DNA of 34,879 nucleotides from Gemmatimonadales bacterium. GTDB lineage: Bacteria; Gemmatimonadota; Gemmatimonadetes; Gemmatimonadales; GWC2-71-9. The number at the start of each line of letters is the position of its first letter. Positions within the stretch are counted from its first letter, which is position 1. The notes beneath the pieces were generated by a model that saw nothing but the letters and a program-made list of their open reading frames with translations, was not told where the DNA came from and did not search any database. This document shows, in pieces, positions 1 through 34,879 of this stretch. The translations under genes were made by a program, and so were the position numbers. The stretch lies in NCBI GenBank assembly GCA_025928955.1, contig JAICNA010000003.1, positions 1-34,879 on the forward strand, written 5' to 3'.

Positions 1-37
1 GCTCAACGTGGCCCGGGCAGTCGGCGCCATCCCCTGA
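1..37 (+). CDS. Possible 3' end of an upstream gene (...LNVARAVGAIP*), truncated by the window edge
   Basis: Frame starting at nt 2 is open to TGA at 35-37 and is followed by a terminator-like hairpin; too short to identify. Confidence 0.3.
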   Translation, partial: LNVARAVGAIP

Positions 38-66
38 ACTTCGAGCGAACCGGGAAGCAGTTCGGC

Positions 67-101
67 CGCCGCCACCATTCGGTGGCGGCGACCCTTTCGT
101 T
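67..101 (+). terminator. Probable intrinsic terminator
   Basis: Perfect 10-bp stem CGCCGCCACC (67-76), loop ATTC, GGTGGCGGCG (81-90), then ACCCTTTCGTT (weak U-tract). Confidence 0.55.
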
Positions 102-171
102 GCCGAGCGAAGCTCGCGATCAGCGTGATGTCGGCCACGGTCCCACCCACGCAGACCCGCTACCGTGACCG

Positions 172-789
172 ATGGCCCAGCCGTCGCGACACCAGGTCTT
201 TCTGCTCTCGCCCGCGCATTGCGGCGGCAAGCGCGCTCAGCTCCTCATGAACGAGAGGGCGAGCTTTCCGCTCGCGGAGCGCCTTCGCTCCCCGGAAGGC
301 CTCCCACTCGGCGAAGCATTCAGTTTCCTGAGCGGCCTCTATTTCCGTGGGAAGCTCGCGTACGCGGCTCGCTTCGGTACGCCGCACCAGGGACGGCCCG
401 GCGCCCTCGTGATCACGGCGAACCGCGGACTGGTGCCCGCCGGCACGGCGATCGACCTTGCCGAGCTGCGCGAATTCGGGAGCGTGGACATCCGTGCGGA
501 CGACGAACGGTATCGCGAGCCGCTCGTCCGCGATGCGACCACCCTCGCCGAGGATCCGGATACCGCCGTCGTGCTCCTGGGGAGCGTGGCGACGGGAAAG
601 TATGTGGACGTGCTGCTCGACATCTTCGGCGAGCGGCTGCTCTTCCCCGTGCAGTTCGTGGGGCGGGGAGACATGAGTCGCGGAGCGCTCATGCTCCGTG
701 CCGCGCGTGAAGGCACGGAGCTCGACTATCAGCCGGTGGCCGGCGCAGTGCGCCGCGGCCCCCGCGCGGCACGGATCGGAGAACGCTGA
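172..789 (+). CDS. Hypothetical protein, possibly YaaA/DUF6884-like; first gene of the repair operon
   Basis: 205 aa with protein-like composition; stop overlaps the next start (TGATG, 787-791). The segment SGLYFRGKLAYA...ALVITANRGLVP loosely resembles DUF6884/YaaA-type motifs (family call tentative). Confidence 0.75.
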   Translation: MAQPSRHQVFLLSPAHCGGKRAQLLMNERASFPLAERLRSPEGLPLGEAFSFLSGLYFRGKLAYAARFGTPHQGRPGALVITANRGLVPAGTAIDLAELREFGSVDIRADDERYREPLVRDATTLAEDPDTAVVLLGSVATGKYVDVLLDIFGERLLFPVQFVGRGDMSRGALMLRAAREGTELDYQPVAGAVRRGPRAARIGER

Positions 790-1805
790 TGCCGGCGAAG
801 AAGCGGACGAGCAGCGCCGGGGCATCGGCGCGGCCGGTCAAGAAGGCGGCGCCCCGCCGGCCGGCGCGCGCCGGCGCGGTGCCCCACATCGAGATCCCCC
901 GCGATGCCAGGGACGTGACGCTCAGCATCGGCGGCAAGGAGCTCGACCTCACCAATCTCGACAAGGTCTTCTGGCCGGAGGAGGGATACACGAAGCGTGA
1001 TCTCCTCCAGTATTACGCCGACGTGGCGCACGTGATCCTCCCGCACCTGCGCGACCGGGCGATCACGATGAAGCGGTACCCGCACGGCATAACCGGCGAA
1101 TTCTTCTTCATGAAGCGGGCACCGGAGCACCGCCCCACCTGGATCGAGACCTGCTCGATCATGCACAAGTCGAAAAGCCTGATCGCGTTTCCGCTCGCGC
1201 AGGACGTTCCGTCGCTGCTCTGGCTCATCAACCTCGGCTGCATCGATCTCAACCAGTGGTACGGCACCTGCGATGACCCCGATCGCCCGTACTACCTGCA
1301 TTTCGATCTCGACCCGGGCGAGGGTGCCGGACTCGGCAAGGTGCTGGAGACCGCCTGCATCGTGCGCACCGCGCTCGAAGAGTACGGCATGACGCCGCTC
1401 GTCAAGACCAGCGGATCGAGCGGGGTCCATGTGTACGTGCCGATCGTGCGGGGTCCGCTGCAGAAGGCGGTGTGGACCTTCGCCAAGGCGCTGGCGAAGC
1501 GGCTCGAGCGGAAGCATCCTGACGTCATCACGGCCGAGTATCGCATCGCGGATCGTCCGCATGGGCGGGTGCTCGTCGATTACAACCAGAACGCGTGGGG
1601 CCGGACGCTCGCGTCGGTCTATTCGGTGCGCCCGAAGCCGCGCGCACCCGTGTCGACGCCCGTCACCTGGGAGGAAGTCGAACGGGGGTTCCGGATGGAG
1701 GATTTCACCATCGAGACGGTCCCGGCGCGCGTGCGGGAGCTGGGCGATCTCTGGCAGCCGCTCCTCGAGCCAAGAGGGCGCTTTCCCCTCGCGAAGCTGC
1801 TGTGA
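789..1805 (+). CDS. ligD: Stand-alone LigD-type primase-polymerase (AEP family, Prim-PolC/PolDom-like)
   Basis: Motifs LTNLDKVFWP, TKRDLLQYY, KRYPHG..GEFFF.K, FDLDP, KTSGSSGVHVYVP, DYNQN, YSVR, PVSTPVTWEE. No ligase or phosphoesterase domain is fused. Confidence 0.93.
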   Translation: MPAKKRTSSAGASARPVKKAAPRRPARAGAVPHIEIPRDARDVTLSIGGKELDLTNLDKVFWPEEGYTKRDLLQYYADVAHVILPHLRDRAITMKRYPHGITGEFFFMKRAPEHRPTWIETCSIMHKSKSLIAFPLAQDVPSLLWLINLGCIDLNQWYGTCDDPDRPYYLHFDLDPGEGAGLGKVLETACIVRTALEEYGMTPLVKTSGSSGVHVYVPIVRGPLQKAVWTFAKALAKRLERKHPDVITAEYRIADRPHGRVLVDYNQNAWGRTLASVYSVRPKPRAPVSTPVTWEEVERGFRMEDFTIETVPARVRELGDLWQPLLEPRGRFPLAKLL

Positions 1806-2806
1806 GCCTTCCGCTGCCGTTCCCGTATCCGCCGATGGAGGCGGAATCGGTCCAGGAGCTGCCCCAGGGAAAGGAATGGCAGTTCGAGCCCAAGTGGGAC
1901 GGCTTCCGCTGCCTGATCTTCCGCGATGGAGACAAGGTTCGCGTCCAGTCGAAGGCCGGAAAGCCGCTGGACCGCTACTTCCCCGACGTCGTGGAAGCCG
2001 CGCTCGCCGTCGGCGCGCGGCGCTTCGTCGTGGACGGCGAGATCGTGATACCGGTCGACGGCCGGCTGTCGTTCGACGACCTCCTTCAGCGTATCCACCC
2101 GGCCGCCAGTCGCGTGACGAAGCTGGCCGCAAGCCATCCCGCGCGGATTCACGTCTTCGATCTCCTCGTGGACGAGCGCGGCACCTCGCTCGTCGGGAAG
2201 CCCATGGCCGAGCGCAGGGAACGGCTGGAGGCGTTCGCCGATCGACACTTCCCGTCGCGCGCAGCGATGCAGCTCTCGCGCGTCACCCGAAGCCGGCCCA
2301 CCGCCTTGCGCTGGCTCGCGGGTGGCGGCAAGGGCGACCTCGACGGCGTGATCGCCAAGCGCATCGACCTGCCATACCGCTCGGGCGAGCGCGACGGGAT
2401 GGTCAAGGTCAAGCGCCTGCGCACGGCCGACTGCGTGGTCGGCGGGTTCCGCTATGCGTCGCGCGGAAAGGTGGTCGGCTCGCTCCTCCTCGGTCTCTAC
2501 GATGACGCTGGCCTGCTGCACCATGTCGGCTTCTGCTCGAGCCTGGCCGAGAAGGAGCGTCGAGGACTGACGGAGAAGCTGGAGAAGCTCATTGCCCCGC
2601 CCGGCTTCACCGGGAAGGCGCCGGGCGGCCCGAGCCGCTGGAGCACCGAACGGTCGGCGGAATGGGAGCCGCTTCGCCCGGCGCTCGTGGTGGAAGTGGG
2701 CTACGACCACGTGAGCGGCGGCCGCTTCCGACACGGAACGCGCTTCCTGAGGTGGCGCCCTGACAAGGCGCCGGGACAGTGCGGAATGGAGCAGCTGGCC
2801 GGCTAG
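1802..2806 (+). CDS. ligC: ATP-dependent DNA ligase, LigC type
   Basis: GTG start overlapping the upstream stop (GTGA). Adenylation motif EPKWDGFR, plus DGEIV, FDLL, DGVIAK, KVK..RTADCVVGGFR, SLLLGLY, RFRHGTRFLRWRPDK; 334 aa. Confidence 0.93.
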   Translation: MSLPLPFPYPPMEAESVQELPQGKEWQFEPKWDGFRCLIFRDGDKVRVQSKAGKPLDRYFPDVVEAALAVGARRFVVDGEIVIPVDGRLSFDDLLQRIHPAASRVTKLAASHPARIHVFDLLVDERGTSLVGKPMAERRERLEAFADRHFPSRAAMQLSRVTRSRPTALRWLAGGGKGDLDGVIAKRIDLPYRSGERDGMVKVKRLRTADCVVGGFRYASRGKVVGSLLLGLYDDAGLLHHVGFCSSLAEKERRGLTEKLEKLIAPPGFTGKAPGGPSRWSTERSAEWEPLRPALVVEVGYDHVSGGRFRHGTRFLRWRPDKAPGQCGMEQLAG

Positions 2807-3207
2807 GCGGGCGCGGCCTGCATCGCTTCGCGGATGGCGGACGAGAGCGCGGAGGGAAGGAACGGCTTCCTGATGAACGGCCGTTCCGGAAGCAGGTTGT
2901 GCCCTGCGAGCGTCGTGGTCGGATAGGCCGACATGCAGAGCACGGGCTGCAGCGGCCGCTCTTCATTGAGAATCCGGGACAGCTCGAGCCCGTCCATCAC
3001 CGGCATCACGACATCGGTGAGCACGAGCGCAAAGGGCGCCTCGCGCTGCCGGATGAGCCTGAGGGCCTCTCGGCCGTCGCCCGCCTCCGCCACCTCGAAA
3101 CCGAGCCCCCGGATCATGCGGCACGCGGCGCGCCGCACGGTGAGCTCGTCCTCCACGACGAGGATCGTCGGTGGCGGAGGTGCGGGAGGGGAAAGCTCGT
3201 CGGACAT
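2803..3207 (-). CDS. Single-domain response regulator (receiver)
   Basis: ILVVEDE, LVLTDVVMPVMDG (phospho-acceptor Asp), MSAY, FIRKPF; no output domain. Confidence 0.9.
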   Translation of the reverse strand: MSDELSPPAPPPPTILVVEDELTVRRAACRMIRGLGFEVAEAGDGREALRLIRQREAPFALVLTDVVMPVMDGLELSRILNEERPLQPVLCMSAYPTTTLAGHNLLPERPFIRKPFLPSALSSAIREAMQAAPA

Positions 3208-3213
3208 CTTCGG

Positions 3214-3750
3214 CTATTCCTGCACCTCGACGTGGTGGTCCATGCGCTGGAATGCGAGGAACTCGTGGACCGCTTTCACTGCGTCGGGATCGCGCGTGGT
3301 GATCCGCACCTCGCCTCCACCGGGCAGCGGGCGGAACTCGTAACGGATCCGGTCCCGCCGCGCCGCCATCGTGCGCACCCCGGGCACCTCGCGATCGTGC
3401 ACGAAGCCCGGCGTCTCGAAGTTGCCTGCCGCGAACGCCCGGGCGATCTGCTGCAGATGCTCCCGGATGGTGCGGACGCCGGCGGTGTCGGCGGGATCGC
3501 GCTGCAACTCGATCCGACCGCCGTCGGCAAGGTCATCGAACTGGTGCTCGGAGGTGTACTGATCCACCCCCATGGCGATCCGGCCGCGCGCCTGGACCGC
3601 GGCGAACGCGCTGTCTCCGCGGCTCGAATCGGCGGCCGGCTGCGCGCCATGCGACGGATGGTGCGCGTGGGTCTGTGCCTCCGCGCGGGCGGGGGCGAGG
3701 AGCAGCACCGAGGCAAGAACGGGCGCGAGCGCTGGTCGGGGTGACATCAT
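3214..3750 (-). CDS. Secreted hypothetical protein with a His-rich N-terminus
   Basis: Signal peptide ending AEA-Q, then HAHHPSH; globular-looking remainder (MGVDQYTSEHQF...GGRIELQ...FQRMDHH); packed tightly between neighbours. Confidence 0.75.
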   Translation of the reverse strand: MMSPRPALAPVLASVLLLAPARAEAQTHAHHPSHGAQPAADSSRGDSAFAAVQARGRIAMGVDQYTSEHQFDDLADGGRIELQRDPADTAGVRTIREHLQQIARAFAAGNFETPGFVHDREVPGVRTMAARRDRIRYEFRPLPGGGEVRITTRDPDAVKAVHEFLAFQRMDHHVEVQE

Positions 3751-3754
3751 GCGG

Positions 3755-4267
3755 CTAGCGGATCGTCACGTACCGCTCGAGCCGAGCCACCTCGGTCGAG
3801 TCCACATACTTGCCGATTTCACGGCGGAACTGCTCGATCGACGTATACGGGCGGTACTCCTCGAATTCGTGACGCATGCGGGGCCCGACGCCCGGAATGA
3901 GCTCGATCTCCGCTGGTGAGGCGGCGTTGAGATCGATCGGCTTCCAGAGACGGGTATAGATCGAGTCGCGCCGGGTGTCATCGAGCGAGCGCGCGAGCAC
4001 CGCGTCGACAGCCCGCATGTCGGCGTACGGCCGTCCCGCCACGAGAGCCGCGGCCGCCGCGCTGTCCAGCCCTGCAGCGACGAGGTCCGCGTGCGAAGCG
4101 GCATCGGGATCGAGCATTCCGCTCACCGAGGCGGTGGCGGTGGGCGCAGCGGGCGGGGCGGCCGGCATCGTGTCGGTTCCGGCTGCGGCGCGATCGTCGG
4201 CATCTCCTGCGCATGCCGCACCGAACGCGATCATGGCTGCGAACATCAGGCTGTGACGCTGGAGCAT
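3755..4267 (-). CDS. Helix-hairpin-helix (ComEA-like) lipoprotein
   Basis: SD AGAGGAG before the ATG at 4267; lipobox-like FGAAC; IDLNAASPAEIELIPGVG...RPYTSIEQF is an HhH_3-type pattern. Confidence 0.8.
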   Translation of the reverse strand: MLQRHSLMFAAMIAFGAACAGDADDRAAAGTDTMPAAPPAAPTATASVSGMLDPDAASHADLVAAGLDSAAAAALVAGRPYADMRAVDAVLARSLDDTRRDSIYTRLWKPIDLNAASPAEIELIPGVGPRMRHEFEEYRPYTSIEQFRREIGKYVDSTEVARLERYVTIR

Positions 4268-4322
4268 CTGCTTCTCCTCTGACGATGAATTGATTTCCAC
4301 GCCCGCAAGATACCCGCCCGGC

Positions 4323-4880
4323 TCACCTCGCGGAGACCGCCGCCCGGATTCGCGCAAGCTGGTTCCGGTGCACGAGGTCATGCCCGGCGTAGAGCTTCAT
4401 CATGTGTTCCAGGCTCTCCTCACCGCGCTCGGCGTGAAGCCCCACTCGCTTCCGGTCCGCCGGGGAGGCGCGCTCGAACAGCTCGACGTTCGCTTCCCGA
4501 AGCATCGCGAACCGCCGGAGCGCCCGCTCGGCCACCTTGCGTGCGTCGCCAGCAGGTGGATGGAGCCGCCGGACCCATGCGTCCTGGTCATACCCCGGCA
4601 GCGCCGGGCGATCCTGCGTCAGCACCATCCTGAAGCGGAACGAGCCGACGAGCTCGGAATCGGTCAGATGATCGACCACCTCGCCGATCGACCACTTGCC
4701 GGGGGCCTCGGGCCGGGCGAGCTCGACGGCGCTCAGTCCGTCGATCGCAGCGCGGAGTGCCTCGGGCATCTCCCGCAGGACCGCGAGCGCGTCACGATCG
4801 CCGAGGAGATCGAGGAGGGCGGCGCTGTAGGCCTGCGCGTCCTCGAGTGCGGTAGAAGCGGGATTGCCGAAACGGGACAT
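4323..4880 (-). CDS. DinB/YfiT family protein
   Basis: PGKWSIGEVVDHLTDSE, PGYDQDAW, GHDLVHRNQL (His triad pattern). Confidence 0.88.
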   Translation of the reverse strand: MSRFGNPASTALEDAQAYSAALLDLLGDRDALAVLREMPEALRAAIDGLSAVELARPEAPGKWSIGEVVDHLTDSELVGSFRFRMVLTQDRPALPGYDQDAWVRRLHPPAGDARKVAERALRRFAMLREANVELFERASPADRKRVGLHAERGEESLEHMMKLYAGHDLVHRNQLARIRAAVSAR

Positions 4881-4898
4881 GGCGCGCTGCTGCTCCAC

Positions 4899-5375
4899 TC
4901 AGGTTGAAGGCCGTGCGGGAATTACCGTGTGATAGATAGTGAGCGCCTCACCATCGTACTCGAGATCCTCGACCCGGCGCCAGCCGAGCCGCTCGAAGAG
5001 GGAACGGGCGGTACTCGTACCGGCATGAAGCTCGGCGAGCCCGATCTCCCCGGCGGTTCGTTCCGCCGCCCGCACGAGCGCCGTCCCGCGGCCCTGCCCG
5101 CGGGCGTCCGGCGCGACATACAGCGCGGCGAGCCAGGGTCCGAGGGCCGGGCGGCTCCGGACCGAGTCGTGCAGGAGCGCCACGGTCCCCACGAGCCGAC
5201 CGCCCTCGTAGCCGACGAGCGCGAGCGGAAGCGCATCCTTCCGCAGGCACTCGCGAAAGCGCGCCGCGATCGCCTCATGTCCCGTCTCGGCGGCATAAGC
5301 CGGCCATTCCTCGGCGAACGCGACGACCAGCCCCGCGATCGCATCAGGACGGTCGGCCAGGTAGCTGATCTCCAT
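4899..5375 (-). CDS. GNAT family N-acetyltransferase
   Basis: PWLAALYVAPDARGQGRGTALV (acetyl-CoA motif A), LFERLGW; start taken at MEISYLAD. Confidence 0.88.
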   Translation of the reverse strand: MEISYLADRPDAIAGLVVAFAEEWPAYAAETGHEAIAARFRECLRKDALPLALVGYEGGRLVGTVALLHDSVRSRPALGPWLAALYVAPDARGQGRGTALVRAAERTAGEIGLAELHAGTSTARSLFERLGWRRVEDLEYDGEALTIYHTVIPARPST

Positions 5376-5541
5376 CGGGCCCGACTCCAGGATGCGTCGA
5401 TGGCGGGTCGCCTTCGTCCCGGCCCCCAAGGTGCGCCACCCCCCGAGTCGCCGCGCGCGGTGACCTGCGCCGCATGGCCAGCGCCGGCTCGAGTATACGT
5501 TACGACAGGATCCCACGGAGTGACAGGAGGCAAGACCCCCG

Positions 5542-6504
5542 GTGTCCGATTCGATTCGCGACCTCATCTTCGGCCGCCCGCTCTTCGACGTGGTCGAGCC
5601 GAGGCGCACGTTCCAGGACGTCATCCTGCCGCCGTCGACGCTCGACGCGATCCGGCAGGCGCTCGCGCTGATCCGCAAGCAGAGCCTCATCTTCGACCGG
5701 TGGGGCCTGGCGGAGCGCCACGGGGGAACCGCCGGCCTCGCGCTTCATTTCGCGGGGCCGCCCGGGACCGGAAAGACGATTGCGGCCGAGGCGATCGCGG
5801 CCACCCTGGGCCGGAAGCTGCTGGTCGTGCGGTACGCGGAGCTCGAGTCGCGGTGGGTGGGACAGACCTCGAAACACGTCGCCTCGGTCTTCCGTGATGC
5901 GGCCAAGTCGGATGCGGTGCTCTTCTTCGACGAGGCGGACGCGATCGCGAGCCGGCGCTTCACGTCGCTGAGCCACGGGTATGAGCGCGAGGCCAACGCC
6001 ACGGTGAACGTCCTCCTCAATGAGGTCGAGCGGTTTCCCGGGGTGGTCATCTTCGCGACGAACCTCGCGGCCAACCTCGATCCCGCCTTCGAGCGCCGGA
6101 TCCGCACGCACATCCGCTTCGATCTTCCGGGTCTCGAGGAGCGCCAGAAGATCTGGCGCGCGCAGCTGCACGCCACGAAGACCCCGCTCGCGTCCGACGT
6201 GAGCTTCCAGGAGCTCGCGGAGCGGTACCCACGGAGCGGCGGCGACATCAAGAACGCCGTGCTGAAGGCCGCCCAGCTCGCCACCTTCGAGCCGGGACCC
6301 GATCCGGAGAAGCGGATCCATCAGCGCCACTTCGTCCAGGGCATGGAGGAAGTGATGGCGGCGCAGAGCGTCATGTCCCAGTCGCTCTACGAGGCGCGCG
6401 ATGCGGCGGCACTCCCCACGCCGCGCGAGCGCCAGCTGCTCCTGATCGCCGGCAGCGCGCTGCTCGTGGCGATCGCGGCGCTTCTCACGGCCATCCTGAC
6501 GTAA
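5542..6504 (+). CDS. AAA+ ATPase with a C-terminal hydrophobic anchor
   Basis: SD AGGAGG; Walker A GPPGTGKT, pore loop RWVG, Walker B LFFDEAD, SRH ATNLAANLDPAFERR, SGGDIKN; ends LLLIAGSALLVAIAALLTAILT. Confidence 0.9.
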   Translation: MSDSIRDLIFGRPLFDVVEPRRTFQDVILPPSTLDAIRQALALIRKQSLIFDRWGLAERHGGTAGLALHFAGPPGTGKTIAAEAIAATLGRKLLVVRYAELESRWVGQTSKHVASVFRDAAKSDAVLFFDEADAIASRRFTSLSHGYEREANATVNVLLNEVERFPGVVIFATNLAANLDPAFERRIRTHIRFDLPGLEERQKIWRAQLHATKTPLASDVSFQELAERYPRSGGDIKNAVLKAAQLATFEPGPDPEKRIHQRHFVQGMEEVMAAQSVMSQSLYEARDAAALPTPRERQLLLIAGSALLVAIAALLTAILT

Positions 6505-6681
6505 CGGCCGCCCGCGGCCCTTCCCCCGCCTCCAAAGGGGGTCCTATGTTCCCGTGAGCGACGCATCAGCGCGCACGCGGCTCCGCCACGACACGCCACC
6601 GAGGGCATCGCCATCCCCACCTTCGAACTTCCCCGCTCCGTATCGCGACTCCTTCGCCGCCGGGCGGACCCGCACGAGACG

Positions 6682-9600
6682 GTGCTGGCCGGCCCGATTC
6701 GCGGTGACCTCCTCGGCGCCGAGCGCCTGGCCGAGCGGGCGCAGGCCCTCGCCAAGTCGCAACGGCTCGCCAGAGGGGGGCGCCGGAAGACCCCGCTGCT
6801 CGCGCGGCTGGACAGTACGCGGAGCATTCTCGCCGGCGCCCATCGCCGACTGCTCGATGCGGCGGACAGCGGCCGCGAAGTGGGACCGGCGGGCGACTGG
6901 CTGCTCGACAACTACTACGTCGTCCAGGAGCACATCGGCGAGGTGCGGGAAAGCCTCCCGAGCGGCTATTACCGCGAGCTTCCGGAACTGGCCACCGGAT
7001 CGCTCGCGGGATATCCGCGGGTGTACGAGCTGGCGATCACGCTGATCTCGCATACCGAAGGGCGAATCGACCTCCAGAACACATCGAGCTTCGTGGGCGC
7101 CTTCCAGCAGTCGGCGACGCTCACCATCGGCGAGCTCTGGGCGATTCCGGCGATGCTCCGCCTCGGCCTGATCGAGAACGTGCGGCGCATGGCGCTCCGG
7201 ACGGTCCAGCGGCTCGACAGCCTCGAAGCTGCGGATGCCGCGGCGGCCGGGATCCTGGCCGCCCAGGCCGACGAGCCGGCGCTCGAAGCCGCCTTGCAGG
7301 ACTTCATCTCGAGACGCCCGCCGCTCGACGCGATCTTCGTCTCGCGATTCCTGCATCAGCTTCGGTCCGAAGGCGGTGCACACCCGACGCTCCGCCGCCT
7401 CGAGCAGTGGGTGACCGAGGAGGCGTTCGGCGCTGAGGAAGCGACGTCCCGCTCGACGCAGCGGCTCGCCCTCACGCAGATCGCCATGGCGAACAGCATC
7501 TCCAGCCTCCGCGCCGTCGGACGGATGGACTGGAAGACGTTCGTCGAAGCGCAGAGCCGGATCGAGCACATCCTGCGCGCCGATCCCTCCGGGGATTACG
7601 CGCGCATGACATTCGCCACCCGCGACCGGTACCGGCACGTCGTCGAGAACATGGCGCGGCGGACTCGCAAGCCGGAGACCGCGGTGGCGGAGCTCGCCAT
7701 CGAGTGCGCGCGCCACGGCGCCGCCCTTCATCCCGGCGCCGCCCGCTACGCCCACGTCGGCTACTACCTCGTGGACGACGGGGTTGCCGAGCTCGAGCGG
7801 CTGACCGGCTACCGGCCCCATATCCGCGAGGGCCTGTACCGCTGGGTGCATCGTCACCCGGACGTGGTCTTCGTGGGCGGAGTCGCCGCCGCGACCGCGG
7901 CGGCGCTGGCCGCCCTCCTCTGGCTCGGCGGAGCGGGGGTGCGCACCGAGTGGCTCGCCGCGCTGCTCCTGGCGTTCATCCCCGCGAACGACATCGCCGT
8001 CAACGTGGTGAACCAGCTCGTCACGGCGCTGCTGCCGCCACGGCTCCTTCCGAAGCTCGACCTCCGGGAGCACGGAATTCCCCCCGAGTTCCGGACCGCG
8101 GTCGTGATCCCGACGCTCTTCGCGAGCCTGGAGGCGGTCGAGGAATCGCTCGAGAACCTCGAAGTGCAGTTCCTGGCCAACCGGGAAGCGCACCTGCATT
8201 TCGCGCTGCTCAGCGACTTCACCGATGCACCGACGGAGACACGCCGGGGGGACGAAGCGATCGTCGCCGCCGCGGCCGACGGCATCCGCGAGCTCAACCG
8301 CCGGTATGCCGCCGCGACCGGCGACGCCTTCTATCTCTTTCATCGCCCGCGGCGCTGGAACCCGCAGGAAGGCGTCTGGATGGGATGGGAGCGGAAGCGG
8401 GGGAAGCTCGCGGAGTTCAACCGCTTCGTGCTCGGTGAGGAAGGGAGCGGGTTCTCGACGATCGTCGGCGACGTCACGCCGCTCCGGAGCGTCCGGTACG
8501 TCATCACCCTCGATTCCGACACGGTGCTCCCGCCCGAGGCGGCTGCGCTGCTCGTCGGCGCGCTCGCGCATCCGCTCAACCGGGCCGAGTACGACCCCGC
8601 GCGCGGGCGCGTGGTTCGCGGCTACGGGATCCTGCAGCCCCGCGTCGGCGTGTCGCTGCCGAGTGCGCACCGTTCGCTCTTCGCCTCGATCCATTCGGGG
8701 CATCCCGGCGTCGATCCATACACCACCGCGGTATCGGACGTATACCAGGACCTGTACGGCGAAGGGAGCTTCGCCGGGAAGGGCGTCTACGACGTCGCCG
8801 CATTCGAGCAGGCCACGGGTGGCCGCTTCCCCGAGAACGCGCTCCTCTCGCACGACCTGATCGAAGGGAACTACGCGCGGGCCGGCCTCGCCACGGATGT
8901 GATCGTCTACGATGATTACCCCGCCCGATACCTCACCTATACCCGGCGCAAGCATCGCTGGACGCGCGGCGACTGGCAGCTGCTTCCCTGGCTCCGCCGC
9001 CGCGTGCCCGCGGCCGGGGGCCGCGAGCCCAACCGGCTCTCGCTGCTCTCGCGATGGAAGATCGTGGACAACCTGCGCCGGAGTGTCGTGGAAATCGCGC
9101 AGCTCACGTTCCTCCTCGCCGGCTGGCTGTTCATGCCGGTGACGCCGATCCGGTGGACGCTCGTCGGGCTCGGCGCGATCGCGGCTCCGTGGGTCGTGTC
9201 GCTGCTCCTCGCGATCGTGCGCCCGCCGTTCGACAAGTCGTGGCGCGCGTATTACGGAGCGGTGGCGCGCGACGCCGCGACGAGCGCCAAGCAGTTCGCG
9301 CTCGCCGTGGTCTACCTGCCGCATCAGGCGTGGAACTCGGCCGACGCGATCGTCCGCGCGCTGTGGCGCATGGCGGTATCCCGGAAGCACCTCCTCGAAT
9401 GGCAGACCGCGGTGCAGACCGAGCGGTCGACCGAGGATTCCGCGAGCGTGGTGTGGCGCGCCATGTGGCCCGCCGCGCTCGTCGCGGCGCTGGTGCTCGC
9501 GATCATCCTCTGGCGCGCAGCGCCCGGCAGCTCGCATCCGGCCCCGCTCTGGCAGCTGGGTGTCGGGCTCCTCACGCTCGTCATCGCCTGGGCCGTGTCC

Positions 9601-12600
9601 CCCGCCATCGCGCATGCCCTCGGCGCGCCGGCCATCGCCCGCGAACAGCGGCTCTCGCCGGACGCGAGAGGGCAGGTGATCCGGTACGCCCTGTTGCACT
9701 GGCGGTACTTCGAGACCTTCGTGACGGCCGAGACGAACTGGCTGGCGCCGGACAACTTCCAGGAAGACCCCACGCCCACCGTCGCGATGCGCACGTCGCC
9801 CACGAACATCGGGCTGCAGCTCATTTCCACGGTGAGCGCGGCGGACCTCGGCTTCATCGGGATCGGGCAGGCCGCGGAGCGGCTCGAGCGCGCCCTCCGC
9901 TCGCTCGAGCGGATGCGGCGATTCCGCGGGCACTTCTACAACTGGTACGGCCTCGCGGACCTGCACGTCCTCGAGCCGGGCTACATCTCGACGGTGGACA
10001 GCGGCAATCTCGCCGGGCACCTGATCGCGCTCCGGCAGGGCTGCCTCGAGCTGATCGAGACGCCGGCGGTCGATGCGCGGCTCATCAGGGCCGTCGAAAC
10101 GGCGCTCGATCTCTGCGAGCTCGCCCTGCTGGCCGCCCGCAACGCCCCAGAGGCGGATGGTGCCGAGCGGGCCGCTCGCAAGATTCCCGGCGAACTCGGT
10201 GCGGCGCGAGCCGCCGCGAAGGAGGCGCGCCGGGCACCGGTCTCGACGGCGGGGATCGAGAGCCTGGCCCAGCTGCTCCGGCGCGCGGAAGCCGCGCTTC
10301 GCGCAGACCGCGCCGAGGATGCCTACTGGGTGAGCTGGTCCCTCGCGCTCCTCGAGGCGCAGCGTCCCTGGATCTCGCTCGCCGAGCGGCAGCCCGCCGC
10401 GACGCTGCGCGAGCTCGCGCGCGATTCGGCGGAGGCCGCACGCCTCGTGTCGCGCCTCGAGGCGCTCGGTGAGCGGGCCTTCCAGTATGCGATGGACATG
10501 GACTTCCGCTTCCTCTTCGACGAGCAGCGACGCCTCTTCGCGATCGGGTTCCAGCAGACGAGCCACACCCTCGATGGATCCTATTACGACCTGCTCGCGT
10601 CCGAGGCCCGGCTCGCGAGCTTCGTGGCCATCGCCAAGAACGACGTGCCGGTCGAGCACTGGTTCCGCCTCGGGCGGACGCTCACGCGGGCGAGCGGCGC
10701 GCCGGCGCTCGTGTCGTGGAGCGGCAGCATGTTCGAATACCTCATGCCGATGCTGGTGATGCGGTCGTTCCCCTTCACGGTGCTGGCGGAAACGTACGAA
10801 GGGGCGGTGCAGCGGCACGCGTCATACGGCGCCGAGCGTAATGTGCCGTGGGGCGTGAGCGAGAGCGCTTACAACGTGCGGGACCGCACCTACACTTATC
10901 AGTACCGCGCCTTCGGCGTCCCCGACCTCGCCCTCAAGCGCGGCCTCGGTCGCGACCTCGTCGTGGCACCGTACGCGTCGATCCTGGCCGCGATGGTCGA
11001 GGCGCGCCGGGCCCTGCCGAACCTCATCCAGCTCGAGTCCCTGGGCCTGCTCGGCCCCTACGGGTTCCGGGAGGCGGTCGACTTCACGCGCCCCGATCCC
11101 GAGAAGGAGTTCGCGGTCGTCCGCGCCTACATGGCCCATCACATCGGCATGGGGCTCGTGGCGCTGACCAACATCCTCGCCGGGCAGGTCTGGCAGCGGC
11201 GATTCCACGCCGACCCGATGGTGCGCGCCGCGGAGCTGCTCCTGCACGAGCGCATCCCGCGGCGGCTCGTGATTCACCGGGCGCAGGGCGCGCGCCTCGA
11301 CGAGGCGCTGCCCGAACCGGAGATGGAGCGGCCCGCCGTCCGCGAGATCGAATCGGCGGACACGCGACGCCCGCACGTGGCGCTGCTTGGCCAGCTCCCA
11401 TACACGATCATGATCAGTCATTGCGGCGGCGGCTACAGCCGGTACGGGGGCATGGCCGTGACCCGCTGGCGCTCGGACGGGACGCGCGACGCCACCGGGC
11501 AGTTCTGCTACGTGCGCGACAACTCGACCGGGCAGGTCTGGTCGGCAACGCACCAGCCGGTCGGCGCCACGGCGGACTGGTACCGCGCCTACCTGGCCAC
11601 CGATCGCGTGACCGTGCACCGCGCGGACGGCGAGATCGAGACGCGCACCGAGATCGCGGTGGTACCCGAAGACTCCGCGGAGGTGCGGCGCGTGACGGTG
11701 ACGAACAACTCCGACGCCGTCCGTGAGGTCGACCTCACGAGCTATGGCGAGATCGTGCTCGCGGCGCCCGAGTCGGACCGCGCGCACCCCGCGTTCGGCA
11801 ACCTCTTCGTCGAGACCGAGTATCACGCGTGGTGCTCCGCGATCACCGCCACGCGGCGCCCGCGCTCCGGCAAGGAGCAGCCGATCTGGTGCGTGCACGT
11901 GGTCGCGACCGGCAGCGAGCGCGCCGACGCGGTGACGTGCGAGACCGACCGCGCGCGCTTCCTCGGCCGCGGGCGGACGACGGCCGATCCGGTGTCCGTG
12001 GAGAACGGGACACCGCTCTCCGGCACCACCGGCGCGGTGCTCGATCCCATCTTCGCGCTGCGCGTCCGGCTCCGGCTGGAGCCGGGTCAGGCGGCGAGCG
12101 CCTCGTTCACGACGCTCATTGCCCCGAATCGCGAACGGGCATTCGAGCTGGCGGATCGCTACAACGATCCGCATGCAGCCCAGCGGGCACTCGACCTCGC
12201 CTGGACCTCCACGCAGATCGAGCTCCGGGAGCTCGGCGTGACGCCCACGGAAGCGGCGGTGTTTCAGGAGCTGGCAGGCGACCTCCTCTATGGCGCAGCC
12301 GCGCGTCGCGCGACGCAGGCCGAGCTCCGGCTCAACCGCGGATCGCAGCCCCTGCTCTGGGCCAACGGCGTCTCGGGCGACTGGCCGATCCTCCTCGCGA
12401 CGATCGAGTCCGCCGAGGGCCTGCCGACGCTGCGCCAGCTCCTCACGGCGCACCGGTACTGGCGCCGGCGCGGCATGACGGTGGACCTCGTGATTCTCAA
12501 GACGCAGCCCTCGCAATACCTGGGGGATCTGTCCGAGCGGGTCACGGCGCTGCTGCACACGGTGGGCGAGAGCGGCGTGTTCGACCAGTCGGGCGGCGTC

Positions 12601-15324
12601 TTCATTCGCCAGGCGGACCAGCTCGGCGCCGACGAGCTCGCCATGCTGCGCGCCACTGCCCGTCTCCACGTCAACTGCGACGGCCGCGCGCTCGGGAGGA
12701 TTACCGAGGCCGCCGCGCCGTACGACGCGGCCGATCAGGATGAGGAGGAGTCGGCAGCGGCGCCCGACGAGCCGCGGAGCCCGGAGCGGCGGCGCCAGTC
12801 CCGCGTCGCGCGCGCGGTCCGGCGCCTCGGCGGGGCCCTTCCGTCGTTTCTCGCGCCGCTCGGCCCCGGGTCGGCGCCGGCCCATCCGCCGGGACCGGGC
12901 GCCGGCGCGCGCCACAGCGCGACGCCGGGGCTCGAGAACGGATTCGGGCGGCTCGCGCCGGATGGCGCGTACGAGATCGAGGTCGCGGGCGATCGCGTAC
13001 CGCCGGCACCATGGATCAACGTCGTCGCGAACCGCGCGGGCGGGTTCATCGTGTCGGAGCGCGGCGGCGGATGCGCCTGGGCGGAGAACAGCTTCTTCTA
13101 CCGGCTCACGCCGTGGCACAACGATCCGGTGAGCGATCCGGTGACCGACGCGATCTACCTGCAGGACTCGGCGAGCGGCGCACTCTGGACGGCGACACCC
13201 GGACCGGTGGACACCGGCGCGACGTTCACGGTCCGCCACGGACCGGGATATTCGTCGTTCGAGTCGGTGCACGATACGATCCGGACGCACCTCACGCTCG
13301 GCATGGCGGACGAGGCGCCGATACGCGTCTCGGTGCTCCGGGTCACGAACGAGGGCGCTGCCCCGCGCAGCCTCACGGTCACCAGCTATCTCGAATGGGC
13401 GCTCGGCGCGCTGCGTGAGCACACCCAGCACACCATCCGCACGGAGTTCGACGCCGGCACGGGAACGATCTACGCGTCGAACACGTTCGACCCCAGCTTC
13501 GCGTCGTGGCTGGCGTTCCACTCCATCAGCGCGGCCGTGTCGGCCCATACCGCGAGCCGGCGGGACTTCCTCGGCAGGAACGGATCACCGGCCGCACCCG
13601 CTGCGCTGGTGCACGGAGAGCCACTGGGCGGGCGAACAGGCGTCGGCAAGGACCCCTGTGCGGCGCTCCAGTGCCTGCTCGAGCTCGATCCGGGCGAGAC
13701 GCGGGAAGTCGTCCTCATCCTCGGCGCGGCGGCGTCGGCGGAGGAGGCCCGGCGCCTCGTGGCGGAACACCGTGACGGGCGCGTGGCGCGCGCTGCGCTC
13801 GACCGGTCCATCGAGGGGTGGTCCCGGCGGCTCTCGGTGGTGCAGGTCCGCACTCCCGAGCCGACCTTCGACGCGATGCTCAACCAATGGACCCTCTATC
13901 AGGCGCTCGCCTGCCGGATGTGGGGGCGGACGGCGCTCTATCAGAGCAGCGGCGCCTACGGATTCCGCGACCAGCTCCAGGACTCGATGGCCTTCCTGCA
14001 CGCCGAGGCGGGCGTCTCGCGCGAGCACCTGCTCCGTGCCGCGTCACGGCAGTTCCTGGAGGGGGATGTGCAGCACTGGTGGCATCCGCATAACGGGCGC
14101 GGTGTCCGGACGCGGTTCTCCGACGACCTCGCGTGGCTTCCGTTCGTCGTCGAGCATTACGTCGGCGTCACGGGGGACACTGCGGTGCTCGACGAACAGG
14201 TGCCGTTCCTGTCGATGCGGCTGCTCGAGCCGGAGGAACACGAGGTCTACGACCTGCCGGAGGTCGTGGCGCAGCGCGCGTCCCTCTACGACCATTGCCT
14301 TCTCGCGCTCCGGCGCGCGTGCACGACGGGAGCGCACGGCCTCCCGCTGATCGGCATCGGCGACTGGAACGACGGGATGAACCGGGTGGGGGTGGAGGGG
14401 CGCGGCGAAAGCGTGTGGCTCGCCTGGTTCCTGATCACGACCCTGCGGAGATTTGCCGCGCTCGCCGATGCGCGCAGCGACGACGCGACGGCATCCGAGC
14501 TTCGCGCGCAAGCCGATGCCTATGCCGCCGCCGTCGAGATGCACGCCTGGGACGGCGCCTGGTATCGCCGGGCGTGGTTCGACGACGGCACGCCGCTCGG
14601 ATCGTCGGAGAGCGAGGAGTGCCGGATCGATTCCATCGCGCAGAGCTGGAGCGTGATCTCCGGTGCCGGCGCGCCCGGGCGGCAGGCGCAGGCGATGCAG
14701 TCACTCGAGACGCACCTCGTGCGGGAGGACGCCCGCCTGCTCATGCTGCTGACGCCGCCGTTCGACAAGACGCCGCTCGATCCCGGGTACATCAAGGGCT
14801 ACCTGCCCGGGGTGCGCGAGAACGGGGCGCAATACACCCATGCGGCGCTGTGGGCGGTGCTGGCGACGGCGCTCCAGGGCAACGGAGACCGGGCGCTCGA
14901 GCTGTACCAGATGATCAATCCGCTCACGCACGCCCGAACGCCGGCTGACGTCGCCACCTACAAGGTGGAACCGTATGTCGTCGCGGCGGACGTCTACACG
15001 GCCGAGGGGCACCTGGGCCGCGGCGGTTGGACGTGGTACACCGGGTCGGCAAGCTGGATGTACCGGATCGGCCTCGAGGGCATCCTGGGACTCGAAAAGC
15101 GCGGGAATTCCCTCCACATCCAGCCACGCGCCCCCGCCGCATGGCAGGAGTACCAGATCGAGTACCGCTTCGGTGGAAGTACCTACGCCATCACGGTGCG
15201 GCGAGACGCCGGCACGACGTCGGTCGTCGCAGCCGTGGACGGCACGGAAACTCCGGACGGAAGCATTCCGCTCGTCGACGATGGACGGCGGCACGACGTC
15301 GTGGTGCGCCGGCCGGCGACGTGA
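6682..15324 (+). CDS. ndvB: Cyclic beta-1,2-glucan synthase (Cgs/NdvB/ChvB: GT84, cyclase domain, GH94-like phosphorylase)
   Basis: About 2880 aa. WLLDNYY, WMGWERKRGKL, YVITLDSDT, LLSHDLIEG, RWTRGDWQL, TM helices, PDNFQE, TSPTNIG, YYDLLASEAR, SWSGSMFEYLMP, WGVSES; GH94 motifs YQSSGAYGFRDQLQD, GDWNDGMN, ENGAQYTH, WYTGSA. Exact start is uncertain. Confidence 0.95.
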   Translation: MLAGPIRGDLLGAERLAERAQALAKSQRLARGGRRKTPLLARLDSTRSILAGAHRRLLDAADSGREVGPAGDWLLDNYYVVQEHIGEVRESLPSGYYRELPELATGSLAGYPRVYELAITLISHTEGRIDLQNTSSFVGAFQQSATLTIGELWAIPAMLRLGLIENVRRMALRTVQRLDSLEAADAAAAGILAAQADEPALEAALQDFISRRPPLDAIFVSRFLHQLRSEGGAHPTLRRLEQWVTEEAFGAEEATSRSTQRLALTQIAMANSISSLRAVGRMDWKTFVEAQSRIEHILRADPSGDYARMTFATRDRYRHVVENMARRTRKPETAVAELAIECARHGAALHPGAARYAHVGYYLVDDGVAELERLTGYRPHIREGLYRWVHRHPDVVFVGGVAAATAAALAALLWLGGAGVRTEWLAALLLAFIPANDIAVNVVNQLVTALLPPRLLPKLDLREHGIPPEFRTAVVIPTLFASLEAVEESLENLEVQFLANREAHLHFALLSDFTDAPTETRRGDEAIVAAAADGIRELNRRYAAATGDAFYLFHRPRRWNPQEGVWMGWERKRGKLAEFNRFVLGEEGSGFSTIVGDVTPLRSVRYVITLDSDTVLPPEAAALLVGALAHPLNRAEYDPARGRVVRGYGILQPRVGVSLPSAHRSLFASIHSGHPGVDPYTTAVSDVYQDLYGEGSFAGKGVYDVAAFEQATGGRFPENALLSHDLIEGNYARAGLATDVIVYDDYPARYLTYTRRKHRWTRGDWQLLPWLRRRVPAAGGREPNRLSLLSRWKIVDNLRRSVVEIAQLTFLLAGWLFMPVTPIRWTLVGLGAIAAPWVVSLLLAIVRPPFDKSWRAYYGAVARDAATSAKQFALAVVYLPHQAWNSADAIVRALWRMAVSRKHLLEWQTAVQTERSTEDSASVVWRAMWPAALVAALVLAIILWRAAPGSSHPAPLWQLGVGLLTLVIAWAVSPAIAHALGAPAIAREQRLSPDARGQVIRYALLHWRYFETFVTAETNWLAPDNFQEDPTPTVAMRTSPTNIGLQLISTVSAADLGFIGIGQAAERLERALRSLERMRRFRGHFYNWYGLADLHVLEPGYISTVDSGNLAGHLIALRQGCLELIETPAVDARLIRAVETALDLCELALLAARNAPEADGAERAARKIPGELGAARAAAKEARRAPVSTAGIESLAQLLRRAEAALRADRAEDAYWVSWSLALLEAQRPWISLAERQPAATLRELARDSAEAARLVSRLEALGERAFQYAMDMDFRFLFDEQRRLFAIGFQQTSHTLDGSYYDLLASEARLASFVAIAKNDVPVEHWFRLGRTLTRASGAPALVSWSGSMFEYLMPMLVMRSFPFTVLAETYEGAVQRHASYGAERNVPWGVSESAYNVRDRTYTYQYRAFGVPDLALKRGLGRDLVVAPYASILAAMVEARRALPNLIQLESLGLLGPYGFREAVDFTRPDPEKEFAVVRAYMAHHIGMGLVALTNILAGQVWQRRFHADPMVRAAELLLHERIPRRLVIHRAQGARLDEALPEPEMERPAVREIESADTRRPHVALLGQLPYTIMISHCGGGYSRYGGMAVTRWRSDGTRDATGQFCYVRDNSTGQVWSATHQPVGATADWYRAYLATDRVTVHRADGEIETRTEIAVVPEDSAEVRRVTVTNNSDAVREVDLTSYGEIVLAAPESDRAHPAFGNLFVETEYHAWCSAITATRRPRSGKEQPIWCVHVVATGSERADAVTCETDRARFLGRGRTTADPVSVENGTPLSGTTGAVLDPIFALRVRLRLEPGQAASASFTTLIAPNRERAFELADRYNDPHAAQRALDLAWTSTQIELRELGVTPTEAAVFQELAGDLLYGAAARRATQAELRLNRGSQPLLWANGVSGDWPILLATIESAEGLPTLRQLLTAHRYWRRRGMTVDLVILKTQPSQYLGDLSERVTALLHTVGESGVFDQSGGVFIRQADQLGADELAMLRATARLHVNCDGRALGRITEAAAPYDAADQDEEESAAAPDEPRSPERRRQSRVARAVRRLGGALPSFLAPLGPGSAPAHPPGPGAGARHSATPGLENGFGRLAPDGAYEIEVAGDRVPPAPWINVVANRAGGFIVSERGGGCAWAENSFFYRLTPWHNDPVSDPVTDAIYLQDSASGALWTATPGPVDTGATFTVRHGPGYSSFESVHDTIRTHLTLGMADEAPIRVSVLRVTNEGAAPRSLTVTSYLEWALGALREHTQHTIRTEFDAGTGTIYASNTFDPSFASWLAFHSISAAVSAHTASRRDFLGRNGSPAAPAALVHGEPLGGRTGVGKDPCAALQCLLELDPGETREVVLILGAAASAEEARRLVAEHRDGRVARAALDRSIEGWSRRLSVVQVRTPEPTFDAMLNQWTLYQALACRMWGRTALYQSSGAYGFRDQLQDSMAFLHAEAGVSREHLLRAASRQFLEGDVQHWWHPHNGRGVRTRFSDDLAWLPFVVEHYVGVTGDTAVLDEQVPFLSMRLLEPEEHEVYDLPEVVAQRASLYDHCLLALRRACTTGAHGLPLIGIGDWNDGMNRVGVEGRGESVWLAWFLITTLRRFAALADARSDDATASELRAQADAYAAAVEMHAWDGAWYRRAWFDDGTPLGSSESEECRIDSIAQSWSVISGAGAPGRQAQAMQSLETHLVREDARLLMLLTPPFDKTPLDPGYIKGYLPGVRENGAQYTHAALWAVLATALQGNGDRALELYQMINPLTHARTPADVATYKVEPYVVAADVYTAEGHLGRGGWTWYTGSASWMYRIGLEGILGLEKRGNSLHIQPRAPAAWQEYQIEYRFGGSTYAITVRRDAGTTSVVAAVDGTETPDGSIPLVDDGRRHDVVVRRPAT

Positions 15325-15372
15325 CGCCCGCCGATCCGGGTCACGATCCGTCATGCCAGGTCAGGATCCGTC
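15321..15372. repeat. Imperfect hairpin plus a 20-nt-period direct repeat between convergent genes
   Basis: GTGAC (15321) ... GTCAC (15340-15344) inverted pair; GGTCACGATCCGTC (15339-15352) vs GGTCAGGATCCGTC (15359-15372), 13 of 14 identical. Confidence 0.45.
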
Positions 15373-15672
15373 GTACTCGACCGACTGGTTCGGCGTTTCC
15401 CAGAGGCGGAGCCGGGTGAGGCGGGCAGGCAGGAAGCGCGGCGCAAGCTCGCCCCAGAAGGCCACGACCAGGTTCTCGGCGGTGGGCGCCGCGACGCCCG
15501 CGTCAATGACCCGCTTCACGGCCTCCCGCGCGACGTCACGCACGACATCGAAGTCGACCACCGACCCGGTCTCATCCACCGGGCCGGTGATCGATACTTC
15601 GAGCGCGTACGAAAGATCCCGTCCATGGTGGACGGCGTCGAACGTGACGCGGCGGATCACCGTGAGATTCAC
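15361..15672 (-). CDS. Shortened QueD/PTPS-like T-fold protein
   Basis: Y.LEVSITGPVD.TG.VVDF, PTAENLV, LRLWETPNQSVEY match the 6-pyruvoyl-tetrahydropterin synthase family, but the Cys/HGH loop is missing. GTGA overlap with DUF4142. Confidence 0.75.
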   Translation of the reverse strand: MNLTVIRRVTFDAVHHGRDLSYALEVSITGPVDETGSVVDFDVVRDVAREAVKRVIDAGVAAPTAENLVVAFWGELAPRFLPARLTRLRLWETPNQSVEYDGS

Positions 15673-16202
15673 TTCGCGGCGAGCTTCTTCGCGATCTGCG
15701 CTGCGGCATCGCGATGACCTTCGAAGGCCGGAGCGACCTTCACGACGAGGGCCCGGAGCTCGTCGTTGCTGATGGCGGGCAGCAGGGTCGTCGTCACGGC
15801 ATCGAGCACTCCCTGATGAAAGGCGACTTCGTGCGCGAGGAAGGCCTGGTCGAACTCGACGGCGGGCACCCGGCGCAGGCGTGCCATGGCTGCCGCGTGG
15901 GCCTTCGCGGCGCTGCTGTCCGCGGGGGGCGTCGGCGTGACGCCGAGCTTCGCGGCCAGATCCCGGCCCATCTGGCGAACGGCCTTGTGGTCCCGCATCA
16001 GCATCTGCCCGTAGTCGCGGACTTCCTGGCTTCGGCCACGCTCGACCGCGAGCGCTCCGGTTTCGATGTCCGCCGTGTTGGCTGCGTCGAATATGGCGAC
16101 GATCGTCGCGTCATCGAGAGGGGCCGGCGTCGATACGGCGCCAGCCACGAGGGCGACCGATGCAACGCCGCCGAGGAGTGCAAGAATGGACCTGCGCATC
16201 AT
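15669..16202 (-). CDS. DUF4142 domain secreted protein (ferritin-like bundle)
   Basis: Signal peptide; ANTADIETGALA, VRDYGQMLMRDH, FDQAFLAHEVAFHQ, PAFEGHRDAA. Confidence 0.85.
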   Translation of the reverse strand: MMRRSILALLGGVASVALVAGAVSTPAPLDDATIVAIFDAANTADIETGALAVERGRSQEVRDYGQMLMRDHKAVRQMGRDLAAKLGVTPTPPADSSAAKAHAAAMARLRRVPAVEFDQAFLAHEVAFHQGVLDAVTTTLLPAISNDELRALVVKVAPAFEGHRDAAAQIAKKLAAK

Positions 16203-16225
16203 GTGTCTCCGAAAGGGTGAGACCC

Positions 16226-16254
16226 ACGATACGCCCGAAAATGGAATAAGTCAA
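16226..16254 (-). promoter_or_regulatory. Sigma70-type promoter for the DUF4142-QueD-like operon
   Basis: Minus strand: TTGACT (16254-16249), 17-nt spacer, TATCGT (16231-16226), inside an AT-rich intergenic patch. Confidence 0.6.
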
Positions 16255-16266
16255 GGTTTTCCTTGA
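16251..16266. promoter_or_regulatory. Inverted repeat in the divergent promoter region (candidate operator)
   Basis: TCAAGG-TTTT-CCTTGA, overlapping the -35 of the leftward promoter. Confidence 0.45.
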
Positions 16267-16321
16267 GATATTGGACGAATCAGTCCCGTATCGATAGATT
16301 CCCAGAGACCCGGGAGGCTCG

Positions 16322-16960
16322 ATGCAGCTGCGCACTGGCGAAAAACGGTTTCTGGAAACCACACGCGGACAACTGGTTACGCTGCTCAGGCGGGGGCCGC
16401 AGCCGGTCGATGCGCTCGCGGCATCGCTCGGCCTCACACCCAACGCGGTGCGCGCTCACCTCCTCACGCTCGAGCGCGACGGGCTGGTCCGTCAGCGGGG
16501 CACCAGACGCGGCCAGGGCGCGGGGAAGCCGGCGACCCTGTTCGAGCTGCATCCCGACGCTGAGACCATGATGTCCCGCGCCTACGCTCCGGTGCTCCGC
16601 GCCCTGCTCGAGGAGCTCGCCTCGACGCTCCCGCCCGATCAGCTCGAATCGCTGCTCGATGGGCTCGGCCGTCGGCTTGCCGGCGAAAACCCCACCGGTA
16701 CGGGGGCACCCTCCCGCCCGCGTGCAGAAGCCGCGGCGGACGTCCTCCGTTCGCTCGGCGGGCTCGTCGAGGTCGAAGAGCGGGACGGCCTGCCGGTCAT
16801 TCGCGGCTATGGCTGCCCGCTCGCGGTCGCCGTCGAGCGGCGGCCCGAGGCGTGCCGCGCCGTGCAGTCGCTGCTGCGGGAAGTGGTCGGCAGCGAAGTG
16901 CGCCTCTGCTGCAGCTACGAAGAGCGCCCGAGCTGCTGCTTCGAGCTGCCCGCGGCATGA
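16322..16960 (+). CDS. ArsR/SufR-like HTH regulator with a Cys-rich C-terminal domain
   Basis: SD GGGAGG; LAASLGLTPNAVRAHLLTLERDGLV, GAGKPA; C-terminus GCPL...ACRAV...LCC...PSCCF. Confidence 0.87.
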   Translation: MQLRTGEKRFLETTRGQLVTLLRRGPQPVDALAASLGLTPNAVRAHLLTLERDGLVRQRGTRRGQGAGKPATLFELHPDAETMMSRAYAPVLRALLEELASTLPPDQLESLLDGLGRRLAGENPTGTGAPSRPRAEAAADVLRSLGGLVEVEERDGLPVIRGYGCPLAVAVERRPEACRAVQSLLREVVGSEVRLCCSYEERPSCCFELPAA

Positions 16961-17874
16961 ACGTTCCACGGATCACCCGGCGTAACCTCCTCCTGCGCGC
17001 GGGGGCCATCACGGCGATCGCCGGAATGCCTCGCCCGCTGCTGGCATTGGCCGGACTCCCGGCGAGTCCCGATGAGGAGCGGCTCGCGGCGTGGGTGGCG
17101 AAGCTTCGGGCGGAAGGATTGACGGCTCAGGATGTCGCGTTCGGCCGTGCCGTCATCCGCGCCGCCGAGCTCGCGATCGGTACGCCGTACGAGGCGGCTA
17201 CGCTGGAGGCGTACCTGAAGAACGGGGGCTCGCCACGGCGCGAGCCACTCACGATTTCGCTGACGCGGTTCGACTGCGTGACGCTCGTGGAGGCATCGAT
17301 CGCCGTGGCGCGGCTCGCCGTACGTCCCGGAGCCCCGGCGTGGGCCGACTTCGGCCGCGAAGTCGAGCGCATGCGGTATCGCGACGGCCTCCGAATCGGA
17401 TACGCGTCGCGCCTGCACTATTTCAGCGAGTGGATCAGTGACGGCAGCCGCCGGGGATTGCTCAGTGACCTGGGACGGACCTTCGGCGGAATCCGCGACG
17501 AGCGGCCGCTTCGCTTCATGACCGAGCATCGCGACGCCTACCCCGCCCTGGCCGACGACGCCGCTTTCCTCGAGATCGGCGCGATGGAGCGGCGGCTCGA
17601 CGGCGTACCGCGGTATTTCATCCCCCGCGCCGCCCTGGACGACGCCGCTGACTGCATCGAGACGGGCGATGTCGTGGCATTCGTCACGGGGATTCCGGGG
17701 CTCGATGTGACGCACGCTGCGTTCGCCTGGCGTGATGGGCGCGCACTCCGCGTGCTGCACGCGCCGCTCTCGGGAGGCGTCGTCGAGGTGACGCGGACGA
17801 CGCTTCCCGAATATGTCGCCGCGATCCGGAACTGCACCGGGATTCTCGTCGCCCGGCCGCTCCGCGCCGCGTAG
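16957..17874 (+). CDS. DUF1460 N-acetylmuramoyl-L-alanine amidase-like protein (NlpC/P60 superfamily), Tat-exported
   Basis: ATGA overlap with the regulator; TRRNLL Tat motif; GTPY, FDCVTLVE (catalytic Cys), SRLHYFSEW, GLDVTH, LHA. Confidence 0.88.
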   Translation: MNVPRITRRNLLLRAGAITAIAGMPRPLLALAGLPASPDEERLAAWVAKLRAEGLTAQDVAFGRAVIRAAELAIGTPYEAATLEAYLKNGGSPRREPLTISLTRFDCVTLVEASIAVARLAVRPGAPAWADFGREVERMRYRDGLRIGYASRLHYFSEWISDGSRRGLLSDLGRTFGGIRDERPLRFMTEHRDAYPALADDAAFLEIGAMERRLDGVPRYFIPRAALDDAADCIETGDVVAFVTGIPGLDVTHAAFAWRDGRALRVLHAPLSGGVVEVTRTTLPEYVAAIRNCTGILVARPLRAA

Positions 17875-17880
17875 GCGCGT

Positions 17881-18813
17881 TCAGCTGGCCGCCTCGCGCG
17901 GCTCGCCCGGCGGAATCGTGCGCTTCTCCCGCCTCACCCGCACTGCCCCATCCTCCGGCTCGATTCCCTTCCCGCGCGCCGATGCCCACGCCTGCGTGAA
18001 CTCCGCCCCAAGCAGCACGATGATCGACGAATAGTAGATCCAGAGGAGCAGCACGGCGAGCGATCCCGCCGCGCCGTACGCTTCGCCCGGGTTGCTCTTC
18101 CCGAGGTAGAAGCCGATCAGGAACTTGCCGACCATGAAGAGCAGCGCCGTGAATCCTGCCCCGACCCAGACGTCGCGCCAGGCGATCTGCGCATCCGGGA
18201 GCACCTTGAACATCACGGCGAACAGCAGGCCGATCACGAGCAGCGAGATGACGACATTGATCACGAAGAGGAGCGCGGAGGACATGCCGTCCGGCAGGAT
18301 GCCGGCGATCCGGTCGCCCATGGCGGACAGCGCTGCGCTCACGGCGAGCGAAACGAGGAGGAAGAAGGCGATGGCCATGAGGAGGCCGAGCGAGAACACC
18401 CGCTTGCCGATGAACGCCCTGATGCCCCCGCCCTTCGTCTCCACCTCCCACGCACGGTTGAGCGCCTGCTGCAGCTGGAGCAGGGCGCCCGTGGCGCCGA
18501 AGAGGAGCGCGCCGATACCGAGAAGCGTCGGCAGCAGGCCTCCGTCGGGCTGGTCCGCCTCGGAAAGGATCGTCCGCACGCTGCTCCCGGCGCTCGGGCC
18601 CATGAGCGACTGAAGCTGCCGCTCGAGGCCACCGCGCACGTCCTCGGGATCCATGACCGCGCCGAGCACGAGGAGGAGGAGCACGAGCACCGCGGGAAGG
18701 GAGAACACCGTATAGTAGGAAAGCGCCGCGGCGGCGCTCATGCAGTCGTCATCGAGGAAGTCCCTGACGCCGCGCTTCACGACGCCGAAGACCCCGCGCT
18801 TCTCTCGTTCCAT
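17881..18813 (-). CDS. YihY/virulence factor BrkB family membrane protein
   Basis: AAALSYYTVFSLP, LQQALNRAW, FKVLPD, VWVGA, YGAAGSLAVLLLWIYYSSIIVLLGAEF. Confidence 0.92.
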   Translation of the reverse strand: MEREKRGVFGVVKRGVRDFLDDDCMSAAAALSYYTVFSLPAVLVLLLLVLGAVMDPEDVRGGLERQLQSLMGPSAGSSVRTILSEADQPDGGLLPTLLGIGALLFGATGALLQLQQALNRAWEVETKGGGIRAFIGKRVFSLGLLMAIAFFLLVSLAVSAALSAMGDRIAGILPDGMSSALLFVINVVISLLVIGLLFAVMFKVLPDAQIAWRDVWVGAGFTALLFMVGKFLIGFYLGKSNPGEAYGAAGSLAVLLLWIYYSSIIVLLGAEFTQAWASARGKGIEPEDGAVRVRREKRTIPPGEPREAAS

Positions 18814-18866
18814 TGCATCGACCCCGTTCAGGACGCCCCAAGATGACGCACGCCGCTCCGCGAACG

Positions 18867-18882
18867 GGTGACGCGAGTCACG
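18867..18882. promoter_or_regulatory. CRP/FNR-like palindromic site
   Basis: gGTGA-CGCGAG-TCACg (GTGA-N6-TCAC) between the divergent yihY and epimerase starts. Confidence 0.35.
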
Positions 18883-18955
18883 CGGTGGGGCTCTGTCCAT
18901 CCGTCAGGCGCGTCCCATGGCGCGCCCCACACGGCCCATTCATATTCGCCGTTCG

Positions 18956-20275
18956 ATGAGACGTCTCGCCGCATCGATTCGCCGCCGCCTCGGGGCCCGC
19001 CGCATCCCACTCCCACCCGGCCAGGCGGGTGACGAGCTGCGCGAGCGCGTGCTCGGCACCGCTCCCCGCCTCGAGCGCATCCTCTTCGAGAACATCCTGC
19101 CCTTCTGGTACCCGCGCGTCCTCGACCTGAAGCACGGTGGCTATCACCTGAATCACGGCCCCGACGGCACATCGCTCGGCCCGGCGCGGAAGAGCCTCGT
19201 CGGGACGGCCCGGACGCTCTGGTTCTTTTCCAGGATGGCACGTGCGGGGCACCAGCGCGATGCGATGCTGGAGGCGGCCCGGCACGGGTACGACTTCCTC
19301 GTGACGAGCTTCCTCGATGACCGGCACGGCGGGTTCTACTGGCACGTTTCCGAGGACGGCGCGGTGCCGCTCGATGCGACGAAGCATCAGTACGGACAGG
19401 CGTTCGCGATCTTCGCCCTCGCGGAATACGCGATGGCGACGGGATCCGAAGGGCCTGCACTGGTCGCGGAGGAGGCCTGCGAGCTGGTGGAGCTGCACCT
19501 GCGCGATCCGGAGCGCGGCGGATACTGGGACCAGCTCGAGCGGACCTGGGGGCCGGGGGCGCTCGAGCCGACCCGCACGCGAGGCGGCGCCAAGTATCTC
19601 GGCTCGATGCACCACCTGATGGAGGCGTACACCTGGCAGGCCCGGGCGCGGCCGGGGTCCATCGCAGCCGCCCGTCTCCCGGAGCTCATCCTCGTCTGTG
19701 CGAATGCGGTCGTCCGCATGCGGGAAGGCGCGCTGACCGACGCGCACCGACCCGACTGGTCGCCGCTCCTCGATGAGGAGCACGCGCGCGTCTCCTACGG
19801 TCACGACATCGAGACGATCCATCTCCTCATCGCCGCATGCGAGGCCGCGGGCGTCACGCCGCACGTGCTCTCCGGCCTCTATCGCGCGCTCCTGCAGAAC
19901 GCGCTGGCGCACGGGCACGACCGGCGGAAGGGCGGCTTCCACTACATGGGGCCGCTCGGGAAGCGGGCGGATCGCCGCGAGAAGATCTGGTGGGTACAGG
20001 CGGAGGCACTGCTCGGTACTCTCGAGATGTACCGGATCACCGGCGATCGCGCGCCCGCCGAGACGTACCTCTCTACGCTGGGCTGGGTCGAATCACGGCA
20101 GGTGGACTGGACGCATGGAGAGTGGCACGCGACCGTGCCCCCGCGCGGCCGCCCCTACGGCAGGAAGGCCGACGCCTGGAAAGGGCCGTACCACTCCGGC
20201 CGCGCGGTCATTCACTCACTGGAGGCGCTGGCGGCGCTGAGGGCGCCACGCGACGGCGACCGATCGAGCGCTTGA
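18956..20275 (+). CDS. AGE family epimerase (cellobiose 2-epimerase-like)
   Basis: NILPFW, ARTLWFFS, GGFYW, KHQYGQAFAIFALAEY, HLMEA, SYGHDIE, WWVQAE, WKGPYHSGRA. Start could also be 18917. Confidence 0.9.
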   Translation: MRRLAASIRRRLGARRIPLPPGQAGDELRERVLGTAPRLERILFENILPFWYPRVLDLKHGGYHLNHGPDGTSLGPARKSLVGTARTLWFFSRMARAGHQRDAMLEAARHGYDFLVTSFLDDRHGGFYWHVSEDGAVPLDATKHQYGQAFAIFALAEYAMATGSEGPALVAEEACELVELHLRDPERGGYWDQLERTWGPGALEPTRTRGGAKYLGSMHHLMEAYTWQARARPGSIAAARLPELILVCANAVVRMREGALTDAHRPDWSPLLDEEHARVSYGHDIETIHLLIAACEAAGVTPHVLSGLYRALLQNALAHGHDRRKGGFHYMGPLGKRADRREKIWWVQAEALLGTLEMYRITGDRAPAETYLSTLGWVESRQVDWTHGEWHATVPPRGRPYGRKADAWKGPYHSGRAVIHSLEALAALRAPRDGDRSSA

Positions 20276-20936
20276 GCATGGTGAACATGTCCTCCGCGCT
20301 CGCGTTCCAGTTGGCGGTGAGGTTCCGCCCGTGCCTGCGACGGCGGACGAGGACGTCCGGCACGCATTCGGTCACGATGCCCGCCTCCCGCGCCCGGAAG
20401 TGCCAGTCGGTATCCTCGCCGGTGCGGAGCGCCGGGTCGAACGGCCCGATCCGGTCGAACAGCTCCCGCCGCATGAGCATCAGCGGTGGACCATGCGCGA
20501 GATGCGGCTGCGCGAGCCACGTGTCCCGCGCCCGCTCCTCGATCTCCCTGAGCTCCGGCTCCCAGAAGTTCTGGAGGTAGCCGACGCAGAGGTCGATCGA
20601 CGGATTGCGTCGGAAGCAGTCCATCTGCCGCTCGAGCTTGTCCGGCACCCAGAGGTCGTCCGCGTCCTGGAAGGTGAGCCATCCCCCGCGCGCTTCCGCC
20701 ACGCCGCGGTTGCGCGCAGCCGAGGGGCCGGCGTTCGGCTGGAAGAACGTGCGGATCCTGTCGCCGAACCCCGCGAGGATGTCCTCGGTCCCGTCGGTGG
20801 ACCCGTCGTCGACCACGATGACCTCGAGGGGTCGGTAGGCCTGCGCCAGGACGCTCTCGATGCTCGCGGCGACGAATCGTGCCCCGTTGTACACAGGGAT
20901 GACGCAGCTGACGAGGTCCGGATCGTATCGGGTCAC
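20208..20936 (-). CDS. GT2 (family A) glycosyltransferase
   Basis: VSCVIPVYN, VVDDGSTD, NAGPSAARNRG, FQDADD, GEDTDW. Confidence 0.92.
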   Translation of the reverse strand: MTRYDPDLVSCVIPVYNGARFVAASIESVLAQAYRPLEVIVVDDGSTDGTEDILAGFGDRIRTFFQPNAGPSAARNRGVAEARGGWLTFQDADDLWVPDKLERQMDCFRRNPSIDLCVGYLQNFWEPELREIEERARDTWLAQPHLAHGPPLMLMRRELFDRIGPFDPALRTGEDTDWHFRAREAGIVTECVPDVLVRRRRHGRNLTANWNASAEDMFTMLKRSIGRRRVAPSAPPAPPVSE

Positions 20937-21631
20937 GAGGACGGCACCTCCTTCCGTCGGTCCTTGTTGCGCTTGAGCAGCGCGAGAAATTCGTCGCGGC
21001 TCTGCGGGGCGGCCTTCCGCGAGCGGTTGTTCGCGTGGATGCGGCGGCGCAGGAGCACGTCTGGCAGCAGCTCACCGCGCAGGCCGGCCTCCCGGGCGCG
21101 CAGGAACCAGTCGGCCGAATCGCCGTGGCCGAGCTCGGCGTTCATCGGGCCGACGCGGTCGAAGGCCGCCCGCCGCGCGAGCAGCGTCGGCGACACCCAT
21201 CCCGCGATCGGCTCCGAACGCCGGTGGCCCCTGTAGCGGTCCGCCTCGTCCTGCATCTCCTCGACCCAGAAGTTCTGCACGTGCGCCACGCAGAAATCGA
21301 GCTCCGGTTTCGCGTCGAGCAGCGCCAGCTGCACCGCCAGCTTCTCCGGTGTCCACAAGTCGTCGGAGTCGTTGAAGGCGATGAAGTCGCCGCGCGCCAC
21401 GCCGAGGCCGGTGTTCCGCGCGACGGCCGGTCCGGCGTTCGCCTGGCGCAGGCCGCGGACCCGGTCGCCGAAGCGGCGGATCACGGCAGGGGTTCCATCC
21501 GTGGAGCCGTCGTCGACGACGATGATCTCGAGCGGCCGATGCGCCTGGGCGAGGATGCTCTCGATCGACTGCGCGAGGTATGCCTCGCAGTTGAACACCG
21601 GGACGATGCAGCTCACCAGGGGACTGCTCAT
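20933..21631 (-). CDS. GT2 (family A) glycosyltransferase
   Basis: VSCIVPVFN, VVDDGSTD, NAGPAVARNTG, FNDSDD; 4-nt overlaps with both neighbours. Confidence 0.92.
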   Translation of the reverse strand: MSSPLVSCIVPVFNCEAYLAQSIESILAQAHRPLEIIVVDDGSTDGTPAVIRRFGDRVRGLRQANAGPAVARNTGLGVARGDFIAFNDSDDLWTPEKLAVQLALLDAKPELDFCVAHVQNFWVEEMQDEADRYRGHRRSEPIAGWVSPTLLARRAAFDRVGPMNAELGHGDSADWFLRAREAGLRGELLPDVLLRRRIHANNRSRKAAPQSRDEFLALLKRNKDRRKEVPSS

Positions 21632-22689
21632 TCGGCCTCTCCGCGGAGCATGCGGCCGATCGCGTCGGGAATGCCCGGCAGATCGGATCCGAGCTCCAGC
21701 CAGTAGGTGGGTACCGATTCGACGAGCGCGGCCATCGTGTCGAAGCGGGCGCGGCCGGCGCCCAGGAACGGAAGCTGGAACAGTGAGCTGGGCGCGAGCT
21801 GCTTCAGCACGGCAACCTTCGACGCGGGGCGGAATCGCGTCTCGACGCGCGGCACCACGCGCGGAAGCGCAATGGCACGAATCGCCGCGCCGTTGGCGAA
21901 TCCTTCCGGAAACAGCCCCGACAGAAGGACCATGTGCTTGTCTTCGCGCTCGAGCTTCCCCGGCATCGCGTGCGGCACGAGGTCGGGAAACCGCTGGAGG
22001 TGGTGTGGCTCGAAGTGGCTCGATGAATAGAGGCTGTGGCCGAACCAGGTGCCGTCGTCCCGCCGCTCGAGTCCGACATAGTCGTCGGCGAGGTACTGGT
22101 AGCCGGCCCGGAGGCACGTCACGGCCGTCGTCGTCTTCCCCGATCCTCCCGGTCCGCCGAAGAGCACGCCTTCACCGTCGCGGGCGACGAGACCGGCATG
22201 CACGGCCTGGATCCCGCGATCGCGCATCCAGAGGAGGAGCGACGCATGGAGCGGGCGGCCGAGCTCGTACTGGGTGAGCCGTTCCGCCGAGCTCACCCAG
22301 CCGGTCTTCGCGCTCGCCTGGCGGTCGGAGAGCGTCACCGTGCACGGGCTCTGCTGCTTTACGTGCCGTCCGCCGTCGTAAACCATCACGGTGCCGTGAG
22401 CGTTCGGGTCGCTCCCCTCGACGCAATCCTCACAGCCCACGCCTGTCGCCGCTTCGTCCCACAGGTCGATCGTGAGATCGGGCGCGGCGGCGCTTTCGGC
22501 AGCGCGAAGGTGGGCGAGCGGCCGGTCGTATGCGTCGCCGAGTGCGCGTCCGGCGAACCGCATCCGCACCGGACGTCCGGCGATGCGGTAGTCTCGCACC
22601 ACGACCTGGTCCGGTTGGGCCGCGCAGGCCGCGCGGAACGCGCCCGACAGCCGCTCGTACGTGGCGACACCAGCCGCGCTGGAATTCAT
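21628..22689 (-). CDS. HPr-kinase-related P-loop kinase (lasso-peptide-kinase-like)
   Basis: VHAGLV (His), Walker A GPGGSGKTT, YLADDY (DD motif); SD GGAG; ATGA overlaps at both ends; 353 aa. Confidence 0.85.
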   Translation of the reverse strand: MNSSAAGVATYERLSGAFRAACAAQPDQVVVRDYRIAGRPVRMRFAGRALGDAYDRPLAHLRAAESAAAPDLTIDLWDEAATGVGCEDCVEGSDPNAHGTVMVYDGGRHVKQQSPCTVTLSDRQASAKTGWVSSAERLTQYELGRPLHASLLLWMRDRGIQAVHAGLVARDGEGVLFGGPGGSGKTTTAVTCLRAGYQYLADDYVGLERRDDGTWFGHSLYSSSHFEPHHLQRFPDLVPHAMPGKLEREDKHMVLLSGLFPEGFANGAAIRAIALPRVVPRVETRFRPASKVAVLKQLAPSSLFQLPFLGAGRARFDTMAALVESVPTYWLELGSDLPGIPDAIGRMLRGEAE

Positions 22690-23903
22690 GCGATCTCCGC
22701 CTCGAGGGAGCCCGGCATCCTGACCCGTCGCACGCGCTCGCGGAAGGCGGCGATGCCATGGTGCCAGATCCGGTATGGGTAGAGCAGTGGAACCGGCAAT
22801 CGCCGGCCGCGGTAGGCGTGACGCAGGTACGACGCCGAGGGGAAGAGCAGCCAGCCGAGTGCCCAGAGCCTGGGCCGAACACCTCCCGGGACGCGACGCA
22901 CGAGTGCGAGCGCCGGCAGCCCGGCCCGAGCCCCGTAGAGCGCAATGTCGCGGGCGATCGGCGAGGCCTCGCGTGCCAGGCTGTCGAGCCGATCGAGCAC
23001 CGCTCCCGGGATCGGACTCTCGAGCTCTTCCGCGAGATAGCGCAGCATCACCGAAACCGGCAGCGCAAGGCGCGCTGCTGCAGCTCCGCTGACGGCGACT
23101 TCCCAATCGATCTCGGGACCGCGATGGATCAGCAGCCATGCATCGATGACCCATCGAAGACTCCCGCGAACCGGGCTCTGCGACGCGCCGCCGCAGATGT
23201 GCAGGAGCTGGTCGGCGGCGCCGAGCGTCCGCACGCGCTCGCCGAGCAGGGCGCGCCGCTCGGCGCGACCGTGCATCCCGGGGAGCTCCGCGGCATAGTA
23301 CGGATCGAGAAAGAGCGATGAGTGGATCTCGACCGGGAGACCCGACGGATGTACCAGGCGGACGCCGCCCGGCAGACGATCGGGATCGTCGGCCCGCTCC
23401 GTGAACCCTGCCGCCCGCGCGGCATCCACGGCGCGCTCGAGTTCGGCGGGCGGAACGAAGAGGTCGATGTCGTGGGTGTGGCGGCGGAACGGCTCCGGAT
23501 ACACCGTCTCGGCCAGCACGATCCCGCGCAGGAGGATCGCATCGACGCCACGATCCGCGAGTGATGCGATCAGGCTGCGCGCGAGTCGCCGCACGGTCTC
23601 GTAGCGAACCCGCTCGCGCGCGGCGGCCATGCGGAGCACCCGCAGGGAGTCGCCGCCGACGTGCGGTGCGCCATCGGCGTCCGCCGCCCTCGCTTCGAGC
23701 AACGGGCTCAGCGTCCGCAGCGCGGCCCGCTGCGGGGCCGGGAGGAGCTGCGGCCGCTCGAGCTCGGGCGCAATGCCGGCGAGCGCGCGGCGACCCGCTT
23801 CACCCCGAAGGAGCGCAGCGCGGAGCAGCCGCGTCTGCCCGCCGTCGGGCAGCAGCAGCGCGAGGCCCGACGTGAGAGCGGCCTCGCGAGCAGTCACAGC
23901 CAT
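22686..23903 (-). CDS. Nucleotidyltransferase family protein (NTP_transf_5-like)
   Basis: ILLRGIVLAETVYPEPFRRHTHDIDLFV, VEIH, DQLLHIC, LRWVIDAWLL, IDWE. Confidence 0.85.
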   Translation of the reverse strand: MAVTAREAALTSGLALLLPDGGQTRLLRAALLRGEAGRRALAGIAPELERPQLLPAPQRAALRTLSPLLEARAADADGAPHVGGDSLRVLRMAAARERVRYETVRRLARSLIASLADRGVDAILLRGIVLAETVYPEPFRRHTHDIDLFVPPAELERAVDAARAAGFTERADDPDRLPGGVRLVHPSGLPVEIHSSLFLDPYYAAELPGMHGRAERRALLGERVRTLGAADQLLHICGGASQSPVRGSLRWVIDAWLLIHRGPEIDWEVAVSGAAAARLALPVSVMLRYLAEELESPIPGAVLDRLDSLAREASPIARDIALYGARAGLPALALVRRVPGGVRPRLWALGWLLFPSASYLRHAYRGRRLPVPLLYPYRIWHHGIAAFRERVRRVRMPGSLEAEIA

Positions 23904-23912
23904 GGCGAGAGA

Positions 23913-24350
23913 TTATCCGGCGACGGTCGCGTCGCCCCAGGCCGACTCGTCGAGCCCGGGCATCGGAGGATCGAGTGCGAGCAGGTCCGCCATGTCGGTG
24001 AACTTCTGCAGCGACGGCGTGGCGTATTCGGCCTGCATGCTCACGTACGGGACCGCAGCTGGAGCGGGGCGCTCGGCGACGACCAGAAGCTCCTCGGCGA
24101 GGAGGTCATCGACGACGGCGTCGACGTCGCGCTCGAGCATCTCACGCGCCACGTCGAAGCGCTCGGCGAGCGCGGAGACGGATTCCTCGCGGCTGCACCC
24201 CTGCTCGAGCAGCTCCCAGAGCGCGGCGCCTACGCCGTCCATGCTGTAATACGCTCCGGTCGCCAGGTTCATGATGATGGCTTCGCCATCGATCACCTTG
24301 CCGGTCACGTCGCCGCTCCGGAGCTGATATCGCACCGCTGCATCGGACAT
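23913..24350 (-). CDS. PqqD-family RiPP recognition element (RRE) with a fused C-terminal leader-like peptide
   Basis: SD GAGG. The first ~90 aa (VIDGEAIIMNLATGAYYSMDGVGAALWELL...LAERFDV...DVDAVVDDLLAEELL) match the PqqD pattern; tail EYATPSLQKFTDMADLLALDPPMPGLDESAWGDATVAG; 145 aa. Confidence 0.88.
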   Translation of the reverse strand: MSDAAVRYQLRSGDVTGKVIDGEAIIMNLATGAYYSMDGVGAALWELLEQGCSREESVSALAERFDVAREMLERDVDAVVDDLLAEELLVVAERPAPAAVPYVSMQAEYATPSLQKFTDMADLLALDPPMPGLDESAWGDATVAG

Positions 24351-24405
24351 CGTTGGCCTCGTTTGAAGTTCCAGGGTTGGTACGTGCCCTGAGCAGAAAG
24401 CGGGC

Positions 24406-25635
24406 CTACGGAAGGGTTCTCCAGACGCCGAGGTCGCGCCGGCCCGTGTCGGTCGCCAGGCCGAGCGGCGCGCAAAGCGCGATCCAGCATTGGTATAGCG
24501 CGAGCGAAAGCGCCAGCCGCGCGCCGGTGCCGCCCCGTCGCCGGGCGCCGTCCGGATCGTCGGCTCCCTGCCAGACCCACTCCAGCGGCTCCTCCTCACC
24601 GGCCATCAGCCGCCTCAGATGTTGCGTCCGCGCGGCACCGGCAGCGAGCCAGATCTCCTGCAGGAATGCGCCGAGCCCGCGCTCCGGCCCGGTTCCCCTC
24701 GCGATCCCTGATACCGGTGTGAGCAACGCCAGCGCCGCCTGCGCCGCGCGACCGACACCGAGGCGGCGCACCAGGTCGGAAGGGACCGCGGTGCCGAGCA
24801 GGCGATGCGACAGCTGGAGCGACAGCGCCACCGGCGCACCGAGGCCGCCGCGCCTCGCTTCCGCAACCACGGCATCCCAGTCGATCGGGTGTGCCGCAAT
24901 CACCCGGTCGAGATCCACCAGGCGGCGGAGCTTGGAGAAGTGATCCTCGGTGTTCTGCGAGGACAGGTGGAGCACCATGTGCTCGGCACACGGAACGCGC
25001 GCCACCCCGCCGCCGAACTCGACGCGCTCGGCGCGCGCGATGAACTCCCGCGCATCGAGCCGGTGGGTGCTCACGTCGGGCGTCAGCGCCCAGTGCAGCT
25101 CCGCTTCGAACCCGTTCGGGTGATGGAGCGGCAGGTGGAAGTGGTGATCGCGAAAGCCGTCGATCACCGCCTGCGAATCGGGCATCCGGTATCCGGCCGC
25201 CACGAGCCGCTCGACGACGCGATCCATTTCCGCGTCGGGGACGAGGAGGTCGAGGTCGCCGACCGGCCGCTCGACGGGATTGCGATAGGTCGTGAGGCGG
25301 AGCGCAGCGCCCTTGAGCAGGACCGGCGAGAGCCCCTCGCGCGCGAGGAGGGCGAGGACGCGATCGCGCTCCATGTCCCAGAGACGGGCCTGCTGAGCGA
25401 GGGTCCGGAGCGGCGCCGTGATCGCGCTCGAGGTCGCGGCATCGAAGCCATGCGGCGCGCGCGATCGGAAGGCGGAAAGCACCAGGCCCAGCACGCCCTG
25501 GCGCATCGCATAGGCGTGGAACGCACCGCGATCGGCCGCCCGCCCCAGCGGACGCAGCTGGTCGGAATCCAGCTGCTCGGACGCATCCCGGCGGCTGAGC
25601 GCGAGCGTGAGCTCGAAGGCTTCTCCGATCTTCAT
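24406..25635 (-). CDS. Nucleotidyltransferase family protein (NTP_transf_5-like)
   Basis: SD GGGAG; PVLLKGAAL...Y..PVERPVGDLDLLV, ELHWAL, EHMVLHL, LRRLVDLD, IDWD. Confidence 0.87.
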   Translation of the reverse strand: MKIGEAFELTLALSRRDASEQLDSDQLRPLGRAADRGAFHAYAMRQGVLGLVLSAFRSRAPHGFDAATSSAITAPLRTLAQQARLWDMERDRVLALLAREGLSPVLLKGAALRLTTYRNPVERPVGDLDLLVPDAEMDRVVERLVAAGYRMPDSQAVIDGFRDHHFHLPLHHPNGFEAELHWALTPDVSTHRLDAREFIARAERVEFGGGVARVPCAEHMVLHLSSQNTEDHFSKLRRLVDLDRVIAAHPIDWDAVVAEARRGGLGAPVALSLQLSHRLLGTAVPSDLVRRLGVGRAAQAALALLTPVSGIARGTGPERGLGAFLQEIWLAAGAARTQHLRRLMAGEEEPLEWVWQGADDPDGARRRGGTGARLALSLALYQCWIALCAPLGLATDTGRRDLGVWRTLP

Positions 25636-25807
25636 TCAGGCTCCCGGCGCGAATGACGCCCAGTTCCCGTGGCGGCGGTGCGAATTGCTCGAAATCGTTC
25701 GAATGGCCACGCACACGCCCCAGGCGGCGGTGGCGGCGGGCGTGGCGCGGACGAACTGCAGGAAACGTGCACGACGGCTCGCCCCCGATCGGCCCGCAGG
25801 GAGCACC

Positions 25808-25840
25808 TTGCCTCCGGCGTAATTAGATGTATATACATCT
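25808..25840 (+). promoter_or_regulatory. marR promoter with a perfect 16-bp palindromic operator
   Basis: AGATGTATATACATCT (25825-25840) is its own reverse complement; TTGCCT at 25808-25813 as -35, with a TATATA/TATACA -10 inside the palindrome; ATG 3 nt downstream with no SD. Confidence 0.75.
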
Positions 25841-25843
25841 TTC

Positions 25844-26428
25844 ATGGAGCCCCATCGTACGGCAGCCGCGGCCATGACGGCCGACTGTCTCTGCTTCCGC
25901 GCCCGCCGCGTCTCCCGCGTCATCACGCGCCTCTATGACGAGTCGCTGCGCCCCCTCGGCATCCAGGCGACCCAGCTCACCCTGCTCAATGCCATCGCCA
26001 TGAGCGGCGAGCGTGGCGCCATGATGGGGCGGCTCGCCGACGTGCTCGCGCTGGACGCGACGACGCTCTCGCGGAACCTCCGCCCGCTCGTGGCGCTGAG
26101 GCTCGTGAAGCTCGCCCGCCCGCCGGGTGACCGGCGCGTCCGCCTCGCCCGACTGACGCCGGCGGGCGAGCGGCTCGTCGCGGAGGCGCTTCCCCTCTGG
26201 ACGAGCGCCCATCGGCGGGTAGTCTCCATGCTTGGTCCGGAGGCCGCAGCGGAGCTGCGCGACCTGTTCGATGTTGCCGCGGCAGCTGCTGCCGACTCAC
26301 CTCTCCCGGTTCCGGAGCCATCGCATGACGAGCACGATCCCGATTCCCCGAGTCGTCCCGCGCGACGAGTGGCTGGCAGCACGCAAGGCGCTCCTCGTCG
26401 AGGAAAAGGCGCTCACCCGCGCGCGTGA
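25844..26428 (+). CDS. MarR family transcriptional regulator (CxC type)
   Basis: DCLCFRARRVSRVITRLYD, QLTLL, LDATTLSRNL, DRRVRLARLTPAG. The 3' end overlaps the next gene by 104 nt. Confidence 0.88.
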   Translation: MEPHRTAAAAMTADCLCFRARRVSRVITRLYDESLRPLGIQATQLTLLNAIAMSGERGAMMGRLADVLALDATTLSRNLRPLVALRLVKLARPPGDRRVRLARLTPAGERLVAEALPLWTSAHRRVVSMLGPEAAAELRDLFDVAAAAAADSPLPVPEPSHDEHDPDSPSRPARRVAGSTQGAPRRGKGAHPRA

Positions 26429-27095
26429 CGCGCTGAACGCGCGCCGGCGCGCCCTGCCTGCGGTCGCGCTCGACAAGGCATACGAATTCGACACGACCCG
26501 CGGCCGCGCGGCGCTGGCGGACCTGTTCGACGGCCGCGGCCAGCTCATCGTCTACCATTTCATGTTCCTCAGGGACCAGCACCAGGGATGTCCCGGCTGC
26601 TCGTTCATGGCCGACAACCTGCCCCACCTCGCGCACTTCCATGCGCGCGACACGACGTTCGCGCTGGTCTCGCGCGCGCCGCTCGCCGAGATCGAGCCGT
26701 TCCGCGAGCGGATGGGGTGGACGGTGCCGTGGCATTCCTCCTTCGGAAGCGATTTCAACTATGACTTCCACGCGACGACCGATGAGGCCGTCCGGCCGGT
26801 CGAGTACAACTATCGCAGCAAGGCGGAGCTCGAGGCGCTCGGTCAGACCTATCACGTTCACGGCGAGCAGCCGGGCATCAGCGTCTTCCTGCGGGATGGT
26901 CATCGCGTGCTCCACACGGTTTCCTGCTACGGCCGCGGGCTGGACCTCCTGATCAATACGTACAACTGGCTCGACCTCACGCCGTTCGGGCGTGGCGAGG
27001 GGTGGGACGGCATGCCGGACGTCGGGGGCGCGGGGATGGAGTGGCTGCGGCATCATGATCGGTATGAGGGGCAGGAGGCAGGAGGGAGGAGGTAG
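26325..27095 (+). CDS. DUF899 thioredoxin-like protein
   Basis: SD GGAG; EWLAARKALLVEEKALTRARD, LADLFDGRGQLIVYHFMF, GCPGCS, VSRAP, MGW.VPW.SS, SDFNYDF, LDLTPFGR. Confidence 0.92.
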   Translation: MTSTIPIPRVVPRDEWLAARKALLVEEKALTRARDALNARRRALPAVALDKAYEFDTTRGRAALADLFDGRGQLIVYHFMFLRDQHQGCPGCSFMADNLPHLAHFHARDTTFALVSRAPLAEIEPFRERMGWTVPWHSSFGSDFNYDFHATTDEAVRPVEYNYRSKAELEALGQTYHVHGEQPGISVFLRDGHRVLHTVSCYGRGLDLLINTYNWLDLTPFGRGEGWDGMPDVGGAGMEWLRHHDRYEGQEAGGRR

Positions 27096-27183
27096 TCGGC
27101 AGGCGCGGGGCGAAGTGCCGGGGTGAATCGGAGCGTGCGGGTTCTGCGTCAGGTGAGGTATCGCACTCGAGAGGGAGGGAGTC

Positions 27184-27549
27184 ATGCAATACGTCGATGG
27201 ATTCGTCATTCCGGTTTCGAGGCGGCATCTGGCGTATTACCGCCGGATCGCGCAGAAGGCGGGGAAGATCTGGAAGGAGCATGGCGCGCTGGCCTACGTC
27301 GAGGCGGTTGGGGACGATCTCAAGCCCAAGGGCATCGTCGCGACGTTTCCGAAGCACGCACGCGTGAAGGCCGGCGAGACGGTGATCTTTTCCTTCATCC
27401 TCTACAAGTCGCGCGCCCACCGGGATCGCGTCAATGCGAAGGTGATGAAGGACCCGCGGATGAACGCGATGATGGAGCAGGGCGCCAGCATGCCGTTCGA
27501 CATGAAGCGGATGGTCTACGGCGGGTTCAAGTCGATCGTGGACCTCTGA
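27184..27549 (+). CDS. DUF1428 (YbaA-like) family protein
   Basis: SD GAGGGAG; MQYVDGFVIPV, EHGALAYVE, GETVIFSFI, HRDRVNAKVMKDPR, MPFDMKRMVYGGF. Confidence 0.92.
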   Translation: MQYVDGFVIPVSRRHLAYYRRIAQKAGKIWKEHGALAYVEAVGDDLKPKGIVATFPKHARVKAGETVIFSFILYKSRAHRDRVNAKVMKDPRMNAMMEQGASMPFDMKRMVYGGFKSIVDL

Positions 27550-27557
27550 GGCGCGGA

Positions 27558-29033
27558 GTGAGCGACGGCGCGGTCCCGCTCGAAGTGTCGGCACCGGCCA
27601 CGCCGGGGCCGGCGGCCGCGGCCGCGCCCACGATTCCGCCACGAAAGTACGACCGTTCGCTCGTCGAGGGTCCCCTTCGCTCCGCGGTGTGGAAGCTCGC
27701 CTGGCCGACGATGCTGACCAACATCATCGGCGGGCTGCAGGGCATCGTGGACCACGTCATGGTCGGGCACTTCGTGGGCTTCGCGGCGAATGCCGGGATC
27801 GGCGTCGCCACCCAGATCTGGATCGTCATCATCGTCTTCATCACCTCGCTCTTCACCGGCATGAGCGTGCTCGTCGCGCGCTTCGCCGGCGCGGGCGACG
27901 AGGCGAAGGTGGACCGCACCGTCTACCAGGCGTTCCTGACCGCGATGGCGATCTCCCTGCTGATCATGGCGCCCCTCGGCTACTTCCTGGCGCCGTCGCT
28001 GCTCGACCTCGTCAATGCCGCACCGGAGGTCCAGCGCGAGGCGCTTCCGTACCTCCGCATCATGTTCCTGTTCAGCAGCGGGATGCTGCTCTTCTTCATG
28101 CTGAGCGGCGCGCTCCGATCCGCCGGGGATGCGCGGACCCCGATGGTGCTCGGCATCGTGATGACCGTGCTCAACATCGTGCTCAACGTGATCCTGATCC
28201 GGGGACTCGGCCCGATCCCGGCCCTCGGGACGGCGGGCGCGGCGCTCGGGACCGTCATCGCCGCCGGCGTCATCGGCGCGTATGCGGTCTACAAGTTCTG
28301 GCATGGCGGATGGGTCGTCTCGTTCCCCCCGGGGATGAGCCTTCGGCCCGACTGGCAGGTCATCCGAGCGCTCTTCCGCTTCGGCCTGCCGACCGGCATT
28401 CAGGGGATCGCGATGAACGTCGGCGGCGTGCTGATGCTCGCCTTCATCGGCTCGCTGGCGGAAAGCGCCGCGGCGCAGGCTGCGTTCGCCGTATCGTATT
28501 CCCAGCTCTTCTCCCTCATCACCTGGACGTCGGTCGGGCTGATGGGTGCGGCCGCCGCGGTCGCGGGGCAGAATCTCGGGGCCGGCCATCCCGATCGTGC
28601 CGACGGCGCGGTCCATGCCGCGGCCAGGATCGGGCTCACCGGAGCGGCGCTCGTCGGCGCATGCTTCCTGTTCTTTCCGGAGCAACTGCTCGCGGTGTTC
28701 GGGATGGACGAGCCCGCCGCGGTGCGCATCGGGACGCAGCTGCTCCGCGTGCTCAGCCTGTCGGGACTCTTCATCGCAGTGGCGCTCACGTACACCGGCG
28801 GGCTCCAGGGCACCGGGGACACGCGCAGCCCGCTCTACATCTCGATCATCTCGCAGGTCGTGATCCCGCTGGGCATCTGCTTCGTGATCCAGCGAACCGG
28901 AACGCTGCAGCCGCTGCACATCTGGTTCGCGATCCTCGCCGGGCACGCGACACGCTGCGTGCTGAGCGTGGCGCGCTTCAATCAGGGCCAGTGGCGGACC
29001 ATCGCTGTGGACATCGGCCCGGGCGCGCGCTAG
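27558..29033 (+). CDS. MATE family efflux transporter
   Basis: KLAWP, IVDHVMVG, LRSAGDARTPM, NIVLNVILI, GTAGAALGT, GQNLGAG, LQGTGDTRSP; many TM segments; start approximate. Confidence 0.92.
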   Translation: MSDGAVPLEVSAPATPGPAAAAAPTIPPRKYDRSLVEGPLRSAVWKLAWPTMLTNIIGGLQGIVDHVMVGHFVGFAANAGIGVATQIWIVIIVFITSLFTGMSVLVARFAGAGDEAKVDRTVYQAFLTAMAISLLIMAPLGYFLAPSLLDLVNAAPEVQREALPYLRIMFLFSSGMLLFFMLSGALRSAGDARTPMVLGIVMTVLNIVLNVILIRGLGPIPALGTAGAALGTVIAAGVIGAYAVYKFWHGGWVVSFPPGMSLRPDWQVIRALFRFGLPTGIQGIAMNVGGVLMLAFIGSLAESAAAQAAFAVSYSQLFSLITWTSVGLMGAAAAVAGQNLGAGHPDRADGAVHAAARIGLTGAALVGACFLFFPEQLLAVFGMDEPAAVRIGTQLLRVLSLSGLFIAVALTYTGGLQGTGDTRSPLYISIISQVVIPLGICFVIQRTGTLQPLHIWFAILAGHATRCVLSVARFNQGQWRTIAVDIGPGAR

Positions 29034-29072
29034 CCGCCGCCCCTCCTCGAACCTCGAACCAGGGAGCAACGG

Positions 29073-30188
29073 ATGAGTGGAGTACGGGTACTCGTCGGAA
29101 CGCGGAAGGGCGCCTTCGTCCTGACGGCGGACGGAACGCGGAAGAAATGGAACGTGAGCGGGCCGCATTTCGCCGGGTGGGAGATCTACCATGTGAAGGG
29201 CTCCCCGGTGAATCCCGACCGGATCTACGCCTCGCAGACGAGCGGCTGGTTCGGCCAGCTGCTGCAGCGCTCGGACGACGGGGGCAAGTCATGGGAGCCT
29301 GTCGGCAACGAATTCGCGTACGACGGTGAGACCGGGACGCATCAGTGGTACGATGGCACGCCGCACCCGTGGGAGTTCAAGCGGGTGTGGCACGTCGAGC
29401 CATCGCTCACGGAGCCGGACACGGTTTATGCAGGCATCGAGGACGCCGCGCTCTTCCGCTCGAAGGACGGGGGCAAGTCGTGGCAGGAGCTGTCGGGGCT
29501 TCGGAAGCACGGGTCAGGATCGCACTGGCAGCCGGGCGCTGGCGGAATGTGCCTGCACACCATCATCCAGGATCCGTCCAACCCCCAGCGCATGTACATC
29601 GCCATCTCCGCGGCCGGCACCTTCCGCACGGACGACGGGGGCACGACATGGAAGCCGGTGAATCACGGGCTCCGCTCGGAGTTCATGCCGGACCCCACCG
29701 CGGAAGTGGGCCACTGCGTGCATCGGATCGCCCTGCATCCCTCGCGGCCGAATGTGCTGTTCATGCAGAAGCACTGGGACGTGATGCGGAGCGACGACGC
29801 CGGTGATTCGTGGCACGAAGTCAGCGGGAACCTGCCGACGGACTTCGGCTTCCCGATCGACGTGCACGCGCACGAGCCCGAAACCATCTATGTCGTCCCC
29901 ATCAAGAGCGACTCGGAGCACTTTCCTCCTGAAGGGAAGCTGCGCGTCTACCGGAGCCGGAGCGGCGGGAACGAGTGGGAGGCGCTCACGAAGGGCCTGC
30001 CGCAGCAGGACTGCTACGTGAACGTGCTCCGCGACGCGATGGCCGTCGACTCGCTCGACACCTGCGGCATCTATTTCGGCACCACCGGCGGCCAGGTGTA
30101 CGCCTCGGCCGACGGAGGTGACTCGTGGAACTCGATCGTGCGCGACCTGCCGCCCGTCCTCTCGGTCGAGGTGCAGACGCTGCAATGA
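29073..30188 (+). CDS. BNR/Asp-box beta-propeller protein (sialidase-like fold)
   Basis: VGTRKGAF; repeated Asp-boxes [53 protein letters not shown]. Confidence 0.9.
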
Positions 30189-30481
30189 TCACCGTGACGC
30201 TCCCGGCGCACCTCCGCACGCTCGCGCGCGTGGAGGGAGACGTGCGCGTCGAAGTGCCCGGAACGGTGACGCGGCGCGCCGTGCTGGACGCGCTCGAGAC
30301 GGCGTATCCGATGCTGCGCGGCACGATCCGGGATCATGGCACCCTGAAGCGCCGCGCCTTCGTCCGGTTTTTCGGGTGCGGCGAAGACCTTTCGCACGAG
30401 CCCGACGATGCGCCGCTGCCACCGGCGATCGCCGACGGCCGGGAGCCGTTCATGGTGGTCGGCGCCATCGCCGGGGGCTGA
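30185..30481 (+). CDS. MoaD/ThiS family ubiquitin-like protein
   Basis: ATGA overlap; [31 protein letters not shown]; C-terminal AIAGG. Confidence 0.9.
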
Positions 30482-30544
30482 CGGCGCGTGGAACCGCGAG
30501 CGACCACGCGTCGTAGTGGCCCGATCTCGCATTGGGATTCCGCC

Positions 30545-30985
30545 ATGCTCCGTACCCTGCTCCTTGCCGCAGCGGCGCTCACCGGCCTGGGATCGCCGGT
30601 CCGCGCGCAAAGTGGCGCGGCACCCGACCTGACGCGCCAGGTATTCGCAGCCGAGAGCAGCTTCGCGGCGACGATGGCGAACCGCGACCTCGAAGCCTTC
30701 GCGGCGTTCATTGCCCCGGAGGCGGTCTTCTTCGGGGAGACTCCGCTCCGCGGCCGGGACGCTGTCGTCGCTGCATGGCAGCGGTTCTTCGACGGTGCGG
30801 ACGCCCCGTTCTCCTGGCGGCCCGAGACAGTGGAAGTGCTACCCTCCGGCACGCTCGCGCTTACCTCCGGACCAGTGTACGACCGGAGCGGCACACGCAC
30901 GAACACGTTCACCTCGATCTGGCGGCTCGATCCCGACGGCAGGTGGCGGGTGATCTTCGACAAGGGGTGTCCGATCGACGAGTAG
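30545..30985 (+). CDS. Secreted NTF2/SnoaL-like (DUF4440/YybH) protein
   Basis: Signal peptide; AESSFA..MANRDLEAF, LRGRDAVVAAW, SGTLALTSG, FTSIWR...WRVIFDKG. Confidence 0.85.
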   Translation: MLRTLLLAAAALTGLGSPVRAQSGAAPDLTRQVFAAESSFAATMANRDLEAFAAFIAPEAVFFGETPLRGRDAVVAAWQRFFDGADAPFSWRPETVEVLPSGTLALTSGPVYDRSGTRTNTFTSIWRLDPDGRWRVIFDKGCPIDE

Positions 30986-31009
30986 CGGCGCGCGACGCAC
31001 GCCCCCCGC

Positions 31010-31058
31010 TTGACACCCGATCGGAAGATCCGCACATTGCCTCATCTACTGAGGCAAT
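31010..31058 (+). promoter_or_regulatory. padR promoter plus a 9-bp inverted-repeat operator
   Basis: TTGACA (31010-31015), 17 nt, CACATT (31033-31038); ATTGCCTCA-TCTAC-TGAGGCAAT (31036-31058) covers the -10, the likely start site and the SD. Confidence 0.72.
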
Positions 31059-31059
31059 C

Positions 31060-31413
31060 ATGACACCCATTCCCCAGCGACTCTTTCAGGGCACCCTCGA
31101 TGCCCTGATCCTCCAGGCCCTCCGCGCCGGGCCACGCCACGGCTACGACATCGCCGCGTGGCTCGAAGCCACGAGCGACGCCGCCCTCAGCATCGAGGAC
31201 GGCGCGCTCTATACCGCGCTGCACAAGCTCGAAGAACGCGGCTGGATCGTCGCGGAATGGGGCATCTCCGACAAGAAGAAGCGCGCGAGGTTCTATCAGC
31301 TGACGCCCGAGGGCCGCCGGAACCTGGTGACCCGCGTTCGCGAATGGGCCGCGTACGTCGACGCCGTGGATCGCATCCTCCGGCCGGCTGGCGGCGTGGC
31401 GAGACCGGCGTGA
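31060..31413 (+). CDS. PadR family transcriptional regulator (acidobacterial type)
   Basis: QGTLDALIL, GPRHGYDIA, GALYTALHKLE..GWI.AEWG.S..K.RARFYQLT..GR. Confidence 0.93.
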   Translation: MTPIPQRLFQGTLDALILQALRAGPRHGYDIAAWLEATSDAALSIEDGALYTALHKLEERGWIVAEWGISDKKKRARFYQLTPEGRRNLVTRVREWAAYVDAVDRILRPAGGVARPA

Positions 31414-34067
31414 GCGAACCGATCTGGCGCCGCCTCCGGCGTCTCTACGGACCGGATCCGCGCGCCGACGTGCGGGACGAATTCGCGTTCCATCTCGAGG
31501 AGCGTACCGAGGCGCTCATGGCGACGGGGCTCTCCGAAACGGAGGCACGCGCGCGCGCGCTCGAGCGATTCGGAAACCTCGCGGAGGCGGAGGCCGCCTG
31601 CTCGGGCGTCGGCAGGCGCCGGGTTCGCCGGCTCCGGTGGGGCGAGATGCTCGGGGGTCTCGTGCAGGATTTCCGGTATGCGGCCCATGGCATCCGGCGC
31701 GCACCGGGGTTTGCCCTCGCCGCGATCCTGACCATCGCGCTCGGTATCGGCGGCAACACCGCCGTCTTCAGCCTCCTCAACGCGCTCCTGCTGCAGCCGC
31801 TCGACGCGGCGGATCCGGACGCCCTTGTGCGCGTCTACACCAGCGAGGGCCGCGAGCTCCGGACGCCCGCCGACCGGTTCGGCGGCTCGTCCTACGCAGA
31901 CTACGCGGATTTCGCGAGCTCAGGTCTCCTGGCAGGACTCGCCGCACAGATGCCCTTCGGCACGATCGTTCAGCTGGACGGCGGGACCGCGCGATTCGAG
32001 GCGCGTGTGGTATCCGAGAACTACTTCGATGTGCTCGGCCGGCGGCCGGCGGTCGGCGGCTGGCGGCCGGAGGCGAAGCGCGGCCGCGCGCTGGAAGCGA
32101 TCGTGAGCCACGACTTCTGGACCACACGGCTCGCGGGCGCCTCGGACGTGCTCGGCCGCACCCTCGTCGTGAACGGCAAGCTGGTGCAGATCGCCGGCGT
32201 CACCGGCAAGGAATTCGCCGGCGTAGAAACGTCCACCGTGAGCCTTTACTTCCCCTTCACATCGGCCCCGGTACTCACCGGCCGGCCGGGGATCCTGACC
32301 GATCGCGGAGACCGGTCCCTGAGGCTCCTCGGGCGCCTCGCGTCCGGGGCGACGGCCGAAGCGGCCGAACGCGATCTCACCGCGATCATGCGGACGATCG
32401 CGGTCGAATCACCTTCGAGCAATGCGAACCGGGTGGTGAGCGTGCGCCACGCGACGTCGATCGTGCCGCTCGAACTGGCCGGCGACGCGATCCTGCCGAC
32501 CGCCGCGCTGGTCTTCGGGGCGACGCTCGCGATGCTCGCAATTGCCGGGGTGAACGTCGCGGCGGTCCTCCTCGCTCGCACCATCAGGCGCCGCCGCGAG
32601 CTGGCGGTCCGGCTTTCGCTCGGTGCGAGTCCGGTCCGGCTCGTGCGCCAGCTCGTGTCGGAGAGCGTCCTGCTCGCGCTCGCCGCGAGCGTCCTCGTGG
32701 TGCTCCTCCTTTCCTATCTGACGCCGATCGCCGCGCGGATCGGCGTCCCGAAATCGATGCAGCCCGAGGTGGACCTCACCGTTCTCGCCTATGCGATCGC
32801 GATGGCGCTCGGCGCCGGTCTCCTCTTCGCGCTGGCGCCGGCGCTCATCACGGTCCGGTCGGACGTCGTCGCTGCGCTCCGGGCGGGTGAGGCCGACTCG
32901 CGCCCGCGCGCCCGCGCCCAGCGCGTTCTGGTCGGCGCCCAGCTCGCGCTTTCGATGTTGCTCCTCATCATCAGCGGCGCGCTCCTGCAGAGCCTGGCGC
33001 GACAGCGATCGATCGATCCGGGGTTCGTCCCGGCGGGGCTCATCGTGGCGGAGCTCGTGGATCCGGCCGGTGTCGTCGACCACGCGCGCGAGCGCGCGTT
33101 CACGGATGTCGCGGTGAAACGGATCGCCGCGATTCCCGGCGTCACGTCGGTGACGGTAGCCTCCATGGCACCGCTCACGGGCGACGGGATGCGGAGCTCG
33201 ATTCACATTCCCGAGCATGCGGAGGCGGGCGGTGAGAGCCCGGAAATCGCGGCCGTGACCGCCGCCCCGGACTTCTTCGCCACGCTCCGCATTCCCATCG
33301 TGCGCGGCCGGGAGCTCACCTGGACCGACGGCGATACGCTCGCCAAGGTCGTCGTCAATGCATCCATGGCTCGCCGATACTGGGGCACGCGCGATCCGGT
33401 CGGCAGCGTCGTGGAGCTCGGTGGTCGAGGGGGGACGGCCGCCGAAGTCATCGGCGTTGCGGCGGACGCGCGGTTCTACACGCTCGACCAGCCTCCCGTT
33501 CCGCTGTACGCCATCCAGCGGCGAGCCCGCGGCGGGACCACGCTCGTCATCCGCACCGACGCGAATCGCGACGTCGTCCTGGGCATGGCGCGCGCAGCGC
33601 TGACGCGATCCGACATTCCGCTCGCGCTCGCCAGCCTGCGCACGATGGACGATATCCTCGAAAGCTCGCTCCTCGTGTCACGTGCGATCACCAGCACGCT
33701 GATGGCGATCGGGGCGCTGGCCGTGCTCCTCGCGACCATCGGCCTCTACGGCGTCGTCTCCTACATCACTGCAGGACGCACGAAGGAATTCGGGATCCGG
33801 CTGGCCCTCGGCGCCAGCCGCACTTCGATCTCGCGCCTCGTGATCGGATTCGGCCTGAGGACGACGCTCATCAGCGGCGTCCTCGGAACCGCGGCGGGAC
33901 TGGGCGCGCTGCGCGCGCTCGATGGCATGCTTCTCGGCGCCCGGGGATCACTCGCCGTCGTCACGGCGGTGTGGGTGGCGCTCGGCACCGTGACCCTGGT
34001 TGCCTGCACCCTCCCGGCGCGGCGGGCGACCGCCATACCCCCGGCCAGCGCGCTCCGCGCCGAATAG
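31410..34067 (+). CDS. ADOP-type duplicated MacB/FtsX-like ABC permease
   Basis: GTGA overlap with padR; prefix domain DEFAFHLEER...ERFG, QDFRYA, TIALGIGGNTAVFS, RRRELAVRLSLGA, QLALSMLLL, GLYGVVSY...RTKEFGIRLALGA, PARRA...ALRAE; 885 aa. Confidence 0.92.
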   Translation: MSEPIWRRLRRLYGPDPRADVRDEFAFHLEERTEALMATGLSETEARARALERFGNLAEAEAACSGVGRRRVRRLRWGEMLGGLVQDFRYAAHGIRRAPGFALAAILTIALGIGGNTAVFSLLNALLLQPLDAADPDALVRVYTSEGRELRTPADRFGGSSYADYADFASSGLLAGLAAQMPFGTIVQLDGGTARFEARVVSENYFDVLGRRPAVGGWRPEAKRGRALEAIVSHDFWTTRLAGASDVLGRTLVVNGKLVQIAGVTGKEFAGVETSTVSLYFPFTSAPVLTGRPGILTDRGDRSLRLLGRLASGATAEAAERDLTAIMRTIAVESPSSNANRVVSVRHATSIVPLELAGDAILPTAALVFGATLAMLAIAGVNVAAVLLARTIRRRRELAVRLSLGASPVRLVRQLVSESVLLALAASVLVVLLLSYLTPIAARIGVPKSMQPEVDLTVLAYAIAMALGAGLLFALAPALITVRSDVVAALRAGEADSRPRARAQRVLVGAQLALSMLLLIISGALLQSLARQRSIDPGFVPAGLIVAELVDPAGVVDHARERAFTDVAVKRIAAIPGVTSVTVASMAPLTGDGMRSSIHIPEHAEAGGESPEIAAVTAAPDFFATLRIPIVRGRELTWTDGDTLAKVVVNASMARRYWGTRDPVGSVVELGGRGGTAAEVIGVAADARFYTLDQPPVPLYAIQRRARGGTTLVIRTDANRDVVLGMARAALTRSDIPLALASLRTMDDILESSLLVSRAITSTLMAIGALAVLLATIGLYGVVSYITAGRTKEFGIRLALGASRTSISRLVIGFGLRTTLISGVLGTAAGLGALRALDGMLLGARGSLAVVTAVWVALGTVTLVACTLPARRATAIPPASALRAE

Positions 34068-34088
34068 CCCCTTCGCGGGCCCGGACCC

Positions 34089-34664
34089 TCAGTGCGTCCC
34101 GCGCCCCACCTTCACCTGCACACCGATCTCGATGGCGGTAGCGCTCACCGCAGGGTTCTCGGGCCCGACCGGTGACCGCAACGGGCGCACGATCGGCTGC
34201 CAGACGTCGCTCTTGATGAGCGCGCCGATCACCGCCCCGGTCGCCGCGCCACTGAGCGGGTAACCGATCATGCACTGCGCGGGCGTCGGCGTGAGCCAGC
34301 CGGGATCCTCATTGGCACAGAAGAACCCAAGCACGACGCCCACTCCGCCGCCGATCAGTGCGCCGCGCCCGGCATTGCCGCGTCGGCCAACCCGCTTTTC
34401 CAGGCGGGCGAGCGTTGCGGTCGGGATCGACGCAGGGACCCACTCGGCGGCACCTCCCGTCATGCTCGGGATGAGGCGCTCGACCACGATGGTGTCGGTG
34501 CGCACGCTCACGATCCGGGCGACGAAGAGTCTGCTGCTGTCCTGCATGAACGAGTAGCGGATGCGATCACCGTCCATCGGGACGGGGGAAGGGCTCACGT
34601 GAGTGGGGGCGCAGGCGGACGCGAGCAGCGCAATGAATGCAAAACCACGACAGGACTGTGTCAT
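34089..34664 (-). CDS. Hypothetical lipoprotein with glycine-zipper hydrophobic helices
   Basis: SD AGGA; lipobox LASAC; GALIGGGVGVVLG and GAATGAVIGALI. Confidence 0.7.
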   Translation of the reverse strand: MTQSCRGFAFIALLASACAPTHVSPSPVPMDGDRIRYSFMQDSSRLFVARIVSVRTDTIVVERLIPSMTGGAAEWVPASIPTATLARLEKRVGRRGNAGRGALIGGGVGVVLGFFCANEDPGWLTPTPAQCMIGYPLSGAATGAVIGALIKSDVWQPIVRPLRSPVGPENPAVSATAIEIGVQVKVGRGTH

Positions 34665-34879
34665 ACGGCCATCCTGTGAGACGTGCTCAAGACTTGATGC
34701 CTGATGGTGAGAGCGGCGTGAAGTCCACCTGAGACTCCGTTCACATTGCCCGTCGGACCTCGGCTGCCCGCTCGCGGACCGCCCGCGGCCATGTCCGCGG
34801 CACCCGGGGCGAGATCCCGCGCGCCCGGGGCGTTCCCACCGGTACGATCACCATCCGATCGATTCGGCTCCGGGAACCC

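What the first reader, a model, noticed from the sequence alone, without database searches (positions are those of the whole stretch)
20208..25635. Candidate uncharacterised RiPP-like or protein-tailoring operon: NTase, RRE::peptide fusion, NTase, kinase, GT2, GT2
Seen: six co-directional genes with gaps of 55 and 9 nt and three 4-nt start/stop overlaps. Known: an HPr-kinase-like kinase with an NTP_transf_5 protein accompanies paeninodin/pseudomycoidin-type lasso clusters, whose peptides are phosphorylated (and glycosylated for pseudomycoidin), and PqqD + HprK-related kinase + nucleotidyltransferase loci of unknown function exist (TIGRFAM HPr-rel-A). Here there is no lasso cyclase, transglutaminase-like peptidase, radical SAM enzyme, transporter or free precursor, and both flanks are unrelated genes. 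Inference: a tailoring-only pathway that phosphorylates, nucleotidylates and glycosylates a linear peptide tethered to its own RRE, or an RRE-scaffolded glycan-modifying complex.
Basis: partly seen in the sequence, partly recalled or inferred. Interest (0 to 1): 0.9.

Follow-up and report, generated by a model that had tools for sequence, protein, structure and literature searches.

The report
RRE fused to its own leader
A soil bacterium carries a six-gene operon in which a small peptide-binding protein is permanently fused to the kind of peptide it normally binds, next to a kinase, two nucleotidyltransferases and two sugar-adding enzymes, and the same set recurs in many uncultured bacterial phyla with an unknown product.

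Summary
Six minus-strand genes lie at 20208-25635, with the stated gaps and overlaps and the stated domains.

The PqqD protein is a lasso-B1-type RRE. Its C-terminal tail carries a YxxPxL leader motif and an invariant LALDPP-M-P block.

- **Family:** it is large, with 452 homologs. The tail was never found free-standing.
- **Synteny:** tail-RRE, kinase, small GT2 and PF14907 NTase recur together in 42 of 52 well-flanked loci, under about 14 phylum labels, all MAGs. GT4s are frequent and ABC exporters occasional. No lasso cyclase or peptidase recurs.
- **Structure models:** AF2 places the tail on its own RRE. A complex model supports kinase binding: 0.67 against a best control of 0.37.

The closest known systems are the linear polyphosphorylated peptide (LPP) pathway of Bacillota and the paeninodin/pseudomycoidin tailoring enzymes. 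This cassette lacks their free precursor and peptidase. It has an invariant Asp where LPP has its phospho-Ser, and no conserved Ser or Thr.

Best reading (0.4): a self-contained LPP-like tailoring pathway acting on, or organised by, the fused tail. It is a new variant of a known kind, and its chemistry is unknown.

The parts
24406..25635 (-). NTase1, 409 aa, PF14907 NTP_transf_5. This is the accessory type: where present in relatives it lies upstream of the RRE gene.
   Evidence: Pfam 1.2e-43. Start and stop checked. tblastn finds NT1-like genes upstream of the RRE in a subset of loci, e.g. L003-L007, L014, L017.
23913..24350 (-). RRE (PqqD, lasso-B1-like) with a conserved C-terminal tail, 145 aa.
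   Evidence: PF05402 4.9e-17 on residues 23-89. phmmer against PDB: TbiB1 1.1e-11. AF2 mean pLDDT 83.6. Foldseek top hits are TbiB1-leader complexes at 35-37% identity, TMt 0.85-0.90. 452 homologs.
23952..24026 (-). Tail motif, residues 109-133: Y-x-x-P-x-L-x-K-[YF]-x-D-M-A-D-L-L-A-L-D-P-P-M-P-G-L. It reads as a leader-like YxxPxL followed by an invariant block.
   Evidence: Column counts in 102 sequences: Y109 102, P112 101, L114 93, M120 102, L124/A125/L126/D127/P128/P129 102 each, M130 99, P131 102. Strand 115-117 and helix 120-125 are modelled, with pLDDT 90 for block 111-120.
22686..23903 (-). NTase2, 405 aa, PF14907. This is the type that recurs at the end of the cassette in most relatives.
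   Evidence: Pfam 3.6e-31. AF2 pLDDT 90.2. Only weak NTase-fold neighbours: MenT1/3, ANT(2''), LnuA, FKRP, all E > 0.001. NTase present in 50 of 52 well-flanked loci.
21628..22689 (-). HprK-like P-loop kinase, 353 aa.
   Evidence: Hpr_kinase_C 27.8 bits, below cut-off. PDB profile hits to HPr kinase cover the P-loop region only. Invariant H164, G179, G184, K185, D203 and near-invariant G182, T187, D202 in 47 sequences. This corresponds to the H-G-G-G-K-S-D-D motif of lasso peptide kinases (PMC10368454, section read), with Thr at the Ser position.
20933..21631 (-). GT2a, 232 aa, small glycosyltransferase family 2 enzyme.
   Evidence: PF00535 4.9e-34. 50-58% identical to cassette GT2s in several loci from other phylum labels, e.g. 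L016, L019, L008.
20208..20936 (-). GT2b, 242 aa, a second small glycosyltransferase family 2 enzyme with a GTG start.
   Evidence: PF00535 5.4e-34. Junction checked.

Best explanation
The operon is a self-contained relative of the tailoring half of phosphorylated lasso-peptide and LPP pathways. That half comprises an RRE, an HprK-like peptide kinase and a PsmN/LppN-type nucleotidyltransferase-fold enzyme. Here it is joined to soluble GT2 glycosyltransferases (plus GT4s in relatives).

It has no free precursor, leader peptidase or cyclase. Instead, the leader-type YxxPxL motif is fused in cis to the RRE. The RRE holds its own tail and presents the invariant D-M-A-D-L-L-A-L-D-P-P-M-P segment to the kinase and then to the other enzymes.

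The most likely product is the small protein itself carrying a phosphate-linked or sugar modification, possibly a short glycan, on or next to that segment.

Shown:
- the genes and their domains
- the fusion and its conservation
- the conserved synteny
- the absence of recurrent lasso genes
- the conserved catalytic motif of the kinase

Modelled only: docking of the tail on the RRE, and binding of the kinase.

Inferred by analogy: that the tail is the acceptor, and the order kinase, then NTase, then GTs.
For: - **RRE kinship:** the RRE is lasso-B1-like (TbiB1 1.1e-11; Foldseek TMt 0.85-0.90 to TbiB1-leader complexes).
- **Leader motif:** YxxPxL is the motif that B1/LppB RREs bind (PMC10368454 and PMC13381572, sections read).
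- **Cis docking:** AF2 gives a confident strand at 115-117. Counting from Tyr, this falls inside the leader segment (-12 to -7) that pairs with LppB in the crystal structure.
- **Obligate fusion:** 102 of 102 aligned homologs keep the tail. A search limited to shorter proteins found one 40-aa fragment. A filter-free phmmer search of 1.84 billion representatives found 71 hits. Of the 18 I read, 16 were N-truncated pieces or contig-end artefacts of the fusion and 2 were an unrelated repeat protein.
- **No hidden precursor:** no conserved 25-69 aa ORF lies in the neighbourhoods.
- **Synteny:** of 52 loci with at least 5 kb downstream, kinase 46, GT2 49, NTase 50, all three 42.
- **Kinase binding model:** ipSAE 0.67 (runs 0.67, 0.67, 0.72) against a best control of 0.37. 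That mark was reached by 58 of 80 solved complexes and 2 of 110 mismatched pairs. Run agreement is at least 58% and partner pLDDT at least 76. The interface comprises kinase residues 180 and 290-324, RRE residues 13-38 and tail residues 117, 119-121, 123-124.
- **Precedents:** BsfB1 accelerates BsfK. PsmN is needed for hexose addition to phosphorylated pseudomycoidin. The LPP core set is RRE + HprK-like kinase + NTP transferase, lying in GT-rich loci.
- **Soluble setting:** only 23 of 71 loci have any ORF with 4 or more TM segments within 3 kb, other than the ABC cluster, and these are heterogeneous. This fits a soluble acceptor.
Against: - The tail has no conserved Ser or Thr, which are the only acceptors shown for this kinase family. 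Besides invariant Y109, the only hydroxyl position is 118 (T41/D25/R19/S15 of 102). Arg at 118 co-occurs with a kinase in 14 loci.
- Y109 is expected to be buried in the RRE pocket, by analogy with LppA Y-16. BsfK and LppK did not phosphorylate Tyr variants.
- Near-total invariance of the block is unlike typical RiPP cores. It would also fit a docking or pseudo-substrate element.
- Many loci carry several GT2 and GT4 genes, epimerases, and in a few cases Wzx-like, Wzt or GT-C proteins. This also fits polysaccharide synthesis.
- The window has no exporter or peptidase, so no route to a released product is visible.
- The complex model is a prediction made with my own alignments. One control reached 0.37.
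- No experiment bears on any member of this family.
Confidence: 0.4

Rival explanations
1. Pseudo-substrate adaptor. The RRE-tail protein is not modified. The cis leader keeps the RRE permanently in its 'loaded' form. The invariant block, with Asp at the position of the LPP phospho-Ser, mimics a phosphorylated substrate. The fusion would therefore assemble or switch on a kinase-NTase-glycosyltransferase complex whose real acceptor is a sugar, an oligosaccharide or a cell-envelope glycan.
For: - Counting from the Tyr of YxxP, LPP Ser3 lies at Y+18 (Y-16, cleavage after T-1, Ser3). Here Y109+18 is D127, which is invariant in 102 of 102 sequences.
- No conserved Ser or Thr is present.
- Invariance of this degree fits a protein-docking element.
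- GT4 occurs in 43 of 71 loci and an epimerase in 14. Wzt, Wzx-like and GT-C proteins occur in a few loci.
- LPP and paeninodin clusters themselves sit in capsule loci.
Against: - No priming phosphoglycosyltransferase, flippase or polymerase recurs in the cassette neighbourhoods.
- The kinase keeps its full catalytic motif, so something is phosphorylated.
- The spacing argument rests on a motif count, not on an alignment or a structure.
Confidence: 0.3
2. Precursor in trans. The cassette modifies a separate ribosomal peptide or protein encoded elsewhere in the genome. The fused tail is displaced by that substrate's leader.
For: - RREs normally bind free precursors.
- The genome is only 78.5% complete, in 248 contigs, so genes may be missing.
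- LPP precursors can be 35-200 aa long and variable.
Against: - No conserved small ORF lies near the cassette in 71 loci.
- The tail motif was never found free-standing.
- A cis leader would compete with a trans leader at a very high local concentration.
- Only one PqqD gene is present in the genome.
Confidence: 0.1
3. The operon is a remnant or fragment of an ordinary lasso-peptide gene cluster.
For: The RRE is closest to lasso B1 proteins. The kinase and NTase are typical lasso tailoring genes.
Against: - No PF13471 peptidase is found in the assembled genome (completeness 78.5%).
- The three long Asn-synthase homologs lie on other contigs.
- Among the 29 unclassified ORFs inside the cassette spans of the 71 loci, 10 were scanned. 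Only L032 (with a glutamine amidotransferase domain) and L054 (a weak match) carry an Asn_synthase homolog.
- The fused form is conserved under about 14 phylum labels. That is not what decay would give.
Confidence: 0.03

Closest known systems
Linear polyphosphorylated peptide (LPP) clusters of Bacillota (lppA-K-B-S-D-N; PMC13381572; sections 6, 7, 8 and 12 read)
   Same: - Discrete lasso-type RRE, HprK-like kinase and uncharacterised NTP transferase.
- No macrolactam cyclase.
- A YxxP leader motif bound by the RRE.
- A setting among glycosyltransferase genes.
- An MsbA-like exporter, which 11 of 71 related loci also carry.
- LppB (PDB 9x8z) matches the window's RRE at 1.5e-4.
   Different: - No SpI-like peptidase in the operon or its flanks.
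- No free precursor: the leader-like motif is fused to the RRE.
- Asp, not Ser, at the Y+18 position.
- The segment after the leader is invariant rather than variable.
- GT2 genes belong to the conserved core.
- Carriers are Gemmatimonadota and about 13 other phylum labels, whereas the paper says LPPs are restricted to Bacillota.
Paeninodin / pseudomycoidin / Bsf phosphorylated (and glycosylated) lasso peptides (PMC8498205 passages; PMC6993621 passages; PMC10368454 sections 23 and 25)
   Same: - B1-type RRE.
- HprK-like kinase with the H...G.G.GK[ST]...DD motif.
- PsmN-like NTase-fold enzyme needed for hexose addition.
- The RRE speeds up the kinase (BsfB1/BsfK).
- Sulfotransferase genes occur in 5 of 71 related loci.
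   Different: - No cyclase, no B2 peptidase and no separate precursor.
- No C-terminal Ser or core Ser3 as acceptor.
- Dedicated GT2 and GT4 genes are present.
TIGRFAM HPr-rel-A system (TIGR04352 kinase with a PqqD protein). The content of the system is recalled from memory; only the model scores come from a call.
   Same: A PqqD-family protein next to an HprK-related kinase.
   Different: The kinase scores 36.8 bits against a cut-off of 200, and only over the P-loop region. The matching PqqD model does not appear among the hits.

Membership tests
Lasso peptide biosynthetic cluster | B1-type RRE (PqqD-like wHTH) | tested here: met
   PF05402 4.9e-17. TbiB1 1.1e-11. Foldseek TMt 0.85-0.90. The NCBIfam lasso_PqqD models score below cut-off: 49.2 against 80 and 38.5 against 70.
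Lasso peptide biosynthetic cluster | Transglutaminase-like leader peptidase B2 (PF13471) | tested here: not met
   No match in the assembled genome, which is 78.5% complete. No such gene cluster recurs in the 71 loci.
Lasso peptide biosynthetic cluster | Asn-synthase-like macrolactam cyclase C, linked to the RRE | tested here: not met
   None in the window operon. Three AsnB-like genes lie on other contigs. Among the 10 cassette-internal ORFs scanned, 2 of the 71 loci carry an Asn_synthase homolog.
Lasso peptide biosynthetic cluster | Separate precursor with leader and core | tested here: not met
   The intergenic gaps are 55 and 9 nt. No conserved small ORF is found. The leader-like motif exists only fused to the RRE.
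LPP (linear polyphosphorylated peptide) cluster | RRE + HprK-like kinase + NTP transferase core | tested here: met
   That LppN and PsmN belong to PF14907 is recalled or assumed, not checked. The supplements were closed.
LPP (linear polyphosphorylated peptide) cluster | SpI-like (SipW-type) leader peptidase LppS | tested here: not met
   All six operon genes and the flanking genes are assigned to other families. No such cluster recurs in the 71 loci. No genome-wide search was made.
LPP (linear polyphosphorylated peptide) cluster | Free precursor with YxxPxVLxHQxIxFETxxS and a phosphorylated Ser3 | tested here: not met
   YxxPxL is present but fused to the RRE. The rest of the motif differs. 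Asp lies at Y+18 (the motif is taken).
HPr-rel-A system (TIGR04352/TIGR04353) | Kinase and PqqD protein reach the curated model cut-offs | tested here: not met
   TIGR04352 scores 36.8 bits against a cut-off of 200. TIGR04353 is not among the hits.
HprK-like peptide kinases of RiPP pathways | Catalytic motif H...G..G.GK[ST]...DD | tested here: met
   H164, G179, G182, G184, K185, T187, D202 and D203 are invariant or near-invariant in 47 sequences.
HprK-like peptide kinases of RiPP pathways | Ser/Thr acceptor in the bound peptide | tested here: not met
   No conserved Ser or Thr in the tail. Position 118 is independent of kinase presence.
Glycosyltransferase family 2 (GT-A) | PF00535 domain above cut-off | tested here: met
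   118.1 and 118.0 bits against a cut-off of 23.3. No NCBIfam equivalog reaches its cut-off.

The most novel reading that the evidence does not exclude
The RRE-tail protein is a protein primer for glycan assembly. The kinase activates or phosphorylates the invariant Asp-Pro-Pro-Met-Pro segment; an acyl phosphate on Asp127 is one possibility. The NTase-fold enzyme attaches the first sugar or sugar phosphate. The soluble GT2 and GT4 enzymes then extend it. This would give a cytoplasmic, peptide-anchored phosphoglycan built without undecaprenyl phosphate. It would also be the first natural case of a RiPP leader fused to its own recognition element.
Probability: 0.15. Interest if true: 0.85.

Novelty: new variant of a known kind. 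Interest (0 to 1): 0.65.

Why it matters
RiPP pathways are defined by a free precursor whose leader is bound by an RRE. Here the leader-type motif is fused to the RRE, the peptidase and cyclase are gone, and what follows the leader is invariant under about 14 phylum labels.

If the tail is the substrate, this is a new way of using RiPP machinery to modify a small protein, and perhaps to prime a glycan. If it is a pseudo-substrate, it shows RiPP recognition parts being reused as a regulatory or scaffold module for glycosylation.

Either way it extends the LPP/paeninodin tailoring set, so far described only in Bacillota, to Gemmatimonadota, Acidobacteriota, Methylomirabilota, Actinomycetota and others that have no cultured carrier among the 70 genomes found. 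It also gives a defined, testable target for the still uncharacterised PF14907 enzymes.

Tried and rejected
- **Thr/Ser118 as phospho-acceptor:** rejected. Arg at 118 co-occurs with a kinase in 14 loci, Asp in 7.
- **Free-standing tail peptides:** the search limited to shorter proteins gave one 40-aa fragment. The full phmmer search gave 71 hits. I read 18 of them: the short ones start inside the RRE or at contig ends, one carries an adaptor-like artefact, and P0122/P0123 are an unrelated repeat protein.
- **Conserved small ORFs of 25-69 aa near the cassette:** none in more than 3 loci, and those loci are close relatives.
- **Defence system:** no PADLOC match for any of the six proteins.
- **Tail against PDB sequences:** only a chance-level hit, E 1.2.
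- **NTase fold:** no Foldseek match at E <= 0.001. Only generic NTase-fold neighbours. There is no PDB sequence match for NTase1.
- **Promoter and terminator scan of 19800-26300:** nothing found.
- **ESM Atlas:** only 'PqqD family protein' clusters.
- **Expression:** no RNA holder is listed as certain. Contigs of four runs of unclear RNA/DNA status cover the operon and its flanks in short, low-depth pieces. No conclusion is drawn.
- **Pfam census of all flanking ORFs in one alignment container:** dropped, because the set exceeded the residue limit. I scanned multi-TM and cassette-internal ORFs instead: 10 of the 29 cassette-internal ORFs and 10 of the 28 multi-TM ORFs.
- **Rows dropped:** L064 was left out of the kinase alignment because its reference held a stop codon. 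Kinase HSPs covering under 88% and NTase HSPs covering under 60% were left out of A3 and A4. The ORF clusters rest on a simple longest-ORF caller with blastp 1e-8 and 60% coverage, so some genes are mislabelled or missed.
- **Literature searches that found no description of this cassette:**
  - 'PF14907': 2 papers, unrelated
  - 'HPr kinase'+'PqqD'+'nucleotidyltransferase': 3 lasso papers
  - 'HprK-related kinase': 0
  - 'RRE'+'HPr kinase'+'glycosyltransferase'+'RiPP': 0
  - 'LALDPP' anywhere: 3 reovirus papers
- **Closed sources:** paper supplements were closed.

Full report
**Observation**

The window is contig C29 of a 2.77 Mb, 248-contig genome that is 78.5% complete. It has about 70% G+C.

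On the minus strand between 20208 and 25635 there are six ORFs.

Pfam assigns the following:
- PF14907 NTP_transf_5 to the first and third genes (1.2e-43, 3.6e-31).
- PF05402 PqqD to residues 23-89 of the 145-aa second gene (4.9e-17).
- PF00535 Glycos_transf_2 to the last two genes (about 5e-34 each).

The fourth gene is an HprK-like P-loop protein that stays below the curated cut-offs. It scores 27.8 against 33.3 bits for Hpr_kinase_C, and 36.8 against 200 bits for TIGR04352.

The flanks are unrelated:
- A convergent GlcNAc-2-epimerase-family gene on one side.
- A divergent MarR, DUF899 and MatE set on the other.
- Further out: LigD genes, a DinB-family gene and a MacB-type permease.

**The PqqD protein**

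Its first 92 residues are a lasso-B1-type RRE:
- phmmer against PDB sequences gives TbiB1 at 1.1e-11. The two RREs of the 2026 LPP study, 9x90 and 9x8z, follow at 4.9e-5 and 1.5e-4.
- An AF2 model built on 102 homologs has mean pLDDT 83.6.
- The model's best Foldseek matches are the TbiB1-leader complexes: 35-37% identity, TM 0.85-0.90 on the target. 6jx3 comes next.

After a variable Pro/Ala-rich linker comes a tail that is much better conserved than the domain itself. Counts in 102 sequences:

| Position | Count of 102 |
|---|---|
| Y109 | 102 |
| P112 | 101 |
| L114 | 93 |
| M120 | 102 |
| L124, A125, L126, D127, P128, P129 | 102 each |
| M130 | 99 |
| P131 | 102 |

The first part of the tail, YxxPxL, is the motif by which lasso and LPP leaders bind their RREs (PMC10368454 and PMC13381572; sections read).

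The AF2 model puts a strand at residues 115-117 and a helix at 120-125, with pLDDT 90 for block 111-120. Counting from the Tyr, 115-117 falls inside the leader segment (-12 to -7) that pairs with the LppB sheet in the crystal structure. I read this as the tail docking on its own RRE. This is a model plus an inference; I could not inspect coordinates.

**Is the fusion obligate?**

- The first protein search returned 452 homologs, and the 120 listed cover most of the query.
- A search restricted to shorter proteins, using the tail alone, found one 40-aa fragment.
- A filter-free phmmer search of 1.84 billion representatives with the 46-aa tail found 71 hits.
- I read 18 of those hits. The short ones begin inside the RRE or at contig ends, one carries an adaptor-like artefact, and two are an unrelated repeat protein.
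- No conserved ORF of 25-69 aa lies near the cassette in 71 loci.

So the tail motif was seen only fused to the RRE, and no free precursor is in sight.

**Neighbourhood survey**

A scan of one genome per species found 70 loci. All are titled as MAGs. Twenty-nine carry Gemmatimonadota-type labels. The rest are labelled:
- Binatia
- Rokubacteria/Methylomirabilis
- 'delta proteobacterium'
- Akkermansiaceae
- several Acidobacteriota
- Calditrichia
- Chloroflexota
- Nitrospirota
- Planctomycetota
- Alpha- and Gammaproteobacteria
- Bacteroidetes/Ignavibacteriales
- Actinomycetota
- Vulcanimicrobiota

I clustered all ORFs of at least 70 aa from these loci plus the window and named the clusters by Pfam. 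Counts are below.

| Gene type | Loci with at least 5 kb downstream (of 52) | All loci (of 71) |
|---|---|---|
| Kinase | 46 | 60 |
| GT2 | 49 | 62 |
| PF14907 NTase | 50 | 63 |
| All three | 42 | not counted |
| GT4 | 36 | 43 |
| NAD-dependent epimerase | 9 | 14 |
| MsbA-like ABC exporter | 10 | 11 |
| Sulfotransferase | 4 | 5 |
| Radical SAM/SPASM protein | 3 | 5 |
| Wzt-type ATPase | 1 | 4 |
| HD-domain protein | 3 | 4 |

The usual order is RRE-tail, kinase, one to several GT2 genes, then NTase. The cassette GT2s are 50-58% identical to GT2a in several loci from other phylum labels, e.g. L016, L019 and L008.

No lasso cyclase or B2 peptidase cluster recurs:
- Of the 29 unclassified ORFs inside cassette spans I scanned 10. 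Two carry an Asn_synthase match: one with a glutamine amidotransferase domain (L032) and one weak (L054).
- The window's genome has no PF13471 match.
- It has a single PqqD gene.
- It has three long AsnB-like genes on other contigs.

Membrane proteins are rare and heterogeneous. Only 23 of 71 loci have an ORF with 4 or more predicted TM segments within 3 kb, apart from the ABC cluster. Ten of these 28 ORFs were scanned:
- 2 Wzx-like
- 2 PMT_2
- 1 GT87
- 1 each of MFS, MatE and EamA
- 2 with no family

**The enzymes**

The kinase alignment of 47 sequences keeps H164, G179, G184, K185 and D203 invariant, and G182, T187 and D202 nearly so. This corresponds to the H-G-G-G-K-S-D-D motif shown to matter in BsfK and other lasso peptide kinases, with Thr at the Ser position.

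A complex prediction of kinase with RRE-tail passed its controls:
- ipSAE was 0.67 (runs 0.67, 0.67, 0.72) against a best control of 0.37.
- That mark was reached by 58 of 80 solved complexes and 2 of 110 mismatched pairs.
- The runs agree in at least 58% of contacts, and partner pLDDT is at least 76.
- The counts hold only roughly, because my own alignments were used.
- The confident interface joins kinase residues 290-324, plus residue 180 beside the P-loop, to the RRE sheet (13-38) and tail residues 117, 119-121 and 123-124.

The model supports binding but does not show it. It parallels the finding that BsfB1 accelerates BsfK.

NTase2 folds confidently (pLDDT 90.2) but has no close solved relative. 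The weak Foldseek neighbours are NTase-fold proteins: MenT1/3, ANT(2''), LnuA, JHP933 and FKRP. ANT(2'') is the same distant relative that the pseudomycoidin authors reported for PsmN.

**What argues against simple peptide phosphorylation**

- The tail has no conserved Ser or Thr.
- Position 118 is T41/D25/R19/S15, and Arg there co-occurs with a kinase in 14 loci.
- Y109 should be buried in the RRE pocket, by analogy with LppA Y-16.
- BsfK and LppK did not accept Tyr.

One spacing observation may matter. In LPP precursors the Tyr is -16, cleavage follows T-1 and the polyphosphorylated Ser is +3, that is Y+18. In this tail Y109+18 is the invariant D127. That could mean a phosphomimetic pseudo-substrate or a carboxylate acceptor. 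This is a count on motifs, not an alignment.

**Comparison with known systems**

The closest described system is the LPP family (PMC13381572). [quoted passage not shown] It lies in glycosyltransferase-rich capsule loci and is said to be restricted to Bacillota.

Next closest are the paeninodin, pseudomycoidin and Bsf lasso peptides.

The present cassette shares the RRE-kinase-NTase core and the leader motif. It differs in five ways:
- The leader is fused to the RRE.
- The segment after the leader is invariant and has no Ser.
- There is no peptidase or cyclase.
- GT2 genes belong to the conserved core.
- Its carriers come under many other phylum labels.

It does not meet the TIGRFAM HPr-rel-A models. 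My literature searches found no description of it.

**Verdict**

| Reading | Confidence |
|---|---|
| Self-contained LPP-like tailoring pathway acting on the tail presented by its own RRE | 0.4 |
| Tail is a pseudo-substrate that organises a kinase-NTase-GT complex acting on a glycan | 0.3 |
| Precursor in trans | 0.1 |
| Lasso remnant | 0.03 |

The remaining weight is unassigned. This is a new variant of a known kind. Interest is 0.65, because a natural RRE-leader fusion with an invariant tail, spread over many uncultured lineages, is unexpected and directly testable, while its chemistry is still unknown.

Noticed in passing
window 5542-15324 (+): An AAA ATPase gene (5542-6504) is followed directly by a 2880-2940 aa ORF. 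The long ORF has GH94 supersandwich and catalytic domains, a glucoamylase-like domain and a GT2 domain. This is the architecture of cyclic beta-1,2-glucan synthases; that name is recalled, not tested.
   Followed up: partly
window 20208-20275: The 3' ends of GT2b (minus strand, stop at 20208) and of the convergent GlcNAc-2-epimerase-family gene (plus strand, stop at 20275) overlap by 68 nt. Epimerase-family homologs also lie near the cassette in L003, L004, L013, L016 and L021. In L016 the homolog is co-directional and lies just upstream of a GT2.
   Followed up: partly
L029 and L052 (contigs of one Rokubacteria MAG): By the record titles, one genome carries two separate copies of the RRE-tail cassette on different contigs.
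   Followed up: no
L066 10001-10409, L067 9998-10361, L069 10001-10397: In these loci tblastn matches only the N-terminal part of the RRE in one piece, and the ORF caller splits the gene in two in L066 and L067. These may be frameshifts or assembly errors in the RRE-tail gene.
   Followed up: no
L019 4878-16201: A Methylomirabilis MAG locus carries six GT2 paralogs, two GT4 genes and a radical SAM/SPASM gene around the RRE-tail and kinase genes. This is the largest glycosyltransferase complement seen.
   Followed up: no
window 789-2806 (+): LigD primase-polymerase and ATP-dependent DNA ligase genes (non-homologous end joining) lie at the left end of the window. They are ordinary.
   Followed up: no
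window 20208-25635 in public runs: Near-identical DNA (0.94-0.98 of the sampled words) is held by soil, rhizosphere and one 'plastic' metagenome run from several studies. The organism is therefore widespread in soils.
   Followed up: partly

Follow-up and report, generated by a model that had tools for sequence, protein, structure and literature searches.

A stand-alone lasso-type RRE protein with a conserved leader-like tail in cis, encoded in a kinase, glycosyltransferase and nucleotidyltransferase cassette

The window, meaning the whole stretch of DNA analyzed, comprised 34,879 nucleotides from a Gemmatimonadales bacterium (assembly GCA_025928955.1, contig JAICNA010000003.1). A minus-strand operon within it contained two nucleotidyltransferase genes, an RRE gene, a kinase gene and two GT2 genes only, and these genes overlapped or were 9-55 bp apart. 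The following genes were assigned:

24406..25635, minus strand: second NTP_transf_5 nucleotidyltransferase, 409 aa, directly upstream of the RRE gene (PF14907, 149.9 bits)
23913..24350, minus strand: RRE-plus-tail gene, 145 aa, from the open reading frame and its translation (ATG at 24350, stop codon 23913-23915)
22686..23903, minus strand: NTP_transf_5 nucleotidyltransferase, 405 aa, directly downstream of the RRE gene (PF14907, 109.1 bits)
21628..22659, minus strand: HprK-like P-loop kinase, 343 aa from the ATG at 22659 (Hpr_kinase_C, 27.9 bits, under the cut-off of 33.3)
20933..21640, minus strand: GT2 glycosyltransferase a, 235 aa, start inferred from the Pfam match (PF00535, 118.1 bits)
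20208..20936, minus strand: GT2 glycosyltransferase b, 242 aa, last gene of the operon (PF00535, 118 bits)

The sequence GAGG was located 7 nt upstream of the ATG of the RRE gene. A MatE gene and a MacB/FtsX-like gene were also present in the window, several kb away, and were not conserved with the cassette. PADLOC returned no anti-phage defence match for the RRE protein, either nucleotidyltransferase or the kinase.

Related loci were considered fully flanked when at least 5 kb was available on both sides (n = 48). HprK-type kinase genes were found in 44/48, GT2 genes in 47/48 and nucleotidyltransferase genes in 45/48 of these, all three types occurring together in 43/48, with one to three GT2 genes as core members. 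The kinase was the immediate downstream neighbor in 41 of the 71 loci with enough downstream sequence, and an orthologue of the upstream nucleotidyltransferase occupied the same place in L002-L007, L014, L017 and others; the synteny is established by these gene orders. The kinase was absent from 4/48 fully flanked loci, and at one locus (L078) none of the three enzyme types lay within 8 kb; the tail motif described below was kept in every such case.

The RRE protein was divided into five parts:

24075..24350, minus strand: RRE (PqqD-like winged helix) domain, residues 1-92, from the AF2 model, Foldseek and phmmer
24027..24074, minus strand: variable Ala/Pro/Gly-rich linker, residues 93-108 (column entropy ~3 bits or more)
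24000..24026, minus strand: putative cis leader motif YATPSLQKF, residues 109-117, from conservation and the AF2 strand
23958..23999, minus strand: near-invariant post-leader motif TDMADLLALDPPMP, residues 118-131, from alignment conservation, with a short helix at 120-125 in the AF2 model
23916..23957, minus strand: variable distal tail GLDESAWGDATVAG, residues 132-145, from the alignment (AF2 pLDDT <50 for 136-145)

Residues 23-89 were matched by Pfam PqqD (PF05402; 62.5 bits vs. a cut-off of 23.4). The AF2 model (pLDDT 83, pTM 0.75 overall; pLDDT 91-96 across residues 11-90) placed strands at 7-10, 15-20, 23-28, 33-38 and 89-92 and helices at 39-49, 54-64 and 69-85, and matched the three-strand, three-helix winged-helix fold of solved RREs. 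The top Foldseek match was TbiB1 with bound leader (5v1v_A; E = 1.6e-6, 36% identity, rmsd 1.2 A, TM to target 0.88), TfuB1 was also matched (E = 2.5e-3), and phmmer returned TbiB1 (1.1e-11), PbaB1 (9x90_B; 4.9e-5) and LppB (9x8z_B; 1.5e-4). The NCBIfam lasso_PqqD chaperone models NF033536 and NF033530 stayed under their cut-offs (49.2 vs. 80 and 38.5 vs. 70 bits). The domain contains a conserved sheet face, KVIDGEAI..NL..G.YYS, and the pocket residue D75. Names in the ESM Atlas and cluster databases were uninformative (‘PqqD family protein’ or ‘hypothetical protein’).

Homologues of the RRE protein numbered 452 (79-254 aa, E ≤ 1e-3) among 938 candidates, the majority being 137-153 aa long with >85% of the query covered. 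The RRE-tail family was broad: 1402 clusters at 50% identity matched at E ≤ 1e-10, and the strict tail motif was present in 218 of the 264 family proteins retrieved. Hosts included Gemmatimonadota, Acidobacteriota, Rokubacteria, Chloroflexota, Planctomycetota, Bacteroidota, Actinomycetota, Pseudomonadota and others, and not Bacillota.

YATPSL occupies residues 109-114 (24009-24026), is preceded by AERPAPAAVP and is followed by QKFTDMADLLALDPPMPGLDESAWGDATVAG. An earlier note, made from the letters of the window, had described an RRE with this motif after a Pro/Ala linker, and coordinates, translation and Pfam domain all agreed with that description. Its remark that the tail lacks a normally placed cleavage site also held: relative to canonical lasso leader and cleavage spacing, T118 lies at L114+4 and there is no Thr ~10 residues past L114.

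Conservation was calculated for the window plus 79 loci from other genomes of many phyla (n = 80). The leader motif followed the consensus [Y/F/W]xxPx[L/F]xx[Y/F/H], with Y109 conserved in 96%, P112 in 100% and L114 in 95%, and with Y at position 117 in 82%, where the window carries F. Past it, D119 (93%), M120 (96%), M130 (74%) and L123, L124, A125, L126, D127, P128, P129 and P131 (each 91-100%; D127 99%) were retained, so that conservation over Y109, P112, L114, [Y/F]117 and D119-M-x-D-L-L-A-L-D-P-P-M-P131 ranged from 72-100% and was mostly 91-100%. The linker and the residues past 133 were variable. The span 89-108 had a median length of 22 (range 18-49 in 320 sequences; A 18%, P 16%, G 11%), and the motif was followed by 7-34 aa after DP (median 16). 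In the distal tail, G132, L133, P/A137 and W138 (66%) were semi-conserved and nothing beyond L133 exceeded 66%. Alignment of the homologues, which the earlier note had called for, accordingly separated a conserved stretch from YxxPxL through the DP motif from a variable distal tail, and the lack of conservation that would have counted against its proposal was not seen. Measured by column, conservation is higher in the tail than anywhere else in the protein. On the same measure the real invariant is the DMADLLALDPPMP segment, outside the RRE-binding motif proper and undervalued in the earlier note.

For the RREs of linear polyphosphorylated peptide (LPP) clusters of Bacillota, the available text of Popov et al. 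(2026; PMC13381572) describes an LppB RRE, an LppK HprK-like kinase, an LppN NTP transferase, an LppS peptidase, an LppD exporter and an LppA precursor; there the LppA leader pairs with an RRE strand over Y+4 to Y+9, LppB D70 hydrogen-bonds the leader Tyr, and F74, M78 and L83 line the Pro pocket and a second pocket. In the AF2 model of the window protein DSSP assigned a strand at 115-117 (pLDDT 90 for block 111-120), followed at moderate confidence by a helix at 120-125 (pLDDT 63 for block 121-130). Because strand 115-117 falls within the Y+4 to Y+9 pairing of the LppA leader, it was counted in favor of docking in cis. In the phmmer alignment D75 corresponded to LppB D70, and V79, L83 and L88 to F74, M78 and L83. 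We infer from the strand, the pLDDT and this homology that Y109, P112 and L114 would sit in the corresponding pockets. Docking of the tail in the cleft of its own RRE is predicted by these models and is considered quite likely.

Tandem relatives followed the same arrangement. In a two-RRE protein (P0121), strands were predicted at 112-115 after PYEQPKL and at 231-233 after YEPPRL. A [Y/F/W]xx[P]x[L/I/V/A] motif stood after every RRE in 7/8 tandem relatives, with a DMxDLLxLDP-type motif once, at the end; the exception (P0211) had DLQDLFLMDP after the first RRE and a tailless third RRE. The earlier note had suggested structure prediction to see whether YATPSLQKF adds a strand to the sheet; residues 115-117 of it did so in the model with high confidence, as did the segments after both RREs of P0121. 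Its proposal of a self-occupying leader mimic is supported by tail conservation together with this predicted strand.

Pairing of positions 109 and 75 was also tabulated (n = 320): Y with D in 286, Y with non-D in 11, F/W with D in 2, F/W with non-D in 17 and other combinations in 4. On a FastTree tree only 6 changes of Y109 and 13 of D75 were placed, and an independent-pairs sign test cannot reach 0.05. Covariation was rejected as statistical proof of contact and, given so few independent changes, was kept as a hint only.

Several searches were made for a separate or split precursor, and none gave support for one. A regular expression for the tail motif, run in six frames over 81 sources, matched once in 70, in no case a second time and in no case outside the PqqD gene; the 11/81 sources without a match carried variant motifs. 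Searching 301 genomes of the phylum with the tail alone produced matches in 10 of them, each in an open frame of at least 165 aa. When proteins of 30-78 aa were searched with residues 100-145, one candidate of 40 aa was returned, a fragment on a 650-bp contig. Clustering of 8615 small ORFs yielded no precursor: ten of the twelve largest clusters were on the opposite strand, and the two on the plus strand lay within GT2 coordinates in another frame in the members compared.

These searches bear on a purely structural explanation, under which the cis strand and helix would stabilize the RRE and a true substrate encoded elsewhere would displace the tail (autoinhibition or competition). LppB is described as insoluble without leader in the available text of PMC13381572, and the genome is 78.5% complete, leaving room for a distant precursor gene. 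However, D119-P131 lies beyond the docked strand and is more conserved than the RRE-binding motif, which stabilization would not need, no standalone peptide with the motif was found in the searches above, and tandem forms retain one cis strand per RRE; this explanation is regarded as very unlikely.

A lasso cluster was rejected as an assignment. The B2 peptidase (PF13471) had no match in the window's 78.5%-complete genome and no such ORF cluster among the 80 loci. As a size-based check for a cyclase, clusters with a median length of at least 450 aa were looked for among 3622 ORFs (≥90 aa), and none occurred in more than 6/81 sources; the lasso chaperone models were under cut-off. None of the ten named ORF clusters found in at least 4 sources, which comprised the cassette families of the window and six others named through representatives, was a peptidase or an exporter by family naming. 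The HPr-rel-A system was also rejected: the kinase reached 36.9 bits against the HprK_rel_A (TIGR04352) equivalog cut-off of 200, and the RRE protein had no match at E ≤ 0.01 to the PqqD-partner model of that system, which we take to be TIGR04353.

In the kinase, H154, G169, G174, K175, D193 and K241 were invariant (n = 51 sequences). Co-folding with the RRE protein, which the earlier note had also proposed, gave an ipSAE of 0.67 (runs 0.68, 0.67 and 0.63) against 0.00 for the best control, and so passed a mark that was reached by 58/80 solved complexes and 2/110 mismatched pairs and that is rough for custom alignments. The runs had at least 51% of contacts in common and a partner pLDDT of at least 74. 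The kinase resembles solved HprK/P structures in the P-loop core alone (residues 150-206), so it is improbable that the pass reflects a memorized RRE-kinase complex. The predicted interface comprised kinase residues 170 and 280-314 and residues 13-38, 117, 119 and 120 of the RRE protein, that is, the RRE sheet face, with tail 117-120 close to the kinase P-loop; it included no tail residue beyond 120 with confidence. On the co-fold, the kinase is probably bound through the RRE sheet.

Candidate acceptor residues were then compared. Position 118 was rejected as a universal phospho-acceptor: only 21/51 kinase-linked sequences have T or S there, against 17 with R and 6 with D. S36, conserved in 48/51, was considered and set aside; in the co-fold it lay on the exposed sheet face against kinase 280-314, away from the P-loop. 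Ser and Thr were lacking altogether from Y109 onward in 5/218 motif-bearing tails and in 3/51 kinase-linked tails, whereas Asp or Glu was found at 119 in 51/51 and at 127 in 51/51 kinase-linked sequences.

The other proposal of the earlier note was that the precursor is fused to its chaperone with the acidic tail as core, taken here as the distal tail after PMPGL with the Ser/Thr of DESAW and ATV as acceptors. The variable part of a RiPP is usually the core, the window protein has S136 and T142, and 25% of 218 tails carry S or T at position 136. Against this, the part after DP can be as short as 7 residues (e.g., PMPGLGALPE), 47/218 tails lack Ser/Thr after DP, conservation beyond L133 does not exceed 66%, and the distal tail had a pLDDT <50 and no confident kinase contact. 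T118, S136 and T142 are not conserved and the distal tail is variable (7-34 aa); as there is no universal Ser/Thr acceptor, this proposal is unsupported and hardly probable at all.

A different fused precursor was also considered, in which leader, core and RRE form one chain, a carrier-bound RiPP-like protein, and the post-leader segment is covalently modified, the product staying on the protein or being freed by a peptidase encoded elsewhere. Since no hydroxyl residue is universal, the acceptor would then be the acidic residue at 119 or 127, or would be lineage-specific. No other peptide candidate was found in the operon or in the 80 related loci, the co-fold set tail 117-120 beside P-loop residue 170 of the kinase, and the acidic positions were retained as above. 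An invariant core is normal for products of fixed structure, such as PQQ and mycofactocin. Homologous enzymes act on RRE-bound peptides: LppK polyphosphorylates LppA Ser3 in the available account (PMC13381572), and PsmK and then PsmN phosphorylate the C-terminal Ser of pseudomycoidin and add a hexose (PMC6993621, as far as its available text describes). The LppA motif is given as YxxPxVLxHQxIxFETxxS with the phosphorylated Ser at Y+18 (PMC13381572, available text), and by spacing alone Y109+18 is D127. On the other hand, the characterized relatives phosphorylate Ser only, LppA S3T and S3Y not being phosphorylated in the same available text (PMC13381572), the hydroxyl-free tails and the T/S or R alternation at position 118 (R in 17/51) also count against it, and no conserved peptidase or exporter was found among the ORF clusters of the loci. 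This explanation is possible, and we hold it to be rather doubtful.

A more specific form would make the tail the true substrate with a carboxylate acceptor, D127 (Y+18) or D119, in place of the phospho-Ser of the LPP/paeninodin type. D119 would cap the N-terminus of the tail helix, close to the P-loop of the kinase, and the kinase would form an Asp acyl phosphate that NTP_transf_5 and GT2 enzymes then elaborate. Kinases of this family phosphorylate an anionic phosphoserine oxygen (polyphosphorylation) and so could phosphorylate Asp; we know of no case in which enzymes of these families phosphorylate or glycosylate a carboxylate, a point against the fused precursor in general. If true, which is unlikely, the product would be an acyl-phospho-glycan borne by a protein that unites RRE, leader and core in one carrier, and, with no free precursor peptide involved, it would form a new class of ribosomal product.

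The explanation preferred here is that the protein is a lasso-B1-type RRE permanently loaded with its own leader and acting as the adaptor of the cassette, to which we give about an even chance. The flexible Ala/Pro linker would allow [Y]xxPx[L]xx[Y/F] at the C-terminus to double back and occupy the RRE cleft, with the Tyr in a pocket closed by D75, the Pro and Leu in hydrophobic pockets and residues 115-117 as an extra strand of the sheet. The self-loaded unit would be a non-catalytic adaptor subunit of a kinase/GT2/NTP_transf_5 cassette without a separate precursor gene. Its exposed sheet face (the DGEAI, G32, Y34, S36 side) would bind the C-terminal region of the HprK-like kinase, and [D/E]-M-x-D-L-L-A-L-D-P-P-M-P, right after the docked strand, would be the element that faces the enzymes. 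We infer an adaptor or pseudo-substrate role for the tail, with the post-leader segment serving as a docking or pseudo-substrate motif and not as a classical Ser/Thr core, and with the tail keeping the enzymes assembled and ‘leader-activated’. That the tail is not covalently consumed falls just short of an even chance; that it is covalently modified is a real, if tentative, possibility. An adaptor would leave the enzymes without a known substrate. That five tailoring-type enzymes come with no other peptide speaks for the tail itself being what they act on.

RRE domains are the usual handle for genome mining of ribosomal natural products and are assumed to bind a separately encoded leader. An RRE with its own leader, if confirmed, would be a natural counterpart of the engineered ‘leader in cis’, would explain RiPP-like kinase/GT2/NTase cassettes without a precursor, and would caution that mining by RRE can pick out loci in which the RRE protein is itself the ‘precursor’. 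The RRE-tail protein offers a compact, soluble model for RRE-leader recognition, and a near-invariant DMADLLALDPPMP segment without a hydroxyl acceptor poses a testable puzzle about HprK-like kinase and NTP_transf_5 activity.

Among known systems, the LPP/paeninodin tailoring module comes nearest. Likenesses to LPP clusters, as far as the available text of PMC13381572 describes them, are a lasso-type RRE with an HprK-like kinase and an NTP_transf_5-type transferase, here seemingly without a lasso cyclase, a YxxPx[V/L] leader motif whose Tyr is hydrogen-bonded by an Asp aligned to D75, a conserved post-motif stretch off the RRE that is thought to face the enzymes, and glycan-rich gene neighborhoods. 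The combination that defines LPP clusters, a discrete RRE with an HprK-like kinase and an NTP transferase, was found here, with the kinase Pfam score under cut-off and the P-loop, H154 and D193 invariant. Unlike the LPP systems of that text, the window family has the leader fused to the RRE and no separate precursor, has one to three GT2 genes as core members, has an invariant Asp (D127, 99% of 80) at the phospho-Ser position Y+18, and occurs in many phyla and not in Bacillota; the SpI-like (SipW-like) signal peptidase and MsbA-like exporter are not among its conserved named ORF clusters. Neither HPr kinases nor nucleotidyltransferases are mentioned in the available text of two RRE surveys (PMC7470986, PMC12710340). 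The literature searched contained no account of a naturally occurring RRE-leader fusion, nor of this cassette; supplements may list such architectures.

In paeninodin and pseudomycoidin, homologues of the kinase and nucleotidyltransferase tailor RRE-bound precursors, according to the available text of PMC6993621 and PMC9266682. The lasso B1 proteins (TbiB1, 5v1v/5v1u; TfuB1, 6jx3; PbaB1, 9x90) share the fold, with up to 37% identity to TbiB1, and the recognition motif; they differ in that the window family has its leader in cis, lasso_PqqD scores under cut-off, no B2 peptidase match in the window or its 78.5%-complete genome and no B2-type or cyclase-sized cluster conserved in the 80 loci. In borosins, a core is fused to its own methyltransferase (PMC8429565, available text). 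There too a single polypeptide combines the recognition or processing protein with the peptide tail that it handles; in that description the fused partner is catalytic and the modified residues are known, whereas the partner in the window family is a non-catalytic RRE. Leaders have reportedly been joined to the cyanobactin heterocyclase LynD and to the lanthipeptide synthetase LctM in engineered leader-enzyme fusions. The likeness lies in a cis-tethered leader that keeps the recognition domain bound and activating; those fusions are laboratory constructs on catalytic enzymes, whereas the window family is natural, widespread and built on a stand-alone RRE.

The RRE-tail protein lies in a reverse-strand operon with gaps of 9-55 bp or overlapping genes, upstream of which a MarR-family gene diverges. 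The genes of the operon, and the gene that converges on its end, are:

25635-24406, reverse strand, NTP_transf_5 nucleotidyltransferase (NTase), first gene of the operon
24350 (ATG) to 23913-23915 (stop), reverse strand, RRE-tail gene, ORF of 145 aa
23903-22686, reverse strand, NTP_transf_5, next after the RRE-tail gene
22659-21628, reverse strand, HprK-like kinase, operon gene 4
21640-20933, reverse strand, GT2, operon gene 5
20936-20208, reverse strand, GT2, operon gene 6
18917-20275, forward strand, N-acylglucosamine 2-epimerase / cellobiose 2-epimerase family gene (Pfam 138.7 bits), converging on the cassette end

That the RRE-tail protein is a self-loaded RRE serving the kinase/GT2/NTase cassette is well supported. 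Its ATG is preceded, 7 nt upstream, by a GAGG. Pfam PqqD covers residues 23-89 (62.5 bits vs. a cut-off of 23.4), followed C-terminally by a Pro/Ala linker, YATPSL (residues 109-114; 24026-24009) and QKFTDMADLLALDPPMPGLDESAWGDATVAG. The ORF, translation and Pfam match agree with the earlier note, which had described an RRE, linker and lasso-type leader motif in one protein at these coordinates. An AlphaFold2 model (34-sequence alignment as input; mean pLDDT 83, pTM 0.75) had a core of strand-strand-strand-helix-helix-helix with two short terminal strands. Foldseek against the PDB ranked the leader-bound lasso B1 protein TbiB1 first (5v1v_A, E 1.6e-6, 36% identity, rmsd 1.2 Å) and also matched TfuB1 with leader (6jx3_B). 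Using phmmer against PDB sequences, TbiB1 (1.1e-11), PbaB1 (9x90_B, 4.9e-5) and LppB (9x8z_B, 1.5e-4), the RRE of linear polyphosphorylated peptide (LPP) clusters, were matched. In the ungapped LppB alignment D75, V79, L83 and L88 correspond to LppB D70, F74, M78 and L83; Popov et al. 2026 (PMC13381572) describe a hydrogen bond between D70 and the leader Tyr hydroxyl, with F74, M78 and L83 lining the Pro pocket and a second hydrophobic pocket. Fold and pocket residues are those of a lasso-type RRE, its leader pocket intact. Both NCBIfam lasso-chaperone models match below cut-off (49.2 vs. 80; 38.5 vs. 70), and relatives are named only 'PqqD family protein' or 'hypothetical protein' in databases.

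Homologues were collected by a word-based search (938 candidates, E<=1e-3), which gave 452 proteins of 79-254 aa, the majority 137-153 aa with >85% query coverage, and by searching 1.84 billion representatives exhaustively and profile-free, which gave 8536 proteins at E<=1e-3, 1402 of them at E<=1e-10. The homologue alignment suggested in the earlier note was made with 79 genomic loci from many phyla plus the window (n = 80), and, judged by residue conservation, its tail is better conserved than the RRE domain. D75 was kept in 90%, Y109 in 96%, P112 in 100% and L114 in 95%; position 117 was Tyr in 82% (Phe in the window). In the post-leader motif, D119 was kept in 93%, M120 in 96% and M130 in 74%, and L123, L124, A125, L126, D127, P128, P129 and P131 in 91-100% each. 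The linker (93-108) and all residues past L133 were variable. Invariant tail columns of the 34-sequence alignment were Y109, D119, M120, L124, A125, L126, D127, P128, P129 and P131. The family consensus is P-Y-x-x-P-x-L-x-x-[Y/F]-x-D-M-A-D-L-L-A-L-D-P-P-M-P-G-L-x-x-x-P-W; a strict pattern covering all of the motif was matched by 218 of 264 fetched proteins, and 7-34 aa (median 16) follow the DP motif. Within the phylum the tail is patchy: a search of 301 genomes recovered it in 10, counting the window's own and an unpublished one (G157).

Docking of the motif in cis was predicted by the AlphaFold2 monomer. Residues 115-117 were assigned as a strand by DSSP and thus hydrogen-bonded to the domain in the model (block 111-120, pLDDT 90), in line with the earlier proposal that YATPSLQKF might add a strand; a short helix follows at 120-125 (block 121-130, pLDDT 63), and 136-145 are disordered. 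The predicted strand falls inside the Y+4 to Y+9 span over which the leader of LppA, the LPP precursor, pairs with its RRE strand (PMC13381572). The span 89-108 (median 22 residues, range 18-49, rich in Ala/Pro/Gly) is long and flexible enough for docking in cis, and the side chains of Y109, P112 and L114 would sit in the RRE pockets. Across 320 non-redundant sequences, Tyr at 109 was paired with Asp at 75 in 286 and with another residue in 11, Phe/Trp with Asp in 2 and with non-Asp in 17, with 4 other combinations; this agrees with published Tyr-reading RREs using the Asp and Trp-reading ones not using it (PMC13381572). As position 109 changes only 6 times on the tree and an independent-pairs test cannot reach significance, the covariation is a hint only of a Tyr-Asp contact.

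Tandem relatives from the exhaustive search carry two RREs (P0121, P0122, P0123, P0125, P0129) or three (P0124, P0134, P0211). In seven of the eight, as read from sequence, each RRE is followed 15-25 residues on by [Y/F/W]xx[P]x[L/I/V/A]xx[Y/F/H], and a single DMxDLLxLDP-type motif stands after the last RRE; the exception, P0211, has DLQDLFLMDP after its first RRE and a third RRE without tail. The P0121 model (5-sequence alignment, pLDDT 81) had a strand at 112-115 (LRIY) directly after PYEQPKL and a second at 231-233 (NLY) after YEPPRL, then a helix at 236-240 (MEDLL), so that one docked strand per RRE is predicted. Several tandem proteins end in ...DP[I/V]HD...GWP rather than DPPMPGL..PW.

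For the neighbourhood, one genome per species was scanned, which gave 103 relatives; 80 loci were kept, from Gemmatimonadota, Rokubacteria, Acidobacteriota, Chloroflexota, Verrucomicrobiota, Planctomycetota, Bacteroidota, Actinomycetota, Nitrospirota, Pseudomonadota, Abditibacteriota and others. By tblastn with the window's proteins, at the 48 loci with >=5 kb on each side, kinase was found in 44, GT2 in 47, NTase in 45 and all three in 43. The immediate downstream neighbour (80 loci) was kinase in 41, GT2 in 17, NTase in 4 and another gene in 9, the flank being too short in 9. One Anaerolineae MAG locus (L078) has the RRE-tail gene and motif with no kinase, GT2 or NTase match within 8 kb either side, and two loci without kinase (L016, L036) have a GT2 ~100 bp downstream, so the presence of the motif does not depend on the kinase alone. 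Clustering of all 3622 ORFs >=90 aa across loci gave an NAD-dependent epimerase (14 loci), a sulfotransferase (5) and GT10 (4) as recurrent extras, which points to a sugar-building context; among the clusters named, no cyclase-sized, peptidase or exporter family was seen to recur. An ORF related to the 18917-20275 epimerase occurs in 5 other loci. The window's genome (2.77 Mb, 248 contigs, 78.5% complete) contains one PqqD match and, at that completeness, no match to a B2-type peptidase.

Elsewhere in the window, a 2939-aa ORF (6505-15324, forward strand) combines a GT2-like region and a glucoamylase-like domain with two GH94 supersandwich stretches and a GH94 catalytic domain, the architecture known from cyclic beta-1,2-glucan synthases; directly before it lies a gene for an AAA ATPase of 326 aa (5524-6504, forward strand). 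A LigD primase-polymerase domain protein (711-1805, forward strand, Pfam 292.8 bits) is unrelated to the RRE-tail finding.

Three lines of search found no separate precursor peptide. The tail motif was present in exactly one copy in 70 of 81 sources and as a variant in the remaining 11; no copy lay outside the PqqD gene. A tail-region search among proteins of 30-78 aa returned a single candidate (40 aa, on a 650-bp contig), most simply a fragment. Of the twelve largest clusters of conserved small ORFs in the loci, ten lay on the opposite strand, and the two plus-strand ones overlapped GT2 coordinates in the members compared.

Co-folding with the kinase, also proposed in the earlier note, was performed with 51-row alignments of each protein (same loci, same order) and three controls. 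The score was 0.67 (runs 0.68, 0.67, 0.63) vs. 0.00 for the best control, with at least 51% of contacts common to the runs and partner pLDDT of at least 74; in calibration, 58 of 80 solved complexes attained the mark used, against 2 of 110 mismatched pairs, counts that are only rough for custom alignments. The confident interface comprised kinase residues 280-314 and 170, and on the RRE side 13-38 (including 32, 34, 36 and 38, one sheet face) with positions 117, 119 and 120 of the tail. Kinase residue 170 belongs to the Walker A loop; G169, G174 and K175, and also H154, D193 and K241, are invariant in 51 sequences. As only kinase residues 150-206 resemble any solved structure (HprK/P), the result is unlikely to stem from a memorised RRE-kinase complex. 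The C-terminal third has no solved-structure match, and 280-314 is its predicted RRE-binding surface, where 39-42 of 51 sequences keep L285, A289, P290 and V313. The model supports, short of proof, kinase binding to the RRE sheet face and tail 117-120, and this predicted contact would account for the strong conservation of DGEAI, G32, Y34 and S36.

Whether the tail is itself a substrate was considered from its acceptor residues. In characterised relatives Ser is the sole phosphorylated residue: LppK, the LPP kinase, polyphosphorylates LppA Ser3, with S3T and S3Y variants staying unphosphorylated (PMC13381572), and PsmK phosphorylates the C-terminal Ser of pseudomycoidin, PsmN being needed for hexose addition to the phosphate (PMC6993621). 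The RRE-tail family has no universal hydroxyl residue in its 218 tails or the 51 kinase-linked ones. Ser/Thr is absent from Y109 onward in 5 of 218 tails and 3 of 51 kinase-linked tails; in the latter set position 118 is T/S in 21, R in 17 and D in 6, and position 117 is Y in 41, F in 7 (the window among them) and H in 3. Asp/Glu occupies 119 and 127 in 51/51. In LppA the Ser that receives the phosphate sits at Y+18 of the motif YxxPxVLxHQxIxFETxxS (PMC13381572), and by spacing, not structure, D127 (Y109+18) would match it.

The earlier suggestion that the acidic distal tail is a core with Ser/Thr acceptors fares worst, since 47/218 tails lack any Ser/Thr past the DP motif and the residues past L133 vary. 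A close second is a fused precursor that is covalently modified, necessarily at carboxylate or lineage-specific sites: there is no other peptide on which the five tailoring-type enzymes could act, and the co-fold would bring tail 117-120 to the kinase P-loop, but a universal acceptor is missing. Slightly favoured is an adaptor: the tail would supply a leader within the same molecule and, beyond it, a docking or pseudo-substrate motif, and the protein would be permanently 'leader-bound'. It was given more weight because no acceptor is universal, the motif is invariant in the manner of an interface, the RREs follow a rule of one strand each, and a related RRE is reported to be insoluble when its leader is absent.

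Full-text literature searches, and passages of two RRE surveys (PMC7470986, PMC12710340), yielded no description of a naturally occurring RRE-leader fusion or of this cassette, although supplements could list such architectures. The closest described system is the LPP cluster and the next the paeninodin/pseudomycoidin tailoring pair, which have RRE, kinase and NTase in common with the window's cassette. Unlike these, the window's cassette has no conserved peptidase or exporter detected around it, has GT2s as core members, has the leader fused to the RRE and, by spacing alone, would place an Asp where the phospho-Ser stands.
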